Below are positions 1 to 64,000 of a DNA stretch of 64,000 nt, piece by piece. Location: positions 1-64,000 of the IMG/VR virus record IMGVR_UViG_3300005077_000012. One strand, given 5' to 3'. Position numbers and translations under genes: made by a program. Position 1 is the first letter of the stretch. Each line of letters begins with the position of its first letter. The notes under the pieces are model-generated. The model worked only from the letters and a program-made list of their open reading frames with translations. It made no database searches and was not told the origin of the DNA. This stretch comes from a virus. Lineage: Duplodnaviria; Caudoviricetes.

Positions 1-93
1 CTTTAGTGCGCGCCTTGACGTACTCCTCAAGAGTTTCCAGCGTTGCATCCACCGGAACGTCAGGCAGGGCCTCAACGAGCTTCTTCTTTGCCA

Positions 94-1074
94 TCAGAAC
101 TCCGCGTCATCCGGAGCAGTCTTCTTCGCCGGAGCCTTCTTCTCAGGAACCTTCGCCGGAGCCTTCTTCGCCGGAGCAGCCTTCTGCGGCCTATCGTCCA
201 CGTCAGCAAGGAAGTCATCCTCATCCACGTCATCCGCAGACAACCCGGCATCGCTCAGATTGTCGTCATCACCCAACAGATCATCGAGGTCTTCCTCAGC
301 CTCATAGGCATCATCCGCAATCTTCTTCGTATTCGACTTCGCGGCCGAACCTACCAATGCGGTATACGCCTTCTCAACCTGTTCCAGATCAATCTGGAAA
401 TTGTCAGCCAGCGGGAAGTCCTCTGGCTTCCACTGAACGGATGGTTTATCCATCTGGTTCCGCGCAGGTTTGAACTCGATCGTCGCATACTTCGCCGGTT
501 TTCCACCAGATTCACGCTTTGCCTTGTCCAACAGGATCGCACGGTTGAGTAAATCACCAGTCCCTTTGATAAAGGGATACGCTTCACTGTCCCTGAGAGC
601 CATGAACGCCTTATACTGCGTCCCGGTCATCGACAGAACGCCGACCGTCGCATCATCAAAGTCAGCAACGGAAACCTTCTCACCCTTCTCGTTCTTAACC
701 TTGACCATCTCGCCCTTCGCGACCACGAACTGCGCCTCATACTTCGCGTGCGAATCATTACCCAAATTTTTGAGCTTCTGCGCCTTGTCCGGGTCGGAGA
801 CCTGCTTCGCGCGCTCATACATGGACAGGCAATAGGCACAAATGCTGCACGTATCCGGAGCAAACCCCTTGCCTTCGAGACCCCCCGCACATACCACGCG
901 GACACGACCGGCACCGGGCACATCGATCCAGTGGATATACCCGTCCTCATAGGCGGACGACAGAAAGTACACCGGAGTCTTCCCTTCCGGTATCTTCAAC
1001 ATCATCCCACCACTCGACTCCTGAGAGTCGAGACTCTGCTGAATATCAGCTTGTTTTGTTAAGTCTTTTGCCAT
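94..1074 (-). CDS. Single-stranded DNA-binding protein (T4 gp32-like), putative
   Basis: 326 aa; Cys cluster (VVCAGG...CSICAYC), long acidic tail (EAEEDLDDLLGDDD...DDAEF), lies downstream of UvsY-like, primase and helicase genes. Confidence 0.65.
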   Translation of the reverse strand: MAKDLTKQADIQQSLDSQESSGGMMLKIPEGKTPVYFLSSAYEDGYIHWIDVPGAGRVRVVCAGGLEGKGFAPDTCSICAYCLSMYERAKQVSDPDKAQKLKNLGNDSHAKYEAQFVVAKGEMVKVKNEKGEKVSVADFDDATVGVLSMTGTQYKAFMALRDSEAYPFIKGTGDLLNRAILLDKAKRESGGKPAKYATIEFKPARNQMDKPSVQWKPEDFPLADNFQIDLEQVEKAYTALVGSAAKSNTKKIADDAYEAEEDLDDLLGDDDNLSDAGLSADDVDEDDFLADVDDRPQKAAPAKKAPAKVPEKKAPAKKTAPDDAEF

Positions 1075-1089
1075 CTTATTACCTCGCTT

Positions 1090-1590
1090 TTATACATCAT
1101 CACGCAGATCGCGGGACCCTTGCGCATACCCGCCCCCGTGCGCCATTTCTATCTCAGCCTTCAGCGAATACGCCACCGCAGTCAGCGCGTTGACCTGCAA
1201 CTTGAACGCACTGCGCAGTATATCCGCCTTGCCGATAACATTCTCAATATTTCTGATCTTGACCTGCCACTCCTGATACTCCTTGTCGTAGTCCAGAATG
1301 ATCTGCCCCTTCTTCGCGGTTTCCGTCGCCTTCGGAGCCGCCTCCGAGACGATCTGATACTTCTCGAAGTACCATCGATCATAATCCGCCTGCACCTTAC
1401 CCTGCAGCTTGATCGCATCCGCCTGCAGCGCACCGTAAAACGCATAACGCCCGACCGCCCGACCCAGCGCAGCCCGGACATCCTGCGGAGTCACTTCGGA
1501 CAGCTCAAGGTTCCCCTCAATGGTTTCCGCATACACTTCGCCTTGCCAATTCAATTCTATTTTCATATCGTCCTCCACCTCTATATACAA
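1090..1590 (-). CDS. UvsY-like recombination mediator, putative
   Basis: 166 aa helical protein with UvsY-like pattern (YAFYGAL...KATETAKKGQI.LD.EY); adjacent to SSB. Confidence 0.5.
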   Translation of the reverse strand: MYIEVEDDMKIELNWQGEVYAETIEGNLELSEVTPQDVRAALGRAVGRYAFYGALQADAIKLQGKVQADYDRWYFEKYQIVSEAAPKATETAKKGQIILDYDKEYQEWQVKIRNIENVIGKADILRSAFKLQVNALTAVAYSLKAEIEMAHGGGYAQGSRDLRDDV

Positions 1591-1607
1591 TCGAGCCCGG
1601 CAATATA

Positions 1608-2528
1608 TTACTCGGAAATAAATTTTTTTCCGAATATTTTTTTGACCTCAGCCGCAGATAAATCATTCGGGTCCCGACCCTCCGGCAACCTGACTGAAAA
1701 CGCCGGGACATACCGACGAACCGCTTCAATCCCAGCCGCCGTCGCATCCCGGCCCGCGCGATCGTTATCGTACGCGAAGACAACACGCCGGGCATGGCGA
1801 TACAGCAGAACCGCCTGCTGATCCGTAATCCCCGACGTCCCCATCGTACTCACTGCCGGAACCCCGCACTGCTGCAGCCACATACAATCGATCTCTCCCT
1901 CGACCAGTATCAAATACGGCAGACGCCCGGGCCCGGACAACAACACATCCAGCCCGAACAGGGCCTCCCGCCCGGACTGTGGCTTCCGCGTCTTCGGTAT
2001 GCCCCCATCAACGTGCCTCCCGGCCCACGTCACCAGCTTCCCCCGGGTATTCCGAACCGGAATGATCACCCGGTCCTCCCACTCATCGTGCTCACCCCAG
2101 CGGACGCCGAAGGTGTGCAAAATATCTATAGACAGCTTGCGCGACCTCATGTACGCCTCACCGGGAGTCCCGTCTATCGGACGAAAGGTCCGCTCAAACC
2201 ACGCCCGCTTAAAATACCGGACCGGCTCAACCTCCTCCCCCCCAAAGAAAAAGTCCTCCAGATTCTCGACGACGTGCGATACCCGCTCAGACTCCAACAA
2301 CATCCGCCGGACATCGGCTACGGGCACCCCCTTTACCTCCGCCAGAAACTCGGCGAACGACGCTACCTTGCGGCATGAAAAGCAATAGAACTTCCCCCGT
2401 GTGGTATGCACCTCCGCTGACGGCTCTTCGTCACCGTGAAACGGACACAGAACCCGAACATTATCGACCCCGTACATCCCGTACGTATCGATCCCGTGCC
2501 GCTCCAGCTCAAGCAGGTAATTCACCAT
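1608..2528 (-). CDS. dnaG: DNA primase (CHC2 Zn finger + TOPRIM)
   Basis: CPFHGD..PS...F.CFSC zinc finger, LVEGEIDC and YDNDRAG TOPRIM motifs; start moved to ATG 2528 (GGAGG upstream). Confidence 0.9.
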   Translation of the reverse strand: MVNYLLELERHGIDTYGMYGVDNVRVLCPFHGDEEPSAEVHTTRGKFYCFSCRKVASFAEFLAEVKGVPVADVRRMLLESERVSHVVENLEDFFFGGEEVEPVRYFKRAWFERTFRPIDGTPGEAYMRSRKLSIDILHTFGVRWGEHDEWEDRVIIPVRNTRGKLVTWAGRHVDGGIPKTRKPQSGREALFGLDVLLSGPGRLPYLILVEGEIDCMWLQQCGVPAVSTMGTSGITDQQAVLLYRHARRVVFAYDNDRAGRDATAAGIEAVRRYVPAFSVRLPEGRDPNDLSAAEVKKIFGKKFISE

Positions 2529-2868
2529 CCGCCTCCAACGCCCGGTGCAGCGCATACGTATACAACCAGACATCCCGAAACTGATCTACGGTCCCTACCA
2601 GCGGGAACGCTCCGAACTTCACAACGATCTCACCATCCCCCAGCGTTATCAGACTCGTCGCCGTACGCATCACCGTAACACCGAGCGCGTTGTAGCACGG
2701 GATCGTCGCATACACATCAAGCTCCGGGTACGAAAACCCGACCTCACCAACCGGCTCATCAACGATAACCGGAACATATCGAACCTTGTACCGCTCCTCC
2801 AACCGCGCAACGATGAACGCCTGCTCATCCATACTGCGATCCCCCAAACAGAACCCAACTTCGATCAT
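2509..2868 (-). CDS. Hypothetical protein
   Basis: 119 aa ORF in operon orientation, AGAGG upstream, overlaps primase start. Confidence 0.6.
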   Translation of the reverse strand: MIEVGFCLGDRSMDEQAFIVARLEERYKVRYVPVIVDEPVGEVGFSYPELDVYATIPCYNALGVTVMRTATSLITLGDGEIVVKFGAFPLVGTVDQFRDVWLYTYALHRALEADGELPA

Positions 2869-2879
2869 ACCGCTGACCT

Positions 2880-3005
2880 CTATAATTTTATTTCAGACTG
2901 GATATCCAGCTTGTCGGACTTGCACTTCGGACAGACCTTGTAATTGTTTACACTCCGCCATATATGCCAGCACTTCAAACAGCAATAACTAAATATTTTT
3001 TTCAT
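2880..3005 (-). CDS. 41-aa zinc-ribbon protein (not in ORF track)
   Basis: Hand translation MKKIFSYCCLKCWHIWRSVNNYKVCPKCKSDKLDIQSEIKL; CxxC...CPxC; TGATG overlap with helicase stop; fills the gap exactly. Confidence 0.65.
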   Translation of the reverse strand: MKKIFSYCCLKCWHIWRSVNNYKVCPKCKSDKLDIQSEIKL

Positions 3006-4453
3006 CACGCCGTCGCCCTTCTCTGCTTCGTCTTCCGATCGCGCCGGGGAGTCATATCCTCACCCAACAGACGCAGGTCCTTCACGCCCAGAACCTCTTC
3101 GTGAATTCGCATATATTCCAGATTCGGCCTCAGTATGATGGACTTGTCCGGCAACTTCGCGTTCCGCATTTTGAGCACCTGCATCTCCAGCGTATGCTCA
3201 ACCTCCGCCTTGTCCGTCCGAACCAGACCAACCACCACCGGGGACGTCTCCGATATCCCCCGGGAATACTTCAGGTCCCCCAGAGATAACACATCAGACT
3301 CCAGTGCTTCATCTCGTAACTGCCCGGCAGTCCACCCGGCAATACCATCGTTGAAGTCTGCGACGAAGTCCTTGAACTCCCAGATCGCATCAGACTGCGC
3401 CGACCAGTCCTTCGACGCCCGGCCACGAACCACGTTAATCGGGTACAGGATGTTTATATAATCAAGCACAACCAGATCGAGCTGCCGCTTGTGCTTGTCC
3501 TGCACCCGCAGTGCTTCCGCCTCGACGTCGCTCATATCAAACCCCTTCGGAAAGGATACTATTTCGAGGAAATTTTCACGCCGCCCGCGCTCCTTCCGGA
3601 CGGCGCGCTCCCACACCTTCAGCGACTCATCCGACAACTCACCCGAGCGGAACCCCGACGCCGGGATACCGGCCACCATGCTGTCAATCCTGAACTCGAT
3701 GTCAATCTTGCCCATCTCTCCGGACACGAACAACACACTCCGATCATGGAACCACGCATTGACCGCGAAAGACGCCAGAGCCGCCGTCTTGCCGATCGAC
3801 GGACGACCTCCGATAACTCCGAACTCCTTGCGCATGATACCGCCGGTCAGACGGTCGAACGCTCCGATCCCGGTCAGGACACCAACCTCTCCCCCGTCCT
3901 CGCGGAGCTTCCGCCGTTCCGCGATCACCTCAACCCGGGACTCGTACCCCTCAAGGTATTCCCCGGCCTTTGTGTTGTCCTTCACCGCAACCGGGGACCC
4001 GAGATCGCGGAGCGTCGCCTTCACGTCATCCAGAGAGAACGTCCCGGTCCGAACCGTGCTCACCACGTCGCGGAGACTGTACATGATCCGTCGACTCTCG
4101 TACATGGTCAGCAGGTCTTCGATCGCGACCTTGACCCCCTTCTCGCTCAATCGATCCGTATCCACAGAAAACACATCGTCGAGCACCGCAGCATACGTCG
4201 CCTCATCCGTGGTCGACGCACCGCGCTTCTTCAGCTCGCGAACGATCGAGCTCCGGGATACGATCGCCTTCAGGTCCTTCACCAGAGCGATGATGTCCCC
4301 AATGAGCTGCGATCCGAACCACTCAACCTCAACCAGCGCCGCCATTGACGTATTCTTGCGAACAAGAAACGCTGCGACCTCCGTCTCGATATCGTTGTCT
4401 CTGAATTTCGACTCGATGACTTCAGACAGTTTATCACTCCCCTTATCTCCCAT
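3005..4453 (-). CDS. dnaB: Replicative DnaB-like helicase
   Basis: Walker A GGRPSIGKT, Walker B LVVLDYINIL, C-terminal KMRN motif. Confidence 0.9.
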   Translation of the reverse strand: MGDKGSDKLSEVIESKFRDNDIETEVAAFLVRKNTSMAALVEVEWFGSQLIGDIIALVKDLKAIVSRSSIVRELKKRGASTTDEATYAAVLDDVFSVDTDRLSEKGVKVAIEDLLTMYESRRIMYSLRDVVSTVRTGTFSLDDVKATLRDLGSPVAVKDNTKAGEYLEGYESRVEVIAERRKLREDGGEVGVLTGIGAFDRLTGGIMRKEFGVIGGRPSIGKTAALASFAVNAWFHDRSVLFVSGEMGKIDIEFRIDSMVAGIPASGFRSGELSDESLKVWERAVRKERGRRENFLEIVSFPKGFDMSDVEAEALRVQDKHKRQLDLVVLDYINILYPINVVRGRASKDWSAQSDAIWEFKDFVADFNDGIAGWTAGQLRDEALESDVLSLGDLKYSRGISETSPVVVGLVRTDKAEVEHTLEMQVLKMRNAKLPDKSIILRPNLEYMRIHEEVLGVKDLRLLGEDMTPRRDRKTKQRRATA

Positions 4454-5243
4454 CCCGCACCTCTTCCATCAGCCACGCAGGCTCAGTAATCTGAGCACAG
4501 TAATAATCGATGCCGACCTTCAGGTCATCCCAATACTCAGCCTGCAGCTTCCGCGAGTAGTCATCCCCGACCATCTCAAGAAACTCACACCGACGCCGAA
4601 GCAGGGACACCGTCGACTCCCCGAAGTTCTCCCGTATCTCGGCCTCGCTCCAGTTCGTGCAGAGGATCAACACCTTACCCGCACCGAGAAACCGGCGCAG
4701 CGACTCGTCCAGCATCTTGACCACGTAATCAGACCCGGCCTTCCGGTACTTCTTGTCGAGCTCGTCGATCAGCAGTATCCGCCCACTCTCCATGTCCTCG
4801 ATCTCGGCGACCCGCTCCTTCTGCAGCGCCGTGATGTACAACGACAGGGGGAAGTACCGCACCGAGTACCCGGCAACCAGAGCCGCCTTCCCGATCTCAC
4901 ACATCAGCGACGTCTTCCCCACACCGTTCGGCCCGAGGAACGTCAGGCCGCGCCCCTTCTCGACTGCGGTCGCAAGGTGCTGCAAATAAAAACTCACCGT
5001 ATCCTTGTACGCCTGATCAATCTCAAGCTCGGCAATACTCAGACCCCAATAATCCGCCGGAATGTTTGCCACAACGAGCTCCATGAGATACCGCAGCACA
5101 ACCATACACTCACACCGACGCAACGCCCCGGGCACAGACGACACGGGCAGATACCCGGTACCGCCACACTCTTCACACCCCGCCACCAGACGGTCCCGCA
5201 GATTATTCACCTGCGAACGCTTTTCGTCATCGAACTTGTACAC
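4443..5243 (-). CDS. DnaC/IstB-like AAA+ helicase loader
   Basis: N-terminal CEECGGTG...RRCEC, Walker A GPNGVGKT, Walker B LLIDEL, CTN sensor. Confidence 0.85.
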   Translation of the reverse strand: MYKFDDEKRSQVNNLRDRLVAGCEECGGTGYLPVSSVPGALRRCECMVVLRYLMELVVANIPADYWGLSIAELEIDQAYKDTVSFYLQHLATAVEKGRGLTFLGPNGVGKTSLMCEIGKAALVAGYSVRYFPLSLYITALQKERVAEIEDMESGRILLIDELDKKYRKAGSDYVVKMLDESLRRFLGAGKVLILCTNWSEAEIRENFGESTVSLLRRRCEFLEMVGDDYSRKLQAEYWDDLKVGIDYYCAQITEPAWLMEEVRDGR

Positions 5244-5990
5244 TCAATCCACCTCACTCAATCGCTTGATCTTACTCGCTAACGCAGCGGCCCGCTTCTG
5301 CACGTCCGCCGCGTGGTCCACCCACTTTGTCGTGGTCTGCAAAGAATCCCGGGCACGACCACCACCCGACTCGAACTCCACGATCATGCTCGGGTACAGG
5401 AACAACCCCCACCCGAACGTCTTCCCCATCCCCTCGATCTTCTCCCGGACGAACCAGTCAACATACCGGGACAGGTCCACGCGTTCACTCAGCCGGATCA
5501 GATTTTTAGCGTGACGCTTCGGGATCATCCCACGCCACTTCTGAGGCCCGGGAAGACGGTCATTGATCACCCGAAGCAGCTTCGTTTCTGGACCACGGGA
5601 ATTTTTCAGGTGGTCCTCCCCTACTGTATCAGTAGAGAGGGTACCAAGAGATGATACATACTCCCTCTCTCTCAGGGGAGTACCAATGTTGGTTTTCCAG
5701 CGGTGGAAATTTTCCAGTGCTTCACCCGTCAAAATGAGTGGTCTGTACTCCGTTGGCTGCGGGGATTTCACCTCTATATCCAGAACATGAATAGACCTCA
5801 ATTCCCTAATGTAGGAATACAAAGTCTTCTCTGTAATGCGAAGCTCCTCCATGATGTCCGCTTTTCGGAGCTTTCTCTCTTGTTTTGGTTTCGATAGCAG
5901 GTAAACGTAGAATCCGAGTGCAGACATACTGCACTGCCCGTCCCGGATATGGTACTGTATGTACCGCACGGTCTTCATTACCGATGACAT
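5244..5990 (-). CDS. Replication initiator with N-terminal winged HTH, putative
   Basis: LGFYVYLLSK...DIMEELRITEKTLYSYIREL HTH-like segment; directly upstream of DnaC-like gene. Confidence 0.55.
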   Translation of the reverse strand: MSSVMKTVRYIQYHIRDGQCSMSALGFYVYLLSKPKQERKLRKADIMEELRITEKTLYSYIRELRSIHVLDIEVKSPQPTEYRPLILTGEALENFHRWKTNIGTPLREREYVSSLGTLSTDTVGEDHLKNSRGPETKLLRVINDRLPGPQKWRGMIPKRHAKNLIRLSERVDLSRYVDWFVREKIEGMGKTFGWGLFLYPSMIVEFESGGGRARDSLQTTTKWVDHAADVQKRAAALASKIKRLSEVD

Positions 5991-5999
5991 AGATCACCG

Positions 6000-6455
6000 T
6001 TACGATAATGACGCTTGTGCAGTCTGTTTGATGTCACGCACGATCTGAGCGACCCGGGACTGTGACAATCCCAGCGACTCACCGATCTGCTTCTGGTACT
6101 TCCCTGCCAGCATCCCGTCATAGACCGCCCGGGCCTGCTCAGACAATCGGGCCCTGAATTCCTGAATGAACAGGCGGTCCACAACCTCAGCCTCACAGGA
6201 CGGTTGATACATTACTGCGTGCAGTCGCAGGTACTCCCCATGCGCCCGGTTGCGTGTCGCATACCGTTTGATTATATTCGTTGTCCGCGTTGATAGTACC
6301 TTGCGCAGGTAGTGATCCCACGCACCCCTCGATGCGTCGTACGTCGCGGTGACCTCAAGGACGATCATCCGGACCTCTTGCCGGGCGTCATCCACCTCCA
6401 GTGGCGATCGACTCGCCAATTTTCGTGCAAATTGTTCAACAATTTTGTCTTCCAT
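6000..6455 (-). CDS. Phage sigma-70-family (ECF-like) RNA polymerase sigma factor
   Basis: Region 2-like DDARQE...YDASRGAWDHYL and region 4 HTH KQIGESLGLSQSRVAQIV; ATG 6455 preceded by GGAGG. Confidence 0.75.
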   Translation of the reverse strand: MEDKIVEQFARKLASRSPLEVDDARQEVRMIVLEVTATYDASRGAWDHYLRKVLSTRTTNIIKRYATRNRAHGEYLRLHAVMYQPSCEAEVVDRLFIQEFRARLSEQARAVYDGMLAGKYQKQIGESLGLSQSRVAQIVRDIKQTAQASLS

Positions 6456-6516
6456 GTTCCTCCATCTCAATCTGTATATATCATAACCAATAGGGGATAT
6501 CGGTTATGTCAGGTAT

Positions 6517-6546
6517 ACTATAACGATGTCGTTAGAGGACCGTCAA
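6517..6546 (-). promoter_or_regulatory. Sigma70-type promoter of the replication operon
   Basis: TTGACG (6541-6546), 18 bp, TATAGT (6517-6522), upstream of the sigma factor gene. Confidence 0.7.
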
Positions 6547-6577
6547 GCATTTTTTTCATCGGTGCGAAGTTTTTGTG

Positions 6578-6606
6578 TTGACGATAACGCCGGTATACAG
6601 TATATT
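6578..6606 (+). promoter_or_regulatory. Divergent sigma70-type promoter
   Basis: TTGACG (6578-6583), 17 bp, TATATT (6601-6606). Confidence 0.6.
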
Positions 6607-6646
6607 CAGTTTGTCTTGTAAAGGACACTTCCATCTCAATCAATCA

Positions 6647-6688
6647 ACAGGCCCCTGTGTCCTCCCGGATGCCGGGGCCTGTACTTTG
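6647..6688 (+). terminator. Hairpin, possible terminator
   Basis: ACAGGCCCC (6647-6655) and GGGGCCTGT (6674-6682) form a perfect 9-bp stem, followed by ACTTTG; weak U tract. Confidence 0.4.
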
Positions 6689-6897
6689 TATCTGAAATAC
6701 CTCCTAAACGCCCCGGAAACCCCATTATTCTCAACGCTGACGCTACCTATGAAACCAACCCACCTGAGACCCCTCACAGACCTCCAGAGCGTCAATTTGA
6801 GCCTCTAATGCAGTTTAGTGGACCAGAGCCCCCGCAGGGGCCCCGATCCACAGGAGAGAGAAGGATTACCTATCTACGGATAAATAGGCCAAACAGG

Positions 6898-7413
6898 TTA
6901 AAATGTGTATTGTAAGATTGCACTCATCTGAAAGAGCTTCACCGTGGTCAGGAGACCGGACCCATACCCGACCTCCCCGCCGATACCGAACGCCCCACGG
7001 TGCCGGATGTACCCGACCCCCAGACCCGGGGCTGCATCGAACTGCCCCGGAAGAACCACCCCGGAGAACAGGGCCCGGGCGTAGACTGTATGCTTCGGTA
7101 CCGGACAGTCGAATACCATCCGGTACTTCTGCTCGGTCTGCTTACACTGATCAGAACAGGTGATCATGGTCTTCGGTTCACCATCCTCCACGATATCGCG
7201 GTGCTGGATGACAATGTGGTCCCCACAGGACCGCCAGTCCCACCCCGGGACATTTTCCGGTGGTGGTTTCGGCGTGGTCCGGGCCGGGCCTTCCGGCACC
7301 AGAGCCCCGCCGTCAGGGACCGCTTCCCGATCACGAACGTAGTACCCTGCAAAAAAACTCGAAATGCACAGGGCAATCAGGGACGCCCCCCACACCTTCG
7401 TCGATCGTTTCAT
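6898..7413 (-). CDS. Membrane protein (spanin-like or envelope protein)
   Basis: N-terminal hydrophobic helix, Pro-rich linker, Cys residues, C-terminal beta-strand-like region ending LQYTF; follows holin. Confidence 0.55.
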   Translation of the reverse strand: MKRSTKVWGASLIALCISSFFAGYYVRDREAVPDGGALVPEGPARTTPKPPPENVPGWDWRSCGDHIVIQHRDIVEDGEPKTMITCSDQCKQTEQKYRMVFDCPVPKHTVYARALFSGVVLPGQFDAAPGLGVGYIRHRGAFGIGGEVGYGSGLLTTVKLFQMSAILQYTF

Positions 7414-7709
7414 ACCGCCCCGGGTTGATCCACCGCCGTCTTGTCTTGCGGAACTCCGGCCCGGCCGTCCTTCTTATCCACAACGTGCTTCGTATACCCG
7501 TATTGCGTAGCTCCGCCACCGAATATCCCGGCAGCGAACGTGTATACACTCACCGGAAGGTCAACGCCGTTGACAAGATACGATATGATACCAGTCCACA
7601 TGACACCGCACGCCTGTATCGCTGAGAACACCATGAGCAGTCGCGAGATCGAAAAATCACCGTTCGGCATCGTCGCGAGACGTAACCAGATTGACCGGCT
7701 TCGTTTCAT
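7410..7709 (-). CDS. Holin, putative
   Basis: 99 aa, two hydrophobic segments, charged C-terminus, AAGGAGG RBS; located after tail fibres. Confidence 0.55.
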   Translation of the reverse strand: MKRSRSIWLRLATMPNGDFSISRLLMVFSAIQACGVMWTGIISYLVNGVDLPVSVYTFAAGIFGGGATQYGYTKHVVDKKDGRAGVPQDKTAVDQPGAV

Positions 7710-8289
7710 CTTTGACCTCCTTCGGTTTCTCCCAGATCAGGATATCGCTGCGATCATCAGCAATCACAAACTTACCGTCCGCACTGCGCATTGCCGGGCA
7801 CCCGATCTGTTTGAGCGCATCAAGTGTTCCCGCACTGATAGTCCCTGATGAGGTGATGTCCCGTTCGGCGTCGGCAATCAACCGCTTTTTCCAATACGTA
7901 CGCTCCCCGGACTCAAACTCTTCCCGGGTGAACTCGGGCATCTTATTGAGTATGTCTTCATAAACGCGCATCTCGATTGCACAGTCCTCAATCAGCTTGA
8001 TCTGACTTTCCAGCGAGTCCAGCTTCTCATCCCGATCAACCTCCAGACGAGCGCGATCATACTTCGTCAGGTCGGGCCGGGACAATTTCTCCTCGATCTC
8101 GCGCAGATCGATCTCCAACCGCCGCCGCTGGAATGAACACGATCGCATCGCTCGGGACTTCTGGTCATACTGAAGAAGCACCGCACGATACGAACGTTCC
8201 GGTGTATCCTGATTCGCGACCATGTACTGAATTTGAAACACTGAGTTTCCGAACGGAACCGCTCGAAAACGGTCTTTGATATCTTGCAT
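7657..8289 (-). CDS. Hypothetical coiled-coil phage protein
   Basis: 210 aa, GGAGGAG RBS, helical and charged. Confidence 0.7.
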   Translation of the reverse strand: MQDIKDRFRAVPFGNSVFQIQYMVANQDTPERSYRAVLLQYDQKSRAMRSCSFQRRRLEIDLREIEEKLSRPDLTKYDRARLEVDRDEKLDSLESQIKLIEDCAIEMRVYEDILNKMPEFTREEFESGERTYWKKRLIADAERDITSSGTISAGTLDALKQIGCPAMRSADGKFVIADDRSDILIWEKPKEVKDETKPVNLVTSRDDAER

Positions 8290-8301
8290 ACTACTCCTCC
8301 T

Positions 8302-10140
8302 CTATCCGCTTATATATCCTTGAATACTTCCCCCGGTCATCCGCCCGGTCGCCAAAACCGCACGGCTCGTAGCAGACGTCTCCGTCGGATAATTTAATGC
8401 CTGTACACGCGTTGATATACTACCACCATACGGTCCACCAACGCAGTAACCAACGTCTACCCCAGAAAAATTCCCACCCCCATACTGGCGCAGGGGCAGA
8501 TTGACGGACAAGAGTGCGCTGGTCTCCGTAGAAAAGTTAACGTCTTCAACACTACTCAGCGTCGTTGCACCTCCAACAACATACCCCTTGTACAGTCCAG
8601 AGAGGCCCTGAGCGTATGCACGCGCAACATCCAACGTTGCGGAGAGGGATGCAATCGCATCGGACGAGAACGTGACTCCCCGGATCGTGCTGTACGTTCC
8701 AGCGCGGGACCCGCCCGCAACATACGCCTTCAACTTCGACTGTACCTCCGCCGTATAGTATGGAAAGTCAGGGAGCGTCGATCCCAGATATGAAAGACTT
8801 TCCGTCGCAAACGTAACCGTGTGTACCCGGGCATAATCAAACGCATACCCCTTGAGTTGACTGTTGCCTCCGGACAGATAGTGCAAAATAGGCTGTGATA
8901 ATGTCACCCCCAAGTTAGCTGCGAGCTCAGTGCTATACGTGAACGCAGACACCACGTCATCCGTTACACCGTTACCACCACACGTATACCCTTTAACGGA
9001 ACCGGACATCCCACATCCGATGTTCGTTGTCGTGTCTGTCGTTTCCGATAACGTCGAGACCGTCCCGGTGTTGAAATTGTGTTTCGTTATGATCGCGGAC
9101 GCAGACCCTGTATATCCTCCAACATAATACCCACACAGGATCAGTGCGGTATCGTAGCGATCGATGACCTGCCACGTCGTCCCCTCGACCACACACAGGA
9201 GTTTGATACTGGAATACGCGGCAATACTTGATATCGCACCCCCGGCTATTGGAAGGGTAGACACGTCATTGTATATTATATTCTGTCCGTCCAGTTGAAC
9301 AATCGTGTATCCGTTTCCATTGATGTCGTCAATTTCAAGAACGTCTCCAACCTTTGCCGTTGCCGGAAGCGTTAACAAAACGGTGCTGGAATACTCGATC
9401 AGATGTCGGGTGTTTCTCTCCAGCGTCGCGGTCGCGGTCGTAACCTTCGTGGACCATTGAGAATACGGAGACCTTCGTACCGTAGACGTAGGCGCAGTCG
9501 TCCAGCGATTATACTCCCCGCACTGAAGATAGTTATACTGTGCCAGTGCTGTTGCACTCGCGTCAACCGTAACCTCGGCAATCTTGATCCATCCCGCAGT
9601 CGACGCCGGGGCGACTCCAGCACCTTCGGTTCCCTTGAGGACCTGAACCTCAACCCCGTATTCAACCCGGGTATAGGTCAGTGCAGTAACGACCGCCCCG
9701 GACAGCGGGTCGCGAACGTTTCGGGCCTGTGAGTCATACGTATTCACCGTCGGCCGTATCTCGATCGTGTCAATGCGGTTACCAGAACCACCCTCGTCGA
9801 CACTGACAGCCGTCGGTTCGGCTACAACAACACCGAACACTTTTCCCGGGTCAGCGGTGAACCCCCAGACTGATCCGGAGTAGTACGACCCGCTAAACGA
9901 TAGCGCGATGCCGGGGTGAATATAACCGGTCATCGCTGCACTCCAGACAATACGCAGACCATCACCGACAATGACGTTCGCATCGCCTGTGGTAGACTGC
10001 ATCGGAGCGATGAGCGCGGCGACTGTATCTATCGTATTCTTGTATATGACCTCTGAAATAGTTGAGAGGTCTGTATTTTTGACTTCCTCATTCTCAGTCC
10101 AGAGCGGCGTCTTGAGTGCGTACCCGTCCGATAATTGCAT
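8302..10140 (-). CDS. Tail fibre / receptor-binding protein with C-terminal propeller-like repeats (paralogue 3)
   Basis: N-terminus shared with 10152-12092 and 12092-13120; repeated G.S..KGY..GG blades. Confidence 0.65.
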   Translation of the reverse strand: MQLSDGYALKTPLWTENEEVKNTDLSTISEVIYKNTIDTVAALIAPMQSTTGDANVIVGDGLRIVWSAAMTGYIHPGIALSFSGSYYSGSVWGFTADPGKVFGVVVAEPTAVSVDEGGSGNRIDTIEIRPTVNTYDSQARNVRDPLSGAVVTALTYTRVEYGVEVQVLKGTEGAGVAPASTAGWIKIAEVTVDASATALAQYNYLQCGEYNRWTTAPTSTVRRSPYSQWSTKVTTATATLERNTRHLIEYSSTVLLTLPATAKVGDVLEIDDINGNGYTIVQLDGQNIIYNDVSTLPIAGGAISSIAAYSSIKLLCVVEGTTWQVIDRYDTALILCGYYVGGYTGSASAIITKHNFNTGTVSTLSETTDTTTNIGCGMSGSVKGYTCGGNGVTDDVVSAFTYSTELAANLGVTLSQPILHYLSGGNSQLKGYAFDYARVHTVTFATESLSYLGSTLPDFPYYTAEVQSKLKAYVAGGSRAGTYSTIRGVTFSSDAIASLSATLDVARAYAQGLSGLYKGYVVGGATTLSSVEDVNFSTETSALLSVNLPLRQYGGGNFSGVDVGYCVGGPYGGSISTRVQALNYPTETSATSRAVLATGRMTGGSIQGYISG

Positions 10141-10151
10141 ACCTGTTCCCC

Positions 10152-12092
10152 CTACCCTGAATGTCCATACACGGCTGTACTCCCCATAAACGGGCCGTAC
10201 GCACCGATCAAACTGGATAACGTATATTCCAGAACTTCATTCGCCAGTGTGGAAAACGTAACCCGACCGATCTCATGCACAGACCCTGACGACCAGTTCC
10301 GCGTTCCAAAAAGATACCCATGCAGCGGGCCACTCGCCCCGGACGCTTCCTGTGTCCCTTCGGCGTATGCGGCTGCCACCGATGTCACGGTCTCCGTTGC
10401 AAACGCAAGCGACGATATGACGTCCGTTGCACCCGACTCCGCTGTTTGCCCACCGACCATCAAACCGAAGTCTGTCGTTTGCAGTGGTGTCGCATAACGC
10501 CGCTCGTAAAACGAACTTAACTGCGACGTAATTGCCGCCGCCGCTTCTGTTGCATAGGTAAGGCGATCGGTCGTTTTAAGGTATCCCGAACCCCCCAACC
10601 CGGACATAGCGTACCCATGTAATCCAGTATATACCCCACACGTACTCGCTCGGGCCGTATCCAATGAGTCAGAAATTGCGGCACACGTCTCAGCGGAAAA
10701 AACAAACGCGTCAATGACTGCGGTCGTTGACGAATTTGTCATCCCCCCCATAATATACCCTTTGATGGAACTGACAGCTCCGGCACCTTCAGCCCGCGCA
10801 CTGGACAGGGTTGCACTCGCATACGCAGCAACCGCAGTCGCGAAAGTCATAGACTCGGTAGTATGCGTGTTATCTCCAGCACTCCACGCACCACCGCAGC
10901 GGTACCCCTTTAAATGCCCAGACAGTCCACACCCGTACATTGTAGAAGCCCAACAGGCTGAAACAGTAATCCCCAGCGTCTCAGTCAAAAAATCGAATGA
11001 ATAAATCTGTGAGTTGCGTGCAACCAATAAATCCCCATCAATGCAATACCCACCCATCGCATACGCCCGCATATTCCGCGTATCCGTTGTCTCAATAATC
11101 TGCCACGCAGTATTCTCAACAACGCAGATCATCTTCAAACTGGAATAGCGCCGCCTGCTATACGCATACCCGGATGTCCCTATTCTGGACACCCGACCGC
11201 CGTCAATAATATATTGCCCGGAAGGCTGCGCGATCTTAAAGCCTCCCCCGCCAACGTTTACAATGTGGATCAGGTCACCGACGTGTGCCGCAGACGGAAG
11301 CGTCAACGTCGTCTGCTCGGTATAGTCCACAAACGTCATCTGGTTCACCGAGAGGTTCGCGCTTGACGTGTTTACCGTTGCATACGTCGGCGCAATCGCA
11401 CCCTTCCGGGTTGTTATATCCGCCTCTGTGGTCCATAGGTTATTGGACGTACTCCACGTTCCGATGACGTCAGCATCCTTGTATGACGCCTGTGACAGGG
11501 TCGTCGCCGATGATGGAATGTACACCTCGGCCACCTTAATCCACCCAGACGTTTTTGCTGGAGCAGAACCACCGCCAACCCCTTTGAGCACCTGTACCTC
11601 GAACGAATATTTTACGCGAACATTGACGTCGGCCTCTGTAATAACCTCGGTTAAAGGATCGCGAAATTTTCGCGTCTGCTCATCGTAGAATGTCTGTACC
11701 GGTCTGATCTGAATGGTATCATATCGGTTGCTCCCGACCAGACCTTCATCTACCGTCACACTGGTCGGTGCGTCCACGAATACTCCGAAGATATCTCCGG
11801 ACGACTCGACAAACCCCCACGACGATCCTGACGTGTAGCTCCCCTTGAACGAAAGCGCAAACCCGGGATGCAGGTACGCCGTCATCCCGGACGACCACAC
11901 CATACGCAGACCGTCACCGACAACCATGTCCGCCGACGATCCGTCCGCCTCGGGTGCAGCAAGGATCGCCGCGATCATATCGATTGCATTTTTGTACGCC
12001 ACATCATGCAGACTGTTAAAGTCCCGATGATCGACAAGCTCGTTCGCGATCCAGTACGGAGACTTGATACCACGCCCATCTGATAACTGCAT
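10152..12092 (-). CDS. Tail fibre / receptor-binding protein with C-terminal propeller-like repeats (paralogue 2)
   Basis: Same architecture: MQLSDG..K.P.W N-terminus, TLTLP..A.VGD module, GY.MGG repeats. Confidence 0.65.
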   Translation of the reverse strand: MQLSDGRGIKSPYWIANELVDHRDFNSLHDVAYKNAIDMIAAILAAPEADGSSADMVVGDGLRMVWSSGMTAYLHPGFALSFKGSYTSGSSWGFVESSGDIFGVFVDAPTSVTVDEGLVGSNRYDTIQIRPVQTFYDEQTRKFRDPLTEVITEADVNVRVKYSFEVQVLKGVGGGSAPAKTSGWIKVAEVYIPSSATTLSQASYKDADVIGTWSTSNNLWTTEADITTRKGAIAPTYATVNTSSANLSVNQMTFVDYTEQTTLTLPSAAHVGDLIHIVNVGGGGFKIAQPSGQYIIDGGRVSRIGTSGYAYSRRRYSSLKMICVVENTAWQIIETTDTRNMRAYAMGGYCIDGDLLVARNSQIYSFDFLTETLGITVSACWASTMYGCGLSGHLKGYRCGGAWSAGDNTHTTESMTFATAVAAYASATLSSARAEGAGAVSSIKGYIMGGMTNSSTTAVIDAFVFSAETCAAISDSLDTARASTCGVYTGLHGYAMSGLGGSGYLKTTDRLTYATEAAAAITSQLSSFYERRYATPLQTTDFGLMVGGQTAESGATDVISSLAFATETVTSVAAAYAEGTQEASGASGPLHGYLFGTRNWSSGSVHEIGRVTFSTLANEVLEYTLSSLIGAYGPFMGSTAVYGHSG

Positions 12093-13120
12093 TACGATGC
12101 CTCCTGTAGATTAGGATCACTGGACCGTATAATACGCCACAACAAATCCGGTGAACTACACCGGAGCATGACCCGAGCATACGGGACTGACGCCGTAACC
12201 GTGGTTGCACTCAGCGTCTGCTTCGTCCGAATATGCTGCCACCACCCCGCCGAAGCAATAGTGAACCGACTCCCACCGATATCAATAATCTCAATGATAT
12301 CACCCTCCTCAGAATGGATTGGCAGCGTCAACGTCAAAGCCTCTGTCGCATTACAGATGTGACTTTTGTTCACCGTCAACGTCGTACTGCTTGTAACGGA
12401 GACGGGACTGGTCAGTATCTCTTGATCCTGTTGAATACTCGGGATAGCTTTTAGCGGATAGGACGACCACGTACTCGACTGCTCTGCCTGCCAGTAGCAC
12501 TTCTGTGACAGTGTTGTTGCGTTTGCCGGAACGTGCACCTCGGCAATCTTGATCCTCCCAGCGGTCGGTGCAGGACCCACCGGAGACGCTGCTGGAGTAC
12601 CCTTGCGAACATACACTGCGGCCCCGTATCCAATCCGGGTATTGACTGACGACTGCGTGACCACCCCGGTTGACGGGTTCCTGAACCGACGGGTCTCTGA
12701 GTCGTATGCGGCCTGCGTCGGCTCGATCTCAATCGTATCGATCCGCACATACGTATGATGTCCAGAGTCCACAAGGACCGGGTACGTTGTGTCGACAATA
12801 ACCGCCGCAAGGACTCCGGTGCTCGCTGAAAACACCAGTGGGGGGCCCGGTGTATAGTCCCCCTTGTAGGACAGGACAACCCCGGGCTGCAGGTATGCGG
12901 TTCTTCCAGACGACCACAACAACCGGGCCCCGCGCCCGACGACCACTGCCGACCCGGTGCTTGCTGTTTCGCTTGCCTGTGCCGGTGTATGCAGACACCC
13001 CAGAACGTTCGCCATCGTTACATACATGGAGTTGATGATCTCGTTCAGGTCATCGGTTTCGGCGAGCATATTCTCGGGCCAGTACGGGGCCTTGATGGAT
13101 ACACTATTCGATAATATCAT
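12092..13120 (-). CDS. Short tail fibre paralogue (paralogue 1)
   Basis: Shared N-terminal and TLTLP..GD.IEI modules but no C-terminal repeats. Confidence 0.6.
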   Translation of the reverse strand: MILSNSVSIKAPYWPENMLAETDDLNEIINSMYVTMANVLGCLHTPAQASETASTGSAVVVGRGARLLWSSGRTAYLQPGVVLSYKGDYTPGPPLVFSASTGVLAAVIVDTTYPVLVDSGHHTYVRIDTIEIEPTQAAYDSETRRFRNPSTGVVTQSSVNTRIGYGAAVYVRKGTPAASPVGPAPTAGRIKIAEVHVPANATTLSQKCYWQAEQSSTWSSYPLKAIPSIQQDQEILTSPVSVTSSTTLTVNKSHICNATEALTLTLPIHSEEGDIIEIIDIGGSRFTIASAGWWQHIRTKQTLSATTVTASVPYARVMLRCSSPDLLWRIIRSSDPNLQEAS

Positions 13121-13129
13121 GAACGCCTC

Positions 13130-13804
13130 CTATGCCACTTCAGCATCTGCAGTCGCGTCAATACTCCCGCGCTGGACCATTCTTACATCGTAGTCAACCC
13201 CGGCCGCTTTGATGCGGTTCAGCATCTCTGTAAGGAATGTCTCAATGTATCCAACCCCAACTCCGCCAACGTAGTACTGATCCATGTACCCATTCGTTAC
13301 ATCATTGTCGAGAAACAATGTATAATCCGTCGGAGCCTCGGTACTGGTCAGTCGGAGCTCGAAGTAATTACTCGTCGACGAAAACGGTTCTATGAGCTGA
13401 ATGGCGTCAGCAGCAATCCCAAACTCACGCAACGCATCGATGATCGCCCACCGGGTGTGCCTCCGGTAATTCGTCTGCTCCTTAACGAGACACTTGAACC
13501 GCTGCCGGTACTCTTCGTCCGTTTCAAACGTCCCGCGTCGGGGAAGTCGAACGAAGGTCTCAACGAGGATGTCCAGTAAATCGGTCTCCGCACCGTCTAT
13601 GGTCAGCGACTCAGTCGCTTCCGTTGTCTGCAGCCGGGCGAACTCCAGCTCGTTACACAGGGCACCACAGTTTACATCCTCTGAGTCCAGCGTCGGGACC
13701 GTCGAGGTGAAGTCAATCTCACCGAACAGAACGACATACATGGGCCCGTATTTGTTAATCGCCTTTGATATCGTGGAGTTAAACGTCTCGATCATGGATG
13801 CCAT
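13130..13804 (-). CDS. Baseplate wedge protein (gpI-like), putative
   Basis: LPRRGTFETDEEYRQR and IKAAGV motifs; follows the baseplate J gene. Confidence 0.6.
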   Translation of the reverse strand: MASMIETFNSTISKAINKYGPMYVVLFGEIDFTSTVPTLDSEDVNCGALCNELEFARLQTTEATESLTIDGAETDLLDILVETFVRLPRRGTFETDEEYRQRFKCLVKEQTNYRRHTRWAIIDALREFGIAADAIQLIEPFSSTSNYFELRLTSTEAPTDYTLFLDNDVTNGYMDQYYVGGVGVGYIETFLTEMLNRIKAAGVDYDVRMVQRGSIDATADAEVA

Positions 13805-13838
13805 TCAAATACCCCTTGCAAAATATCTATAGATGCCG

Positions 13839-14921
13839 TTATGCAAATGTAATCGTAGTCGTCCCCAGACGCCCGACCTGAGTCGAGCTGATTGCCGTAT
13901 TCGATGCCGGTACGGTCACCGATACATCCGCCACACCGTATACACCCATGATTGAACTGATAATCTCGTTCCGGATGATATCCGCACCGACCCCCAGATT
14001 ATTGATATAGTCCGCGACAAGCTGGTTTATATCCGTTTCAACTTGACTCTGATCAATCGACGTGTCCGCGATCAGCGTTATCTCAGCCGCTACGTTCTGA
14101 GTCACAATGGACGGCTTCTCAACCACAACATTGACCCCGGCAGCGCGGTAGCCCGGGTTTGTTTCTGTGCCATCCCCATCAATAATCAACTGCACGGCCT
14201 CGATCATGTCCGTCGTAACCCCGGTCGTCGTTCCGTCGTCGATGTACAGGTGTGCGTTTATGTTTGACGCGGGCGGAAAGTGCTCGACCACGGTCGCGCT
14301 GGTAATCCCCTCAACGGACAGGGCCCCGGCCACCAGACCGGCAATGTTTGAACGTCCCAGACCCTCAATGTAAGACTGGAACCGCCGCTTGTACTCGTAA
14401 TCGGACTCTTCATTGACCCCACCAGTAGCTGCACTGGCGTTAGTGACTGATATCAGGCCATCGATCGAGTCGACGAGGACTGTAATGGATGCCGATGACA
14501 CATTGTACGTGGTGCCAACCTCTTCGGCCTCAACCTCAACACTCCCGGACGTTGAACTTCCCGGAGCAATAGACCCGGCCTCGGTTGTCAGAAATACCAG
14601 ATCAGACGCAGTCCCCACCCGCGTCCCGATAGGTATGGACAGAGTCCCGGACGTCCCGGTGCGCGTGAATACGACTTCCGCAGTCGACTTTGTTCCGGCC
14701 TTCCGCTCAAACGCGTACAGGTCCTCCTGTATGGTCTCCAGCCGTCGCTTGAACCCGAGATACGTCCCAACGTACAGCTCCTCCAGACACATTGCCAGCC
14801 CCTCACAGATTGATCGGATGACACTGCCCGGGATCAGATCAGTCAGTGACGACTTCGATGTAATCCACGACGCCATATCCGCGACCAGATCGTCGAATGT
14901 TTTAACGGTAAACCCTGCCAT
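13839..14921 (-). CDS. Baseplate J-like wedge protein
   Basis: TDLIPGSVIRSI, VTN...ATGGVNEESD.EY..R, G.GADI..NEI motifs. Confidence 0.85.
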   Translation of the reverse strand: MAGFTVKTFDDLVADMASWITSKSSLTDLIPGSVIRSICEGLAMCLEELYVGTYLGFKRRLETIQEDLYAFERKAGTKSTAEVVFTRTGTSGTLSIPIGTRVGTASDLVFLTTEAGSIAPGSSTSGSVEVEAEEVGTTYNVSSASITVLVDSIDGLISVTNASAATGGVNEESDYEYKRRFQSYIEGLGRSNIAGLVAGALSVEGITSATVVEHFPPASNINAHLYIDDGTTTGVTTDMIEAVQLIIDGDGTETNPGYRAAGVNVVVEKPSIVTQNVAAEITLIADTSIDQSQVETDINQLVADYINNLGVGADIIRNEIISSIMGVYGVADVSVTVPASNTAISSTQVGRLGTTTITFA

Positions 14922-14931
14922 AGTTCCCTCT

Positions 14932-16662
14932 CTATACTAATTTCATCGTCGCCGACAATATCTCGGCGAGCCCGACCACTTCTATGTCAACATTTATATT
15001 CACAACGTCGCCCGCGACTGAAATATTCACGGAGTTCACACGCTCAATGCGCGGGTCCATCTTCAGCGCGGTCCTGATACCCGACCGCAGATAGCGAACC
15101 GCAAGATCATCCCCGGCCATGCCGGAGACTGCCGTCAGACCAAACGCCGTCTGCCTCAGCATTGACCCCCGCTCCGTATCCAGCACCATATCGATCCACT
15201 GGCGTATGTTCTCCGTTCCGCTTACGGTTGATACATCCCCGCTCTCATTGACAACGAAATCCCCGCTCTCGTCAATCTTAATATCAGTACCATACGGGTC
15301 CCGCGCGGGGTCCTCACTGACGAGGAACCGGTCCTTCGTCTGATTCCCGGCCGTAGACTTAACCGGGAGCAGCAGCGTTGTGAGCTGGTGTAATTCGTAG
15401 TTGTTGGTTATCCCGTTGAACGCAGCAATGAACGGCCACAGGTTCACGTCTCCCAGCATGGTCGTTGCGATCGACTGCAGCGTATCATTCGCCTTGATGG
15501 TATAACTGATAGACCCGGTGAATTGCGCCTGCAGCGTCTTCGAGACCCGATCTGCCGGTACGGCCCCCATCCCCGTATCCGGAGTATTCGCGTGCAGCGC
15601 GTCCCCGGTCGGGATCGACATCCCGTTGTCCAGCGGTACCGACGATGTCTTCGCCTTCTGCGATCCCTCACTCACCGCCTCATGGTAGAGCTTCATCGTG
15701 TTCCGCCACGTATACTGCACCATCTCCTTCGCGTTGACGTATGCCCCCTTCGTGATCTTGTAGTTGTTGTAGGCGGCGTCCACCGCAGTCGACATTGATC
15801 CAACGGCCTCGATCAACTGCTTCGTTATGTCAAGCGGTGACCGCAGCACAGACGACAGCTCCCCGGTATACATTGCAAGCTGTCGCCCGAGCATATCCAG
15901 CGAGTTCCGTACGATCGCAACCGAGTTTTTGATCGCCTGCACAAACGCGAACCCGGCGTCGAGCCACGCCAGTGCTGCATTGATATTGTCGAAGATACTG
16001 TCGATGATCCCGCCAAGTCCGATAAACGCAGGGTACTGGTCCCCGATCAGGTCCGGCATCCCGTAAACGAGCAGCGAGATCGAGTACGGATAATACATAG
16101 GACGTGCGGCTTCCCGGTCACAGGAGAACTCCAGCAGCACACAGTCGTACGACTGCTCATCATACAGGTCGTACACGCGCAGGATCATATCGCCATACGT
16201 CGTCGGGTAGTTGTACTTATATCGCATGATCGTATCCCGGAACGTGTAAAACGCGGACTTGTGATCGTACCCGAGCACGTTGATCATGGACTCCCCGATC
16301 GCCTGCGCCGTCAGCATCCACGCCGGAGTAACGGACGCACCCGCCGGTTGAAACGTCGGGAAGGCCCGGCTGGTTCCGGAGTATCCACGTATGGTAATCG
16401 TAATGTTGTCCGGGCCATAGTCGTCAACAAAGACGTTCCCGAAGGTCTTTGTGATATTGACCCGCTGCCCCTCTTTGATCGAGACCGCGTTCGGCGGAAC
16501 GACCAGCGTGAAACTCTCCTTGATGACCTTCGTGGTTCCATCGATGATCTCGAACAGGAAGCTCCGGGTCACGGGGACAGGTAACGGCCCCGGGGGGTTG
16601 AACTTATCGAGGGCCCGGCTGAACTGCGACGTTATCCCTGTGGTTGGATTGACTATCGGCAT
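14932..16662 (-). CDS. Fused baseplate protein: tube initiator-like + LysM + gp25-like
   Basis: N-terminal P.....I.E..R..ITKT....FVDDYG; LysM YTIKANDTLQSIA...LGD...W..IA.FN; C-terminal GD...VSG.ENI.Q.....L.TERG...FG...DPRI. Confidence 0.7.
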   Translation of the reverse strand: MPIVNPTTGITSQFSRALDKFNPPGPLPVPVTRSFLFEIIDGTTKVIKESFTLVVPPNAVSIKEGQRVNITKTFGNVFVDDYGPDNITITIRGYSGTSRAFPTFQPAGASVTPAWMLTAQAIGESMINVLGYDHKSAFYTFRDTIMRYKYNYPTTYGDMILRVYDLYDEQSYDCVLLEFSCDREAARPMYYPYSISLLVYGMPDLIGDQYPAFIGLGGIIDSIFDNINAALAWLDAGFAFVQAIKNSVAIVRNSLDMLGRQLAMYTGELSSVLRSPLDITKQLIEAVGSMSTAVDAAYNNYKITKGAYVNAKEMVQYTWRNTMKLYHEAVSEGSQKAKTSSVPLDNGMSIPTGDALHANTPDTGMGAVPADRVSKTLQAQFTGSISYTIKANDTLQSIATTMLGDVNLWPFIAAFNGITNNYELHQLTTLLLPVKSTAGNQTKDRFLVSEDPARDPYGTDIKIDESGDFVVNESGDVSTVSGTENIRQWIDMVLDTERGSMLRQTAFGLTAVSGMAGDDLAVRYLRSGIRTALKMDPRIERVNSVNISVAGDVVNINVDIEVVGLAEILSATMKLV

Positions 16663-16666
16663 ACAC

Positions 16667-17059
16667 TCACCCCATCTTCGTTTTATCTTGACCCGGAGTC
16701 AGAACTTTTACGGTCGCGCTTATCGAACAGACAGTTACACCATCAGACAGGAGCCCCGGAATGGATACCGGAACCTCATCATCAGCACGTAATGGTGCCA
16801 ACCCCTCCGCCTTCGTATTCGCTGCTGCCGGAGAGAACGCTCCGGTAAACGGTAATGTACTTGTACACGTTGTAAGCGTATCCTGACACCCGACAGCAAC
16901 CGAGAACCCGACCGGCCCTTTGTAGACACCCTTCCCGACGCCACCCACCAGAGCCTTCACCTTCGTCGAAGGCGTTCCCGTAAATGTAACCGTTCCGGTA
17001 ACCGTCGTCTCCTTAAACCCCAGAGTCGCCCCATCAACAACAATCTCTGTCAATGCCAT
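16667..17059 (-). CDS. PAAR-like spike tip protein, putative
   Basis: 130 aa with repeated PSTKVKA.. / NTKAEG..PLR.DD segments, three Cys, follows the spike gene. Confidence 0.5.
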   Translation of the reverse strand: MALTEIVVDGATLGFKETTVTGTVTFTGTPSTKVKALVGGVGKGVYKGPVGFSVAVGCQDTLTTCTSTLPFTGAFSPAAANTKAEGLAPLRADDEVPVSIPGLLSDGVTVCSISATVKVLTPGQDKTKMG

Positions 17060-17745
17060 TACTTTGTGACCTCCAACTGTCCGTTAATCGTGGTCGTGCT
17101 TCCGGTCATAACGATAGTCGTCCCGCCCTTCGCAGTGATGGATACGCCATTTGTATCGAGGATGAAGATATTTCCGAACGCATCCTGCAGTTTTATCATC
17201 TTCGTCCCGGACTCAACCGCACGGATGTACGTCCCGGACGGTGTCTCCACGGTAATCGTCCCGGAGTCGTCGACCTCGATCGTGGTGCCACCCTGAAAAA
17301 TCTTCCGGTAGTACTTCTCCTTCCCGGCCTCGTAGAGCTTCTTTGTATACGCCTTGCTGCCTGAGTTGATCGCAACCTGATCGGTCTGATACTTCCCGTA
17401 CAGGTAGGGGACCACCGTCCCGAGGATGTACGGCTGAGACTCGCGCCCGGCGATAAACGCAATCAGAACGACGCTCCCCACCGGGGGCAGTTCGAGCTCC
17501 CCGTATATCTCATCGCTGACGAGATATGTCTTCGACAGGAGCGGAACGTTATACGCCTTCGTATTGTTCCACGTCGTGACGTCGCAGGTATTCCGATCGG
17601 CATACACAACATTGACCGTCGCCAGATTGGTCCGGGCGATGGTCAGGTTCGACCGGGACGCGATCTCATCGATCGTGCTCTGAAAGGTTTCAGCCACCTC
17701 ATCGTCATCGACGAAGTCGGTTGGATGATCGTATCCGTCAATCAT
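17059..17745 (-). CDS. Baseplate spike (gpV/gp5-like OB fold + beta repeats)
   Basis: LELPPVGSVVLIAFIAG....PYILG OB-fold motif followed by short beta repeats. Confidence 0.7.
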   Translation of the reverse strand: MIDGYDHPTDFVDDDEVAETFQSTIDEIASRSNLTIARTNLATVNVVYADRNTCDVTTWNNTKAYNVPLLSKTYLVSDEIYGELELPPVGSVVLIAFIAGRESQPYILGTVVPYLYGKYQTDQVAINSGSKAYTKKLYEAGKEKYYRKIFQGGTTIEVDDSGTITVETPSGTYIRAVESGTKMIKLQDAFGNIFILDTNGVSITAKGGTTIVMTGSTTTINGQLEVTK

Positions 17746-19223
17746 AGACTCCCCGCAGTCGGGAACGATCCCGCAGTAAATATCTTGTCCGTAAATGTGA
17801 TGGGACCTTTCTTGCTATAATCCCACCCCCGGGTCACACTCAGACTGGATGTGAGCGCACCGCCGTAGAACCACGAATGACTGACTCCCTCAGCATAGAA
17901 GGACCCGTCCAGCCCTTCCATCGATACTTTATCGCCGAGGTAGACGTCGTCGTCCGCACTGGACGGAACCATGAACGAGATACTTCCCGATATGTACTCC
18001 ACATTTTTCTCATACCAGTTCTTCAGCGTCTGCGCCGCGTTTGTCATCTCAGTCACGAAATCGTTGACGTTGGATACAACCTTCGCCGATGTTCGCTGCG
18101 CCACGGTCGCGTAGAATATGCGCATGGTCATCGGACGCAGCAGAAACTTGTTCAGGTTTGCGTCATCAACCAGAGCACTGCCCATACAAAACAGTGAGTA
18201 CTCAGTGAAGTCGGAATACTCAGGGACCGCAAGGTACACCGAGTAACACTGTTCCGTTGAAACATTGAAGTCGTACCTTGTCAGGTACCGCAGCGGAATA
18301 ACCTTACCGTCCATGTTGTCGAAGTAATCCTCCCGGGCCCCGGATCGGATGGACCCGTTGAAGGGCGTCGGGCGTCCGACCAGACAGGTCTTGTCCTTCG
18401 GAAGCGCCACGTCCTCACCTTCGACATAGACGGAATGACTGCCCTCATCAAAATAAAATTCGTTGAAGGGAGCCTCCGCCAGCTTCTTGATCTCACGCCA
18501 GACGTTCTGGTTCTCCACGGACCCGTAGAAGAACGTCACATCAGACGGCAACACCCGGGTCCCGGTGAACGCGTCCAGTGCCGTCGTCAGGTCCAGATAG
18601 GTATTCAGATACTTCTTATAGGTCGTTGCACCGAGCGCATCGAGCAGCTTGAACCACTCCGTCATCAGAACGGATACGATGTCTTTGATCAGAACGCCAC
18701 CACCCTGCATCTTGTTCGCGATCGCAGTCGCCATCGCAGCCGCCGCACCCATGTACCCGGAGAGCTTGCTGTCAAGCTCCTTGATCCTGAGCGCGAGTAT
18801 CTGATACCCGAGTTGTGCCTCCTCCAGCAGGCCCCCGATGTGTGTCAGCGTCAGGACAACAGTACGCTGCGGCTTCCCGTCTGAACCCATTGACCCATTC
18901 GTCGCGATCCTCCGAATGTACCCCTGAAACTTCGTAACTCCGAACTCCTTGATCTTGATCACATCCATAACGTGCAGCATATCAAAGACGTGCATCGGTA
19001 TCCCGACCGAGTTCAGCATGACAGGCGTCAGTGACATAGTACACCCACCCATCGCAGTACGCATCGTCTTCGTCCACGTAAAGCTGAGCACAGACTGTGT
19101 GATATCAATAGTCTGCAGCAATGATCCAATGTCCCAATCCCAGATATCAACACTGACAGATACATCCATCTGCCGGATAACGGGAGCATCGGACGGCTTC
19201 CCGGATGTGAAATCGGTCATCAT
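17742..19223 (-). CDS. Baseplate hub protein, putative
   Basis: 493 aa after tape measure; hub-like C-terminus (VYLGDKVSM....FYAEGVSHSW.....TSSLSVTRG). Confidence 0.65.
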   Translation of the reverse strand: MMTDFTSGKPSDAPVIRQMDVSVSVDIWDWDIGSLLQTIDITQSVLSFTWTKTMRTAMGGCTMSLTPVMLNSVGIPMHVFDMLHVMDVIKIKEFGVTKFQGYIRRIATNGSMGSDGKPQRTVVLTLTHIGGLLEEAQLGYQILALRIKELDSKLSGYMGAAAAMATAIANKMQGGGVLIKDIVSVLMTEWFKLLDALGATTYKKYLNTYLDLTTALDAFTGTRVLPSDVTFFYGSVENQNVWREIKKLAEAPFNEFYFDEGSHSVYVEGEDVALPKDKTCLVGRPTPFNGSIRSGAREDYFDNMDGKVIPLRYLTRYDFNVSTEQCYSVYLAVPEYSDFTEYSLFCMGSALVDDANLNKFLLRPMTMRIFYATVAQRTSAKVVSNVNDFVTEMTNAAQTLKNWYEKNVEYISGSISFMVPSSADDDVYLGDKVSMEGLDGSFYAEGVSHSWFYGGALTSSLSVTRGWDYSKKGPITFTDKIFTAGSFPTAGSL

Positions 19224-21151
19224 TTCTTTTTACCCTTCCCTGTCGGAACCTTTGTCTTCACATCGGTCTTCAGGTCAATCTTGTCCAGAGCCGCCGCGAT
19301 CTTCTTGACTGACGGTGTACCATCCGAAAACGCATTGACCAATGCCAGCGTCGCGTTGTTGACCTTACTCATGACATTGACCATCGAACTTTCGGCCTCC
19401 GCCAGTATCTTCGTCTGCGATGTCTGGATAACCGCCGCCCCACGGTCACCCCTCAGCGCACCGATCCCGACAAAGCCCCGACCGCGCTCCTTCATCTTCG
19501 TATCCCCCATGAACGCACCGGCACTGTCAATGAGCGTCGTATTCAACCCGGGGGCGAGCTCACCGAAGACGCCCGCCGCCATGTTCCGCATCAGGGTCTT
19601 ATTTCCACCAGAGGCTTGCTTGATCCACGACAGATCAGACTTCAGGGCCTCGGTAGGGTTCCGAACGCGCTCCATCGTCTCCAGAAAATCCTCTCCCGGC
19701 TTCCGCATCCGAAGGAACTGCATGACTTCCTTACCACTGCTGAGCTGAGACCCGCCGGAGTAGTGGGACTGTATCCCTGACACCAGAGCCTCTGCGGTCC
19801 CGTACGCTTTGTTCCCGCCCTGCGCCGACATGACCGCGTTCATCAGCGTCGCGGTACCCGACGTGAAGGACTCCAGCGCGCCCTTGTTCATACCGCGCTT
19901 CATCCCCTCTTCGACTGCCCCGGAGACCACGGTCACATACTTCGTCATCAGACCTTGTGGCAGTGCAGTTGTCCCCAGCATATAGTCAGGGTTATTCGAG
20001 AGTCCCGCTTGCTGACGGATACCAATCGCACGCCCCAGAGCCCCAGCCTCTACGCCATAATAGGCGGACGTTGCCAGCGCGTTCCTCACATTGAGTCCCT
20101 GACCTGTCCGGGCCCCGGTCCATCCGCCTCCAGACGAACCGAGCGCCCCGTAGAATGACGTTATTGATCCCTGCGGAATACCCTCTGCGCCATAATCAAG
20201 GTATTGCCTGCGCAATCGAGAGTAATTGCTTCCCATACCTCCGGGGCCGCCGGTAAGACGCTGCGAAATTCCCGACGACCAGAGCATCGACGCACGCTCG
20301 ATCTCCTTGTGCGCGAGCGTGGAGATAACCGACATGACCACACCACCGGCAGCGAGAACCCCACCGACAACCCCCATCGCAGCCGGGGCCATTGCCTTCA
20401 GGCCCCCGGAGAGCGACTTCATCGGTGCCGCATTGTCCGACGAACCCCCAGCAGGCGTATCAGGCGTCCCTTCGTCCGCCGGAGCGGCGTCTTCAGCAGG
20501 CTTCCGGCGGCGGAATACGTTGCGGAGTCGAGAAAACCGTGGAACCCGGCCCGGCTCACGCGGAGCCTCCTCGGTTCCGGTTTCTTTCGTCTCCTTTGCG
20601 GTCTCGCCGAGCCCCTTTGTATCGCTGGTCGTCTTCGCGCGTTCTGTGGCCTTCTCGGCCGCACGGTGAGAATACTCCTTCGCCAGTTCCCCCGCACGCG
20701 ATGATAACCCGCTCCACGCCCGCAACGCGTCCGCGCGGTCACCCGAGAGCGGATCGATGAACCCGGCACCGGCCCGGGCCCCACCTTCCGCGACACCACC
20801 GACCTTCTGCCCGAGGTTCTTCCGGTTACGCTCTTCAGCACGGTTGCGCCTCTCTTCGTTGTCCTTTGCCCGGGCAGACTGCTTTTCAGATGCTTCAGCG
20901 CCTTCCTTCGTCTTGTCCCGGACGCGGTCAGCGTTCTCCTTTTCCCTCCGGGAGAAGAAGTCCCGGATACGGCCCCAGAGCCCGAGGTCCTGCTGCTGCG
21001 CTCCCGGCTTCGTTACCGGCGCACTGACTTTTGTACCGACGGCATCACCGGCACCGGCCGCGTCGTCGAACGCGTCCTTGATCTTCTTGATCTCTTTGAC
21101 AACCTGATCACCGCCCGTAGCGGACAGTTTTATGCTGTTAAATATGTCCAA
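19220..21151 (-). CDS. Tape measure protein
   Basis: 643 aa Ala/Gly-rich helical protein between chaperones and hub. Confidence 0.7.
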   Translation of the reverse strand: MDIFNSIKLSATGGDQVVKEIKKIKDAFDDAAGAGDAVGTKVSAPVTKPGAQQQDLGLWGRIRDFFSRREKENADRVRDKTKEGAEASEKQSARAKDNEERRNRAEERNRKNLGQKVGGVAEGGARAGAGFIDPLSGDRADALRAWSGLSSRAGELAKEYSHRAAEKATERAKTTSDTKGLGETAKETKETGTEEAPREPGRVPRFSRLRNVFRRRKPAEDAAPADEGTPDTPAGGSSDNAAPMKSLSGGLKAMAPAAMGVVGGVLAAGGVVMSVISTLAHKEIERASMLWSSGISQRLTGGPGGMGSNYSRLRRQYLDYGAEGIPQGSITSFYGALGSSGGGWTGARTGQGLNVRNALATSAYYGVEAGALGRAIGIRQQAGLSNNPDYMLGTTALPQGLMTKYVTVVSGAVEEGMKRGMNKGALESFTSGTATLMNAVMSAQGGNKAYGTAEALVSGIQSHYSGGSQLSSGKEVMQFLRMRKPGEDFLETMERVRNPTEALKSDLSWIKQASGGNKTLMRNMAAGVFGELAPGLNTTLIDSAGAFMGDTKMKERGRGFVGIGALRGDRGAAVIQTSQTKILAEAESSMVNVMSKVNNATLALVNAFSDGTPSVKKIAAALDKIDLKTDVKTKVPTGKGKKK

Positions 21152-21443
21152 CGTCTCCCTCCACTCCGGCCAGTTGTAGCTGCGCCCTGATCTTTGCGAG
21201 CTGCGCGTCGGTGTACCCGAGATTTTTCAGGTTCGTCGCCGTATCGTCGTCGATCTCCGCCAACCGCTTTGACTCGATGTGCGTTTGACGCATGACCGAG
21301 TCTGTCGGCATTTCGAGAAACGAGACAAACAGCAGGTCCTTCTGCTTCTGGCTCAGCTCCAGAAACCGTTGATCGGTTGGCAGCACTCTGAAGTGTTCGA
21401 TGATCCATAGGTCGATAAAATGCGCTTCATGTACCCTTTTCAA
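21138..21443 (-). CDS. Second tail assembly chaperone segment (frameshift product or TTG start)
   Basis: Open +1 frame overlapping chaperone end; protein-like sequence LWIIEHFRVLPTDQRFLELSQKQKDLLF; no good ATG or RBS near the junction. Confidence 0.55.
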   Translation of the reverse strand: MKRVHEAHFIDLWIIEHFRVLPTDQRFLELSQKQKDLLFVSFLEMPTDSVMRQTHIESKRLAEIDDDTATNLKNLGYTDAQLAKIRAQLQLAGVEGDVGHI

Positions 21444-21816
21444 ATCCGCCCGATTGGAGCTTCGCTCGAAATCGGTCGCGAAAGAGAAAGTATCCTTTGT
21501 ATAATTCTCCGAGCAGTTCCTCGTCCAGACACGTCCACGGACCACGGAACCACTTCGGGCACTTTTCAGGTATGTAGGTGTAGTCAATCACGACACACGC
21601 TTCAACGGATGCAAGGTGTTCCGCTGTATACGACGCCCGGGGATACCCACCGAGCCTCCGGGCGATCTCCGCCTCGATTGCAGCCTGTACAGACAGGTTT
21701 GCATACTTCAGTGTGAATGTCTCTCCCTTGTATTGAATCGGTATCTCCAGCTCCGACTCCCGTATGATACTCTTTCCGAGGGTAATAACATCATCCTTCT
21801 CCATTTTGTTAAACAT
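21427..21816 (-). CDS. Tail assembly chaperone
   Basis: 129 aa between tube and tape measure, GGAGAG RBS. Confidence 0.7.
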   Translation of the reverse strand: MFNKMEKDDVITLGKSIIRESELEIPIQYKGETFTLKYANLSVQAAIEAEIARRLGGYPRASYTAEHLASVEACVVIDYTYIPEKCPKWFRGPWTCLDEELLGELYKGYFLFRDRFRAKLQSGGFEKGT

Positions 21817-21841
21817 AATCTCTCTCTCCTTGTTTTAATGC

Positions 21842-21867
21842 GGGGCCCCCGAAGTTCCGGGGACCCC
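21842..21867. terminator. GC-rich hairpin between tube and chaperone genes
   Basis: GGGGCCCCC...GGGGACCCC stem; no U tract on the sense strand, so may be a processing or stability element. Confidence 0.4.
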
Positions 21868-21888
21868 TGCAAATTTTCTATAGACGGG

Positions 21889-22335
21889 TTAGGTCGTCCG
21901 CTCAATCGCCATGAACCGGATGTTGGCCGTGACGTACGAGTTCGGTGCAATCTGGATACCGTTAGAGGCGATGATAACCCGTTTGAACTGGTTAATGATC
22001 GACCCCTCTGCAGTATTCAGAAACTGCATCATACCAAACTCGTTCGGCTTCCCCGCGTTTGACTGGACCGCGCTTCTGGTCGGCAGGTAATCGGACAGTG
22101 CCGTCACACCGCCATCCGCCCACGGACCTGACCCGGGTATCTCGGGAACGAACGTCCCCAATGTGATCGTACACGAATACCCCTGACTGTCATAGTCAAC
22201 AGGTCCGTGATAGTTCAGCACGTTACACGGGTTAACGACCCAATCCTCATCGTATGACGCGTTCGATGCCAGACCGACAGCCGCGCCGTCGATCAGAACC
22301 TGCACCCACGCACCGCCACATACTAATTTAGCCAT
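21889..22335 (-). CDS. Tail tube protein
   Basis: 148 aa directly after sheath; ATG 22335 with AGGAGG RBS. Confidence 0.75.
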   Translation of the reverse strand: MAKLVCGGAWVQVLIDGAAVGLASNASYDEDWVVNPCNVLNYHGPVDYDSQGYSCTITLGTFVPEIPGSGPWADGGVTALSDYLPTRSAVQSNAGKPNEFGMMQFLNTAEGSIINQFKRVIIASNGIQIAPNSYVTANIRFMAIERTT

Positions 22336-22345
22336 AATGCTCCTC

Positions 22346-24043
22346 CTATACCGTCGCCACAATTTCGTGGAAGTGATTAGTCACGAACACGAAATTGATC
22401 GGACAGGTGATGTACGCGTCGTAGTCCACAATGAGCTGATCACTCACCAGAGATATTGACACGTTCCAGTATGCCCCCTCGTCTCCAGTAACGAAGACCC
22501 CGAGCTCCTTGTATCCGCTGAGTCTGTTCTCAACCGCGCCCCGGATAACACCATCCATGAGCAGGCCCGGTTGACCGACGAACATCCCCTCCAGATAATT
22601 TCTGAGGTCCCGGGAGACGAAGAACATCTCCTTGACCACGGAGAACTCGTTGTATTTGAGGTCATCCGCCTGATAGGTCGTGATCTGCCGGACAACGTGC
22701 GGAACACCCGCAGAGTTGTAGTTGATCGGACATACACCACCTGCGATCAGCGTCTCAAGGTACGCATCGCTGACCTTGTGCTCAAGGTCGATGTAGTTAA
22801 GCATCTTGAACGTCATCGGCATATTGATTGCGATCGCACAGGTCATCCCGAGCAGCATACACGCGGTATACGACGCGGGATAATTCTGAAGGACGCCGTT
22901 GACGTCGTACTGCGTTCCGCCGTTGTATGCGAACAGGCCGCAGAATGAATTGAGGTTGCCCGCCTGCGTAACCGTAGACGCCACTGAGTCGCCCCATGCA
23001 CCGCCGACGAGGAACTGCCGCTCCTTCCGGCCGGTAACCGCGCTCATGGACTCACAGTGCGTCTTGATCAGCGCGTGGATTGCGCTGCTGGTACTCGGCG
23101 TAGCCACAAACTGAATGTCTTCCGCCTCCAGCGCAGTCAGCGCGGTACCCCACTCGGTCGATGTATACGAACCTTCGCTACCACCCGTACAGTACGTCGC
23201 GGTGGCTGGAAGGGCCGGTATCTTGCGACCGACCGCCGCACTCTCATCCTCAGCGGTGAAGTACAACGAATAGTCGTTGATGGTATCGATGATCGCCTGA
23301 TGTGTCGACTGTGCTGTATACGACGTCGCGATACTCTGCGCAGACACACAGTCCAGCTCCAGCGAGCTCGCGTCTTCCTGACCGGCCACCGCAGCAGCAG
23401 TAAACGACGTCACCGTGTTGATGTACGCAACAACGGAGTTGATCGTTGGATAACTGTTCAGGTCAAGACTGATCCCGCCAACACTCGTCGTCAGCGTATG
23501 CGTCGTGCTGTCGTTGACGATGGTCATCGTACAGGCACCGCCGCCGTACACGACGCTGAACGAGTTCCGAATGATGTCATCGTGAACTTCGGTTTTCGTC
23601 TTGTATACGATCGTGATCTTCTTGCCTGCAGTGGTTCCTGCCTCGATCTTGAAGTTGAGCTGGTTCTGATCGAGACCATAGTCCCGACTTTCCAGCTTTA
23701 TCATCGGGTCCGTTGAGTTGAGCAGGTGCCCTGATGATTGTACTGCCGAGTTGACCCGCATTGCATAGAGCTTCTGCGGAACATAGCCCGGCCCCGGGTT
23801 AAAAGCGAGCCGCATGGCTTCCATGAGTTCCCCGCCCTTGAGTGTCCGGATCGCGTCGCCGAGGGTATTGAACTGGAGAAGGGTCTGGGGCTCACCGCCG
23901 GTACACGACCCCATAATCACGCCATTGTTCGCGCTCGCGAACCCAACGGCCCCCTTAACACTGTCAATCCTTGAGTACGCACCGGGAATGAGATGCTGGC
24001 TTATCTGTCCAGCCGATTGAAACGTACGCTTACTAACTCCCAT
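22346..24043 (-). CDS. Tail sheath protein
   Basis: 565 aa; IPGAYSRID N-terminus, C-terminal sheath motif (RQITTY....YNE.SV...RDLR..LE..FVG). Confidence 0.9.
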   Translation of the reverse strand: MGVSKRTFQSAGQISQHLIPGAYSRIDSVKGAVGFASANNGVIMGSCTGGEPQTLLQFNTLGDAIRTLKGGELMEAMRLAFNPGPGYVPQKLYAMRVNSAVQSSGHLLNSTDPMIKLESRDYGLDQNQLNFKIEAGTTAGKKITIVYKTKTEVHDDIIRNSFSVVYGGGACTMTIVNDSTTHTLTTSVGGISLDLNSYPTINSVVAYINTVTSFTAAAVAGQEDASSLELDCVSAQSIATSYTAQSTHQAIIDTINDYSLYFTAEDESAAVGRKIPALPATATYCTGGSEGSYTSTEWGTALTALEAEDIQFVATPSTSSAIHALIKTHCESMSAVTGRKERQFLVGGAWGDSVASTVTQAGNLNSFCGLFAYNGGTQYDVNGVLQNYPASYTACMLLGMTCAIAINMPMTFKMLNYIDLEHKVSDAYLETLIAGGVCPINYNSAGVPHVVRQITTYQADDLKYNEFSVVKEMFFVSRDLRNYLEGMFVGQPGLLMDGVIRGAVENRLSGYKELGVFVTGDEGAYWNVSISLVSDQLIVDYDAYITCPINFVFVTNHFHEIVATV

Positions 24044-24056
24044 AGCTATCTCCTAT

Positions 24057-24290
24057 TTATAGATTTTTTGCACGCTCATCCCACTCTTCCTTCGTCCGGA
24101 TAACCAGATCAGGATTCGTGGCGTTAATCCACGCGCGTTGATACTTGTCCCACGTAGGGCAGTAGCGTTCGAGATATTCCCTGAGTGACATCCCTCCCTG
24201 CACCGCCTGTGGTGGGCTCTGGACTTCTTGCTGCACGCCTTCAGACGGTTCAGCGAAGTCATCGAACTCCGTTACCTTTTTCTGCGCCAT
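24057..24290 (-). CDS. Hypothetical protein
   Basis: 77 aa between tail terminator and sheath. Confidence 0.6.
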   Translation of the reverse strand: MAQKKVTEFDDFAEPSEGVQQEVQSPPQAVQGGMSLREYLERYCPTWDKYQRAWINATNPDLVIRTKEEWDERAKNL

Positions 24291-24299
24291 ACTAACCCC

Positions 24300-25070
24300 C
24301 TATGTAGTGTGGTACGACTCATCGACGGTCGTCGTGTCAACCGACGCGATCAATCCGTCAGACCGCAGTTCAATCCGCATTGCGCCGGAATGTAAAACAC
24401 ACGGTATAGTTATATTACTTCCAAACAATAACATCCCAAACTCGACGTTGATATCCCCGGACCGACGACCATCCAGCGTACCGATGACGTCAATCCCCTG
24501 TGTATGCAGGTACCCCCGACGCGTGTTAATGCAGAGCCGCACCATATCGTACAGGTTAGACACAACCTCACGGTTGTCCCCCCAGATATTGATGTCCACC
24601 CGATGCGATGCACTGTACCACCCCCGCTCTCCGATCAGGGTCGCCCCCGCAGCCGCCACCTTGAGCCGGGCGAACGCCGCGTCAGACGCCAGCAGCCTGC
24701 CCTCAGCCTTGTGACCCTCCATTTCGGCGACAGACTCCGCAGTCACCAGAACGATCTCATGCTCGCGACCCAGCGTCTCAAACGTTTCATTTTCGACGGT
24801 ATCTGACACAGTCACACTCGGGAAGACGTTCAGGTTAAGCTGCTGGCCGAGGACGTCCTGAAACAGGAACATGGCAAACGGGTGCACCGTATCCACACGA
24901 ACGTCACCGAAGTTCCCGGCATACATACCGTTGACATCAACCTCCCGGAAAAACTCCCGGAGCAGGCGTACCAGTACAGTCTCAGGGTTCCCGGACTCAA
25001 TAACCCATACGGGAACCGTGCTCGCCTGCGGGACAACGTACGCGTTCGCGGTTTTATACATCTTCGTCAT
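24300..25070 (-). CDS. Tail terminator/completion protein, putative
   Basis: Position before sheath; FPSVTVSD motif. Confidence 0.55.
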   Translation of the reverse strand: MTKMYKTANAYVVPQASTVPVWVIESGNPETVLVRLLREFFREVDVNGMYAGNFGDVRVDTVHPFAMFLFQDVLGQQLNLNVFPSVTVSDTVENETFETLGREHEIVLVTAESVAEMEGHKAEGRLLASDAAFARLKVAAAGATLIGERGWYSASHRVDINIWGDNREVVSNLYDMVRLCINTRRGYLHTQGIDVIGTLDGRRSGDINVEFGMLLFGSNITIPCVLHSGAMRIELRSDGLIASVDTTTVDESYHTT

Positions 25071-25945
25071 GCGTCAACCCCCTTCGCCCGGGCAATGTCA
25101 GTCTCGAACGCGTCCGCGATTGCCTGATCAGTGATCGGCCGCATCGTATCTACAACTGCCTGCCTGATCGGTATCGGGTCTTTCTTCGGAACGATCCACG
25201 AAGCAGGATCGCTACGCATGGATACCACGCGGAACGTAATGTACGACGAACTCTTCGCCTTCTGCGTATTCGCCTGCATCCGCACCATGCTGGATCGCTT
25301 GCCTGCGGTCCATGTATACGTGTCGGACACCGGACGGCCGTACGCCTGCGATAGTTTCTTCTGCATCTCCGGGGATATCTTCTTCGTCTCCGGGGCCCCG
25401 GACGACCCGAGCCGGTCACCCCATCTATAGGTATTTCGCACGACCCCTTTCACGTCGGTATACTGCCCGGTGACCTTACTCTGACTGAATTTATTGACCA
25501 TATTGTACACGTTCAGGGGCATCGGTTTGTTGGTCGACAGGGTCCCCGGAACCCCATGACGGAAGGCCACGATATTGTAGGGCCCGTTCGCCCCGGTTCG
25601 CGCCTTCGGGCCGGACAACAGGCCCGGCTTCAGATCGATCTCTTGATGACCGTCTTCGATGTACTTGTGCGCCTTGTAATCAGTGTAAATCACCTTCTCC
25701 AGATCGTTGCTCAGGTCCACCTGTATCGACTTCGCGTACTCACCCCTGCTGTTTATCACCCGGGGGCCGCCCGAGGTCGGTATCGGAGCTCCCAGCGCAT
25801 ACCTGCGCCACGTCTCCTGATACATCTTCGCGAGATCATTCAATCGATCCACAACCGTCGGGAACGCCTGCCTGACGGTCTTATCAGACATCAGGGCTGC
25901 AAACCCGGGGATGTGAACACCGACGCCGACCTTCATTTCTGCCAT
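25067..25945 (-). CDS. Neck / tail completion protein, putative
   Basis: Basic protein with SRGEYAKSI...YIEDG motif reminiscent of neck-1/HK97 gp10-like proteins; position. Confidence 0.5.
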   Translation of the reverse strand: MAEMKVGVGVHIPGFAALMSDKTVRQAFPTVVDRLNDLAKMYQETWRRYALGAPIPTSGGPRVINSRGEYAKSIQVDLSNDLEKVIYTDYKAHKYIEDGHQEIDLKPGLLSGPKARTGANGPYNIVAFRHGVPGTLSTNKPMPLNVYNMVNKFSQSKVTGQYTDVKGVVRNTYRWGDRLGSSGAPETKKISPEMQKKLSQAYGRPVSDTYTWTAGKRSSMVRMQANTQKAKSSSYITFRVVSMRSDPASWIVPKKDPIPIRQAVVDTMRPITDQAIADAFETDIARAKGVDA

Positions 25946-27069
25946 CAGAAGGTCCTCTTCGCGTTGATCATATCATACTGCATCAGGTTGATCTTGTTCA
26001 CAAATTCCTTGTTCTCCGACACTCGCATTGACGAGTAATCGCGCAATGCGATGTACGTCGGATTATAGAAAAATTGCACGCTATACTTCTTCGTCGGCTT
26101 CGCGGTGACCCAACTGATCTCATTCCGCCCCACCAGCGTAACCTCGGTATCGACGTCATGCTCCACCCCGTCAAGGTCCACAATCCGCGTAATCCGGACC
26201 ACATCGAAGTAGTTGTTCAACACATCATTCCCAACCGTCAGCGTCGGGTCAACGATCGCGGTGCCATACTGGTCCTTGCTCAATGCGGTGAGCAGATCAT
26301 CCGGTGACACTTTGCAGTAGTATGGCGTAATGAGCTGCGCGGATGCCTCGTCCAGTATATACGGTTTCTCATACCGCATCTTCTGACTGATACCGGTCAC
26401 GATAAAGCTGAATGGCAGCACATAATCGTACGACGCCAACAGCTCATCCCCCGACGTATATGTACCCATGCTGCTTAAAAAAATAAAGTCTTTTTCGTAC
26501 TTTGACACTGTATACGACTCATTTTTTGTGATGTTCGTCACGGCACGCACCCGGCGGATAGAGCCCACATACCACCGGCCCCGGGTCTGGAACGTCGGGC
26601 TGCTGATTTTCAGCACGTTGGTCGCGATCACCGTCGGTGTCTCATCGAGGGCGTTCTGGATCGGGCTGTAATCATACCGCATATTCAGCAGCTCCCACTC
26701 TGCCGGAAAGGGGGCCGCAAGCTGCACATAACTCCCGTCAGCCGGTTGAACCGACGCCAGCGGTAGCTCCACACCACGCTGGAACACCGATACACTTCCC
26801 ACAACAACACTGCCCATCTTCGGGAAGACCTTCCCCATGTTGTTATGCTTCGCCGACTCCCAGCTCACCGTAAACCGATCTGGTGTGGTATACACACGCC
26901 CACGGCCCTTACACAAGGAACACGACGGGCTCGGTTGATTAGTCGACGTACTCAGACAGGGACAGACCACTGCCCGGGTCCACCGTACCCACTGTCCGTG
27001 CCGCCGCAGGGCGGACTCATACGCCGCGACGCTCTGGAATGTATTGAAACCGTTCCCGCTCAGTTCCAC
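25945..27069 (-). CDS. Head closure / head-tail connector, putative
   Basis: G..VRW.RA..CPC.......PSC..CKGRG motif typical of myovirus neck proteins; position. Confidence 0.6.
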   Translation of the reverse strand: MELSGNGFNTFQSVAAYESALRRHGQWVRWTRAVVCPCLSTSTNQPSPSCSLCKGRGRVYTTPDRFTVSWESAKHNNMGKVFPKMGSVVVGSVSVFQRGVELPLASVQPADGSYVQLAAPFPAEWELLNMRYDYSPIQNALDETPTVIATNVLKISSPTFQTRGRWYVGSIRRVRAVTNITKNESYTVSKYEKDFIFLSSMGTYTSGDELLASYDYVLPFSFIVTGISQKMRYEKPYILDEASAQLITPYYCKVSPDDLLTALSKDQYGTAIVDPTLTVGNDVLNNYFDVVRITRIVDLDGVEHDVDTEVTLVGRNEISWVTAKPTKKYSVQFFYNPTYIALRDYSSMRVSENKEFVNKINLMQYDMINAKRTF

Positions 27070-27070
27070 A

Positions 27071-28204
27071 CTATACTCCTACAAACCCGAATGACGGGCC
27101 CCGCCCGAATTTATACCGGTTGCGCTGCAGCCAGTCCTTGATCTCATCCTGATACTGCTTAATCCGGGCACCGAAGAACGCGCTCGTCGCAGACTGCGTC
27201 GAACTGAATGACTCTGACAACCCATCCAGTGATACCGACTGTGACGAGAACCCTGCCATGAGGCCATCTCCGATAACACTCAGGGCCAGCACCGTCGCCC
27301 ACTTCGCGATTGCGGCCCGCAGACCCTCTGGAACAAAGTCCGATGACGAGTACCCGGTTGTATAGTCGAACTCGAACCCTTCCGGATAATGCGATCCAAT
27401 CAGACGCCACGGATAGGCTCCGACCGCAAACGGTCCGTACATCATTCCACTGGTCGGAAAGAGCTGGACCTGACCCGTCGCCTTGTTCAATCTGATCCAC
27501 CCATTCGCGCTCAGGTCAATCACCTCGGTTTTGACTTGTGAATACATCACTGCGCGCTCAATCGATATCACCGGAAAGTGCCGCAGCAGAACAAACCCAT
27601 TATTGCGCCACTCCTCCGGAAGGAAGTCGTACGGGTCATCTTCGTGTGTGTAGTCAACACCATCACGCCAGAACCGGGAACGAACCAGTTCAGAGTCCGG
27701 GTTGGTCTTATAGACCTTGCGCAGGATATCCATATCAAGATAGGACTCGAATTCCCCGATCGCGGTCATGATGTAATACCGGAGCTGCGCATCCTCCATC
27801 GAAGACTGCGCCACGTCGTCCGCCGTCATGTCCACACCCCACATATAGGAGTAGCGCAGATCATCCGGGGTAATGAGCTCGCCCCACTCTCCCGGCGGCG
27901 CGGAGTAGTTGCCGAACGTATATCCGATCTTCTCGGTCTCCGTACCACCCTGCCGGGGAGACGACAGATCACTCTCGGTCCCGGTTCCAGAATTATAATA
28001 ACACGTCTTGTACCACGACCCCGACGTCCCGGACGAGTCCGTGTAGTAGTAGACCTCGTCTTCCGGCAGTATGGTAATCCGGGTCGTGGACGTTGTGATC
28101 TCAACATACGCACCCGCCAGCGTCGTCGATCTGAAAACCTTTATCTGATCATACTCCTGCAGAACCAGCCCGACATCATCGACAACTATACTCAGCCTAT
28201 TCAT
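27071..28204 (-). CDS. Head-tail adaptor with N-terminal beta-sandwich domain
   Basis: C-terminal adaptor-like (LRYYI..AI.E.E..L...; SQSVSLDGLSES); ATG 28204 has GGAGG RBS. Confidence 0.6.
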   Translation of the reverse strand: MNRLSIVVDDVGLVLQEYDQIKVFRSTTLAGAYVEITTSTTRITILPEDEVYYYTDSSGTSGSWYKTCYYNSGTGTESDLSSPRQGGTETEKIGYTFGNYSAPPGEWGELITPDDLRYSYMWGVDMTADDVAQSSMEDAQLRYYIMTAIGEFESYLDMDILRKVYKTNPDSELVRSRFWRDGVDYTHEDDPYDFLPEEWRNNGFVLLRHFPVISIERAVMYSQVKTEVIDLSANGWIRLNKATGQVQLFPTSGMMYGPFAVGAYPWRLIGSHYPEGFEFDYTTGYSSSDFVPEGLRAAIAKWATVLALSVIGDGLMAGFSSQSVSLDGLSESFSSTQSATSAFFGARIKQYQDEIKDWLQRNRYKFGRGPSFGFVGV

Positions 28205-28376
28205 TCCGTCCCCTCCTCGATACACTGCGCCCGACTATCGTCGGAAACATATTGACCACCGCGCTTACGATAACCCCGATCCCGGCGTTCGTCGGCCATA
28301 TACCCCACAGACCTCGCGCAACGAACTGCGCCGCCTTCTTGTACCCATAGCTCACAATGAAGGACTTGCGCATCAT
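28197..28376 (-). CDS. 59-aa hypothetical protein (not in ORF track)
   Basis: ATGA overlap with upstream stop; MMRKSFIVSYGYKKAAQFVARGLWGIWPTNAGIGVIVSAVV... Confidence 0.45.
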   Translation of the reverse strand: MMRKSFIVSYGYKKAAQFVARGLWGIWPTNAGIGVIVSAVVNMFPTIVGRSVSRRGRNE

Positions 28377-30727
28377 ATTCGCACCACCCGGGCAATGTTT
28401 TCAAGGGTCGGGTTGTCGTCGATATCGTAACACGAAAACCGCGCGATCTCCGTGGTCCCGTCCGGTCTATAGAAAATTAGCAGGTTCGGCGTCTGCAGGG
28501 ACCATGTCCCCAGCGACACATCGTACATATCATCTACCGCAGATACCACCGCAGTTAAAGACTCATCAATCGATCCGGCTGCAGGATCACCCCCGGACGG
28601 TGCCAGCTTCATCGAATCCCTGACCTCCTGAGTGAACCCGAACGCCGAAAGGGTCCGCACAGCCGCCGTCCACACCGCCGTAGCGATGTCCGCAACCAGC
28701 GTACCGAACCCGGTCAGGGTCCGGGTGCCCGCAGCCCACACATCCGCTGCCGTGATATTATTGAGCGCGTCCACCTTGTCCCGCACCTTGTTCAGGCTGT
28801 CCGTCTCGGCGTCGAAGCTCGCGCCGCCGTTGTCGTCTGCCAGTTTAGTGAGCATCCCGGACACGGTCGCGCTCCCGCCGTCTAACGCAACGGGAGTTCC
28901 TACGTTGGCCGCAATCGTTGATATAACTTTCGCTACCGTTCCCGCGTCTTGATGATTGTCCGCATAGATATCTGCCACGGCCATCGGTACGAACTGGTTG
29001 ACGACATTCAGCTCCCCGGGAACGCCGTCAACATTCGTCTTCGTAAATTCAGCAACATTGAGGAGTGTCCTTCCCGTCGCTCCGATAATGTTCCCGCTTC
29101 CCGTAAAAATGGCCGTCCCTTTCAACACGGTTGCCCCGAGGTTAACATTGACGGTATCCCCTGAAAAATACAGAACGGCCGCTGCATCATTAAAATTCTG
29201 AATGTCCGCCCACCCTGACAGCCCCATCATTGCAAAATTCCCGGCGCTGTTCTGAAAATCGATCACACCGTACGTCCCGGTCGTCGAAAAGATATTGCAG
29301 TTTGTTCCGGAAACTGCTGCGGCCGCTTTCTTCGTGATTGAGTCCCCGATCGTGCAGCTATCCATAGACCCGACAAAGTTCGTCATGCTATCAAGGTAAC
29401 AGGCCACCGTGTATATCCCTGTACTATTCACCTGCCCCGACAGGGTTAAGTTGGTAAACGTACATCCGTTCGCGCTTTGATTGTTCAAGTCCAGCGACGA
29501 CACGGAATAATTCTCACCCTCAAAGATATACCCGTCTACGGCTGCACCCAACGTTACATCGCCCATGATGTATATCTTGTTAAAGTTATATACAGCCGCA
29601 ATCGTCAGTGCATCCGTGATGTTGGACACCGGATAAAATTGAGTCCCGATCGGATATGCGGTTCCTGCGTTACCCGTGGATGTATTGATCCAGACCTTAC
29701 CGGAGAACCCCATCGTCGCAAGCGCGTGCCCGCCGGTACCGACAGTCGTATACTCCGTGAGCCCTGCGTTGAAGAAGGCGTCCGGGATTGTCTGGTTGAT
29801 GTACAGAGACGGCGTCCCGAGGATCGTCGGATCACCGAGACCCGCGAAGATGATGGTCCCTGCGGTTACTGACGACATAACAGTCGTGTTATGGTTCCCG
29901 GTTACCGCGATGTACCCGGACGGGTGCCCGAGGTTGCTGAATACGAATATCCCGTCGGCCTCAACGATCCCGACACCACTCACCACATTCATATCAAACG
30001 TGATTGGAGACGTCCCCTGCGCCTTACCATTTGCGCAGGCGAACTGCCCCGTCATCGCCATCGTAAATGCGCCGTATAACTTCGCGAACTCGGCGTGCAT
30101 ATTCAGTCCAGTAATTCCATTCAGCCAGCACCCGTACGTATAACAGAGACCAGTCCCCTGCGTCCCGGTCAGGGTCACATCCGTAAACATAGTCGCCGTT
30201 ACGTCCTGACCGCCGAGTGTAATTATGTTTGACTCCTTCGCTCCGACACCTTCAAACGAGTACCCCGCAACAGACTGTGCGAGTGTCAGCAAACCGTTCA
30301 GCCGGATAACCTTCGTATTGATCCGGGATGCGATCGTGATTGCATCGGCGAGATTGGATACAGGCTGGAAATCCGTACCCGTAGGATAGGCGGTCCCAGC
30401 AGTTCCACCTCCGGTTGTATCAAGGTGTACACCACCTTTGTACTTTGCCCGGTCCCAGCTCCAGTCCCACTCGATCCAGACGACCTGCCCATACGTCGTC
30501 CCGACGAACTTCGTCGAATACTGGTTGAGTCCATACGTCGGCGGGCTGGAGAACGCCACAGACCACTTCCACCGACCCGACGCTGCCGGGTCCTGAGTCG
30601 CAGTGCTCGATGATTGAGATACTGTCGCACCTGTGAGTCGGTTATACGTAGTAACCGTAACCCCCGCCTCATCAGTATCGAGAGACGCTTTGAGTACCGG
30701 AGTTATTGCAAGGTCAAAACTGATCAT
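28373..30727 (-). CDS. Virion structural protein with two beta-helix-like repeats
   Basis: 784 aa; duplicated G.AGTAYP.GT.F.PVSN..DA.TIA unit. Confidence 0.6.
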   Translation of the reverse strand: MISFDLAITPVLKASLDTDEAGVTVTTYNRLTGATVSQSSSTATQDPAASGRWKWSVAFSSPPTYGLNQYSTKFVGTTYGQVVWIEWDWSWDRAKYKGGVHLDTTGGGTAGTAYPTGTDFQPVSNLADAITIASRINTKVIRLNGLLTLAQSVAGYSFEGVGAKESNIITLGGQDVTATMFTDVTLTGTQGTGLCYTYGCWLNGITGLNMHAEFAKLYGAFTMAMTGQFACANGKAQGTSPITFDMNVVSGVGIVEADGIFVFSNLGHPSGYIAVTGNHNTTVMSSVTAGTIIFAGLGDPTILGTPSLYINQTIPDAFFNAGLTEYTTVGTGGHALATMGFSGKVWINTSTGNAGTAYPIGTQFYPVSNITDALTIAAVYNFNKIYIMGDVTLGAAVDGYIFEGENYSVSSLDLNNQSANGCTFTNLTLSGQVNSTGIYTVACYLDSMTNFVGSMDSCTIGDSITKKAAAAVSGTNCNIFSTTGTYGVIDFQNSAGNFAMMGLSGWADIQNFNDAAAVLYFSGDTVNVNLGATVLKGTAIFTGSGNIIGATGRTLLNVAEFTKTNVDGVPGELNVVNQFVPMAVADIYADNHQDAGTVAKVISTIAANVGTPVALDGGSATVSGMLTKLADDNGGASFDAETDSLNKVRDKVDALNNITAADVWAAGTRTLTGFGTLVADIATAVWTAAVRTLSAFGFTQEVRDSMKLAPSGGDPAAGSIDESLTAVVSAVDDMYDVSLGTWSLQTPNLLIFYRPDGTTEIARFSCYDIDDNPTLENIARVVRI

Positions 30728-32997
30728 TATTCATCCTCACTGCGTTCGTCGTTTATTAGCGTGAACTCTAACCGCTTCGGTTCCTGCACCTGAAGATCAA
30801 AAACCTTACTCTTCCACCCCGGCTTTGTAATCACGAACTTGAACGGGTTCAGGTCGACGTCATCGTCTGTATTGTACACCGTCACCAGTTTCTCAGAGCA
30901 CCACCCTAACGAGTCGGTAGTTGTGTTTACAACCTCAACCCCGTTCTTGTCATAGACTTTAATGCTGACGTTCGGAACAGCCACACCTTCAGGAGTTATC
31001 GCGTTCATGCTCAGTGACTTTTGATGGATGCAGGTAATCTGGGCGAGATATTGACCAAAACTCAGGCTGACATCACAGTCAATAAACGTCTTTGTCCCAC
31101 CTGCGGCAAACGCAAACATCCCCACGTCGTATGTAGAGTCGACCGTCTCAACATTACGTACCGTTGAGTCCCCACCACTGGCCAAGAAATACACTGACTC
31201 CTGCCGGATTTTATAGTTAATGTATATACCACTCCAGTCCAGTTCCATTGACGACACTGATATCCTCTGGTTGTTGACCCACGACCGATATACTTTACAC
31301 GCCTGTCGGTTGCTGAAAACGGGAAACCCGCCATAATCTAACGACGCTAACGATGCCGTCATAATATTACACGCACCACACTGTGTCCACGACGCGGCCG
31401 GGGCCGCAATCAAACTCCCCCCGTAAATGTTCATCAGGGAGTCTCTAAACTGAAACAAATCATCGAACAACCAGTTGCACCCGTTAAAATATAAACCCTG
31501 ATACACCCCAACGCCCGGGTCAACCCACCCAACGCCAGACTGAAAAATGGTTCCGTACGTCTTATCACCAGCCACGTATAAATTCTGACTGGTCACACGA
31601 TCTAAAACCGACAACGCGATCGTCTTCCCCGTCTGATCCGGCCTACCGACCATAACGTGAGCCCCGATGGAATACTTCCCGGACGACTTATCACAGAGCC
31701 CCCACGACTGCGCCGCATCCTCGATACAGATAGCATCTGCAATATTTTCATTGAGGATGAAAATATCAATATCATCCGCATGGCTCGCAGCAGTCGTCCC
31801 GAACATCCCCCGCTTGACCGTCAGATCGTCCTGAAGGGTAAAGGTGTGTGTCCCGGACCCGGACGGATGCGTGACCGCAACGTCATCCCCGCCCAGCGTT
31901 AAACTGACCGTAAAGTAATTGTTATCCTGCTTCTTCACGTAATAACCGACCCCGGTTGACAGCCCGGTCGGAAGCGTCCCGGTCGTCGTCAGCCGTATAA
32001 CCTGACCGGTCGACAACCCATGCCCGACCTTATACAAACGATTGGACGATGCCGTCGCGAACGTACTGGACACGCTTCCGTTCACTGCGGCCAAAATAAA
32101 TATCCATTCAGAGTCCAGCCTGATGTATCGGAGTGCAGGAAGTACCGAGTAATCGGTTACATACAGGGTCTCAACCGATGAAGAAATCGCCCCGGTCAGA
32201 TTAGCCGTGGAGTCCGCGTCATCAGTCCCGTCAACGACAATCGTGTCTTCCGTTGCCGTCGTGGGCGTCCCGTACAAAACAAAGAATCCGCCGTTATTCG
32301 TCGTACACTCGTCAAGTGCAGAAAATGATCCACTGACCACAAGTATCTGCGCCTGATATACGTCACCCATCTGAAACTGTATTCTGTACAACCACGTAAT
32401 AATTCCCGTGGCCGTAGCCGTAGCGTTTGTAACCAGATCACCGATGTGGATATACTCATATCCAATCCGAAAAACAAACCAGTGTGTATTCGTTCCGGTC
32501 GTGGTTATATCAACCTCAGCCCCCCCAGACGTTAGCGATACCTTGAATGTATCCGTATCAATATATTTGACGTAGTACGGAGTGCGTGTAACTAACGGTT
32601 CCGGAAGCGTTCCGTTCGTCGCCAGATAGATGATATCACCCTCAACCAGTTTATGCGCGGCAGACGTGATAATATTATCCGTCCCCGCAGTAAAGACTCG
32701 ATAGTCCCGGCTCCGGTAGAAACGCTGCGCACCACTACCCACTGCAGTGATATTGATATTCGTACCACCGGGAGTCAGCGCAAGGTAAAACGTATTTGCG
32801 TCAATCCGTTTGACGTAATAGCACGTCTCCATTGTAAGTGGTGTAGCCAACACCCCCGAGTTCGGATACACCATGATCGTATCGTTGTCTTCGAGGCCGT
32901 GAGCTGCGGACGTGAATATATCACTGGTCGCAACGGTATACGCCTTCCAGCAGGCCCACTCCTGATACGAGTTTAATTTTTCAAAGTTGAGTGCCAT
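30727..32997 (-). CDS. Virion structural protein with three HGL...YYVK...F repeats
   Basis: 756 aa; three ~60-aa repeats and a C-terminal carboxypeptidase-regulatory-like beta domain. Confidence 0.6.
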   Translation of the reverse strand: MALNFEKLNSYQEWACWKAYTVATSDIFTSAAHGLEDNDTIMVYPNSGVLATPLTMETCYYVKRIDANTFYLALTPGGTNINITAVGSGAQRFYRSRDYRVFTAGTDNIITSAAHKLVEGDIIYLATNGTLPEPLVTRTPYYVKYIDTDTFKVSLTSGGAEVDITTTGTNTHWFVFRIGYEYIHIGDLVTNATATATGIITWLYRIQFQMGDVYQAQILVVSGSFSALDECTTNNGGFFVLYGTPTTATEDTIVVDGTDDADSTANLTGAISSSVETLYVTDYSVLPALRYIRLDSEWIFILAAVNGSVSSTFATASSNRLYKVGHGLSTGQVIRLTTTGTLPTGLSTGVGYYVKKQDNNYFTVSLTLGGDDVAVTHPSGSGTHTFTLQDDLTVKRGMFGTTAASHADDIDIFILNENIADAICIEDAAQSWGLCDKSSGKYSIGAHVMVGRPDQTGKTIALSVLDRVTSQNLYVAGDKTYGTIFQSGVGWVDPGVGVYQGLYFNGCNWLFDDLFQFRDSLMNIYGGSLIAAPAASWTQCGACNIMTASLASLDYGGFPVFSNRQACKVYRSWVNNQRISVSSMELDWSGIYINYKIRQESVYFLASGGDSTVRNVETVDSTYDVGMFAFAAGGTKTFIDCDVSLSFGQYLAQITCIHQKSLSMNAITPEGVAVPNVSIKVYDKNGVEVVNTTTDSLGWCSEKLVTVYNTDDDVDLNPFKFVITKPGWKSKVFDLQVQEPKRLEFTLINDERSEDE

Positions 32998-33275
32998 TCC
33001 GTATAATCCATGTCGGGTAATTCAGTATGAACCTTCTTCGGTTTCATACTCTTGAACGCCTTCTTGATTTCCTTAACCGAGTCCTTGATCCTGCGATCGA
33101 GCTCCTTCATGTCTTCCTTTCCGCCGGACAGGTACCGCAGCAAGAACGCTTCATGCTGCGGACGGGGCTTCTTACCCTCAAACGCCCCGAACTGGTTCAT
33201 GTACGCCTGAGCCCGGAACTCGGTACATGGAAGTGTGAGCCGTCCGTCAGTGCCGGTGAGTGTGTACTGTTTCAT
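32973..33275 (-). CDS. Hypothetical protein
   Basis: In-operon ORF; ATG 33275 preferred over TTG 33302. Confidence 0.55.
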   Translation of the reverse strand: MKQYTLTGTDGRLTLPCTEFRAQAYMNQFGAFEGKKPRPQHEAFLLRYLSGGKEDMKELDRRIKDSVKEIKKAFKSMKPKKVHTELPDMDYTEWHSTLKN

Positions 33276-33347
33276 TTGCCCAAACCCCCACAATACAAAC
33301 AAACGTGCCCCATGATCGGACTACCACACTTCACGCACCGCTTCATG

Positions 33348-33530
33348 TTAACCCTTCGCATCGACCGGTTTTATCGGCGTGACCTTCTCCCCGGTCGGGA
33401 TCGGCCGTGCCAGCGTTGACAAAACGATATCCACGCCCTGCTTGTTCGCCAGCCCCCCCTGCTTCAGTGCGATATCGCACATCTGCGTTATGAGCCCCTT
33501 CACGTCGTCACTGATCTCGTACATAGCCAT
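33348..33530 (-). CDS. Hypothetical protein
   Basis: 60 aa, GAGAGG RBS. Confidence 0.55.
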   Translation of the reverse strand: MAMYEISDDVKGLITQMCDIALKQGGLANKQGVDIVLSTLARPIPTGEKVTPIKPVDAKG

Positions 33531-33548
33531 TGTAATAACCCTCTCTCG

Positions 33549-34127
33549 TTATTTTAAAATCCGTTGTGGTAAGTCTATCGTCTCGACCACGTTCGCAGCG
33601 AAGAACGCGTCAGATGATACAATGTTCAGATCAAACCCGTACGCTTCCATGATCGCGTCGTACAGAACCGGACGATCCGGGTACGCTCCGTCAAAGTCCC
33701 ACCCACCGAGCAGGTAGTGGAGCCTCGGGGTCTGATACTTGCGCAGCAGCTCCCCCAGAATATCCTTGATCGCTGGAGACCCGTCCTTCAGCTCGATAAA
33801 CAGGTACAGATCATACCCGCGATCCTCACATATCTCGCGCATCGGCCGCAGGTACTTCGACTCCAAATGTCCGTAGTGCAGCAGTGAGGTTGTGTACCAC
33901 GTTGCACCATGCGCCAGTACGATCTTCCCGGACAGGCTGAGTACCACGTCGACTTCCACGATCTGACACCCCGCTTCCAATGCCCCGTAGAGTGGAGCCC
34001 GGGATGAATAGTCGTTGTGACTGTGCCGGAGCACCGTCGGGTCGATATTGATTGTCACCCGATCCGGGTCCGGGGTGTTGCACCCTGCGAACAGGGCGAC
34101 CAGTATAATTATAATCAAGTACTTCAT
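33549..34127 (-). CDS. Lipoprotein, PLC-like/GDPD-like phosphodiesterase
   Basis: Signal MKYLIIIILVALFAG-C (lipobox); HSHNDY...GC..VEVDV...HG...LFIELK catalytic motifs. Confidence 0.7.
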   Translation of the reverse strand: MKYLIIIILVALFAGCNTPDPDRVTINIDPTVLRHSHNDYSSRAPLYGALEAGCQIVEVDVVLSLSGKIVLAHGATWYTTSLLHYGHLESKYLRPMREICEDRGYDLYLFIELKDGSPAIKDILGELLRKYQTPRLHYLLGGWDFDGAYPDRPVLYDAIMEAYGFDLNIVSSDAFFAANVVETIDLPQRILK

Positions 34128-34128
34128 G

Positions 34129-35190
34129 TTATTTCTTCTCCAACGCTTCAATGCGTTTGTTCTGTGCGATGATTATATCATTTAGTTCTTTTATAGCATT
34201 TGAGAAAACTGGAAGAAGGGAATGGTACGCAAGGGTCTTATCTCCATTTTGCATCTGCCCAACGGCCTCTGGTATAACAGCTTCAACTCCCTGTGCGGTA
34301 TATCCCATATATATCCCTACGGAATCATATTTCGTCGCAGATTTCCACTTCCATTTTTTACCCACAAGCGAAAGAACCTCATTTAATCCGTATTCGACAT
34401 CTCCCTGTATATCTTTCAATTTTTCATCGGAACTTGCCGTTATATTACCACTGCCATCTGTAACCAAAGTACCAGCACCATAAGCGGGAAATCGAATTGC
34501 TCCGGCAGAACTGACAATAACTCTGGATGAACCGTTTGTATATATTTCAAAATATCTCGACCCCGGAACAGCAATCGAGGAAGCAGTATTATTTCCCGCA
34601 AGCTCGCAAACTTTAGTGTCTCCTGTACATAAGTCAAGAATCCCTCCGCTTGTTCCATTGATTGTAAGCGATGTGTATCCGGAAGTGGCTTGGGGGGTTA
34701 CTGTACCTATCCCGACATTGCCAGCGGATGTGATACGCATTTTTTCAGTATCAGACCAGTTTGTTAACGTCCAGAAAGACATATAACTATTGTTGAGATT
34801 TCCTTCAGATTCTATTCCAGCTTTTATTGCACCTTGCATTACACCACATTTCGAGAAATACATCGCAACGGTGTCGGTTACTGGATACACACCCGAACTG
34901 GTTGCGGTATTTTCTATGTTTAATCCAGTAAACTGACCTGTAACTGATTTTTTAATGTCAAGAAGATACCCCGGACTCGTCGTACCTATTCCGACATATC
35001 CTGAATTCAATATCCGCATCGCTTCAGTAGCGCCGTTGTTACCAGTCTGGAATATGATATCAGCACCAGTCGTACCAACTCCTGAAGTGGTTTTGAGTAT
35101 CAGTTGAGAAGTCGTTGTCGTTCCACCTAATAGAGTAAGTGATGATCCGGACACTGGTTGAACTGTATTGACTTTAAGTATGGATGACAT
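34129..35190 (-). CDS. Fibre protein with C-terminal S74 intramolecular chaperone
   Basis: GNVGIGT repeats; SSDEKLKDI...G.TAQ.VE.VIPE.V...Y..L...L.NAIKEL; AT-rich. Confidence 0.8.
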   Translation of the reverse strand: MSSILKVNTVQPVSGSSLTLLGGTTTTSQLILKTTSGVGTTGADIIFQTGNNGATEAMRILNSGYVGIGTTSPGYLLDIKKSVTGQFTGLNIENTATSSGVYPVTDTVAMYFSKCGVMQGAIKAGIESEGNLNNSYMSFWTLTNWSDTEKMRITSAGNVGIGTVTPQATSGYTSLTINGTSGGILDLCTGDTKVCELAGNNTASSIAVPGSRYFEIYTNGSSRVIVSSAGAIRFPAYGAGTLVTDGSGNITASSDEKLKDIQGDVEYGLNEVLSLVGKKWKWKSATKYDSVGIYMGYTAQGVEAVIPEAVGQMQNGDKTLAYHSLLPVFSNAIKELNDIIIAQNKRIEALEKK

Positions 35191-35194
35191 TTAT

Positions 35195-35902
35195 CTATTC
35201 CTCATAGAATATAGTAATTATAAATGATTGACTTAATATATTTCCACTTTCTGTCGGATGAAGGGTTACTACGATATTTGTTGCACTATAGGTTACTCTC
35301 CATCGATACTCCGCTGTAAATTCGCCTAATGAAACATATTCAGAAGCAGCGGTACTATAAACGTGTCCTGTTACAGATATAATTTTTGAAGCTGTTAATC
35401 CATGAGCAATTTGAACATATCCCCCTTCTGCTTCTGCTGTTGTTCCGGTTAATCTTTTCATCTTTATTTTTGGAACAGTTGAATCAACTCCCCCTAATTG
35501 AGTATATCCATTGACAGATAGTGTAGTTGCCGGACTCGTTGTACCTATCCCGACATTACCCCCGGCCCCATTTAAAATCAGATTATTCGATGACATACCC
35601 CCTGCATCAATAACCTGCAATCCCCAATATGTATCTCCAGACGTAGCCCCAGAAGATACGACCAGTGCGGACCCAGTGCTTGACGTTACCCAATCCGTAT
35701 TGAGGAGTGCCAACGCATCCGACATTCCAGATGCGTTCTTAACCACCAACGTACTCGGCGCAGTTGTCGCATTCGTTACACCGATCCCTAACCTCTGATT
35801 GGCAGTATCAATAACCAGAGTAGTCAATGTCTCCAGATTATTTTTAACAGACAGTATGTCTCCCGTTACTGGTGATATGGTTAGTGTTCTGAGTGTACTC
35901 AT
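35195..35902 (-). CDS. Fibre protein
   Basis: RLGIG and GNVGIGT repeats, C-terminal HGL...KIISV domain; AT-rich. Confidence 0.7.
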   Translation of the reverse strand: MSTLRTLTISPVTGDILSVKNNLETLTTLVIDTANQRLGIGVTNATTAPSTLVVKNASGMSDALALLNTDWVTSSTGSALVVSSGATSGDTYWGLQVIDAGGMSSNNLILNGAGGNVGIGTTSPATTLSVNGYTQLGGVDSTVPKIKMKRLTGTTAEAEGGYVQIAHGLTASKIISVTGHVYSTAASEYVSLGEFTAEYRWRVTYSATNIVVTLHPTESGNILSQSFIITIFYEE

Positions 35903-37350
35903 GGTTTGACCTTTTTGAGATTATCTACATCTGTTATCAAATCTTCAATGCGTTTGTTTTGTGCTTCGATTGTTATATTGAGTTCTTTGATTGCATTGAC
36001 CAAAACAGCGGATAATTTATTATAATCAAGCGATAAAGTCCCATCGTTATTCACACCAACTACCTCTGGAATTATGTTCTGTATTGACTGAGCGGTAAAT
36101 CCAATTTCTCTTTGTTCACCCAGATGAGATTTTATTTGTGTCTTTATTTTCGTTATTTCATCTTCAACTTCTTCTTCTTTCCAATTAAACGATATTGGCG
36201 ACATCAATAATACTTCAGATAAACCATAAGATAGTGGGCTTATATTTGTTTTTAATCTCTCGTCTGATGAACTATTTGTTAGAATACCACCTGCGTCTGA
36301 ATATACTGCTCTATTTCCTGTCCCTCCCAATTCTCCAAAAGTCGCTCTGTATGAAATTATTTGTACATTATTTCCATATTGCTGAAAACCACCACTTACG
36401 GCAGTACCTTGTGCTTCGATTATATAAGAACTCGCATTCACTCCGTTAAATTCTGCACCACCAACAACTTCTAATTTACTACTCGGACTATCCGTACCTA
36501 TACCGACATTGCCAGCGGAAGTGATTCTCATTTTTTCAGTAAGTGACCCTGTAGTTCTTGTATAAATTACTATATATCCACTCTCAGACCCAGCAGTGTT
36601 TGTTGTTACACACCCTGATACGAATCCATACTCTGTTCTGGCATTTGACGAATTATTTAAAAAAAATGGTAGTTTAACGCCGTATCCTGAACCGTTACCT
36701 GCTCGGTATAAAGATATAGCATCATCGGTTGCATCACTTGTTGTTTGTAATTCAAGTTTAGTGTTTGGACTCGCCGTACCTATCCCGACATTGCCAGATT
36801 TATCAATAACCATTCGATCAGTAGTAGTCGCCGCACCATCGGCTGTCGTCGCAAATATCAATTTCCCCGGTATATCGTTTGTGCCGGTTGCACCATCGAC
36901 TACTGCGTATATTGCCGCTCCTCCAATATAATTGGCTCCGTCTGCACCGCTGAATCCAATCCATCCAAGATAATCACCGGACTCAACTTTAGTCTTCGAC
37001 CCGATCGTGGTTCCTCTCGATCGTGTTAAAATCAACGATCCTACGCTATAATTTGGACTGGATGCGTTATGAGATAGTTGCGCGAGGACACTGTACCACT
37101 CAAAAGCAGTTTCAACTTGTAACGGAACAGTAGGAACTGACGTACCGATCCCGACATACCCTGAATTCAATATCCGCATTGCTTCGGTCGCACCGGCATT
37201 ACCCACCTTCAGGATAATGTCCGCCCCGGTCGTCCCGACGCCCGCTGTCGACTGGAGTATGAGCTGTGAGGTTGTCTGGTCCCCACCGACCAGACTCAAT
37301 GACGCAGCCCCGGCGAGGGACTGGACTTTATTGGTATTCAATGTACTCAT
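35899..37350 (-). CDS. Fibre protein with C-terminal S74 intramolecular chaperone
   Basis: Three VGIGT repeats; SSDERLKTNI...GFTAQ..Q..IPEVV...LDYNKL..VLVNAIKEL. Confidence 0.8.
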   Translation of the reverse strand: MSTLNTNKVQSLAGAASLSLVGGDQTTSQLILQSTAGVGTTGADIILKVGNAGATEAMRILNSGYVGIGTSVPTVPLQVETAFEWYSVLAQLSHNASSPNYSVGSLILTRSRGTTIGSKTKVESGDYLGWIGFSGADGANYIGGAAIYAVVDGATGTNDIPGKLIFATTADGAATTTDRMVIDKSGNVGIGTASPNTKLELQTTSDATDDAISLYRAGNGSGYGVKLPFFLNNSSNARTEYGFVSGCVTTNTAGSESGYIVIYTRTTGSLTEKMRITSAGNVGIGTDSPSSKLEVVGGAEFNGVNASSYIIEAQGTAVSGGFQQYGNNVQIISYRATFGELGGTGNRAVYSDAGGILTNSSSDERLKTNISPLSYGLSEVLLMSPISFNWKEEEVEDEITKIKTQIKSHLGEQREIGFTAQSIQNIIPEVVGVNNDGTLSLDYNKLSAVLVNAIKELNITIEAQNKRIEDLITDVDNLKKVKP

Positions 37351-39506
37351 ATCACCACCCATGACGACCCGGACGGAATACTGACCGTGATCCCGGACGC
37401 GATACTGACCGGGCCCGCGCTGACCCCATTACACGTCGCTGACATCGTAAAGTCTTCCGCCACCTCGATCTGGTGTGTCAGCCATGTCCCGGAGAGCTCA
37501 CCCCCGAGGAGCTTCCCGTTCGTATCGATCGTTATGACATTCGCATTGCTGCTGTCCCGGCCCACAAAGATATTCGTCGTTCCGTCCGCCGTCGATCCCT
37601 GCACCACCAGAGCCCCTGCGGCAGGAGACCCGTCGAGGTCGCTCGTCCCGATCCCAACCTTCCCGGTCGTATAGTAGATGTCCGACCCCGAGGTCGTCCA
37701 CTGACTTGCTGTTCCCCACGACAGGTTTCCACTGCCGTCTGAGACCAGCGTCTGACCGGCGTCTCCGTCACTATCCGGAAGTGTCAGTGTATAGGTCCCG
37801 GCCGCCGCCTTCACCGTCAGCGTGACTGTCCCGGACGTCGTTCCCTTTAATAGCACCGCTCCGGTTGTCCCACCCACAACCCCGATCGTCTGTGCTCCGG
37901 TAAATGAATTCGCTCCGAGCCCGGCCTTCCCGTTAAACTTCGACCAGTCCGCCGACGCCAGATACCCCGCCTGTGACCCAGACGCGGCCTGTGTCGCAAC
38001 GGTATGCTGCGCCAGCGTCAGGTGATACTCCTCTCCGGCCGTTCCACCCTGCAGGCCCACCAGATCGTTGTGGGCTACCGCAAATGGCGTCGTGATATGA
38101 CTGTAATGCGTCGTCCCCTGATACACATAGTTAACGGTCGTCGTGCTGTTCGACGTCGCGAAGATTATTTTCCCGAGCTTGTCCGTCGCCTGTGTCGTAA
38201 ACGCAGGCTGAACACTGGTCGTCGAATAGAGGGAGTAATTCGTTGTTAAACTGGTTATCCCCGCCGTCGTCGCGCCGAACAGCTTCTTCCACACACTGAA
38301 CGCAACCGCGCTCTCATTCACATACCCGGTCGGCGTCGCGATCGTCACCTCAGTATCACTGGTCCGGGCCGTGATCTGATAGACCCCCTTCGGAGTCTGA
38401 ACGAACGACGCGGTCGTATTCGTCGCACTGGCATCGATCTCTGCAGTCGAAAACGGCGTCCCGCTCGACGCAGTACAGGTCCGCGAGGTCCCGGTTCCGG
38501 TAATCGTCACCGTCGGACTGGTATAGGGCCGGACCCGGTATATCTGCTTCGTCAGGGTCGATACGCGCCCTCCAACGGTCGAGCTGACCGACGCATAGTA
38601 CTCGAAGTTCCACACCCCGGCACTGATTGATGTCGTACCCAGCGCAGTGTCGTACAGATACGCCATACCCAGCTTCGTATTCGACGTACAGGCAATCGAG
38701 TCCACAACCTCAGCCGCGCTCACCGGATACTTGTTCAGAGTCTCCAACGAAAACTCGTTCTCAGCGGATGACGCGATGATCTTCGTGGTATCCGGGAAGA
38801 ACTCCACCCCGTTCCCGGCTGACGCACTCACCGGATCAGCGTTGACCCACTCGGTCCCGTTATACCGGAGACGCTGATCCACCGTCGGGTTCGTGATCGT
38901 AACGTCTGACAGGTCGGTCAACCGGGCCTGCGGGCGAACATTGATGTATACCCGCCCGACCGTTTCGCTCTTGATCATCACCCGCCCGACACGCACATCA
39001 TAGTACGGACCGACCGGCTGTACGTTAGTCAGAGCCCCGGCAGTATCCGGGGACAGGTAGAGCGGATCACCCACATTCCACGAATTCGTGTCCAGATCGT
39101 CGACGTGCCCCCGGATCGTAGCGTGCCCGTACGCACCCGCGTCGATATTTGTCGTCAGAACACCCAGAACGAATGACGTCGCATCAGACGTCGCGATCGC
39201 CAGTGATACCGACGGAATACCCTCAACGGTAGCCCCGGATATATACACCACCTGCCCGTTGACCATCGGCGATCCCGTGCCGTTGTACACAAAACATTGC
39301 GTTTCCTGACCTACCTGCAGCGTAATGTCGGCACCGATCTCAACGGCCATCGTCTTGAACGTAGAGTCATAGTACACCTGCCCCTCGGTATGCGATCCGT
39401 GGGACGGGCTGGTGTTCAGCTTCAGGACTTCAACGTCGAGACTGTCGCCCGATTGTATCTGCTGGACAGCCCCGGACGACAGGACCAGTGGCTTCTTCGC
39501 GGTCAC
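37347..39506 (-). CDS. Virion fibre/appendage protein
   Basis: 719 aa; N-terminus paralogous to 39539-40009; fibre-type repeats (GTVTL...YTLTLP...G.L.W; KVGIGT). Confidence 0.65.
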   Translation of the reverse strand: MTAKKPLVLSSGAVQQIQSGDSLDVEVLKLNTSPSHGSHTEGQVYYDSTFKTMAVEIGADITLQVGQETQCFVYNGTGSPMVNGQVVYISGATVEGIPSVSLAIATSDATSFVLGVLTTNIDAGAYGHATIRGHVDDLDTNSWNVGDPLYLSPDTAGALTNVQPVGPYYDVRVGRVMIKSETVGRVYINVRPQARLTDLSDVTITNPTVDQRLRYNGTEWVNADPVSASAGNGVEFFPDTTKIIASSAENEFSLETLNKYPVSAAEVVDSIACTSNTKLGMAYLYDTALGTTSISAGVWNFEYYASVSSTVGGRVSTLTKQIYRVRPYTSPTVTITGTGTSRTCTASSGTPFSTAEIDASATNTTASFVQTPKGVYQITARTSDTEVTIATPTGYVNESAVAFSVWKKLFGATTAGITSLTTNYSLYSTTSVQPAFTTQATDKLGKIIFATSNSTTTVNYVYQGTTHYSHITTPFAVAHNDLVGLQGGTAGEEYHLTLAQHTVATQAASGSQAGYLASADWSKFNGKAGLGANSFTGAQTIGVVGGTTGAVLLKGTTSGTVTLTVKAAAGTYTLTLPDSDGDAGQTLVSDGSGNLSWGTASQWTTSGSDIYYTTGKVGIGTSDLDGSPAAGALVVQGSTADGTTNIFVGRDSSNANVITIDTNGKLLGGELSGTWLTHQIEVAEDFTMSATCNGVSAGPVSIASGITVSIPSGSSWVVI

Positions 39507-39538
39507 GTGCTACCTCATCTATAGATTTTTTGCACGGC

Positions 39539-40009
39539 TTACAACTGGATCGGTTGTTCCGGGTTGATGTCGATCATGGTCGTGGACAGTGCGGTCCCAA
39601 CAACCACCACAAACCCGGTTGTCGGCGGCGTCGCCGTCAGCATACCCTTCGTTGCTTCACTCAGGTAATACTTCGACCCGGCAGTCAGTGTCGCACTCCC
39701 GATAATCGCAGTCCAGTCAGCCAGCGTGAGCTGCCCGTCAAGCTGAATATCTCCGGACGCGCTCGATGCAATCGACGTCGACCGACAGAGTCCGATGACC
39801 AACGTCGACCCCACGGCATCCGCCTTCGCCTGCCGGAACGCGCCGGTCGAATACACGTACACCGGCATCCCGATTGTTGTTGTATCACTCGACTCCGCGC
39901 TGGTCAACGATACGACATCTACCTCATTACAGGATGCGTCCAGCGTGTCTCCGGACTGGAGCTGCTGTATCTGTCCCCCATTCAGTACCAACGGTTTTCG
40001 TGCTGTCAT
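39539..40009 (-). CDS. Capsid decoration/fibre-base-like protein
   Basis: 156 aa; G...QL.G.L....W..L..G..YYLS....G.LT.TPPT.G..V.VG.A pattern. Confidence 0.55.
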   Translation of the reverse strand: MTARKPLVLNGGQIQQLQSGDTLDASCNEVDVVSLTSAESSDTTTIGMPVYVYSTGAFRQAKADAVGSTLVIGLCRSTSIASSASGDIQLDGQLTLADWTAIIGSATLTAGSKYYLSEATKGMLTATPPTTGFVVVVGTALSTTMIDINPEQPIQL

Positions 40010-40016
40010 ATTTACC

Positions 40017-40655
40017 TCACAATAATATACTTTCTGATATCTTCACGCAAAGCTCAGTCGCAGACAGAGCCGTTCCAATAACCACCCGGAACCCGGTTGT
40101 CGGCGGCGTTACGCTCAAGCTCGTACCATTCAAATAAATCACATCTCCCTTCGTCCACGACCACCCTGTGTTGACAATATACCCGGACGTAACGACCGCC
40201 CCGGATATCCCGGCGATAAACGACTCACTCGCAATCCCGGCGATGATGTTTCGGTGCGTGACATCCGCCGAGTCCGCCATGACTCCGGTCGCGGTCACCA
40301 CCGTATACGCCGTAATCTCTTCAACCGCCGGAACCGATATCGTCGTCGACCGTGCAACATCCCCGAACCGGGACCACTCTGTATCATCCAGACCGGACTT
40401 GTACCAGACCTCACCGTTCGTCGCGTCTTCGTAGACACACCCCAGAGGGGCCGCCACCCGTGTCGGGGGACCATACCCCCGCAGCGTGGTGACGATCGTC
40501 TCATCGTAAACGTCGCCCTGATCCTCAACCTCACCCGGAGTCAGGTTTGCAACGTCTGTTATTGACGGACGGATAACCCGGGAAGCTCCCGCTGTCCACG
40601 GAACAACGCCGCCACCGATGACCTCGGCGTCAGATGTCTTCGTGATTGACGGCAT
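40017..40655 (-). CDS. Capsid decoration/fibre-base-like protein
   Basis: C-terminus paralogous to 39539-40009 (TPPTTGF.VV.GTALS.T). Confidence 0.55.
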   Translation of the reverse strand: MPSITKTSDAEVIGGGVVPWTAGASRVIRPSITDVANLTPGEVEDQGDVYDETIVTTLRGYGPPTRVAAPLGCVYEDATNGEVWYKSGLDDTEWSRFGDVARSTTISVPAVEEITAYTVVTATGVMADSADVTHRNIIAGIASESFIAGISGAVVTSGYIVNTGWSWTKGDVIYLNGTSLSVTPPTTGFRVVIGTALSATELCVKISESILL

Positions 40656-40931
40656 TTACATCTTCCGAAGATAGACATATACCTTCTGGTTTGTCGCCAG
40701 AGTCGTCGCCTTCACCCCATTGACACGCCTGCGGAGCGGAAGATAAAAACCCAGCACCGACGTCGTCAGACTCGCAGACAAGAGTGTGTTTCCCTTTGAG
40801 TCCTGCAGCTCAGACGCTCCTGCTGCGGTCCCGGACAGGAGAATCCCCTCAACTTCAAGGACGTCTGTCACCTCGTCGTTCGCTGCCGCCAGCGTGATTA
40901 TATCGTTCGATCGATCGTATGTTACTGCCAT
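40656..40931 (-). CDS. Small virion protein, hypothetical
   Basis: 91 aa beta-rich ORF in operon. Confidence 0.6.
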   Translation of the reverse strand: MAVTYDRSNDIITLAAANDEVTDVLEVEGILLSGTAAGASELQDSKGNTLLSASLTTSVLGFYLPLRRRVNGVKATTLATNQKVYVYLRKM

Positions 40932-40938
40932 AGGTCAC

Positions 40939-41313
40939 CTACCTGTGATTTTTCCACGTCCAGAATTTACCGTCCCCGGTGATATGTAAAAATAGTTGCT
41001 TGCTTGTGTTCTCAATTCCCAGCAGATACGACACCTCGGGGATCGAGCCAACATCCCCGGAGTTCACTCCGACGCACCGCCGGTTCCGCCGGGCATATAG
41101 AACGGTTACAGGGTCGTCGATTGGATCGTGAACCGCGATCTTCCGCCCCCCATTGATTATAAAGTACCGCTCCTTGACGTGTACGTGGTATGAGTTGTGA
41201 TCCCAGAGTAGCGTCATGTGGACAACGGTCGGCTTTAATGCGTACAGGTCCCGGAATGGGGCAACCCGGGGAACCTGATCATCTGTGGTTGCGACAATGA
41301 ATACCGGCTCCAT
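40939..41313 (-). CDS. Hypothetical protein
   Basis: ATG 41313 with GGGAG RBS (alternative start 41325). Confidence 0.6.
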   Translation of the reverse strand: MEPVFIVATTDDQVPRVAPFRDLYALKPTVVHMTLLWDHNSYHVHVKERYFIINGGRKIAVHDPIDDPVTVLYARRNRRCVGVNSGDVGSIPEVSYLLGIENTSKQLFLHITGDGKFWTWKNHR

Positions 41314-41347
41314 GCACTCTCCCATCTATCTATAGAAAAATTGCACG

Positions 41348-41372
41348 CCCGGGGAAGGGGTTACCGCCCCCG
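41348..41372 (-). terminator. Hairpin ending the capsid gene block, possible terminator
   Basis: CCGGGG...CCCCGG stem in the intergenic gap; U-rich run a few nt downstream on the sense strand. Confidence 0.35.
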
Positions 41373-41382
41373 GACCCGCAAC

Positions 41383-41907
41383 TTACTGCTCATCCCATTG
41401 GAAGGTCAAGGTCTTCTGGTTCAAGGACCCTGACGGCGTTGATGCCGTGACATCCAACTGTATAACGATGTAATCGCTGTACCCCGCTGCGGTCAGCGCA
41501 CCACTCAGGCTGCCACCGATACCTATGTTCGGGCCGATCGGCTCACTCTCCGGCATTGCGCTGACCGCAGCCGCAGAGTCTGTATTGACCGGACCCCCTG
41601 CGGGGTAGGATGATGCAGAGTACCCGGACGTTTTTGCGTTGGTACTCAAGCCTTCCCCGGTTTTATACCCACCACCGAGGTTAGATACCCAGACCTTGAT
41701 GTTATCAATCGAGGTCGTTGCGCCGAGTTCGGTTACGTGGAGACGGAGCCACTTCTCATAGGAGTGGGCGTCCGCCCCCGCCGTAATCGGATACGACGCA
41801 GGGACCAGTTCAGCAGCGTCGGTACTCCCGAAGTTAACGTTTGAAACGTCCGCCGTCTCCACCCCGGGAGACGCGCCATTCATTTCGTCGAGTTCAACGG
41901 TTGCCAT
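41383..41907 (-). CDS. Virion structural protein
   Basis: 174 aa beta-rich, follows capsid-associated genes. Confidence 0.6.
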   Translation of the reverse strand: MATVELDEMNGASPGVETADVSNVNFGSTDAAELVPASYPITAGADAHSYEKWLRLHVTELGATTSIDNIKVWVSNLGGGYKTGEGLSTNAKTSGYSASSYPAGGPVNTDSAAAVSAMPESEPIGPNIGIGGSLSGALTAAGYSDYIVIQLDVTASTPSGSLNQKTLTFQWDEQ

Positions 41908-41915
41908 AGGGCCCC

Positions 41916-43265
41916 CTACATATTGAGATCATCCAGTGCAGTGATTGACAACGCGGTCTCCACTGCCCGGGATATGTGTTCGTTAAACGACGCCTTGATC
42001 GCCTTTGCAAGCGTGATCGAAGTCGCCAGAGTTGTCGCTGCTGCCGCCGATACAGTCATGCTGTTATCGATCGAATAGTGCGACGTCTGCAACAAAATGT
42101 GAGCATTGAACTGCGCCTTCAGGTCCGTCAGATGTGCGTTAACCGCAGTCTGCGGAGCTCCAACAGCGCTCGCTGACACTGTGTTCGTCGCGTCCGCTGA
42201 TCCGTGCCGCCCCCCGGTAGTGTATACCCGGTGCGCTTCGTACTTCGTTCGGATCGCGTCCGCCATAACCTGTATCTCGGTCCACGTTGCCGCAACACCC
42301 AGATCAGTCGTTGACACGGTGTTTGTCGTATCAGCAGTCCCTGACACGGTTCCCAGAGCACTCGCGGATACCGCGTTCGTTGAGTCCGCTGCTCCGTGTA
42401 CCGACCCTGCAGTCAATACCCGGTGCGCTTCGTACCCGGTCCGGATCGCGTCCGCCATGTCCGCGATGTCCTGCCACGCTGCGTCAGACGCCAGATCGGT
42501 CGCTGAAACCACGTTAGCAGTATCCGCTGCCCCGTGTACAGACCCGGCAGTCGTCCCGCAGTGTGCGTTGAACTGTGCCTTGATGTCGTTCAGGAGAGCC
42601 ACCGCGCTCTCCTTTGTCGTCATGTCAGCAACAGTCACCGCGTTCGTTGCGTCAGCCCCACCATGCTCACCGCCTGCGACCAAAACCCGGTGCGCCTCGT
42701 AATCCGCCTTCAGCTCGTTAACCAACGCCAGAGCGTTCGTCAGGATCGTCGACGTACCGTGAGACTCCGTGTCTGCGCAGTGCGCATTGAAATCAGCCTT
42801 GATCTCGTTCAAGAGCGTAATCGCACTCGCCTTGCTGGATACCGCAGACGCCGACACAACATGAGTCGAGTCCGCCGCTCCGTGACACGCAGGCGACCCG
42901 GATACCAGTACCCGGTGCGCATTGTAATCAGTCTTCAGCTCATCCGCGAGCGTCTTGATCTTCGTATACACCGACTTCGAGGTCGTCACGTTGGTACTGT
43001 CCGCCGCAGGATGATACGATGCCGATGCGATGTGCGTCGCATACGACAGCTCCAGAGCCTTTTCGAGATCAATAACAGTTTCGAGGTCACCATCCAAAGG
43101 GTCTGCGGTGGTGACCTCATCCGCTGTATCGTCTGTTATGTGCGGAGCAGTCCCGGAGAAGACGTGCGACAAGAGTGCGCTCACCGCTGCAGTCAGGCTG
43201 TCGATCAGAGCCACGACATCCTTCATGAGCGGATCACCGATTGTCATTCTGTCTCTCAGGTTCAT
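41916..43265 (-). CDS. His-repeat capsid-associated protein (long paralogue)
   Basis: About 8 repeats of [YF]xxH-x(5-10)-H[GP]xAD. Confidence 0.65.
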   Translation of the reverse strand: MNLRDRMTIGDPLMKDVVALIDSLTAAVSALLSHVFSGTAPHITDDTADEVTTADPLDGDLETVIDLEKALELSYATHIASASYHPAADSTNVTTSKSVYTKIKTLADELKTDYNAHRVLVSGSPACHGAADSTHVVSASAVSSKASAITLLNEIKADFNAHCADTESHGTSTILTNALALVNELKADYEAHRVLVAGGEHGGADATNAVTVADMTTKESAVALLNDIKAQFNAHCGTTAGSVHGAADTANVVSATDLASDAAWQDIADMADAIRTGYEAHRVLTAGSVHGAADSTNAVSASALGTVSGTADTTNTVSTTDLGVAATWTEIQVMADAIRTKYEAHRVYTTGGRHGSADATNTVSASAVGAPQTAVNAHLTDLKAQFNAHILLQTSHYSIDNSMTVSAAAATTLATSITLAKAIKASFNEHISRAVETALSITALDDLNM

Positions 43266-43274
43266 GATGCCCCC

Positions 43275-44201
43275 CTATGCCAGCTCGTCGAGTGTGCTCA
43301 CCGTCAGTGCCGCTTCGCTCGCCATGCTGATGTGATCGTTGAACGCCGCCTTGATGGCCGCCGCCAGCGTCACGGACGTCGCAAGTGTGGTCGCCGCCGC
43401 AGCGGTGACCTTCATGCTGTCATCCTTGACGTAGTGCGATGTCAACAGGATCATGTGCGCGTTCAGGTCCGCCTTGAGCTCGGTCAGATACGCGTTCACG
43501 ACGGTCTGTACCGATCCAACGGCCCCTGCAGTAACCGCATTTGTTGAGTCTGCGCCACCGTGGACGGAGCCTGCAGTCAGAACGCGGTGCGCTGCGTACT
43601 TCGTCTTCAGATCGTCCGCCATTGCCTGTATCTGCGACCATGTTGCCGCCGATGTGAGATCGGCCAGCACACACGGGTTCGTCGTGTCCGCAGCACCGTG
43701 GCAGCTTGTCACGTTCGCGCAGTGCAGATTGAACATCGTCTTGATATCATTCAAGAGAGTAATCGCAGTCGCTTTGTTTGACACTGCCGCTGCAGTCACC
43801 GTATTCGCATCGCCGCTTCCGGCGTGAACCGATCCCGACGTAAATACGTGGTGCGCATTGTACTGAGTCTTCAGATCGTCCGCGAGGGCCTTAACCTTCG
43901 CGTACGTCGTTGTCGCCGTCAGCGTGTTCGTCGTGTCTGCGGCTGAGTGGTACGTGGTCGACCCTATGTGTGCAACATAGGCAACATCGAGCGCGTGTTC
44001 CAGATCAGCCACATCATCGAGGTCATCATCAGCAGGATCAGCGACAGTCACTGTGTTCACACTGTCACTGACCTTGTGCGGATTCTCGCCGACGAATACG
44101 GTTTCTGACAGGGCGTTGACGGCTGAAATCAGCTCGTCAAGGATAGGGATCAACGCTTGCGTCAGCGAGTTCCCCATTGTAAGCCTGTCTCGTAAACTCA
44201 T
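43275..44201 (-). CDS. His-repeat capsid-associated protein (short paralogue)
   Basis: About 5 repeats; termini alignable with 41916-43265; AAGGAGG RBS right after the MCP. Confidence 0.65.
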   Translation of the reverse strand: MSLRDRLTMGNSLTQALIPILDELISAVNALSETVFVGENPHKVSDSVNTVTVADPADDDLDDVADLEHALDVAYVAHIGSTTYHSAADTTNTLTATTTYAKVKALADDLKTQYNAHHVFTSGSVHAGSGDANTVTAAAVSNKATAITLLNDIKTMFNLHCANVTSCHGAADTTNPCVLADLTSAATWSQIQAMADDLKTKYAAHRVLTAGSVHGGADSTNAVTAGAVGSVQTVVNAYLTELKADLNAHMILLTSHYVKDDSMKVTAAAATTLATSVTLAAAIKAAFNDHISMASEAALTVSTLDELA

Positions 44202-44234
44202 CGTGTTCCTCCTTCGTTATTTTTTATCGGATGG

Positions 44235-45620
44235 TTAGAACCAGCCGAGAGTCGAAGGAGCAACGTTCTTAATCCTGATGTGCTGCACGCCCTTCTTCAC
44301 TGCCATTGTCCCGAAGAGAAGCATGAGGAACGGATACACGGCCGCGTTGGTCGGGTACAGATCGAACTTCATCATCGGAAGGAACTGCGCCCACTCGATC
44401 GCGTCGTACATCGGGTCCATCGTCAGCATGAACACATCCGAACATCCCGGAAGGTTGCTGTTGTAGTCGTAGACGTCTCCGGTGGTTGCCGGAGCTGCCG
44501 TGGTAAACGCGTACCGGACAGTCGCACCAGTCACGCCACCCTTGATCGACCGATAAATCTTGATACCAGTCGATGCCGGGGAACCGTTGGTAATGTTGAA
44601 GATGACGCGATCGCCAGCAGCAACCCCAGTCACGATCTGCTCGGCAGTCGCCGTACCATCACCGTACTTGTTGACGCCGACGAGCTTGTACACATAGTCG
44701 CCAGCGTCAGTCGACGCAAACTCAGAGCTTGCGTGTGTGGTATGAGTCACCGAGTTGACTGTGAGGGCACCGGGCCTGCTTGCGGTAATCGACGACGCTG
44801 AGGGAGTTGATCCTTCAGCAATGAAGATGTCCGCGCGGAGCTTCGGGGTACCGAACGGAGTCGGATAATCCTCGAATACGGTGCTACCCGCGTTTGCGCT
44901 CCCGGGAGTAAACCGGATGCGGTCCCTGAGCATCCTTTGAACGTCTGCCATGACCATTGTCGAGCAGAAGAGATCGGTCACCTTACCGAATGACTCGCGG
45001 ATGTTCCGGGCACCGAGCTCGATCTTGTTGACGAAGTCCGCGCTGGTGGCGTCCTTGCCTCTGAGGTCGAGAACGTTGGTTGACGGTATCTGAGCGATCA
45101 GACCGTCAGGCTGCTCGGCAACGATTGAGCTGTCCCCGTAAAACAGGGCCTTCTCAAGGTTCCGAATGATCCAGAGCGCGCCTGCGTTTTTCTCCAGAGC
45201 CATCGCGTCTTCGATCATGTTCGAGACGCTGGCCTGCAGCGTAACCTTCCTGAGAGTCTGAAGGTACTTCGCAGTCGCATACGCGCGGGCGATCGTCTGT
45301 TCGCCTTCGATTGAGTCGCCACCTTCAGCAACCCACGCGCCGTCGTTTGCACCGACGTCGGTGCGCTTGTCCCACTGGTGGACCGGCGACTTGATCGGTT
45401 GTTTTTTGAGTCTCTGAAAGAGAACCGCGTCTTCCTGTGAGTGCAGGACGTTGACAAGAGTCGAGTCCAGACTCTCAGGGATGAGTGCCCGGCCACCGGT
45501 GAACGCCGCAGCGTCAACACCGGAACCAGCAGAGAGGGCCTTGCTGAGGTAATCCAGAGTCTCCTCATTCGCCCGGGAAAAACCCTCGTAGCCGAGGTCT
45601 AATTGATTGAGAATATCCAT
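44235..45620 (-). CDS. Major capsid protein
   Basis: 461 aa; KAL.AG.G...GGRAL..ESLD..L N-terminus reminiscent of SPO1/Twort-like MCPs; follows protease and scaffold. Confidence 0.88.
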   Translation of the reverse strand: MDILNQLDLGYEGFSRANEETLDYLSKALSAGSGVDAAAFTGGRALIPESLDSTLVNVLHSQEDAVLFQRLKKQPIKSPVHQWDKRTDVGANDGAWVAEGGDSIEGEQTIARAYATAKYLQTLRKVTLQASVSNMIEDAMALEKNAGALWIIRNLEKALFYGDSSIVAEQPDGLIAQIPSTNVLDLRGKDATSADFVNKIELGARNIRESFGKVTDLFCSTMVMADVQRMLRDRIRFTPGSANAGSTVFEDYPTPFGTPKLRADIFIAEGSTPSASSITASRPGALTVNSVTHTTHASSEFASTDAGDYVYKLVGVNKYGDGTATAEQIVTGVAAGDRVIFNITNGSPASTGIKIYRSIKGGVTGATVRYAFTTAAPATTGDVYDYNSNLPGCSDVFMLTMDPMYDAIEWAQFLPMMKFDLYPTNAAVYPFLMLLFGTMAVKKGVQHIRIKNVAPSTLGWF

Positions 45621-45639
45621 GTGTAAGCCTCCTGTTTAC

Positions 45640-46305
45640 TTACTGAACGCTCTTGATCAGGGCAACGTGCCGCTCATCAAGGGGTATGTTTTTATTGAGT
45701 CTGCCCTCGATCTTTGTGACATCGAGAACGTCGAGCTTGCCTGCTTTGCAGAGCTTCATCGCTTTGTCGAGAATTTCGACACGGGACAGTGCGGAGGCCG
45801 CTTCCACAGCCTCAAACCTGTCACCGGACTTCCTGAGCACGGACCGTGACGGTACCGGCGCATCGCCGATCTTCTCAACGGTGTCCCGGACGGCCTTCTG
45901 CATCTCGGCAGACGCCACCGCGAACTGGACCTGCGCCTTGCTCAGAGCCGCAACGTCCTTAATGCTTTTCTGCATGGTGCTCACTGCCGCGTTCACCGCA
46001 GCGAACTTCTCGTCGATCCCCTTCACCAGTGATCTCAGGAAGGGCTCGATATCCATCGCGGCACCCGCATCTGCATCGTCCTCAGCGACAAACTCTTCGA
46101 GAGACTTCATGGTCGGCTTCTTGCCGTCCTCTTCGTCATCCTCATCGCCTTCTGCTTCCTCTTCTTCGCCGGGGAATTCGTTCGCTTCCTCGTCGTCCTT
46201 TTTCGCCTTCTGGAACGAGTTGAGAGTAGTCTTCAGCGACTCCAAAGAGTCATTGAAGGACTTCTCCATATCCTCAAATCCAACGGCTTCTAATGCCTTT
46301 GTCAT
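45640..46305 (-). CDS. Capsid scaffold protein, putative
   Basis: 221 aa acidic coiled coil with about 10 x-x-K-[AS] motifs; lies between protease and MCP. Confidence 0.7.
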   Translation of the reverse strand: MTKALEAVGFEDMEKSFNDSLESLKTTLNSFQKAKKDDEEANEFPGEEEEAEGDEDDEEDGKKPTMKSLEEFVAEDDADAGAAMDIEPFLRSLVKGIDEKFAAVNAAVSTMQKSIKDVAALSKAQVQFAVASAEMQKAVRDTVEKIGDAPVPSRSVLRKSGDRFEAVEAASALSRVEILDKAMKLCKAGKLDVLDVTKIEGRLNKNIPLDERHVALIKSVQ

Positions 46306-46307
46306 TG

Positions 46308-47153
46308 CTATCCTCCAAAATAATTTTGTATTGTAGGCAATTTTCTTGTGATATATTGTATCAGCTCTGCTGATATGTTCGACGGGTACCCCCGGGACAG
46401 GATGAACTCCATCACGTCGTTATACGACTTGACCTTCCCGCTGGTGATCGCCGCCAGTAACGCGTCAAACACCCGACGGAGCTCCCCGTACGGGATCGAG
46501 TAGCCCTGCGCGTTGAACGTATCGCTCAGCTCCGATCCCTGTAAACTCTCCGGGGTCAACGCGCGCCCCCCGGTAAACGCCTCCGCATTGACCCCATCGC
46601 CTGCCATGAGGGCCTTCGCGAACTGCGCGAACGGGATGATCGAAACATGACCGAGCGTGCCGTCATTGACCGGCTTGTGTGTGATCGCGGTCTCATCCCA
46701 GATCACACGCATTATCATCCCCTTGACACCACCGGCGGACCCCTTCACTTTTTGGATTATTCCGCCGCCCACCGACGCACCGAGCTTCTTCGCCCCGGAC
46801 AGGATATTCTGCCAGAGACCCTGCGAAATCTTGTTCTCTTTATACAGGAACCCTTTTACCAGTGTTTCATTCCGGTCCGTAAATGCGACGTCACTCGGCT
46901 CGCCTATGATGTATTGAGGATCGTGAATCTGCTTGTGCTTGTGGTCCCACGACAGGACGCCGTGTGTCAGATAGTAATCTGCCGCCTCCTTCAGGGCTTT
47001 ACAGAAAACCACCTCAGAGTCCTGATCACGACTCTCATTCGACGCCTGCAGGTACACGTTCCACTTGCCGTCCTCCTCGACACCCTTAACAAGGGCCGAC
47101 GCAAACGGAGAGTAAAACTGATCGCCACCCGCTGCCTGTATTGTCCTGCTCAT
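46308..47153 (-). CDS. Prohead protease
   Basis: ASNESRDQDSE, SWDH, GEP, LGASVGG, AIT..PVN motifs of phage prohead serine proteases. Confidence 0.8.
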   Translation of the reverse strand: MSRTIQAAGGDQFYSPFASALVKGVEEDGKWNVYLQASNESRDQDSEVVFCKALKEAADYYLTHGVLSWDHKHKQIHDPQYIIGEPSDVAFTDRNETLVKGFLYKENKISQGLWQNILSGAKKLGASVGGGIIQKVKGSAGGVKGMIMRVIWDETAITHKPVNDGTLGHVSIIPFAQFAKALMAGDGVNAEAFTGGRALTPESLQGSELSDTFNAQGYSIPYGELRRVFDALLAAITSGKVKSYNDVMEFILSRGYPSNISAELIQYITRKLPTIQNYFGG

Positions 47154-47165
47154 TGCACCCCCTTA

Positions 47166-47249
47166 AAACAAAAGACCCTGAGCTCCGATAATGATTGAGG
47201 CCGCCGCTATGCGGTCCACCTCAGTCACGCCCGGGGCTCAGGGCCCTCT
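47166..47249 (-). ncRNA. Long imperfect stem-loop leader upstream of the protease
   Basis: 47176-47187 pairs with 47232-47243 (11/12); 47192-47200 pairs with 47219-47227 (8/9); U-rich run before the RBS. Confidence 0.5.
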
Positions 47250-47263
47250 CCGTGTATCCGTTG

Positions 47264-47446
47264 TCACAGTCCCCGATGGAGCTTGCCGCACCGGCGGCAC
47301 TTCACCTCGATGATAGACCCTGACGACTTATAAAGAACCTTGTACAATAAGGCCCCGCAGTCGGGACAATTCACATCATCCGTATCGGGGCGTCTTACAA
47401 CTAACTTGTGCTTAATATAGCCAACTTCCCGTTGTTTGTCAACCAC
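47264..47446 (-). CDS. Com-like zinc-finger protein (start uncertain)
   Basis: VNCPDCGALLYKV....GSIIEVKCRRCGKLH matches the Mu Com pattern C..C..LL....IEIKC.RC. Confidence 0.6.
   Translation of the reverse strand: MVDKQREVGYIKHKLVVRRPDTDDVNCPDCGALLYKVLYKSSGSIIEVKCRRCGKLHRGL
47414..47442 (-). promoter_or_regulatory. Sigma70-type promoter upstream of capsid operon
   Basis: TTGACA (47437-47442), 17 bp, TATATT (47414-47419). Confidence 0.75.
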
Positions 47447-47447
47447 T

Positions 47448-47906
47448 TTATTCGACCTCGGACTGTAACGCATCCGAGACAGCGTCTGCAAAATTCCTCG
47501 AAACGCCCTCCAGCTCCTCGACCGCAGCCTCAAGATCGGCCTCGGCCTGCGCCTCGATCGGGGCCGTCAGGTGCTCGGGAATACCGAGGTCCTTCGGCTC
47601 CGTCAGGTCAGAGGTCCCCTTCAACATCCCGTCAACCTCCTCCCGGGTCTTCAGCCCGAGACGGACGGCCGCATACTTACTCCACTTCTCAGAATTCGCC
47701 GGGTCGTAGAAAACAACCGTCAGCGATCGCGACCCGTCATCGAAGTAACACTCCACGCCATTCCCGTACGAGTCAGACTTGAAATACGGACAGGCCCCGC
47801 ACTCCACGTTCAAAAACTCTTGTGTCAACTTGACGATCTTGTCGACATGGAAGCAGTACACCTGCCCCGACGCATCCGCCAGATTGATATGGTTCGTCCT
47901 TGCCAT
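47448..47906 (-). CDS. Hypothetical Cys-containing protein
   Basis: 152 aa, GGGAGG RBS, C..CP.F...G.EC.F motif, acidic tail. Confidence 0.65.
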   Translation of the reverse strand: MARTNHINLADASGQVYCFHVDKIVKLTQEFLNVECGACPYFKSDSYGNGVECYFDDGSRSLTVVFYDPANSEKWSKYAAVRLGLKTREEVDGMLKGTSDLTEPKDLGIPEHLTAPIEAQAEADLEAAVEELEGVSRNFADAVSDALQSEVE

Positions 47907-47917
47907 TGTAGTCCTCC

Positions 47918-50809
47918 CTACTTAAACGATACGTCGACCCACGCCACCGGCACGATCGCCTTCGGGTTGCGCACACACCACTCATCATGCTGCAGCGGAT
48001 TGCCGACCCCCGTATAACTCATAGACATCCCCTTCTTCCCGTATATTGTATCCCACTGAGAATCGTCCCGCTCACGGACGTGATCCCCGGGAGAGACTTT
48101 CCCCATCGACGTCCGGCACTGGAGCATAACCCCGGAACCGCTCCGGGAGAATGTCCCGGCCACGTACTGCGCGCTCTTCGAGCTCGACTTCGCGAAGTAG
48201 ATACCATCCCCGAGCAGACGCCCGTTCTTCGCCGAACCGACCCGCATCCCGCCTTTAATGATACTGGCCCCGGCCTGAAAGTCCGTTCCGTGGTACAGGT
48301 ACTGCTGATTGTCCTTTGCGTTCTCAATCGCTTTGTAGTCCCCGTAATAGTCGTGGTACATGACCTCCATGACCGCATTGACCTGCAACCGGTCTGAACT
48401 GTACCCGGACGACTGGTGACTCCAGTCCGCCTTGATCTTGTCCATCCACTCCTTCTTCCCGGAGTCGCCCTTCCCTTTCAGGACGATCGTCGGCATGGTC
48501 CGGTTCCCCTTCGTCTTCATTCCCATACTGATCGCGAGCTGTTCGGTTCTGATACCCTTGATCGCCGTGTGGTAGGCGTCTGACCCCAGCATGAGCTGAT
48601 CCTTCTTCACTGGATTGTTCGGTGCGTGCGGTTTCAGACGACCCCAGCTCCACTCCGGGATAACCCGGGACTTCTTCGCCAGAGACCGCACGTTCCAGTT
48701 TGCACCGACCGCATACATCAGACTGGCCGCAGCAACGCCCTGAACGTACTGTGCATTGTACCGGTGATACTCAGACACTGACGCAACCGTCGTGTGGAAC
48801 TTTCCCCGCAACAGGTTTTTTCTTACCGACTCATCGGTCTTCCCGAACTCTATCGCCGTACCAGACCGGTCCTTCTTCCACCCACCATACCCCTTGCTCG
48901 ACGAACGCCACCGCCGCGTCGACGGACGAACGGCAGTGCTCATCTTCTTACCCATGTAATACTTGACAAGGCCCATTGACCCCGGCATCGCGTCGCCGTA
49001 ATCCTTGAACCGGACATCAAAATTCACGACCGAGTTTGAGTACCGTCGATCGCTATCCCGCACCGCGCCGGTACATATTCGCTCCAACCCATTATCCAAA
49101 TCTACCAGAGAGTACATCTCCAGAGACATAGCATCTCGATACGGTGTAAACAAGTTCTTCACCGCCTGCATGGTAGACTTCTCGTTGATTGGATACTTCC
49201 CCAACGTCCTGCCCGCATCGATGATCGAGTCAAAATACTCCATCCCTTTCCCTACATATCCACCGGTATTCGGATAGGAGACGTTGATCCCGTTATTCCA
49301 CTTCACGGTCTTCGCGCGCATCATACTCTTCAGATCGTTCGCAATATCACGCCACGTTGCCTCAGGGTTCAGATGCACCTTTTTACTAACCCCGTTACCC
49401 CGCGCGACCGCTCCGAGCTCAACGTAGTCCCGTGACTGCAACCACGAATCTACGGAGTACGCCGAGTCCGGGACAACCACATACTTCTGCAGGAACGCAC
49501 TGATCGCCGGGTACTTCTTCCGAAGGGACTCCCCGGCAGCCTTCAGATCGTCATAACTGTACTGCTTCACCGGACCCGAATACGATGACCCAGACCATCC
49601 CGTATTCGCCACCTTCCCGTACTTCTCAAGCCACGGTTTGATAACCTTCTCACCATAGTCCGGATGCAATGCGCCCATTACAAAAGACGTGTACGTTTCA
49701 GAATCCCAATGCTGGTGTGAATTATAAACAACATCATCGATACCCAGCACCGTAAAAAACTCTTGTACCTTCGACGGCAGGTCCTTGTAAACGTCCCTCC
49801 AACGCTCGGTCACAGCAAGCAACTCCGCTCCCGGAATGATCGTGGAGACCAGTGCCCCCGGGAGCCGGTCAAGACTCTGCGTCCCCCGCAGAGAATAATC
49901 CAGCTCGCCCAGCTTCTCCAGCAGGCGCTTGTCATTTTCTTGCGCCTTCAGCAGGTTGATCCACCGCTGTGCAACCACCTGCGACTCCTCAACCTCACGA
50001 TCAACGGCCGCATCGATAGCGCCCTGATTATATCCGTACCAGTTCTTCTGGACATACTCCGTAACGCGCTTCTTGTATGCTGCGGTCTTCGCCTCCGCCA
50101 GAAACTCCTCCATCTTCGCCTGCACCTCTTCGAGAAACAGCGGGTCCTCCAGCCACTTTCCATCGGAGCCCATCGGTATATCCGGGGCGATCTTCCCGAA
50201 CTCGGTCTGCTGCTCCTTCGTCATCTTGAATATGTTGTCAAGGTTCTTCGACACATACTCCTCGGCCTCCTTGTTCAAGCAGAGCACACCCGTGATATCA
50301 CACAGGTCCCGGGCATCATCGCTGGCCTCACGCCAGTAGAGCTGGTGCTTCTTCGGTGCCTTGTCCAGCTCGGCGTCAGAGGGCCGATCGGAAGACACCG
50401 GGCTCGCCTGCCCGGACTTGCGCTTCTCTTCCTCCTCCTTCTTCTTTTTCTCCATGTTGTCTTTCATCTTGCCCAGACGTTTCTTGCGGGCCTGCTCGTC
50501 TTCGTATGCCTTGACGTCCGCAGGCGTGACCATGCCGTCGTACACCCACTTGCCGTTTGCGTCCTTCCGGACCCACTGCGCGTGCTTCGTCCCGAACCCG
50601 TGTATCTTCCGGGTCCCGATCGGGAGCGGAGCCCCTTTCCGCAGCGTTTCGAGAAAAATTACAAGGCGCGCCTTACTTATCCCGGCCATGCGCTTGTATA
50701 CTCCCATCACATAGGCGTAGTCGTCACCGCGCCCCTCCCGGGCGGCGGCCTCCTTTGCTTTCTCCCACTTCGCCTCGTCGACCGGCTTCCCGTGTATCTT
50801 CTTCGGCAT
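47918..50809 (-). CDS. Large head-associated protein with C-terminal PARP-like ADP-ribosyltransferase
   Basis: YLYHGT, GRLLGDGIYFAKSSSKSAQY, HDEW (H-Y-E triad); ATG 50809 with GGAGG RBS; N-terminal tag module. Confidence 0.85.
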   Translation of the reverse strand: MPKKIHGKPVDEAKWEKAKEAAAREGRGDDYAYVMGVYKRMAGISKARLVIFLETLRKGAPLPIGTRKIHGFGTKHAQWVRKDANGKWVYDGMVTPADVKAYEDEQARKKRLGKMKDNMEKKKKEEEEKRKSGQASPVSSDRPSDAELDKAPKKHQLYWREASDDARDLCDITGVLCLNKEAEEYVSKNLDNIFKMTKEQQTEFGKIAPDIPMGSDGKWLEDPLFLEEVQAKMEEFLAEAKTAAYKKRVTEYVQKNWYGYNQGAIDAAVDREVEESQVVAQRWINLLKAQENDKRLLEKLGELDYSLRGTQSLDRLPGALVSTIIPGAELLAVTERWRDVYKDLPSKVQEFFTVLGIDDVVYNSHQHWDSETYTSFVMGALHPDYGEKVIKPWLEKYGKVANTGWSGSSYSGPVKQYSYDDLKAAGESLRKKYPAISAFLQKYVVVPDSAYSVDSWLQSRDYVELGAVARGNGVSKKVHLNPEATWRDIANDLKSMMRAKTVKWNNGINVSYPNTGGYVGKGMEYFDSIIDAGRTLGKYPINEKSTMQAVKNLFTPYRDAMSLEMYSLVDLDNGLERICTGAVRDSDRRYSNSVVNFDVRFKDYGDAMPGSMGLVKYYMGKKMSTAVRPSTRRWRSSSKGYGGWKKDRSGTAIEFGKTDESVRKNLLRGKFHTTVASVSEYHRYNAQYVQGVAAASLMYAVGANWNVRSLAKKSRVIPEWSWGRLKPHAPNNPVKKDQLMLGSDAYHTAIKGIRTEQLAISMGMKTKGNRTMPTIVLKGKGDSGKKEWMDKIKADWSHQSSGYSSDRLQVNAVMEVMYHDYYGDYKAIENAKDNQQYLYHGTDFQAGASIIKGGMRVGSAKNGRLLGDGIYFAKSSSKSAQYVAGTFSRSGSGVMLQCRTSMGKVSPGDHVRERDDSQWDTIYGKKGMSMSYTGVGNPLQHDEWCVRNPKAIVPVAWVDVSFK

Positions 50810-50834
50810 GGCTATACCCCTCCAGTAATCTTGA

Positions 50835-51968
50835 TCATGCGCCCGCCTGCTTTGCCATCGCAGCGTCGAGCATATCATAGTATTTCTTCATACCCGGCGT
50901 ATACCGGGTCCATGTACACCTGCAGTGCGGGTGTTGCGTCCCGGCAGCAACCCACCACTCCCGGGCCTTCCGTCCAAAATTGTTCTTACCCGGCCAGATC
51001 GCGGTATACCGGGTCCCGTCAACCTCTATCGTATCATCACCACCGGACGGGGCCGCATCCAGCAGCACCACGATCCGTCCGTTGATGTGTGTGGCACAGA
51101 ACGTACAGGCCCCCGGCCCGGACACCCCACGCATGAACACGAACTCATCCGGAGACGTCACCTTCTCGGCCACCAGATACCCGTTATTAAAATTCGTCGC
51201 GGTCTCGGTCTCCGCGATCCTGCGCCAGTCCCGGTTGAGTGTTGAGAACGTATCGAACAGCTTCCGCTCGGTCTCCCGGGCCGTCAGGCGGTTCTTCTGC
51301 GCGTCCAGTATGGACGACACCACCGCCCGGCGCGCGCTGTCCGATATATCCTGTATCAACTCCCCGGTATGCACTTCGGAGAAGTCCCTAATGTTCCGGT
51401 AGACCTCGTCGGCCGTCAGCTTCTTTACCTCGGCGTCGACAGCAGGTTTCAGGTCAGTATACGTCTTGCTGATCTGGTCCTCGACCGGCATCCCCTGTAA
51501 TATCTTACCCAACGCCATCGCCCGAAGGACCAGAGACTGCTCGACCTCACCGAACAGGTACCCGAAAACACTGTCCAGATCGTGTGCAATCACCTCCCAC
51601 TCCGCCCGGGTCAGGGCCTGCCCGGTCGACGGGTTTATGTACGTCGTCCCGTTCAGGATGAACGGATCATCCCCCACGGCCTTGCGAAATTCATCGAAAT
51701 GGTCCCCCATCCCCTTCGCGACATCCAGCCTCAACCACTTCGTCGTAATCTCAGTCAGGACCCGCTGCAGCCCCGCCCGCACCTGATCCCGCAGAATATC
51801 GCTGAGCTCCTGCAGGGCCGGGTAGGGCGTCGGCTCGGTTTTCTCGGTATGGTTGTGTGCAACCTCGGCCGGGACCTTCAGGGCCTTCGACAGGGCCTCG
51901 ACGACTGCCCGGAGCTTCTGCTCCGCCTTGTCTTCCGGATTGTGTATCTCAATTATGATCTTTTCCAT
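50835..51968 (-). CDS. MuF / SPP1 gp7-like head morphogenesis protein
   Basis: RRIAETET...FNNG, C.FC, HPHCRC.W motifs. Confidence 0.85.
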   Translation of the reverse strand: MEKIIIEIHNPEDKAEQKLRAVVEALSKALKVPAEVAHNHTEKTEPTPYPALQELSDILRDQVRAGLQRVLTEITTKWLRLDVAKGMGDHFDEFRKAVGDDPFILNGTTYINPSTGQALTRAEWEVIAHDLDSVFGYLFGEVEQSLVLRAMALGKILQGMPVEDQISKTYTDLKPAVDAEVKKLTADEVYRNIRDFSEVHTGELIQDISDSARRAVVSSILDAQKNRLTARETERKLFDTFSTLNRDWRRIAETETATNFNNGYLVAEKVTSPDEFVFMRGVSGPGACTFCATHINGRIVVLLDAAPSGGDDTIEVDGTRYTAIWPGKNNFGRKAREWWVAAGTQHPHCRCTWTRYTPGMKKYYDMLDAAMAKQAGA

Positions 51969-52088
51969 AGCCCTCGTATTCGCTTCCAGAGGCCCTGTAC
52001 GGGGCCCGCGCAGGCTCCGGGTAGGTTACCCCTCCCCGGGCAGATCGGACGCTGCCCCACGCAAAATAACGGCAGTAGCGGCCGACCC

Positions 52089-54440
52089 TCAGAACAGTCT
52101 GTGCCGGAGCCCGACCACATACGCCAGACGCCGGATCGCTTTCAGCAGTTTCGGCCCGAAATGCTTTTTCAACAGGCCCTCGAACTTCCCGTCCTCAAAC
52201 ATCGCATAGGTCGGATCGACCTCCGGGAACCCCCAGCCGAACGGATTGTCCGCCGCGTCCCCCACCGCATCCATACGCTCGTCCGTCGTCGTATACTCCG
52301 GCTGCTTCGCCTTGTACCGGATAAACTGGTCAAAGGTCCGGGCGAACACCTCGTTGACGTCGCCCCAATACCGGGACCGCTTCGAGTAATAGTCGGAGTG
52401 TGTCTGCTTGCGGAATGAGTGTACGGTAACCTCGGACAGGTGCTGTGAATACATCTCGAACGCTCGGTCCACAACCTTTGCCGGTGCAAAACGTACCCGG
52501 TCAACGATCGATTTCAGATCGTCCACAGAATAGACTCCCTTCGTCTCCGATACGATCGCAGGACCATGCTTGTCCGGGTCATTCAACGCATTGCGCAGCG
52601 TCGAAAGGAACTCATCCGGCGTAACGGTTCCGTACCGATCATCCGCCTGATTAGCGTTGTGGAGCATGGCACGCAGGCTCGGCTCAACGATCTCAACGAA
52701 CTTCAGGACATCCAGACCCTTACGCCCGGCAAGGTCCGGGTGCGCCGTCAGGTACCCGCCGATTTCCGACAACGCCACGGCAGACGACTGATCGATGTAC
52801 GTCTTGAACGCCGCATGAGACGGATTGAATGTCTCCTTGATCTTCTGCTCAAGACCAGACGCCTTGACCCACTCCTTGAACTCGTCGACCAACACCTTCC
52901 CGCCCCGGTAAAAAAAGTAATGTCCCGCTTCGTGTACGATCGCCCCCGGGTACGACGGGGAGATATTCAACGAATGGTCCTTCTCGACGTAGAACCCGGC
53001 CGCCTTCTTCGACGCCTTCGCAATCCGCAGGATCATCTTCTTCCCGTCTGACGGAACGTAGTCCTTGAAATTGACCACGGACGAGATCGTCGAGAACACC
53101 TTGAACAATGCCCGCAGGCTCGGGGCCGACAGCTTCGCCTCCCTCCCGGGGATGATCGCATCGGTTGTGATCTCCAGACCGATCTCATCCCGGAACGCGG
53201 TGACGAGCTTCGCAATCTTCGGATCAGTCGCCATCAGGTGATCTTTATACCCGGCGGTCCCCTTGACGTACTTCATGATCCGCTTCTTTGAACTCTCATC
53301 CGCGAACTTGTTCAGGACCCCCTCGATCTTGTCGTACGGTATCGGAATGTACGGCAGAACGAGGATCGAACGCCGCGTCGGATTGACATCGGAGAACTGG
53401 AGTCCAACCCGGCCGTCAGTCATCACCATCGAACCGGTTATCCCCAACTTCCCGATCGGCTCACGCTGCATCGCATTGTAGGATTGCCTCAACTGCGCAG
53501 CGGCGGCAGTCGCATAACGCAGATTGGATATGGCGTTCCTCGAAGGAACATCCAGACCGGACTGCACACTCTCAAGGGCCATCAGGTCCTGATACAAGGT
53601 TCCCGCCGCGCCGATCGACTTCGAGTCCAACAGGCCGTCCTCGAAGTCCTTGAGCTGCTTCCACCCGGTATAAAAGTCTGCCGCGTCCGGCGGCTGCACT
53701 TTCTCCCGAACCGCGTCCGGGAGCGCGTCGAGTTTTTGCTGCAGGCTCTCCAGAACGGCCTTCAGCGCATACTCCATCGACGGAGCCGACTCATAATCCC
53801 ACGTTGCCGACATCGCGGCCTCGGCGTCCAGCCCGGGAACCTTCTTTTCCTCAGCCTTCTTCGGAACCACCTTCGGTTTCTCCGGCTTCGGCCGCGTCCA
53901 CATCGCCACCGACGGCCGCCCCATAATCTTCTCATCATCGTCCAACTGCACCCGGTCCCACGTCACGATCTCAGCGTTGGCGTCCTCCTTGCTCAGGCGG
54001 AAGCGTTCCTGCGCCTCCTCCAGTGTCAGGTTGTCATACTCGGTAACCGGGCTGCCGTCGACGTGCACAACGAACACACGGTGCGTGTTCGCACGCTTCG
54101 CCTTCGGAGCATCGGGCTTCTTCACCTCCGGGGCCTTCGACCCTTCCATGAGCTTGTGCTTCAGTACATATTTGACGATATCGGTGTCGCCCTTCAGGTC
54201 GTGCCCGACTTCGGCCTTCACCTTCTCGATGATCTCTTTGCGTCGGTCCGCAGTGAGCTTCGCCCACCAGTCGAGAACCTTTGCACGCTCAGGCCACGGC
54301 CGGGCACCCTCATGCACCCCATCAACGACCTCAACCCACTTCTTATCCGACGCCTTCCGATACTTCCGACCCTTCCATTCCCGGATCGTACCAACCGGGT
54401 ACGCCTTCCCTTTGATCATCAGTCTATAGATTTTTAGCAC
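52089..54440 (-). CDS. Head-associated zincin metallopeptidase / LPD1-like polyvalent-type protein
   Basis: IVHEAGH (HExxH) and downstream EVFARTFDQF; N-terminal tag module; GTG start with GGGGAG RBS. Confidence 0.7.
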   Translation of the reverse strand: MLKIYRLMIKGKAYPVGTIREWKGRKYRKASDKKWVEVVDGVHEGARPWPERAKVLDWWAKLTADRRKEIIEKVKAEVGHDLKGDTDIVKYVLKHKLMEGSKAPEVKKPDAPKAKRANTHRVFVVHVDGSPVTEYDNLTLEEAQERFRLSKEDANAEIVTWDRVQLDDDEKIMGRPSVAMWTRPKPEKPKVVPKKAEEKKVPGLDAEAAMSATWDYESAPSMEYALKAVLESLQQKLDALPDAVREKVQPPDAADFYTGWKQLKDFEDGLLDSKSIGAAGTLYQDLMALESVQSGLDVPSRNAISNLRYATAAAAQLRQSYNAMQREPIGKLGITGSMVMTDGRVGLQFSDVNPTRRSILVLPYIPIPYDKIEGVLNKFADESSKKRIMKYVKGTAGYKDHLMATDPKIAKLVTAFRDEIGLEITTDAIIPGREAKLSAPSLRALFKVFSTISSVVNFKDYVPSDGKKMILRIAKASKKAAGFYVEKDHSLNISPSYPGAIVHEAGHYFFYRGGKVLVDEFKEWVKASGLEQKIKETFNPSHAAFKTYIDQSSAVALSEIGGYLTAHPDLAGRKGLDVLKFVEIVEPSLRAMLHNANQADDRYGTVTPDEFLSTLRNALNDPDKHGPAIVSETKGVYSVDDLKSIVDRVRFAPAKVVDRAFEMYSQHLSEVTVHSFRKQTHSDYYSKRSRYWGDVNEVFARTFDQFIRYKAKQPEYTTTDERMDAVGDAADNPFGWGFPEVDPTYAMFEDGKFEGLLKKHFGPKLLKAIRRLAYVVGLRHRLF

Positions 54441-54441
54441 G

Positions 54442-55224
54442 CTACTCCCCCATCAGATCAGACATCAGCTTCTCCATCTCTCGGTCCAGCCCGCGCAGTT
54501 CCTCCGCCGTCGTCTGTGAAACCTTCCGCGCATGATACAGGATTTCCCGCAGACCCATCTGTATCTTCGTTACCTGCTCCATGTTCGCATCGAATAACTC
54601 CTCCCGGGTCACATCCGCCGCGTAGAAGTACAGATCGTTCAGGATGGAACTCGCCAGCGCAATCAACGACTCGACCTTCCCTTCACTGAAGGTCCGGAAC
54701 TCCACCTCGTCAAACTCCTCCATCGGGTGCTCCCGAAACATATTCCGAACCTCACGCAGCAACTGAGTCCGCAATTCAACCAACACCAGACGGTAGATAT
54801 TAAACGAGTCACACAGAGTCGCGTGCTGGATGGACTTCCGCTTCAACAGGTCGATGTATATCCCCTGCATCAACAGCAGCAACTGATCACCACGCTCCTC
54901 GGCATAACTCATCTGCCCGCGTAACAGCAGCACGTTCCTGATCTCCAGCTTCCGGGTCAAGAGCTTGACCGTCTGGTTCAGCATCGTCACAACATCCCGG
55001 GAATGAGGGCACATCGCGTGCGGGCTCTTGACAGGCTTCGCCTTCGCCCTTCCCGGAACCCCGTCACCACCGATGTCCAGCTCCTTACCGCCGCTCACGA
55101 TCCGCAGACCCCGACGGACGATCAGGATCGCAGAGTACCCCAGCATGAACGTCAGGCCGGACGCGAATACCATCTGAAACCACTTCGGCAAGTCATTGAG
55201 CCAGTCTATAAATGTCGTAAACAC
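54442..55224 (-). CDS. Membrane-anchored helical protein, hypothetical
   Basis: N-terminal hydrophobic helix FQMVFASGLTFMLGYSAILIV. Confidence 0.65.
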   Translation of the reverse strand: MFTTFIDWLNDLPKWFQMVFASGLTFMLGYSAILIVRRGLRIVSGGKELDIGGDGVPGRAKAKPVKSPHAMCPHSRDVVTMLNQTVKLLTRKLEIRNVLLLRGQMSYAEERGDQLLLLMQGIYIDLLKRKSIQHATLCDSFNIYRLVLVELRTQLLREVRNMFREHPMEEFDEVEFRTFSEGKVESLIALASSILNDLYFYAADVTREELFDANMEQVTKIQMGLREILYHARKVSQTTAEELRGLDREMEKLMSDLMGE

Positions 55225-55260
55225 CGAAACCCCCCGCGCACGATCCCGAACGCCGTCACG

Positions 55261-58002
55261 TTAAATCCGGACCCACTGATCCGCTGCTTCTTTCCTGTAA
55301 CTCACCCCGGCGCGGGAACGCTGCGTCCCGATCGGGAGTGCTCCGCCCCGGTTGAGCTGCCAGTAGCGCTCCTCACGCTTGATACTCTTCGCGAGATCGT
55401 CCGGGAGCTCCTGCGACTTCTTCGCTTTCGCCTCACGGAACTTCTTCGCCACGAACGTCCCGGCGGCGTCAATGCTGGAGAACTCGCCCTGACTCTCCCC
55501 ACCACGCTCCACGGACACTTTACCGGAACCGTCGGTGTGCTTCTTCACGGACCACCACTCACCGTCAGGACCTTTTACTGTACCCGATGAATCTCCTTCC
55601 ATACTCTCAAGGATACCCTCGGCCTCGGCGGACAACCCGTCGTCCCCGGCAGGCTTCGCATCGGACTCATGTCTCTCTCCAGACGACACACCGTAGTTCT
55701 TCACATACTTCTCCACCGCCTCTTTAACAGTCTTTGACTGCGCCGTCGTCGAAAGGTAATGGAGCCGCTTTGTATCCGGGTCCTTATACCCCAGATCGAT
55801 CTGTCCGTGATTGGTCTTCCACCCCTTGATTGTATCCAGATTGATCTGAGGGTCTTTGACTCCCAGCTCCTTCAGCTTGTTTAAAATCGGACGTGCGTTA
55901 TACTTCGACCCACCACCAGCAGCGGGCTTGCCCTCTTTCACAGGCTCCCACTTCCCGGCAGCGACCTTCTTGTACTTCTTCCCCTTCCAGTCACGGATTG
56001 TCCCGGGCGGAAGTCCTCGGCCTTTGTTCAGCCAGACCACCGTGTCCTCCTTGCGCAGCTCCTCGATCGCCTTGCTCATGTCTTCCGTTTCGAGAAATTT
56101 TGCAGGCGTCTCTGCAACCTCAAGCTCCGCATCCGGAGTCGTCGTCCCCAGCCCGATATTCCGCTTCGCGTTCAACGTCAATTTCCACTCGTTCATAAAT
56201 TTCCTCGCCTTAAATAGTTTGCCCTGCCCTTCTGCCTCCATCGCAGCATCCCGGAGCTTCGACAGGTTTTTCTTCGCCTCTATATGTGTTTGTATCGCCT
56301 TCAGATCATCCGGATCAAGCTCCGACCGCAATGCCGCTTCAGGGACTTCCTTCCATCCCCCGGTCCTCGATGAATGATCATAGTACTCGGCCTCGACTTT
56401 GCCCTCGGCAGTCACCCGGTACCCATTCGCGTCCAGTATGTCCTTGATTGACTCAGGGTCCGCATCTGCCTTCGCCTGATCGTACCGCTCCTGCGCCGAC
56501 CCGCCGCGCTTCTTCTCCGCACGCTTCCCGGACTCATGCTTCTCGCGCTCGGCAGCCAGCTCCTTCTCCATCCGGGCCTTGTCATCCGCATCGCGCTTCG
56601 CCTGCGCTGCGTCGCGCTCGGCCTGCGCCTTCTTACCCGCCTCGTATTCCCCGGGAAGCTCGTCGATCCTCTTGCTGACCTTGTCCGCACCCTGCTTCTC
56701 GACGATCTTACCCAGCGCATTGATCGCCTTCTGCCTGCCCCCCAGCTCCCGGACAACCAGCATCCCGGTCTTCTTGTCAACCAGAGCGTACCCGGCCTTC
56801 CCGGACGGGAACGTCATGTCAAACCCCCAGAACTCCCGGTCAAGGTCCTTCACCTTCGCGGGTTTCATCGACGTACCCTCGGGGACCTTCACCACATTCC
56901 CCATGTGATCCGACACCTCGGTCGGGGCCTTCTCACCTTTCGCTGCGCCCTTGTCCGATTTCTTCACGGCAGCACCGGCCTGCTTGCTTGCCTCGGCAGC
57001 CCCGGCCACACCGCCGCCTTCGCTCGTCGCCTCGACGGTCTTCGCCGCGCCCTTGACGGCGGCCTCACCTTTGCCCGCAGCCTCTTTGATCCCACCCGCA
57101 ATGTCCTTAACCGAATCAGATATGCTCTGTGAACTCGACGTCGACGCCTGCTTCTTTAACCGCTCCAGCATCGCGTCCAGATTGGACTTGTCCTCACTGT
57201 CCGGCAGGTTCTTAATGTCCGACTTCAGCTTCTCATACGTCGCATCCCCGAGCTTCCCGCCCGTCTTCGGGGCCGCATCAGAATCACGCCCTCCCGTACG
57301 CACCGCCTTTACCGCAGCCTTCACCTGCTCATCAGAGGCCCCGGGCTTCAACTTCCCCGTAATTTTGTTAAGTGTATCCACGTCGAGTCCGATATAGTCA
57401 TTGCTCGCAGAATCCTCCGCGCTCCACGCCCGCATAACACGGTTCTCCAAAACCGTCTTTTCACCTTTATCCATCTGGGGCTCCCCAGCCTGCGCATCAC
57501 CTTCAGGCTCGCCCTTCGCTGCACCCTTGCCACTCTTCACGCGCACCCAGCCGGTGTCTCCCTTGCGGTACTTCTTTCCCTTCCATTCCCGGATAGTCCC
57601 GACCGGCAACGCCTTCCCCTTCTCCAGAGACTCCAGCTCTCGCAGACTCTTCGCTGCACTCTCCATCCTATCAAGACGGGTGTAATAGTCCGGTATCTCG
57701 GCCAGATGATCCCGCGCAATCTTCTCGGCCAGCTTCGGGTCATCGGTGTGCTCGGCCTCGACCTCGATCCCACGCTTCAACTGCTCCGGGTCCGGGCTCG
57801 TCTTCGCGGTCTGACTCCGGCCCTTACCAATGAAAGACCCCAGAATCGCATAGATCATCTCCTCGACCCCGTGCTTGTTCCACCCATGCGCCTCGGCCCA
57901 CTCATGGACCTCGTAGTCCTCCGGCTTCGGGTTCTCACTCAAGAATCGCTCAACCTGCAGCCTGCTCGGGCGTGCCTTATCGAGTTTTTGTACGCGTATC
58001 AT
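55261..58002 (-). CDS. Large Lys/Ala-rich head-associated protein with DUF5661-like N-terminal domain and three tag modules
   Basis: G..VE.EH..D...A.KIA.DHL.E.PDYY.RL motif (family recalled from memory); three P.GT modules. Confidence 0.65.
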   Translation of the reverse strand: MIRVQKLDKARPSRLQVERFLSENPKPEDYEVHEWAEAHGWNKHGVEEMIYAILGSFIGKGRSQTAKTSPDPEQLKRGIEVEAEHTDDPKLAEKIARDHLAEIPDYYTRLDRMESAAKSLRELESLEKGKALPVGTIREWKGKKYRKGDTGWVRVKSGKGAAKGEPEGDAQAGEPQMDKGEKTVLENRVMRAWSAEDSASNDYIGLDVDTLNKITGKLKPGASDEQVKAAVKAVRTGGRDSDAAPKTGGKLGDATYEKLKSDIKNLPDSEDKSNLDAMLERLKKQASTSSSQSISDSVKDIAGGIKEAAGKGEAAVKGAAKTVEATSEGGGVAGAAEASKQAGAAVKKSDKGAAKGEKAPTEVSDHMGNVVKVPEGTSMKPAKVKDLDREFWGFDMTFPSGKAGYALVDKKTGMLVVRELGGRQKAINALGKIVEKQGADKVSKRIDELPGEYEAGKKAQAERDAAQAKRDADDKARMEKELAAEREKHESGKRAEKKRGGSAQERYDQAKADADPESIKDILDANGYRVTAEGKVEAEYYDHSSRTGGWKEVPEAALRSELDPDDLKAIQTHIEAKKNLSKLRDAAMEAEGQGKLFKARKFMNEWKLTLNAKRNIGLGTTTPDAELEVAETPAKFLETEDMSKAIEELRKEDTVVWLNKGRGLPPGTIRDWKGKKYKKVAAGKWEPVKEGKPAAGGGSKYNARPILNKLKELGVKDPQINLDTIKGWKTNHGQIDLGYKDPDTKRLHYLSTTAQSKTVKEAVEKYVKNYGVSSGERHESDAKPAGDDGLSAEAEGILESMEGDSSGTVKGPDGEWWSVKKHTDGSGKVSVERGGESQGEFSSIDAAGTFVAKKFREAKAKKSQELPDDLAKSIKREERYWQLNRGGALPIGTQRSRAGVSYRKEAADQWVRI

Positions 58003-58240
58003 GTTTCTTGCCTCGCTTTGATTTTTTCATGCTTGAACCTGTATGACTAACGAGTGCCAGAACCTCCGGGATCGGAGAGCACCTGAGACACCCGTAAATA
58101 TAATTCCCAACACCGCCATGCCACGGACCAACTTCCACCCTGAACATCCACTCCCAGCGGAACGAACGCTCACACAACACACACCGTCTCCTCCGAAACG
58201 TGAACACCCTGTGCACCCGGGTCGGCCCACCAGCACGCAC
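57977..58240 (-). CDS. Small CxxC-containing hypothetical protein
   Basis: CVLC...CLRC; start uncertain. Confidence 0.4.
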   Translation of the reverse strand: MRAGGPTRVHRVFTFRRRRCVLCERSFRWEWMFRVEVGPWHGGVGNYIYGCLRCSPIPEVLALVSHTGSSMKKSKRGKKHDTRTKTR

Positions 58241-58506
58241 TACAGGACCTCCATCAATATCCCGCAGTACTGACCCACGTACAGCTCGCGCTCCACCGGT
58301 CCCTCGAACGGGCTATCGTACGTCAAGACCCGCTGCTTGTCCGACTCGACAAGGTCCTCGGGCCCGACCTGATCCCCATCCACATCACAATTCGCTCCGA
58401 CATAAAACGCATCCGGGTCCAGCGTCTCATACCATGCACCCATCCCGATCAGCGTGCGATTTTCCTCGATACCGCGCCAGTACTCCACAATGTTATACGC
58501 CATCAC
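58240..58506 (-). CDS. Hypothetical protein
   Basis: 88 aa acidic ORF with overlapping start/stop coupling. Confidence 0.6.
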   Translation of the reverse strand: MMAYNIVEYWRGIEENRTLIGMGAWYETLDPDAFYVGANCDVDGDQVGPEDLVESDKQRVLTYDSPFEGPVERELYVGQYCGILMEVL

Positions 58507-60536
58507 CGCAACTCCCGCATTATAGTCTGATAGATCGTCTCGAAGTGTCCGTTCCAGATCGCTCCACCCTGATCGTACTTCATGAAATTGGCCTTGAACT
58601 TCTTCATGCCTTCAACCCCGTCCTTCTGGACGACCTGATTTTCAAGGAACCGCTTTTTCTGTTCAGGCTTCAGCTTGTATACATACTGCAGGTTGTCCCG
58701 TATATGCTGATCAGTCTCCGGCGTCGTCTTATATCCCCGGGCAAGGAACTTGAACGACCTGAGCGTATAGCGCGGAGAGTGTGGTAACATCTTCGGATTG
58801 CAGAACTCCAGCGTCTTGCCCTCCAGTGCCGAGAGACCCTTCCCGGTCGCATCAATCATCACCCCGGTCAACGGGTCCAACTGCAGCGAGTTGATCGTGA
58901 AGTCCCGGGACTCAGCGTCGCCCTTCAGCCGCCAGCCCTTGACCTGCCACGATGGAACGTCGTCAGAGTGTTTGTGGACCGGCGTGATATCCACATCGAC
59001 CCCGGCGTCCTTGATAGTCACCAACCCCAGCCGGTCATTCAACGACCACGTATTCGCCCACGCCGGATTGAGTCCCTTGACTATGTGCTGCAGCTCGCCG
59101 TCAGAGCAGTTCGCAATGAAGTCAACATCCTTCGAGTCCCCGCCCTGCAGGAAGTCCCGGACGGTCCCACCCACGATCGTCAACGTGAACCCGGCAGCCT
59201 TGAACGTCTCACACAGCTTCCGGTACGTCACCTTCGATTTACCAATACGCGTCTCCATGACCTTCGCCACCGACGCGGCCATCTCCCCAGAGATATGAAA
59301 CAGGTTTTTATCTTCCAAACCATCATACAGCGAGTGCTCCTGTATTACCCCGTCAGGCTTAACGTTCTGCCAGCGTGAGTCGATCACCCGGCCATCGCTC
59401 ATCTTGATCAGTGCAGTTCCCTTGTTCCCCAGAGCAACCAGCTTCCCACGCTGACCGGAATACTTCTGGTGCCCCTGCCCGGTATAGACCACACTCTGCC
59501 CCTCGATCATCCGGTCCCGACGCGTGGTATCCTTTATCAACTGCTGCGCGGCCCCGGCGGCCACATCCTGCAGCTTCCCCACCTTGACACTGACCGCATG
59601 GTCCTGTAGCGCCTGCGCCGCTGCCTTGTTCTGCGCCGGTGTCGGGGCCTTCGCGCCCGGGTTTACCACACCGTCGTACAGCCACTTCCCGTCTGCACCC
59701 TTCTTGTACCAATAGTTCCCGTACTGCTTGCGTGTCCCGATCGGATCGCCGCCCTTCTGCATTTCGAGATATTTTGCAGGCCCGAACCGCATCGTCCTGA
59801 AATTAAACAAAGGGACCATCATCCCGATCCCCTTCGATAGATCATCCAGATCATCAGCACTCTTCTTGTACCCCAGCCGCTCGCTCAGGGCTTCCTTCGC
59901 GGCCTGCTTGCGCTGCGCATCCCGCTCAGCCCACTGCGAACCCTTTGCGCTCTCGTCCGGGCCCTTCGCCGGAGCTTCGCCATCCTTCACCTTAACAATC
60001 TTCACCGCGCCCTTGATCGACTGGACGTTCCCCTGACCTTCCGGGGCTTCAGGATTGAAACGGGTCTGCCACTGCATCGCGAACTTGCCATCCCGGGAAT
60101 ACAGCCGCTTCTGCTCATGGTCCAGACGCCCACCCCGGAACAACTTCCGGGACTCGTCCCCCAGCTCGCCCATCGCCTCCTCAAACCGGTGCGACAGCTT
60201 CGCAGGCGTGTTCACGTACGCCGTCGCCATGTCTTCCTTGTCCTCAGTGGACATCTCCCCGGACGACGGGTCCCCGGGCTTGTCCGATCCACCCCCGGGA
60301 CGCTCGGCACCCTTTTCCTTCCCAGCACCCAGCGGGGACCACTGCCCCTCGGCAACCTTCCGATACTTTGTTCCACCCCAATCAGCAACGGTCCCGACAG
60401 GCATCCGCTTGCCCGCCTTCACGAACGCCTCCGCGTCAACGCAGTTAACCCCGTGGTACACAGGGCCAGACAGGTCGTCTATCATTTCGAGAATTTTTGC
60501 AGGTGCCACAACCGGAAAGTCTAATATTCGTGCCAT
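58503..60536 (-). CDS. Head-associated class II (CCA/poly(A) polymerase-type) nucleotidyltransferase
   Basis: IVGGTVRDFL...KDVDF, DAESRDFTINSL, PRYTLRSFKF; two tag modules and a KOW-like segment upstream. Confidence 0.85.
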   Translation of the reverse strand: MARILDFPVVAPAKILEMIDDLSGPVYHGVNCVDAEAFVKAGKRMPVGTVADWGGTKYRKVAEGQWSPLGAGKEKGAERPGGGSDKPGDPSSGEMSTEDKEDMATAYVNTPAKLSHRFEEAMGELGDESRKLFRGGRLDHEQKRLYSRDGKFAMQWQTRFNPEAPEGQGNVQSIKGAVKIVKVKDGEAPAKGPDESAKGSQWAERDAQRKQAAKEALSERLGYKKSADDLDDLSKGIGMMVPLFNFRTMRFGPAKYLEMQKGGDPIGTRKQYGNYWYKKGADGKWLYDGVVNPGAKAPTPAQNKAAAQALQDHAVSVKVGKLQDVAAGAAQQLIKDTTRRDRMIEGQSVVYTGQGHQKYSGQRGKLVALGNKGTALIKMSDGRVIDSRWQNVKPDGVIQEHSLYDGLEDKNLFHISGEMAASVAKVMETRIGKSKVTYRKLCETFKAAGFTLTIVGGTVRDFLQGGDSKDVDFIANCSDGELQHIVKGLNPAWANTWSLNDRLGLVTIKDAGVDVDITPVHKHSDDVPSWQVKGWRLKGDAESRDFTINSLQLDPLTGVMIDATGKGLSALEGKTLEFCNPKMLPHSPRYTLRSFKFLARGYKTTPETDQHIRDNLQYVYKLKPEQKKRFLENQVVQKDGVEGMKKFKANFMKYDQGGAIWNGHFETIYQTIMRELR

Positions 60537-60640
60537 AAAATACCCACCACTAACCTACAGAACTGATACATCACCAGAATGAAAAACAGCGTGCCAATCA
60601 CCAGCATATAAATACGGTCGCGATCAGGACGGTTCCACAT
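60521..60640 (-). CDS. 39-aa membrane peptide (not in ORF track)
   Basis: MWNRPDRDRIYMLVIGTLFFILVMYQFCRLVVGILWHEY fills the portal-NTase gap; weak RBS. Confidence 0.4.
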   Translation of the reverse strand: MWNRPDRDRIYMLVIGTLFFILVMYQFCRLVVGILWHEY

Positions 60641-60647
60641 ACGCAGG

Positions 60648-62231
60648 TCACTGGACGATTATACGCAGGACGCGCTCGTCTCCCATTGACTTCTCAAACG
60701 CGGCCCGCCAGTCTTCTCCGGGCTCCTGCCCATCTTCAGCACCATCGCCACCCGGCTCTCCGCCGTCCCCCGGCAGCATCTCCTCACCGGGGACGCCTCC
60801 AGCTTCCGGAAGAGCTCCCTCATCTCCGCCATCGTCAGGCGCGCCTCCGGGCCCCCCCATCGTCTCGGCCTGCTTCGACTGTGCGTATATCTGAACAGCC
60901 TGCGGATTGAGAACAACATTCGCGTAATCGTCTTCGATCGGATCATCACCGTCCTCCTCCCGCAGCTCATTGATAGTCTTCGTTGTCTCGATCATCTGCC
61001 GCCGTATCTGCATCCGCTGGAGCTCGTCTTCCCGCTCGATCCCGGTGAACTCAAACGACCACTCCGTCGTGACCTTGCGTATGATCTTACCGACGTGCTG
61101 CTCAGCGAACGCCAGCAGTGAACTCAGGCCGCGATCCCGGGACGCCTTAATCCTCGGCTCCCCACTCTCCCCGATGATCGACTGACTGTCATCCGCCTTG
61201 ATCCCGATCTCAGCAAGGTCGATCGAGAACACCGCACCGATAACCGACGACAGGAACATCATGAGCTTGTGATATTCCATGTCCCGGTTCGACTGCCCGA
61301 GATTTTTGAAGTCCATGCCGACGCCCTCTTTCCCGCTCGGCAGGATCGGGATATTCCACGCTCCCCCGGCCCCGCTCATGGCCGCGTACCAGTACCGGCG
61401 GATTGAGTCCATCTGCGTCTGCCCGATGTCCCCCATTACCGATATGAACCCCTTCGGCACCCGGTCCCGGACGAGCTGGTCCCGGATGTAGTTATACCCG
61501 AACAGCAGCGTCGTGATCAGGTCAATGCACTGCTCAACCGGAGAGTAACCCCAGCCACGGAACCGCAGGTCCACCCGCTTGTTCTTGTAGTCGAACAGCA
61601 GGTCCTCGGACGTGTACTGGTTGTAAATTTTGTTGTCGATCTCTTGAACGAACCTGATGTCCTTCTTGAATGGACTCTGGTCCACCTCGGTAGTCACGCG
61701 CTTGATGTACGCCCCGTCCAGCAACCAGAACGCGATCGCCTCGCCCTTCCGGTTGTACTGTATCTCGGTCGCCACCTGATCGATGACCAGCGTCTCCCGG
61801 ATCAGCATCGACAGGTAGTCGCTGAAGTCGTCCTCGCGGTCTGCATCATACTTGAACCCGGTCTGATCTATGAAGTTATGCAGCTCCCGGATCAGGGCCT
61901 GATCCCCCTTGACCGACTCCTTCCCGTCCCCGTCCATCGTCCGGATCAAATGAAACCCGCGCTTGCCACGCTCCTCGGTGAACTTCGTGAACGGCAGGCA
62001 CTGGTCGATCCGTGCGTTGACGATTGCGTTGATCAGCGGAATACGGTCCACGGTGTTGCGGATCGTAATGTAATTTATTCGGAGCAGCTTCTCCCGGACT
62101 CCCCGGAGTGCCCCTGACTGGACGAACGACATATACTCGGGCATACTCAGCAGTGATTGGAGCTTCGCTGCAGTCGCCTCCATGTTGATCAAGGCCGACC
62201 GCCTCTCTCCACGCTTCGTACGCTTCGCCAT
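60648..62231 (-). CDS. Portal protein
   Basis: RETLVIDQVATE, GWGYSP.EQ, P.G.IS, MDF..L.QSNRDMEY motifs; ATG 62231 preferred because the promoter overlaps 62282. Confidence 0.9.
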   Translation of the reverse strand: MAKRTKRGERRSALINMEATAAKLQSLLSMPEYMSFVQSGALRGVREKLLRINYITIRNTVDRIPLINAIVNARIDQCLPFTKFTEERGKRGFHLIRTMDGDGKESVKGDQALIRELHNFIDQTGFKYDADREDDFSDYLSMLIRETLVIDQVATEIQYNRKGEAIAFWLLDGAYIKRVTTEVDQSPFKKDIRFVQEIDNKIYNQYTSEDLLFDYKNKRVDLRFRGWGYSPVEQCIDLITTLLFGYNYIRDQLVRDRVPKGFISVMGDIGQTQMDSIRRYWYAAMSGAGGAWNIPILPSGKEGVGMDFKNLGQSNRDMEYHKLMMFLSSVIGAVFSIDLAEIGIKADDSQSIIGESGEPRIKASRDRGLSSLLAFAEQHVGKIIRKVTTEWSFEFTGIEREDELQRMQIRRQMIETTKTINELREEDGDDPIEDDYANVVLNPQAVQIYAQSKQAETMGGPGGAPDDGGDEGALPEAGGVPGEEMLPGDGGEPGGDGAEDGQEPGEDWRAAFEKSMGDERVLRIIVQ

Positions 62232-62284
62232 TCGTTTCTCCGATGTGTGTGTAGTGTGTGAGCCTTCCCTCTCTCTCACCATCT

Positions 62285-62313
62285 ATAATATATTATGTCG
62301 CCTGAAAAAGCAA
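62285..62313 (-). promoter_or_regulatory. Sigma70-type promoter upstream of portal
   Basis: TTGCTT (62308-62313), 17 bp, TATTAT (62285-62290) in an AT-rich patch. Confidence 0.55.
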
Positions 62314-62457
62314 GTACTTTTTCTGTACGCGCCGTTCCACCACCTGCACCTATATAATAACGAGAGCGATACAACCACGTATCGCCCCCTACTGACCCAC
62401 CCATGAGACACAATACCCCTTGTGTCTCACATACCGTCCCCCGTGAGACGCAATCCG

Positions 62458-62664
62458 TCACGTACAGACCGGGGACGACGTCACCACGTATCCCGGGCTG
62501 CATCGCCAGCACTCCGTCACGGTCGGACTGTACACGGAACCGCACCGGGGGCACTGCCACCCGAACTGCAGCGGCACCGACGGCACCCTGTTCTTACAGG
62601 GCCAGCACACCCCGTCCACGTCCGCGCTCGTCAATTCCTTCCCGCATATCCTACACCCTGACAT
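62458..62664 (-). CDS. Small Zn-finger protein
   Basis: CRIC...CWPC...GWQCPRCG..YSP....C..C; GGAGG RBS. Confidence 0.65.
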   Translation of the reverse strand: MSGCRICGKELTSADVDGVCWPCKNRVPSVPLQFGWQCPRCGSVYSPTVTECWRCSPGYVVTSSPVCT

Positions 62665-62691
62665 CACTTCCCTCCGCGCCCGCATACCCGA
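62661..62691. repeat. Imperfect direct repeat with 63723-63748, flanking the methylase cassette
   Basis: CATCACT(T/C)CCCTCC plus CCCGCATACCCGA present at both sites. Confidence 0.7.
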
Positions 62692-62732
62692 TAGTAATTC
62701 TCGTTGTATAACCTTCTGACTTAATTTGTTTT

Positions 62733-63530
62733 TTAATTTTTACGCACTTGACTCGTCATCCGTGCCTCGCAAGCCGTCTTAATGCGCTCTTCCGCAATTT
62801 CAAAATACTTATACTCTTTCTCTATTCCGATAAATCCCCTGCTTGTATTGACACAAGCAACACCGGTTGAACCGCTCCCCATTGCATTATCTAAAACACA
62901 GTCATTATCCATCGAATAAGTTCGGATGAGATATTCTAAAAGCTCAACTGGCTTTTGCGTAGGATGGACTGGTGGGTGGGGCACTGGAAATTTTAATAGA
63001 GTTCTCGGATATTTTATATTGTCCACCAGATTCCCGTTTACATTTGTTCGCCTGCCCTGTGTAGAACCATCAAACACTTTACCCTTTGATTTTCCGATTG
63101 AATGACTCGGTTCCCCATACCTCTCCATAATCGGATTATACTTTTTTGCCATAAACACAGAGATACACTCAATATTTCTCATCGGCTGTTTTTTAGCATT
63201 AAGAAAATTACTTGCCCTATCTCTCTGCCAATACCAGTCATATTTGTAATCTTTTATGTTACTCATTCGTGTAGCTGACGCAAATGGCTCGCCACCAAAA
63301 AGGACAACCGCACCTCCGTCTTTAATTATTCGTTTGTAGTTTTTCCATAGCAATTCAAACGGAATAACAACGTCCCACTTACACGCAGTTTTTCCATACG
63401 GTAAATCAGCCAATACCATATCAATACTTTTATCCGGTATTGACGGCATAATCTCCAAACAATCGCCGCGATATAACTGTATTTTTTTCATGTCGCTCAT
63501 ACATTTGCACATTACATTTTTACACTCCAT
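62733..63530 (-). CDS. Orphan N6-adenine/N4-cytosine DNA methyltransferase (beta class)
   Basis: Catalytic DLPY before HPTQKP..L and SAM-binding LDNAMGSGST; strongly AT-rich versus flanks. Confidence 0.9.
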   Translation of the reverse strand: MECKNVMCKCMSDMKKIQLYRGDCLEIMPSIPDKSIDMVLADLPYGKTACKWDVVIPFELLWKNYKRIIKDGGAVVLFGGEPFASATRMSNIKDYKYDWYWQRDRASNFLNAKKQPMRNIECISVFMAKKYNPIMERYGEPSHSIGKSKGKVFDGSTQGRRTNVNGNLVDNIKYPRTLLKFPVPHPPVHPTQKPVELLEYLIRTYSMDNDCVLDNAMGSGSTGVACVNTSRGFIGIEKEYKYFEIAEERIKTACEARMTSQVRKN

Positions 63531-63726
63531 CACTTCCCTCCAGCCACCGCCTTTGATACCTATCCGGGAACTTCACACCGCGCTTCCGCTCGATATCCGC
63601 CATACGAAAATACCCGTATGACGGAACGCCCGCAGTTTTCGGAACAATGTTATATAAAGCACACTGATCCCCCACAGCAACCCTGAGATAGTAATCATAC
63701 TTATCGTCACTATGGACTCTCGTCAT
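63520..63726 (-). CDS. Hypothetical protein
   Basis: 68 aa, GGAGG RBS, TGATG coupling. Confidence 0.6.
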   Translation of the reverse strand: MTRVHSDDKYDYYLRVAVGDQCALYNIVPKTAGVPSYGYFRMADIERKRGVKFPDRYQRRWLEGSDGV

Positions 63727-63935
63727 CACTCCCCTCCCGCATACCCGAACGCTAAAAAACCCCCGTCATACTTGTTCCCACACGCCCGGAGCTCAAACTC
63801 TTTGCCCCCCTTCGTTATGACATACAGCTCGCCATTCCCGAAGTCAACGTATCTGATCTTATCCGCACCTATAAACTCCCCGAACTCCTGCAACTGCTCC
63901 CTGTGCCGATCGGACCCCGCGTTCTCAATTACCAT
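63726..63935 (-). CDS. Hypothetical protein
   Basis: 69 aa, GGAGG RBS, TGATG coupling. Confidence 0.6.
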   Translation of the reverse strand: MVIENAGSDRHREQLQEFGEFIGADKIRYVDFGNGELYVITKGGKEFELRACGNKYDGGFLAFGYAGGE

Positions 63936-64000
63936 CACTTCCCTCCGGCATAATCGTCCAGCTTCCGCCAGCGAACGTCGCCGACCTCGCTGAACGCCAC

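Follow-up and report, generated by a model that had tools for sequence, protein, structure and literature searches.

A PARP-type ADP-ribosyltransferase gene in the head module of an uncultured myovirus, a candidate for delivery with the phage DNA

Head packaging and injection were predicted for ADP-ribosyltransferases (ARTs) of the H-Y-[EDQ] clade (ART-PolyVal/N4-like) when polyvalent proteins were described by Iyer et al. in 2017 (PMC5512222). In the survey of Iyer, Burroughs, Anantharaman and Aravind 2022, PARP-type domains ('PART') rank with the commonest viral ARTs, head-packaging contexts account for about 44% of phage ARTs, and poly-ADP-ribosylation is already suggested for phage PARTs (PMC9503650). 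Phage PARPs with the H-Y-E triad were noted as early as 2014, and a bacterial PARP with this triad behaves like human PARP1 (PMC4245714). An earlier note on the present DNA had placed the known injected phage ARTs in the R-S-E class, a view that is outdated since H-Y-[EDQ] and PARP-type ARTs have both been predicted to be head-packaged (PMC5512222, PMC9503650). The literature found on phage PARP-type enzymes consists of computational surveys only, with no biochemical characterisation of any of them. Among cultured phages, Bacillus phage YungSlug (MT416612) encodes an 869-aa 'PARP polymerase' (QKE56383.1) in a gene adjoining the portal gene, with a homologue in Nachito. In both, a MuF gene is followed by the PARP gene beside portal, protease and major capsid protein (MCP) genes, and the portal, protease and capsid are distant homologues of those described below. 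The kind of gene considered here, a phage PARP in a head module, has already been predicted, and the present protein adds another example.

The gene comes from an uncultured contractile-tailed phage of 87 kb, whose tail sheath and baseplate genes identify it as a myovirus. The window is the whole stretch of DNA analysed, 64,000 nucleotides from IMG/VR record IMGVR_UViG_3300005077_000012. As the earlier note had stated, the setting is a head cluster, with portal, MuF-like, protease and SU10-type MCP genes around the PARP gene:

60648-62282, portal, a head gene
50835..51968 (-), MuF/SPP1 gp7-like minor head protein with a C-terminal HPHCRC motif, matching PHROG minor head and head morphogenesis families, directly upstream of the PARP gene
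47918..50809 (-), coding sequence of the PARP-domain protein
47448..47906 (-), conserved downstream partner of 152 aa (p152), with a Cys-rich N-terminal half and an acidic tail
47414..47442 (-), sigma-70-like promoter after the p152 gene, matching the consensus at 11 of 12 positions in a consensus scan only
46308-47153, prohead protease, a head gene
44235-45620, SU10-type major capsid protein, a head gene

The coding sequence, taken from the ORF list and its translation, ends with the stop codon at 47918-47920 and specifies 963 aa. Its real start is the ATG at 50809, with a GGAGGGG ribosome-binding site (RBS) 7 nt before it, and the protein-database entry (P0002) likewise has 963 aa; the RBS and the database call favour this form, and the longer ORF starting at 50878 (47918-50878, (-)) was dropped. 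The PARP gene is thus a separate ORF with its own RBS, beginning 26 nt past the MuF stop codon. A frameshift fusion of MuF and PARP was also considered and rejected: the frames differ by +1, the long ORF overlaps by only 44 nt, and a strong RBS and ATG follow the MuF stop.

The position between the MuF-like protein and the prohead protease is kept in three related metagenomic phages (L003, L004 and L005), across which capsid identity goes down to 58%. The order nucleotidyltransferase (NTase), DUF5661 protein, MuF, PARP, p152, protease, scaffold, MCP is the same in L004 and L005, and in L003 from the DUF5661 protein on, where the stretch of L003 covered cuts off a PolyA_pol-domain gene further upstream. 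In L004, L005 and the Bacillus phages L007 and L008, the gene directly preceding the PARP gene is a MuF homologue; a 56-aa ORF separates the two in L003. Homologues of p152 (39-60% identical) occupy the same position in L003, L004 and L005, and p152 matches no family in Pfam or PHROGs. The neighbours of the PARP gene include a DUF5661 protein, a weak LPD1 match, a zincin and a Pol-beta-type NTase; the zincin has a homologue in L005, and only its tag-bearing N-terminus is conserved in L003. Together they form a portal-to-protease block of large enzyme-bearing proteins, in which three other enzymes carry the N-terminal tags described below and no strong terminator was found. The near-consensus promoter may mark the start of a protease-scaffold-capsid unit. 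At the DNA level, the segment 44235-52000 has no match among 50,697 phage records.

The catalytic part of the protein occupies its C-terminus:

47921..48490 (-), PARP-type ART domain, residues 774-963, from Pfam PF00644, VIA-align and Foldseek
48290..48292 (-), codon of His840 of the triad, in YLYHGT
48197..48199 (-), codon of Tyr871 of the triad, in GIYFA
47981..47983 (-), codon of Glu943 at the catalytic Glu position, in HDEW

The PARP-like motifs that had drawn attention to the gene, YLYHGT, GRLLGDGIYFAKSSSKSAQY and HDEW, are all found in the translation of 47918-50878 (-), far beyond what chance would give. The domain had been placed at 47918-48460; the location is right, and the extent falls slightly short of the 47921-48490 that the ART domain spans. 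Pfam assigns the 963-aa protein to PARP (PF00644) with 53.7 bits and an E-value of 2.5e-14, above the curated cut-off of 26.7 bits, and a six-frame scan of the genome gives 57.9 bits. All nine closest relatives scanned, P0003 included, exceed the same cut-off, and the divergent relative P0006 lies below it at 16.4 bits. A single-sequence search of PDB sequences returns PARP3, tankyrase and PARP2, and a five-sequence profile returns PARP3 (7.7e-12) and PARP1 (7.5e-11), PARP3 being the best sequence match. The AlphaFold model, a predicted structure in which pLDDT is mostly 80-92 over the domain, superposes over residues 774-963 on tankyrase-1 (7kkn_A) with Z 19.3 and an rmsd of 2.8 Å for 178 of 207 residues (VIA-align); its best structural matches are tankyrase-1/2 and PARP1/2. 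The Foldseek comparison with PARP catalytic domains that the earlier note had proposed gives PARP1 at E 1.5e-9. Structural alignments to PARP1 catalytic fragments take in 40-60 further residues of the preceding helical body, part of which might mimic the PARP1 regulatory domain.

The assignment to PARP-family ARTs of the H-Y-E type with the Glu retained, made at first from motifs, holds on all these counts. His840 and Tyr871 are placed by HMM alignment to PARP3 and PARP1, His840 being the equivalent of the His in the PARP 'WHGS' motif, and Glu943 is placed by motif pattern and by the structural alignment that reaches residue 963. The pocket residues H840-G841, Y871, K878-S879, Y882 and E943 are present, among them the Gly that follows the His and anchors nicotinamide, the SKS Ser and the second, stacking Tyr. 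Tyr871, Tyr882 and Glu943 are invariant in 17 relatives and in eight phage PARP domains, including those of Bacillus phages, and His840 is nearly so, being kept in 10 of 11 in the alignment. Counterparts of PARP1 K903 and Y907 are kept as Lys and Tyr, and the Ser corresponding to S904 varies to Ala, Val or Thr in some relatives. The His is gone from one relative (P0006/L005), which reads FTSTNF there, so that activity is not universal among the relatives. On sequence and model, the C-terminal 190 residues are a predicted PARP-family (H-Y-E) ART fold with its NAD+-binding and catalytic residues intact.

The R-S-E pattern of the T4 Alt/VIP2 clade is absent, the active site being H-Y-E and all sequence and fold matches being PARPs, and there is no similarity to the DNA-modifying ARTs DarT and pierisin. 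ART-PolyVal (PF18760, H-Y-D) has no match in the Pfam scan of the protein; the corresponding genome scan also gave none, but its control matched nowhere either, and Glu stands here in the third catalytic position, where that family has Asp. PARP is the sole Pfam match in the 963 aa, with neither WGR nor PARP_reg. Word-based searches returned no short stand-alone homologue of the ART domain and no direct fusion to MuF or portal, which for this kind of search is weak evidence. Longer homologues are only proteins with a C-terminal PARP and an unannotated body, and in a scan of genome contigs a relative of the ART domain turned up on one Desulfobacterales MAG contig.

The part of the protein ahead of the domain is organised as follows:

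50678..50809 (-), N-terminal tag of 44 aa, a beta-hairpin and two helices, pLDDT 80-94
50525..50632 (-), basic three-strand module of 28 aa (LPIGTRK...GKWVYDG), residues about 60-95
50417..50524 (-), long Lys/Glu-rich helix, residues 96-131, from model secondary structure, pLDDT and composition
48500..50389 (-), largely helical body, about 630 aa long (residues 141-770), kept within the family in alignments, of no known fold

A disordered linker (residues about 132-140) follows the Lys/Glu-rich helix, outside 50417..50524. The earlier note had found no recognisable family in the roughly 750 aa upstream of the domain. This stands for Pfam and PHROGs, which have no match to the N-terminal 754 residues, for Foldseek against the PDB (best E 1.4), VIA wide (best Z 5.0) and BFVD (best E 0.12), with nothing usable from ESM Atlas; it does not stand for the two short modular tags at the N-terminus.

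The 44-aa tag is common to about 100 cluster representatives, mostly at their own N-terminus, and alone has no match in phage records at 1e-3. Its carriers include prohead proteases (phrog_1028, 4 of 38; phrog_80, three; phrog_3244, two; Peptidase_S78, two), a DarB-like antirestriction protein and InPase, LPD1, DUF5661, Cupin and NTase proteins of the polyvalent-protein network. It also heads proteins of InPase+DUF5661+LPD1, Cupin+LPD1 and SNF2 type, and some carriers are annotated as non-virion proteins (primase, terminase). The 28-aa module occurs in seven copies in the genome, all within 50.5-60.4 kb and only in the four large proteins of the block; an 11-sequence family alignment has G65, R67, K82, W88 and Y90 invariant.

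The function we favour, and hold to be probable though by no means secure, is that of virion cargo: a PARP-type ART packaged in the head, ejected and acting on the host at the onset of infection. Delivery at that stage is a reasonable inference for a protein encoded among head genes, and the model follows the head-packaged, injected phage ARTs of the literature (PMC5512222, PMC9503650); packaging itself is suggested by gene position and shared tags only. On the other side stand the PARP protein's separate ORF, the word-based search that turned up no direct fusion of the ART domain to MuF or portal, and the tag carriers with non-virion annotations. The 44-aa tag and the 28-aa module would serve to load the protein into the procapsid, probably in concert with MuF and portal, and it would then be ejected together with the DNA. 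Within the first minutes of infection it could use host NAD+ to ADP-ribosylate at least one host macromolecule, in the manner of T4 Alt with PARP-type chemistry, possibly for takeover of the host machinery or for disabling a defence. Genome scans found no Macro, ARH or NAPRTase in the phage, and a PARG scan had no match, but its control matched nowhere either. The phage would seem to carry no recognisable eraser of the ADP-ribose mark, so that any removal would be left to host enzymes.

What the enzyme makes, and on what, allows other readings. That it is a true poly(ADP-ribose) polymerase, forming chains on itself or on host proteins in place of single marks, we regard as unlikely. The full H-Y-E triad and the retained equivalents of K903 and Y907 fit such an activity, the best structural matches (tankyrase-1/2, PARP1/2) are chain-forming, the bacterial triad PARP resembles human PARP1 in behaviour (PMC4245714), and chains have been proposed for phage PARTs (PMC9503650). 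The genome, however, yielded no PARG, Macro or ARH (with the reservation on the PARG control), and Pfam found no WGR or PARP regulatory domain in the protein. Moreover, the triad is necessary, not sufficient, and the best sequence match is PARP3; PARP3 and PARP4 have H-Y-E yet are mono-transferases, so poly(ADP-ribose) synthesis does not follow from the triad alone. A nucleic acid could also be the target, either DNA ends, such as the termini of the entering phage genome in protection against exonucleases, or host RNA or DNA. Phosphates at DNA ends are modified by PARP1-3, and RNA ends by several PARPs; the N-terminal modules are strongly basic, the long helix is rich in Lys and Glu, and neighbours such as the nucleotidyltransferase act on nucleic acids. 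Such a target is nevertheless very doubtful, given that Pfam, Foldseek against the PDB and VIA wide recognise no DNA- or RNA-binding domain in the protein and that the top matches are all PARPs, with no likeness to DarT or pierisin. The least probable reading is that of a protein acting mainly as an NAD+ glycohydrolase or toxin that depletes NAD+ for host shut-off or for exclusion of competing phages, or persisting as an inactive structural remnant. Some ART-fold proteins are NADases, the genome scan found no NAPRTase-family NAD+ salvage gene in the phage, and one relative has lost the His; but members of the PARP family are transferases, an NAD+ drain at entry would hurt the phage's own replication, and the strict conservation of Y, Y and E across 17 diverged relatives speaks against decay.

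The time and place of action are a separate matter. The protein might be made late and act in the producing cell without ejection. During assembly it might modify host factors or the phage's own head, portal or terminase proteins, or else it might block a defence that senses the packaging machinery. This alternative, put forward by Iyer et al. for head-linked ARTs (PMC9503650), agrees with co-location among late morphogenesis genes, with no strong terminator having been found in the block and with the conserved 152-aa partner, which could be a regulator. We judge it quite improbable, because the 44-aa tag is common to prohead proteases, which work inside procapsids, and to the DarB-like protein, because the 28-aa module is shared only with other cargo-like proteins, and because adjacency to MuF is kept across very distant phages. 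Ejected cargo remains the preferred reading.

The boldest version of that reading is in our view rather a long shot: a head-delivered bona fide PAR polymerase of a phage without an eraser, which enters the capsid in trans by means of two portable address tags acting with MuF and makes PAR chains in the bacterial cell within minutes of infection. If true, PAR synthesis would for the first time be demonstrated as a phage weapon, along with a modular capsid-loading code. As a test case the protein is a clean one: its triad is intact, its place in the head module is conserved, cultured Bacillus phages have homologous domains, and its two short tags are candidate capsid-loading signals. Knowing its substrate and whether it forms chains would tell whether phages use PARP chemistry at the very start of infection, and would be relevant to the proposal that some viral PARPs originated in phages.

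Compared with known systems, the protein is closest to the PARPs of YungSlug and Nachito, with which it shares a C-terminal H-Y-E PARP domain (32-36% identical over the domain), a large N-terminal body without Pfam match, and a gene next to MuF-like and portal, protease and capsid genes; head packaging is predicted for all of these and for the surveyed PARTs. The N-terminal bodies, in contrast, are unrelated in sequence (no BLAST similarity), the gene order here is portal ... MuF-PARP-p152-protease against MuF-PARP-portal-protease in the Bacillus phages, and only the protein described here has two modular tags and lies in a block with three other tagged enzymes. Tankyrase-1/2 and PARP1-3 have the same ART fold (Z 19, rmsd 2.8-3 Å), the H-Y-E triad, the HG and SKS motifs and the second Tyr, but identity is only about 20%, the setting is a phage, and Pfam recognises no ankyrin, SAM, WGR, zinc-finger or helical regulatory domain in the protein. 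T4 Alt provides the working model proposed here, a head-packaged ART that enters with the DNA and immediately modifies host proteins; it belongs to the R-S-E clade, a different fold subfamily, and its packaging and prohead-protease cleavage are experimentally shown. MuF-toxin fusions of temperate phages likewise couple an effector domain genetically to a MuF head protein, there as a C-terminal fusion, whereas here MuF and effector are two genes, the effector gene having its own RBS and lying 26 nt beyond the MuF stop codon. Polyvalent proteins and ART-PolyVal (PMC5512222) are, similarly, virion-linked and presumably injected enzymatic effectors, and LPD1, DUF5661, InPase, MuF, zincin and Pol-beta-type NTase of their network recur among the neighbours and the other tag carriers. 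ART-PolyVal is an H-Y-D family, unlike the PARP-type H-Y-E enzyme here, and each effector of this block is a polypeptide of its own in which only one catalytic domain is recognisable. Polyvalent proteins are defined by at least two effector domains per polypeptide, and one catalytic domain is recognised in these 963 aa; the protein would therefore work like a component of a polyvalent protein without being one.

The PARP domain sequence forms the 3′ end of the long ORF 47918-50878 (-), in a virus record of 87,219 bp, estimated to be 96% complete (IMG/VR), of which the window is the initial 64 kb. Across the head and tail genes examined, every long gene-like ORF is on the minus strand. The MuF-like gene upstream stops at 50835, GGAGGGG stands seven bases upstream of the ATG at 50809 and the database version of the protein comprises 963 aa; the gene is therefore best read as 47918-50809 (-), with a 963-aa product, and not as the longer ORF. 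Residue numbering throughout follows the 963-aa form. An AlphaFold2 model and alignments divide the protein into five parts:

Residues 1-44 (50678-50809, -): small N-terminal module, confidently modelled; 44-aa tag, MPKxIxGKPVDExKWxKAK...DYAYIMGIYKKM
Residues 60-95: three-stranded basic module LPIGTRK...GKWVYDG, preceded by a disordered linker
Residues 96-131: long Lys/Glu-rich helix
Residues 141-770: body, mostly helical
Residues 774-963: ART domain

The earlier note had read the C-terminus as a PARP-like H-Y-E ADP-ribosyltransferase, and this reading is upheld. The Pfam PARP model PF00644 reaches 53.7 bits in a protein scan (cut-off 26.7) and 57.9 bits in a six-frame genome scan, where the domain is the sole copy. 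All motif residues are found, namely His840-Gly841 (YLYHGT), Tyr871 (GIYFA), Lys878-Ser879 and Tyr882 (SKSAQY) and Glu943 (HDEW). Sequence searches of the PDB return PARP3, tankyrases, PARP2 and PARP1, and a five-sequence profile returns PARP3 at 7.7e-12 and PARP1 at 7.5e-11. The AlphaFold2 model, built from 17 relatives, has a mean pLDDT of 74.6, with the C-terminal domain mostly at 80-92. The Foldseek comparison with PARP domains that the note had proposed gives a match to PARP1 (E 1.5e-9), and VIA-align superposes residues 774-963 on tankyrase-1 (7kkn_A; Z 19.3, rmsd 2.8 Å, 178/207 residues); within the limits of a predicted model, the NAD+ pocket is retained.

Tyr871, Tyr882 and Glu943 are invariant in the alignment of 17 relatives, and His840 is kept by all except P0006, a divergent relative that reads FTSTNF. 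The same residue pattern occurs in eight phage PARP domains, two of them from cultured Bacillus phages. P0006 itself (1173 aa; 10001-13519 of the related metagenomic phage locus L005) has lost the triad His while retaining the Tyr and Glu, and carries a 9-residue insertion in its donor loop; it may be inactive or differ in activity.

The earlier statement that the region before the ART domain has no recognisable family holds for the 630-aa body, but not for the N-terminus, where two short modules were found. The helical body is conserved across the family of the protein: when residues 1-783 were searched exhaustively with HMMER against 1.84 billion cluster representatives, about 15 full-length relatives emerged, and all ten relatives scanned end in a PARP domain (nine above the Pfam cut-off, the divergent P0006 weakly). 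No fold match to the body was obtained by Foldseek in the PDB (best E 1.4), by VIA run exhaustively over 48,161 chains (best Z 5.0) or in BFVD (best E 0.12), and nothing usable emerged from the ESM Atlas, Pfam or PHROGs.

The gene lies in a block that reads, in the direction of transcription:

60648-62282: portal, first gene of the block
Next: 677-aa nucleotidyltransferase (NTase) protein, 913-aa DUF5661 protein, 260-aa protein
52089-54440 (-): 783-aa zincin protein
Next: 377-aa MuF-like protein with HPHCRC, directly before the PARP gene
47448-47906 (-): 152-aa protein, next gene after PARP
47442-47414: predicted near-consensus promoter
Next: prohead protease, scaffold-like protein, SU10-type major capsid protein

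The placement in a phage head cluster proposed earlier is therefore borne out, with the MuF-like gene before and the 152-aa, protease, scaffold-like and capsid genes after. The phage is a myovirus, as its baseplate proteins and a tail sheath (E 1.7e-62) show. The 783-aa protein, which combines a zincin HEAGH, an N-terminal 28-aa module and a weak LPD1 match at residues 687-715, is similar to the metallopeptidase hub of polyvalent proteins. The 152-aa protein has no family match; its N-terminal half holds four Cys, and its C-terminal tail is strongly acidic. It might act as a regulator, confer immunity or form part of the head; homologues (39-60% identity) always come next after the PARP gene in the metagenomic relatives L003-L005, and the Bacillus phages are without it. 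A motif at 46473-46667 and 45402-45545 (-), also common to these three relatives, is possibly a shared site of cleavage or docking. After the capsid gene come two proteins of 308 and 449 aa (41916-44201, -) that are mutual paralogues, and the L003 counterpart of the second is enlarged to 585 aa by extra internal repeats. Further along, G+C falls to 0.42-0.49 at 34001-38000, against about 0.55-0.59 elsewhere, over tail-fibre genes, one of which (35899-37362) has a Peptidase_S74 chaperone domain; this suggests a recently acquired receptor-binding module.

Gene order is kept in the three metagenomic relatives, with capsid protein identities of 58-83%. Conservation extends from the NTase gene through the capsid gene in L004 and L005, and from the DUF5661 protein through the capsid gene in L003, where a truncated PolyA_pol gene lies farther upstream; a clear match to the zincin protein exists in L005 only. 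On a fourth contig, L006, the same ART domain sits on a different 611-aa body, and the phage portal and MuF are related. The pairing of MuF and then PARP spans very distant phages, since it recurs in the Bacillus phages YungSlug and Nachito (Herelleviridae), where a MuF homologue and a small ORF precede an 866-869-aa protein ending in a PARP domain 34% identical to that of the window (annotated ‘PARP polymerase’ in YungSlug), followed by distant homologues of the portal, protease and capsid genes. In L003, the closest relative, the MuF homologue (7780-9831) has 683 aa against 377: its first 364 and last 37 residues match, and about 270 extra residues are inserted or appended ahead of the conserved C-terminal tip.

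Both N-terminal modules are portable. A genome self-search, in which the PARP protein matched the 677-aa protein, revealed the 28-aa basic module. Its pattern, P[IV]GTxR.W.G..Y.K...G.W, has six copies in the whole 87-kb genome, and a seventh was spotted by eye in the 913-aa protein; outside the PARP protein, three lie in the 913-aa, one in the 783-aa and two in the 677-aa protein. All seven fall within 50546-60401 (-), confined to the portal-to-PARP block and found nowhere else in the genome. The 44-aa tag, which has no model in Pfam or PHROG and to our knowledge had not been noted previously, is the only part shared with about 100 further cluster representatives (HMMER), nearly always at their own N-terminus. 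Among 38 carriers with a length of at least 200 aa, head maturation proteases are the most frequent annotation (phrog_1028, 4; phrog_80, 3; phrog_3244, 2; Peptidase_S78, 2); others include one major head protein, one minor head protein, one DarB-like antirestriction protein, and InPase, LPD1, DUF5661, Cupin, S-AdoMet lyase, cytidylyltransferase and PolyA_pol-type NTase proteins. Prohead proteases work in the procapsid interior, and DarB of P1 is packaged in the head and injected. Because its carriers include both types, the tag is likely to be a capsid-internalisation module. In YungSlug, a 115-aa hypothetical protein (QKE56379.1; L007 1220-1564) located just upstream of the MuF-like gene resembles residues 15-71, the tag region (35% identity, E 5e-7, small local BLAST).

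The predicted structure and gene order show that the fold is that of a PARP-type ART, that its catalytic residues are intact and that the gene holds a conserved head-morphogenesis position beside MuF. In the proposed mechanism, the N-terminal tags would carry the protein into the procapsid, from which it would exit along with the DNA, and host NAD+ would be spent at once on ADP-ribosylating host macromolecules. Genome scans for Macro, ARH and NAPRTase-type genes came back empty, so the phage apparently encodes a writer but no eraser; scans for PARG and ART-PolyVal also gave no matches, but their controls were equally silent and these two scans therefore carry no weight. The H-Y-E triad and the acceptor-site Lys and Tyr are compatible with a polymerase. 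However, PARP3 is the top sequence match, mono-transferases also occur among H-Y-E enzymes, and sequence alone is unable to tell mono- from poly-ADP-ribosylation.

The interpretation offered earlier stands in part: the PARP-type ART in a head module is confirmed, while the novelty seen in its contrast with R-S-E phage enzymes is outdated. Phage PARPs with H-Y-E were already on record in Perina et al. 2014 (PMC4245714), and H-Y-D ARTs were described in virion-packaged polyvalent proteins by Iyer et al. 2017 (PMC5512222). PARP-type ‘PART’ domains are among the commonest viral ARTs, about 44% of phage ARTs lie in head-packaging contexts, and poly-ADP-ribosylation by some of them has been suggested (Iyer et al. 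2022, PMC9503650). The finding would be no surprise to the specialist. The literature searched contained no experimental work on a phage PARP, and the protein offers a good opening for testing phage PARP chemistry biochemically for the first time, along with capsid-loading tags. It does not belong to the Alt family, its domain being PARP-type, nor apparently to the ART-PolyVal family, its third catalytic residue being Glu where that family has Asp; it is not a MuF fusion, nor, having a single recognisable catalytic domain, a polyvalent protein. The proposed immediate ADP-ribosylation of the host after injection would resemble the mode of action of T4 Alt. Within the known kind of PARP-type ART effectors encoded in phage head modules, the protein counts as new at the family level, with an unexplained body of 630 aa and a pair of portable tags.

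Follow-up and report, generated by a model that had tools for sequence, protein, structure and literature searches.

The gene described here encodes a 677-residue phage protein ending in a class II nucleotidyltransferase (NTase) in which the catalytic centre is kept, while the C- and A-selecting residues are lost along with the domains that hold tRNA, a combination that points to a probable particle-delivered modifier of RNA ends, or another kind of nucleotide modifier, rather than to tRNA repair. The explanation we favour as a whole, with a probability of roughly 0.5, is a packaged, injected and active non-CCA NTase effector acting on RNA 3' ends. Its parts differ in strength: the protein is very likely an active non-CCA NTase effector and probably virion cargo, while RNA 3' ends are a more tentative choice of substrate, suggested solely by the known relatives of the fold. 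Class II nucleotidyltransferases are the textbook case of a protein side-chain 'template' (EDxxR) choosing nucleotides, and here a conserved, active-looking branch has discarded that template together with the tRNA-binding domains.

The gene lies on the minus strand of the window, the whole 64,000-nucleotide stretch of viral DNA that was analysed (IMGVR_UViG_3300005077_000012:1-64000). The modules of its product follow one another as tag 1, N-terminal module, tag 2, beta-barrel and class II NTase head plus neck, and the features are as follows.

58503..60536, minus strand: whole gene, 677 residues plus stop (ORF list, Pfam, AF2 models)
60327..60422, minus strand: tag 1, residues 39-70, core MPVGTVADWGGTKYRKVAEGQW (tag HMM domain E 1.6e-15)
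59766..60326, minus strand: N-terminal module, residues 71-257 (homology to a 484-residue gene product of L001)
59661..59765, minus strand: tag 2, residues 258-292, core DPIGTRKQYGNYWYKKGADGKWLYDG (tag HMM domain E 4.5e-13)
59343..59525, minus strand: KOW/SH3/Tudor-like beta-barrel, residues ~338-398 (family conservation, AF2 model, VIA-align)
58797..59291, minus strand: class II nucleotidyltransferase head domain, residues ~416-580 (PF01743, Foldseek, structural alignment)
59121..59171, minus strand: motif A, GGTVRDFLQGGDSKDVD, GGTVRD...DVD with catalytic D470 and D472 (translation)
58989..58991, minus strand: third catalytic carboxylate, D516 in VDVDITP (translation)
58887..58910, minus strand: motif B, SRDFTINS, canonically RRDFTINA (translation)
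58746..58781, minus strand: motif D position, HSPRYTLRSFKF replacing EDxxRxLRAxRF (translation, alignments)
58506..58796, minus strand: neck-like helical region to the C terminus, residues 581-677 (AF2 model, structural alignment)
58240..58506, minus strand: gene for an 88-residue acidic protein downstream of the NTase, its start overlapping the NTase stop (GTGA)

A preliminary description of this DNA had proposed a class II NTase whose catalytic head is intact, and this assignment held. The PolyA_pol head profile PF01743 matched residues 453-576 at 63.7 bits (E 2.8e-17; Pfam cut-off 23), and residues 330-677 were modelled by AF2 with a mean pLDDT of 96.6 and a pTM of 0.92. Foldseek matched the NTase head to 5hc9, 7otr and 4wby (E 4e-12) and also found related NTases of T7-like phages. 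Structural alignment to the Thermotoga maritima enzyme 3h37 covered 226 residues (Z 19.2, rmsd 2.9), with Z scores of 19.2, 18.9, 18.3 and 17.8 across the T. maritima, A. aeolicus and B. stearothermophilus CCA/A-adding enzymes and E. coli PAP. Ten residues (G456, G457, R460, D461, D470, D472, D516, R544, D545 and N549) were invariant in 12 relatives sharing 42-69% identity over the NTase domain, and the catalytic positions of motif A were invariant in all 56 aligned sequences. D516, invariant in the family, occupies the position that the E of xEITT has in canonical sequences. The first arginine of motif B is S, A or R across the family (mostly [STA]RD, once RRD), and motif E departs from the canonical pattern in the alignment as judged by eye. 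The protein thus combines a PF01743 match above cut-off, the head and neck fold, and GG...DxD with a third carboxylate, as expected of the class II NTase fold; judged from these alignments, the two-metal catalytic centre and the residues contacting the triphosphate and ribose are retained.

The conserved unit starts upstream of the segment first described as the NTase, with the barrel at residues ~338-398. Within the barrel, the family shows no variation at G346, V349 and G353 and almost none at Q347 and Y351, and the barrel's pLDDT exceeded 93 in the model of residues 330-677. Its closest structural matches (VIA-align rmsd 1.6-2.3 over ~49-56 residues) included NusG/Spt5 KOW, L21e and Tudor domains at Z 6.0-6.9, and Pfam gave a weak L21e match (E 0.035). 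Beyond the head, the neck-like region is modelled as four helices with pLDDT above 95 and carries an invariant, family-specific RQI..KDG..G motif; the C-terminal helices alone had no Pfam match at E up to 10. In the predicted structure, the C-terminal 350 residues stand as a unit of their own, in which a small KOW/SH3-like barrel packs against the NTase head and neck.

The EDxxR motif serves as the amino-acid 'template' for C and A choice in CCA-adding enzymes and poly(A) polymerases; for class II enzymes it is established that its residues read these two bases. In the phage protein HSPRY falls exactly at this position, as had been claimed, with H586 for E, S587 for D and Y590 for R. HMMER paired LPHSPRYTLRSFKF with FIEDPVRILRALRF of the Aquifex A-adding enzyme (4wby/1vfg), and a MAFFT alignment that included canonical enzymes of phages and bacteria placed the motif D region under EDPLRxLRAxRF. 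The substitution holds in ~21 relatives from phage contigs, most family members reading x-[AST]-P-[RV]-[YN]-x-L-R, and [ED]D..R was absent after the GG motif at any register in this protein and in 20 of 21 relatives. A shift of EDxxR to the next helix (PETDQHIR) was considered and rejected: that stretch aligns with the canonical helix after motif D and is not conserved. The altered motif noted in the preliminary description is therefore real, but it is not peculiar to this protein, being common to the family and to a wider clade of non-canonical domains (a picture drawn from the best 150 hits of one search, in a FastTree tree with weak deep support, 0.59).

Only 80 residues separate the motif D position from the C terminus, and the body and tail domains are missing, as the earlier description had stated. 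The structural alignment ends at chain residue 256 to 281 (from residue 1) of CCA enzymes that are 372-415 residues long, canonical sequences extend ~200 residues further than the 677-residue protein, and neither PF12627 nor PF12626 was matched in a Pfam search. Models of the CCA and PcnB equivalogs were matched over the first half of their profiles only, at 38-53 bits against cut-offs of 290-439 (TIGR02692, CCA-adding, 53.5 against 438.8; NF009814, CCA-adding, 38 against 290; TIGR01942, PcnB, 39 against 305.65). A further NCBIfam CCA-adding model, NF041569, scored 16.3 against 1440 and the PcnB model NF008634 scored 16.7 against 702.

Comparison with characterised enzymes places the phage NTase close to class II enzymes in its core and apart from them elsewhere. 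Over head and neck it aligns with the CCA/A-adding enzymes of T. maritima (3h37/5hc9), A. aeolicus (4wby/1vfg) and B. stearothermophilus (1miv) at Z 17.8-19.2 (rmsd ~3, 220-226 residues), sharing motif A, the third carboxylate and the RD..N of motif B. It differs from them in HSPRY for EDxxR, SRD for RRD and motif E (by eye), in the missing body and tail, and in the additional N-terminal beta-barrel and tags. PcnB (3aql/3aqm), a template-independent extender of RNA 3' ends that needs no tRNA, is alike in its head and neck (Z 18.3, 233 residues aligned) but, unlike the phage NTase, has an EDxxR-type motif, a body, and RNA-binding and Arg-rich C-terminal regions. The two-domain poly(A) polymerase TENT5B and its TENT5/FAM46 family (6jyj, 6w36) are comparable in size and likewise built of two parts, an NTase and a helical domain, with no separate domain for RNA binding. 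They align at Z 17.8 over 249 of 329 residues, but at 10-12% identity the likeness is one of fold, and this eukaryotic family has neither barrel nor tags nor a phage context. Among phage proteins, the nearest named Atlas clusters are viral PolyA_pol 'hypothetical proteins' of 257-307 residues. Gp22 of Klebsiella phage fHe-Kpn01, a short PolyA_pol protein of 182 residues, is toxic in E. coli (PMC7291057). Such short proteins are, by description, truncated class II-like phage NTases like the one described here; they stand alone, whereas this NTase is a tagged, multi-module protein of the head block with a conserved barrel.

If the favoured reading is right, the protein would be loaded into the head, enter the host along with the DNA, and act as a template-independent nucleotidyltransferase with a relaxed or different choice of nucleotide. 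Its substrate would be held in a way not specific to tRNA, with the barrel as the likely substrate- or target-binding part. Early in infection it might add nucleotides to host RNA 3' ends in the manner of poly(A) polymerase or TENT5, and such addition would disable or mark host RNA.

The preliminary description had also reported two head tags in the protein. Both are real copies of a 7-copy motif, and the claim can be refined: two tags occur in one protein because two neighbouring tagged genes have fused. Residues 9-285 were 53% identical (BLASTP) to the first 297 residues of a separate 484-residue gene product in the related genome L001, where that gene sits between the portal and the NTase, and tag 2 corresponds in position to the N terminus of most full-length family members. 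As read from the sequence, the 677-residue gene is thus a fusion of these two neighbours, joined at tag 2, the tag that belongs to the NTase gene itself. The N-terminal module between the tags is mostly disordered or low-confidence in the predicted structure, with some helices (pLDDT mostly below 60), had no match in a Pfam search, and aligned with the InPase protein of L010 in the tag only. A homologue search with residues 1-300 returned the query alone, which reflects a limit of that search, since the L001 protein is a clear homologue by BLASTP.

The tag is ~30 residues long, very basic, and confined in this genome to four large post-portal proteins (tag HMM E 5e-14 to 6e-44; next ORF E 4.5); its bearers in the head block are the NTase, PARP-like, zincin and Lys/Ala-rich proteins. 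Tag 1 is predicted to form a three-stranded beta-meander (strands at 50-53, 56-62 and 65-68; block-mean pLDDT ~78-88) flanked by low-confidence linkers, and strands are predicted in tag 2 at 269-272, 275-279 and 285-291. The tags alone had no Pfam match at E up to 10. A WW domain was considered for the tag because of its LPxG start and two aromatic anchors, and was set aside, as the spacing differs and Pfam gave no WW match. An NCBIfam match to a UBP nucleoid protein was taken as chance, involving tag 2 only of the seven tags, at 16 bits against a cut-off of 90 (E 0.009).

The head block reads portal, NTase, 88-residue protein, 913-residue protein (DUF5661), 260-residue protein, 783-residue protein (zincin/LPD1), 377-residue protein (minor head), 986-residue protein (PARP), 152-residue protein, protease, scaffold and major capsid protein (MCP). 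In related phages whose contigs show the portal, the conserved unit (tag, variable insert, KOW/SH3-like barrel and NTase) likewise lies in the portal-to-capsid block, and the tag HMM matched the equivalent post-portal proteins, InPase and ART-PolyVal proteins included. A distant lineage has the same type of domain at the C-terminal end of 1016- and 1916-residue proteins, in the order portal, (InPase), X-NTase, three small ORFs and a giant protein. The InPase gene is directly upstream in two other lineages (2 of ~7 contexts) and is absent from this genome, in which the only match was sub-threshold, to an unrelated 756-residue ORF (15.3 bits); where present, its adjacency fits a reaction that releases PPi, by the argument of Iyer et al. 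2017 (PMC5512222). Relatives carry a fused Zeta_toxin/AAA_33 kinase or HExxH inserts (by eye); across the related phages, zincin, Zeta-type kinase, ART and pyrophosphatase modules, all characteristic of 'polyvalent' virion cargo, are joined to the unit or lie beside it. The position between portal and capsid, the shared beta-meander tag and the polyvalent modules in relatives together make it probable that the protein is packaged and travels into the host with the DNA, and the head-module context fits the earlier proposal of a packaged enzyme with changed chemistry.

Large enzyme-bearing proteins encoded with portal or head genes are known from polyvalent proteins (Iyer et al. 2017, PMC5512222), T4 Alt and MuF-fused toxins, and polyvalent-type modules (ART-PolyVal, LPD1, InPase, zincin, PARP, Zeta-kinase) occur in the neighbours and relatives of this protein. 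Here, however, the effectors are split over several proteins with a shared short tag rather than joined in one giant polypeptide or a MuF fusion. Several effector domains in a single chain mark the polyvalent type; the 677-residue protein has one recognisable enzyme domain and the N-terminal module, and among relatives a Zeta-kinase or HExxH inserts (by eye) occur. The shared tag and the head-module position point to a modular system that loads diverse enzymes into phage particles. The text of the 2017 survey of polyvalent proteins (PMC5512222) names no class II NTase as a cargo type; it mentions minimal Pol-beta NTases only, in conjugative-element proteins only, and contains neither 'CCA' nor 'polyA'.

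The phages concerned are distant from cultured ones. Megablast of 20 kb against isolated phages gave no match, the MCP was at most ~31% identical to that of any isolate, and NTase matches in phage records were at most ~32% identical. A scan of 185,579 prokaryote species, each represented by a single genome, turned up no family member and hence gave no prophage or host assignment. The nearest non-phage relatives are proteins of 357-360 residues (P0056, P0066 and P0032) paired with NACHT NTPases; they are co-linear with residues 346-677 from end to end (25% identity, E 6e-22) and share the loss of EDxxR and a KF..RG[YF] signature. They differ in standing alone and lacking tags, each with a NACHT gene as its neighbour in mobile islands that are P4-like or rich in HTH genes, and they gave no PADLOC match. 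These pairs suggest that the same enzyme unit also serves candidate defence systems, so that its substrate would inform both phage take-over and bacterial immunity. It is conceivable, though we regard it as doubtful, that the ~350-residue barrel and NTase is a hitherto undescribed conflict effector used by phage and host alike, partnering a NACHT sensor in the islands and, in phages, being loaded by the tag and injected for untemplated, non-CCA addition that might block the 3' ends of tRNA or other RNA. The tag would then be a new capsid address tag, at which NTase, PARP, ART, zincin, pyrophosphatase and kinase would be swapped by recombination.

A less likely alternative is counter-defence without RNA extension, by nucleotidylation of a protein or small molecule or by making or consuming a nucleotide signal. 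The lost base-templating residues and RNA-holding domains are compatible with a different acceptor, and without the D and R of motif D the enzyme could also use an acceptor other than a nucleic acid, or an unusual donor. The adjoining cargo genes are of protein-modifying type (PARP, zincin), and a pyrophosphatase neighbour could also act on nucleotide signals (PMC5512222). There are precedents in Gad2, a phage NTase-fold protein that acts against Gabija (bioRxiv 10.1101/2023.05.01.538930), and in the Bcp1 NTase, which makes competing cGAMP (bioRxiv 10.1101/2025.06.06.658234). However, both belong to other NTase families, the GS..SDxD motifs of the Bcp1 type are absent here, and RNA 3' ends are the substrate of every solved relative with Z above 11. 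PADLOC gave no match for the NTase unit or four distant relatives, and no other family was matched. One distant relative, P0028, has a 'faint' precomputed Gad2 mark only.

Against the packaged, injected enzyme that we favour, the protein could instead be a late intracellular enzyme or a head-assembly factor of the morphogenesis operon, its tags having some other shared role. Gene position by itself is no proof of packaging, and a late-expressed intracellular enzyme would present the same sequence picture. We nevertheless consider this unlikely, as in several diverged phages the tag occurs solely on large enzyme-bearing proteins encoded between portal and protease, and modular swapping at the tags fits an address label. 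Moreover, ART-PolyVal, LPD1, InPase and zincin define predicted virion-delivered polyvalent proteins (PMC5512222).

It is improbable that the enzyme is a DNA terminal transferase that protects the 3' termini of the linear genome after injection, or those of breaks in host DNA, from exonucleases. The gene adjoins the portal, so a packaged protein would travel with the DNA end, and a motif B down one arginine (SRD) might loosen ribose discrimination; the very basic tags and the faint nucleoid-associated protein match would also suit such a role. However, R544 and D545 of motif B are invariant, and that match concerns one tag of seven and lies far below its cut-off. We know of no class II enzyme that prefers DNA primers.

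Marginally less probable still is tRNA 3'-end (CCA) repair after defence nucleases have cut host tRNA tails, with the barrel replacing body and tail in tRNA binding, as the preliminary description had allowed. The fold and the best structural matches are those of CCA-adding enzymes, jumbo phages carry such enzymes as RNA-repair genes (PMC7824862), and PMC12851939 describes a defence nuclease, Cas12a3, that cuts tRNA 3' tails. Repair is unlikely here because EDxxR, with its E, D and R all replaced, and the body and tail are both missing family-wide, and scores fall far under every CCA equivalog cut-off. A full-genome check, which had been proposed, found no tRNA gene in the 87,219 bp genome (96% complete), nor was there an RNA ligase, a PNK-type (AAA_33) kinase or RtcB in its 87 kb. 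Least probable of all is that the domain has lost catalysis and persists as a scaffold for structure or binding. Non-canonical relatives, found in tandem within giant proteins and also in proteins bearing SLH domains, make a binding role conceivable, but the family shows no variation in its three catalytic carboxylates, its GG motif or its RD..N motif.

The 88-residue acidic protein had no Pfam or PHROG match, and its homologues directly follow the NTase in L001 (72% identity), L003, L004 and L010; it is a possible candidate for a partner of the NTase.

By fold and catalytic core, the 677-residue protein encoded by the ORF at 58503..60536 (-) is a class II nucleotidyltransferase (NTase), lacking the features that define CCA-adding enzymes or bacterial poly(A) polymerase I (PcnB). 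Every long ORF of the window lies on the minus strand. The protein matched the PolyA_pol head (PF01743) at residues 453-576 (Pfam, E 2.8e-17) and 'tRNA nucleotidyltransferase' families in PHROGs. Translation confirmed that the catalytic head is intact, as the preliminary description had claimed, and gave the residues standing at motif D (EDxxR, the side-chain template for C and A in class II CCA-adding enzymes):

59121-59171, minus strand, GGTVRD...DVD
58980-59000, minus strand, VDVDITP, including D516
58887-58910, minus strand, SRDFTINS
58746-58781, minus strand, HSPRYTLRSFKF, motif-D position

The C/A template is lost, and two alignments agreed with the proposed substitution of motif D. HMMER against PDB sequences set LPHSPRYTLRSFKF opposite FIEDPVRILRALRF in the A-adding enzyme of Aquifex. 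In a multiple alignment that combined bacterial enzymes with full-length tRNA nucleotidyltransferases from phages (Acidianus tailed spindle virus, Rhodobacter phage RcXuper), the motif-D residues fell under EDPLRxLRAxRF. No [ED]D..R occurs in another register after the GG motif. The tRNA-binding domains described as missing are indeed lost, with the reference enzymes extending ~200 residues past the end of the window NTase. NCBIfam CCA and PcnB profiles were matched over the first half only, at 38-53 bits compared with the 290-439 demanded by these models.

An AlphaFold2 model of residues 330-677 (56 input sequences) had a mean pLDDT of 96.6 and a pTM of 0.92. Class II CCA/A-adding enzymes and E. 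coli poly(A) polymerase took the top ranks in Foldseek and exhaustive VIA-align comparisons (Z 17.8-19.2, 220-233 residues aligned). These alignments stopped at about residues 256-281 of the 372-415-residue CCA/A-adding chains, implying that the modelled NTase comprises a head plus neck, with body and tail absent. The two-domain poly(A) polymerase TENT5B scored equally high (Z 17.8 over 249 residues). RNA is our guess for the substrate because all solved relatives with Z above 11 act on RNA 3' ends and because of the TENT5-like two-domain form; the window NTase may extend such ends with relaxed specificity. A small barrel (model residues 9-68, protein residues ~338-398) resembled NusG/Spt5 KOW, L21e and Tudor domains at Z 6.0-6.9, a modest score that nevertheless covers the whole small domain, and the high pTM suggests that it is packed rigidly against the enzyme.

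The barrel is conserved among phage relatives. A word-indexed search found 11 with NTase domains 42-69% identical to that of the window, and exhaustive phmmer against 1.84 billion representatives gave 16 clusters at E <= 1e-30, followed by a gap to 2.5e-29 and below. The barrel+NTase unit was C-terminal in all 16 clusters, with modular fusions that include a Zeta_toxin/AAA_33 kinase joined to the unit in one member; HExxH inserts were seen by eye in three. The catalytic and nucleotide-contacting positions G456, G457, R460, D461, D470, D472, D516, R544, D545 and N549 were invariant. Most members read x-[AST]-P-[RV]-[YN]-x-L-R-A-F-K-F at the motif-D position, motif B was [STA]RD rather than RRD save in one member, and a family-specific RQI..KDG..G (read by eye) replaced the canonical motif E (S.ER...E..KIL). 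Together with NCBIfam scores far under the cut-off, these family-wide changes separate this class II NTase from both CCA-adding enzymes and PcnB. A search covering 185,579 prokaryote species, each represented by one genome, detected no relatives of the family.

Of the enzymatic readings, CCA repair, which occurs in jumbo phages (PMC7824862), has the lowest likelihood. Whether the full genome encodes tRNAs had been raised earlier; the 87,219-bp record, rated 96% complete, contained no tRNA or tmRNA genes, and no PNK-type kinase, RNA ligase or RtcB was found in it. Isolated phages offered no close counterpart, with capsid matches at most ~31% identical, NTase matches at most ~32% identical and zero megablast matches. 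The gene lies in the head module:

60648-62282, minus strand, portal
58503-60536, minus strand, window NTase gene
58240-58506, minus strand, 88-aa acidic protein, GTG start overlapping the NTase stop codon
57977-58240, minus strand, small Zn-ribbon-like protein (CxxC...CxxC), overlapping the start of the 913-aa gene
55261-58002, minus strand, 913 aa with DUF5661
54442-55224, minus strand, 260 aa
52089-54440, minus strand, 783 aa with HEAGH and a weak LPD1 match
50835-51968, minus strand, 377 aa, minor-head/MuF-like (weak)
47918-50878, minus strand, 986 aa, tagged, PARP catalytic domain (PF00644, E 2.5e-14)
47448-47906, minus strand, 152 aa
46308-47153, minus strand, prohead protease
45640-46305, minus strand, 221-aa scaffold-like protein
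44235-45620, minus strand, major capsid protein

In four related phages a homologue of the 88-aa protein (22-72% identity) is encoded immediately downstream of the NTase; possible roles are those of an NTase inhibitor, chaperone or partner. The Zn-ribbon-like ORF, which might escape a simple ORF listing, is a real gene, given that a 71-aa protein at the equivalent site in the related contig L001 is 52% identical.

This head-module position is conserved among the gene contexts sampled (about seven phage lineages). The order portal, one gene, NTase, small ORFs and DUF5661 giant protein recurred in contigs L001/L002, L003 and L010; L004, which shows no portal, had the same downstream order and then a Zeta-toxin/AAA_33 kinase protein. 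ART-PolyVal and PARP proteins follow the giant protein in L001 and L010, the PARP proteins at the place equivalent to the window's 986-aa protein. A polyvalent-type inorganic pyrophosphatase (InPase, PF18823) adjoins the NTase-bearing gene upstream in two separate phage lineages, as the tagged gene between portal and NTase in L010 (9163-9981, E 1.5e-35) and directly upstream in the distant P0078 lineage (L025 2493-4010). Such domain types in head-gene contexts were predicted to be packaged and injected, and InPase could clear pyrophosphate that inhibits NTases (Iyer et al. 2017, PMC5512222). The NTases in that text are minimal Pol-beta only, in conjugative elements, and CCA/poly(A)-type domains are never mentioned. 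We infer that the window NTase is probably active as an enzyme, and it would be packaged and injected. Precedents for toxic or anti-defence phage NTases are fHe-Kpn01 Gp22 (PMC7291057), Gad2 and the Bcp1 NTase, each either uncharacterised or from a different family. Outside the head block, the 756-aa ORF at 30727-32997 had a sub-threshold InPase-like match at 31729-31932 (-) (15.3 bits, E 8.4e-4).

A tag HMM trained on the window genome's seven copies and run on all six-frame ORFs matched only four large post-portal proteins there (whole-protein E 5e-14 to 6e-44; next-best ORF, E 4.5). The tag is shared with related phages, where the equivalent post-portal proteins matched, including InPase and ART-PolyVal proteins. 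The full-length model showed every tag as a beta-meander of three strands, predicted with fair confidence (block means about 71-88) and flanked by low-confidence linkers. Two head tags had been reported for the NTase; both copies are present, and the second is explained by gene fusion. Residues 9-285 shared 53% identity with residues 1-297 of a 484-aa protein encoded by a separate gene preceding the L001 NTase gene, and the rest was 66-69% identical to the 437-aa L001 NTase protein. The window gene is thus two neighbouring tagged genes fused into one, with the junction at a tag. L010 has an independent two-tag version (681 aa). The portal C terminus (60648-60900, -) is a roughly 80-residue, very acidic tail rich in Gly/Pro/Asp/Glu; the tags are strongly basic, and contact between them is conceivable.

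We placed the family in a provisional tree of 153 domains from best hits, a sample biased towards the window NTase. The family (21 domains, support 0.996) was nested in a 65-domain group with canonical EDxxR in none; 48 canonical domains fell outside, with weak support at the deep node (0.59). Within this group were the domains that end the 1016- and 1916-aa proteins of another phage lineage, tandem domains from giant bacterial proteins, and a set of proteins of ~360 aa. Of these last, P0056 was co-linear with window-protein residues 346-677, barrel included (25% identity, E 6e-22). In 3/3 contigs long enough to judge, a NACHT NTPase gene (~645-660 aa) came next after the ~360-aa gene:

L008 5094-8097, gene order, ~360-aa barrel+NTase (EDxxR lost) and NACHT pair
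L031 6001-9008, gene order, ~360-aa barrel+NTase (EDxxR lost) and NACHT pair
contig of P0032, gene order, ~360-aa barrel+NTase (EDxxR lost) and NACHT pair

These pairs, located in P4-like or HTH-rich mobile islands and without a model in PADLOC v2, have the look of a candidate two-gene defence system that is as yet undescribed. Two to four tandem non-canonical class II NTase domains occur in P0024 (7704 aa, Sorangium), P0028 (L006 8001-12362) and P0035; such giant bacterial proteins also have SLH domains or end in an EndoU nuclease, which hints at surface or toxin-delivery roles. Elsewhere in the window, G+C drops from about 0.55 to 0.42-0.49 across about 4 kb (34001-38000), a segment that may have been recently acquired.
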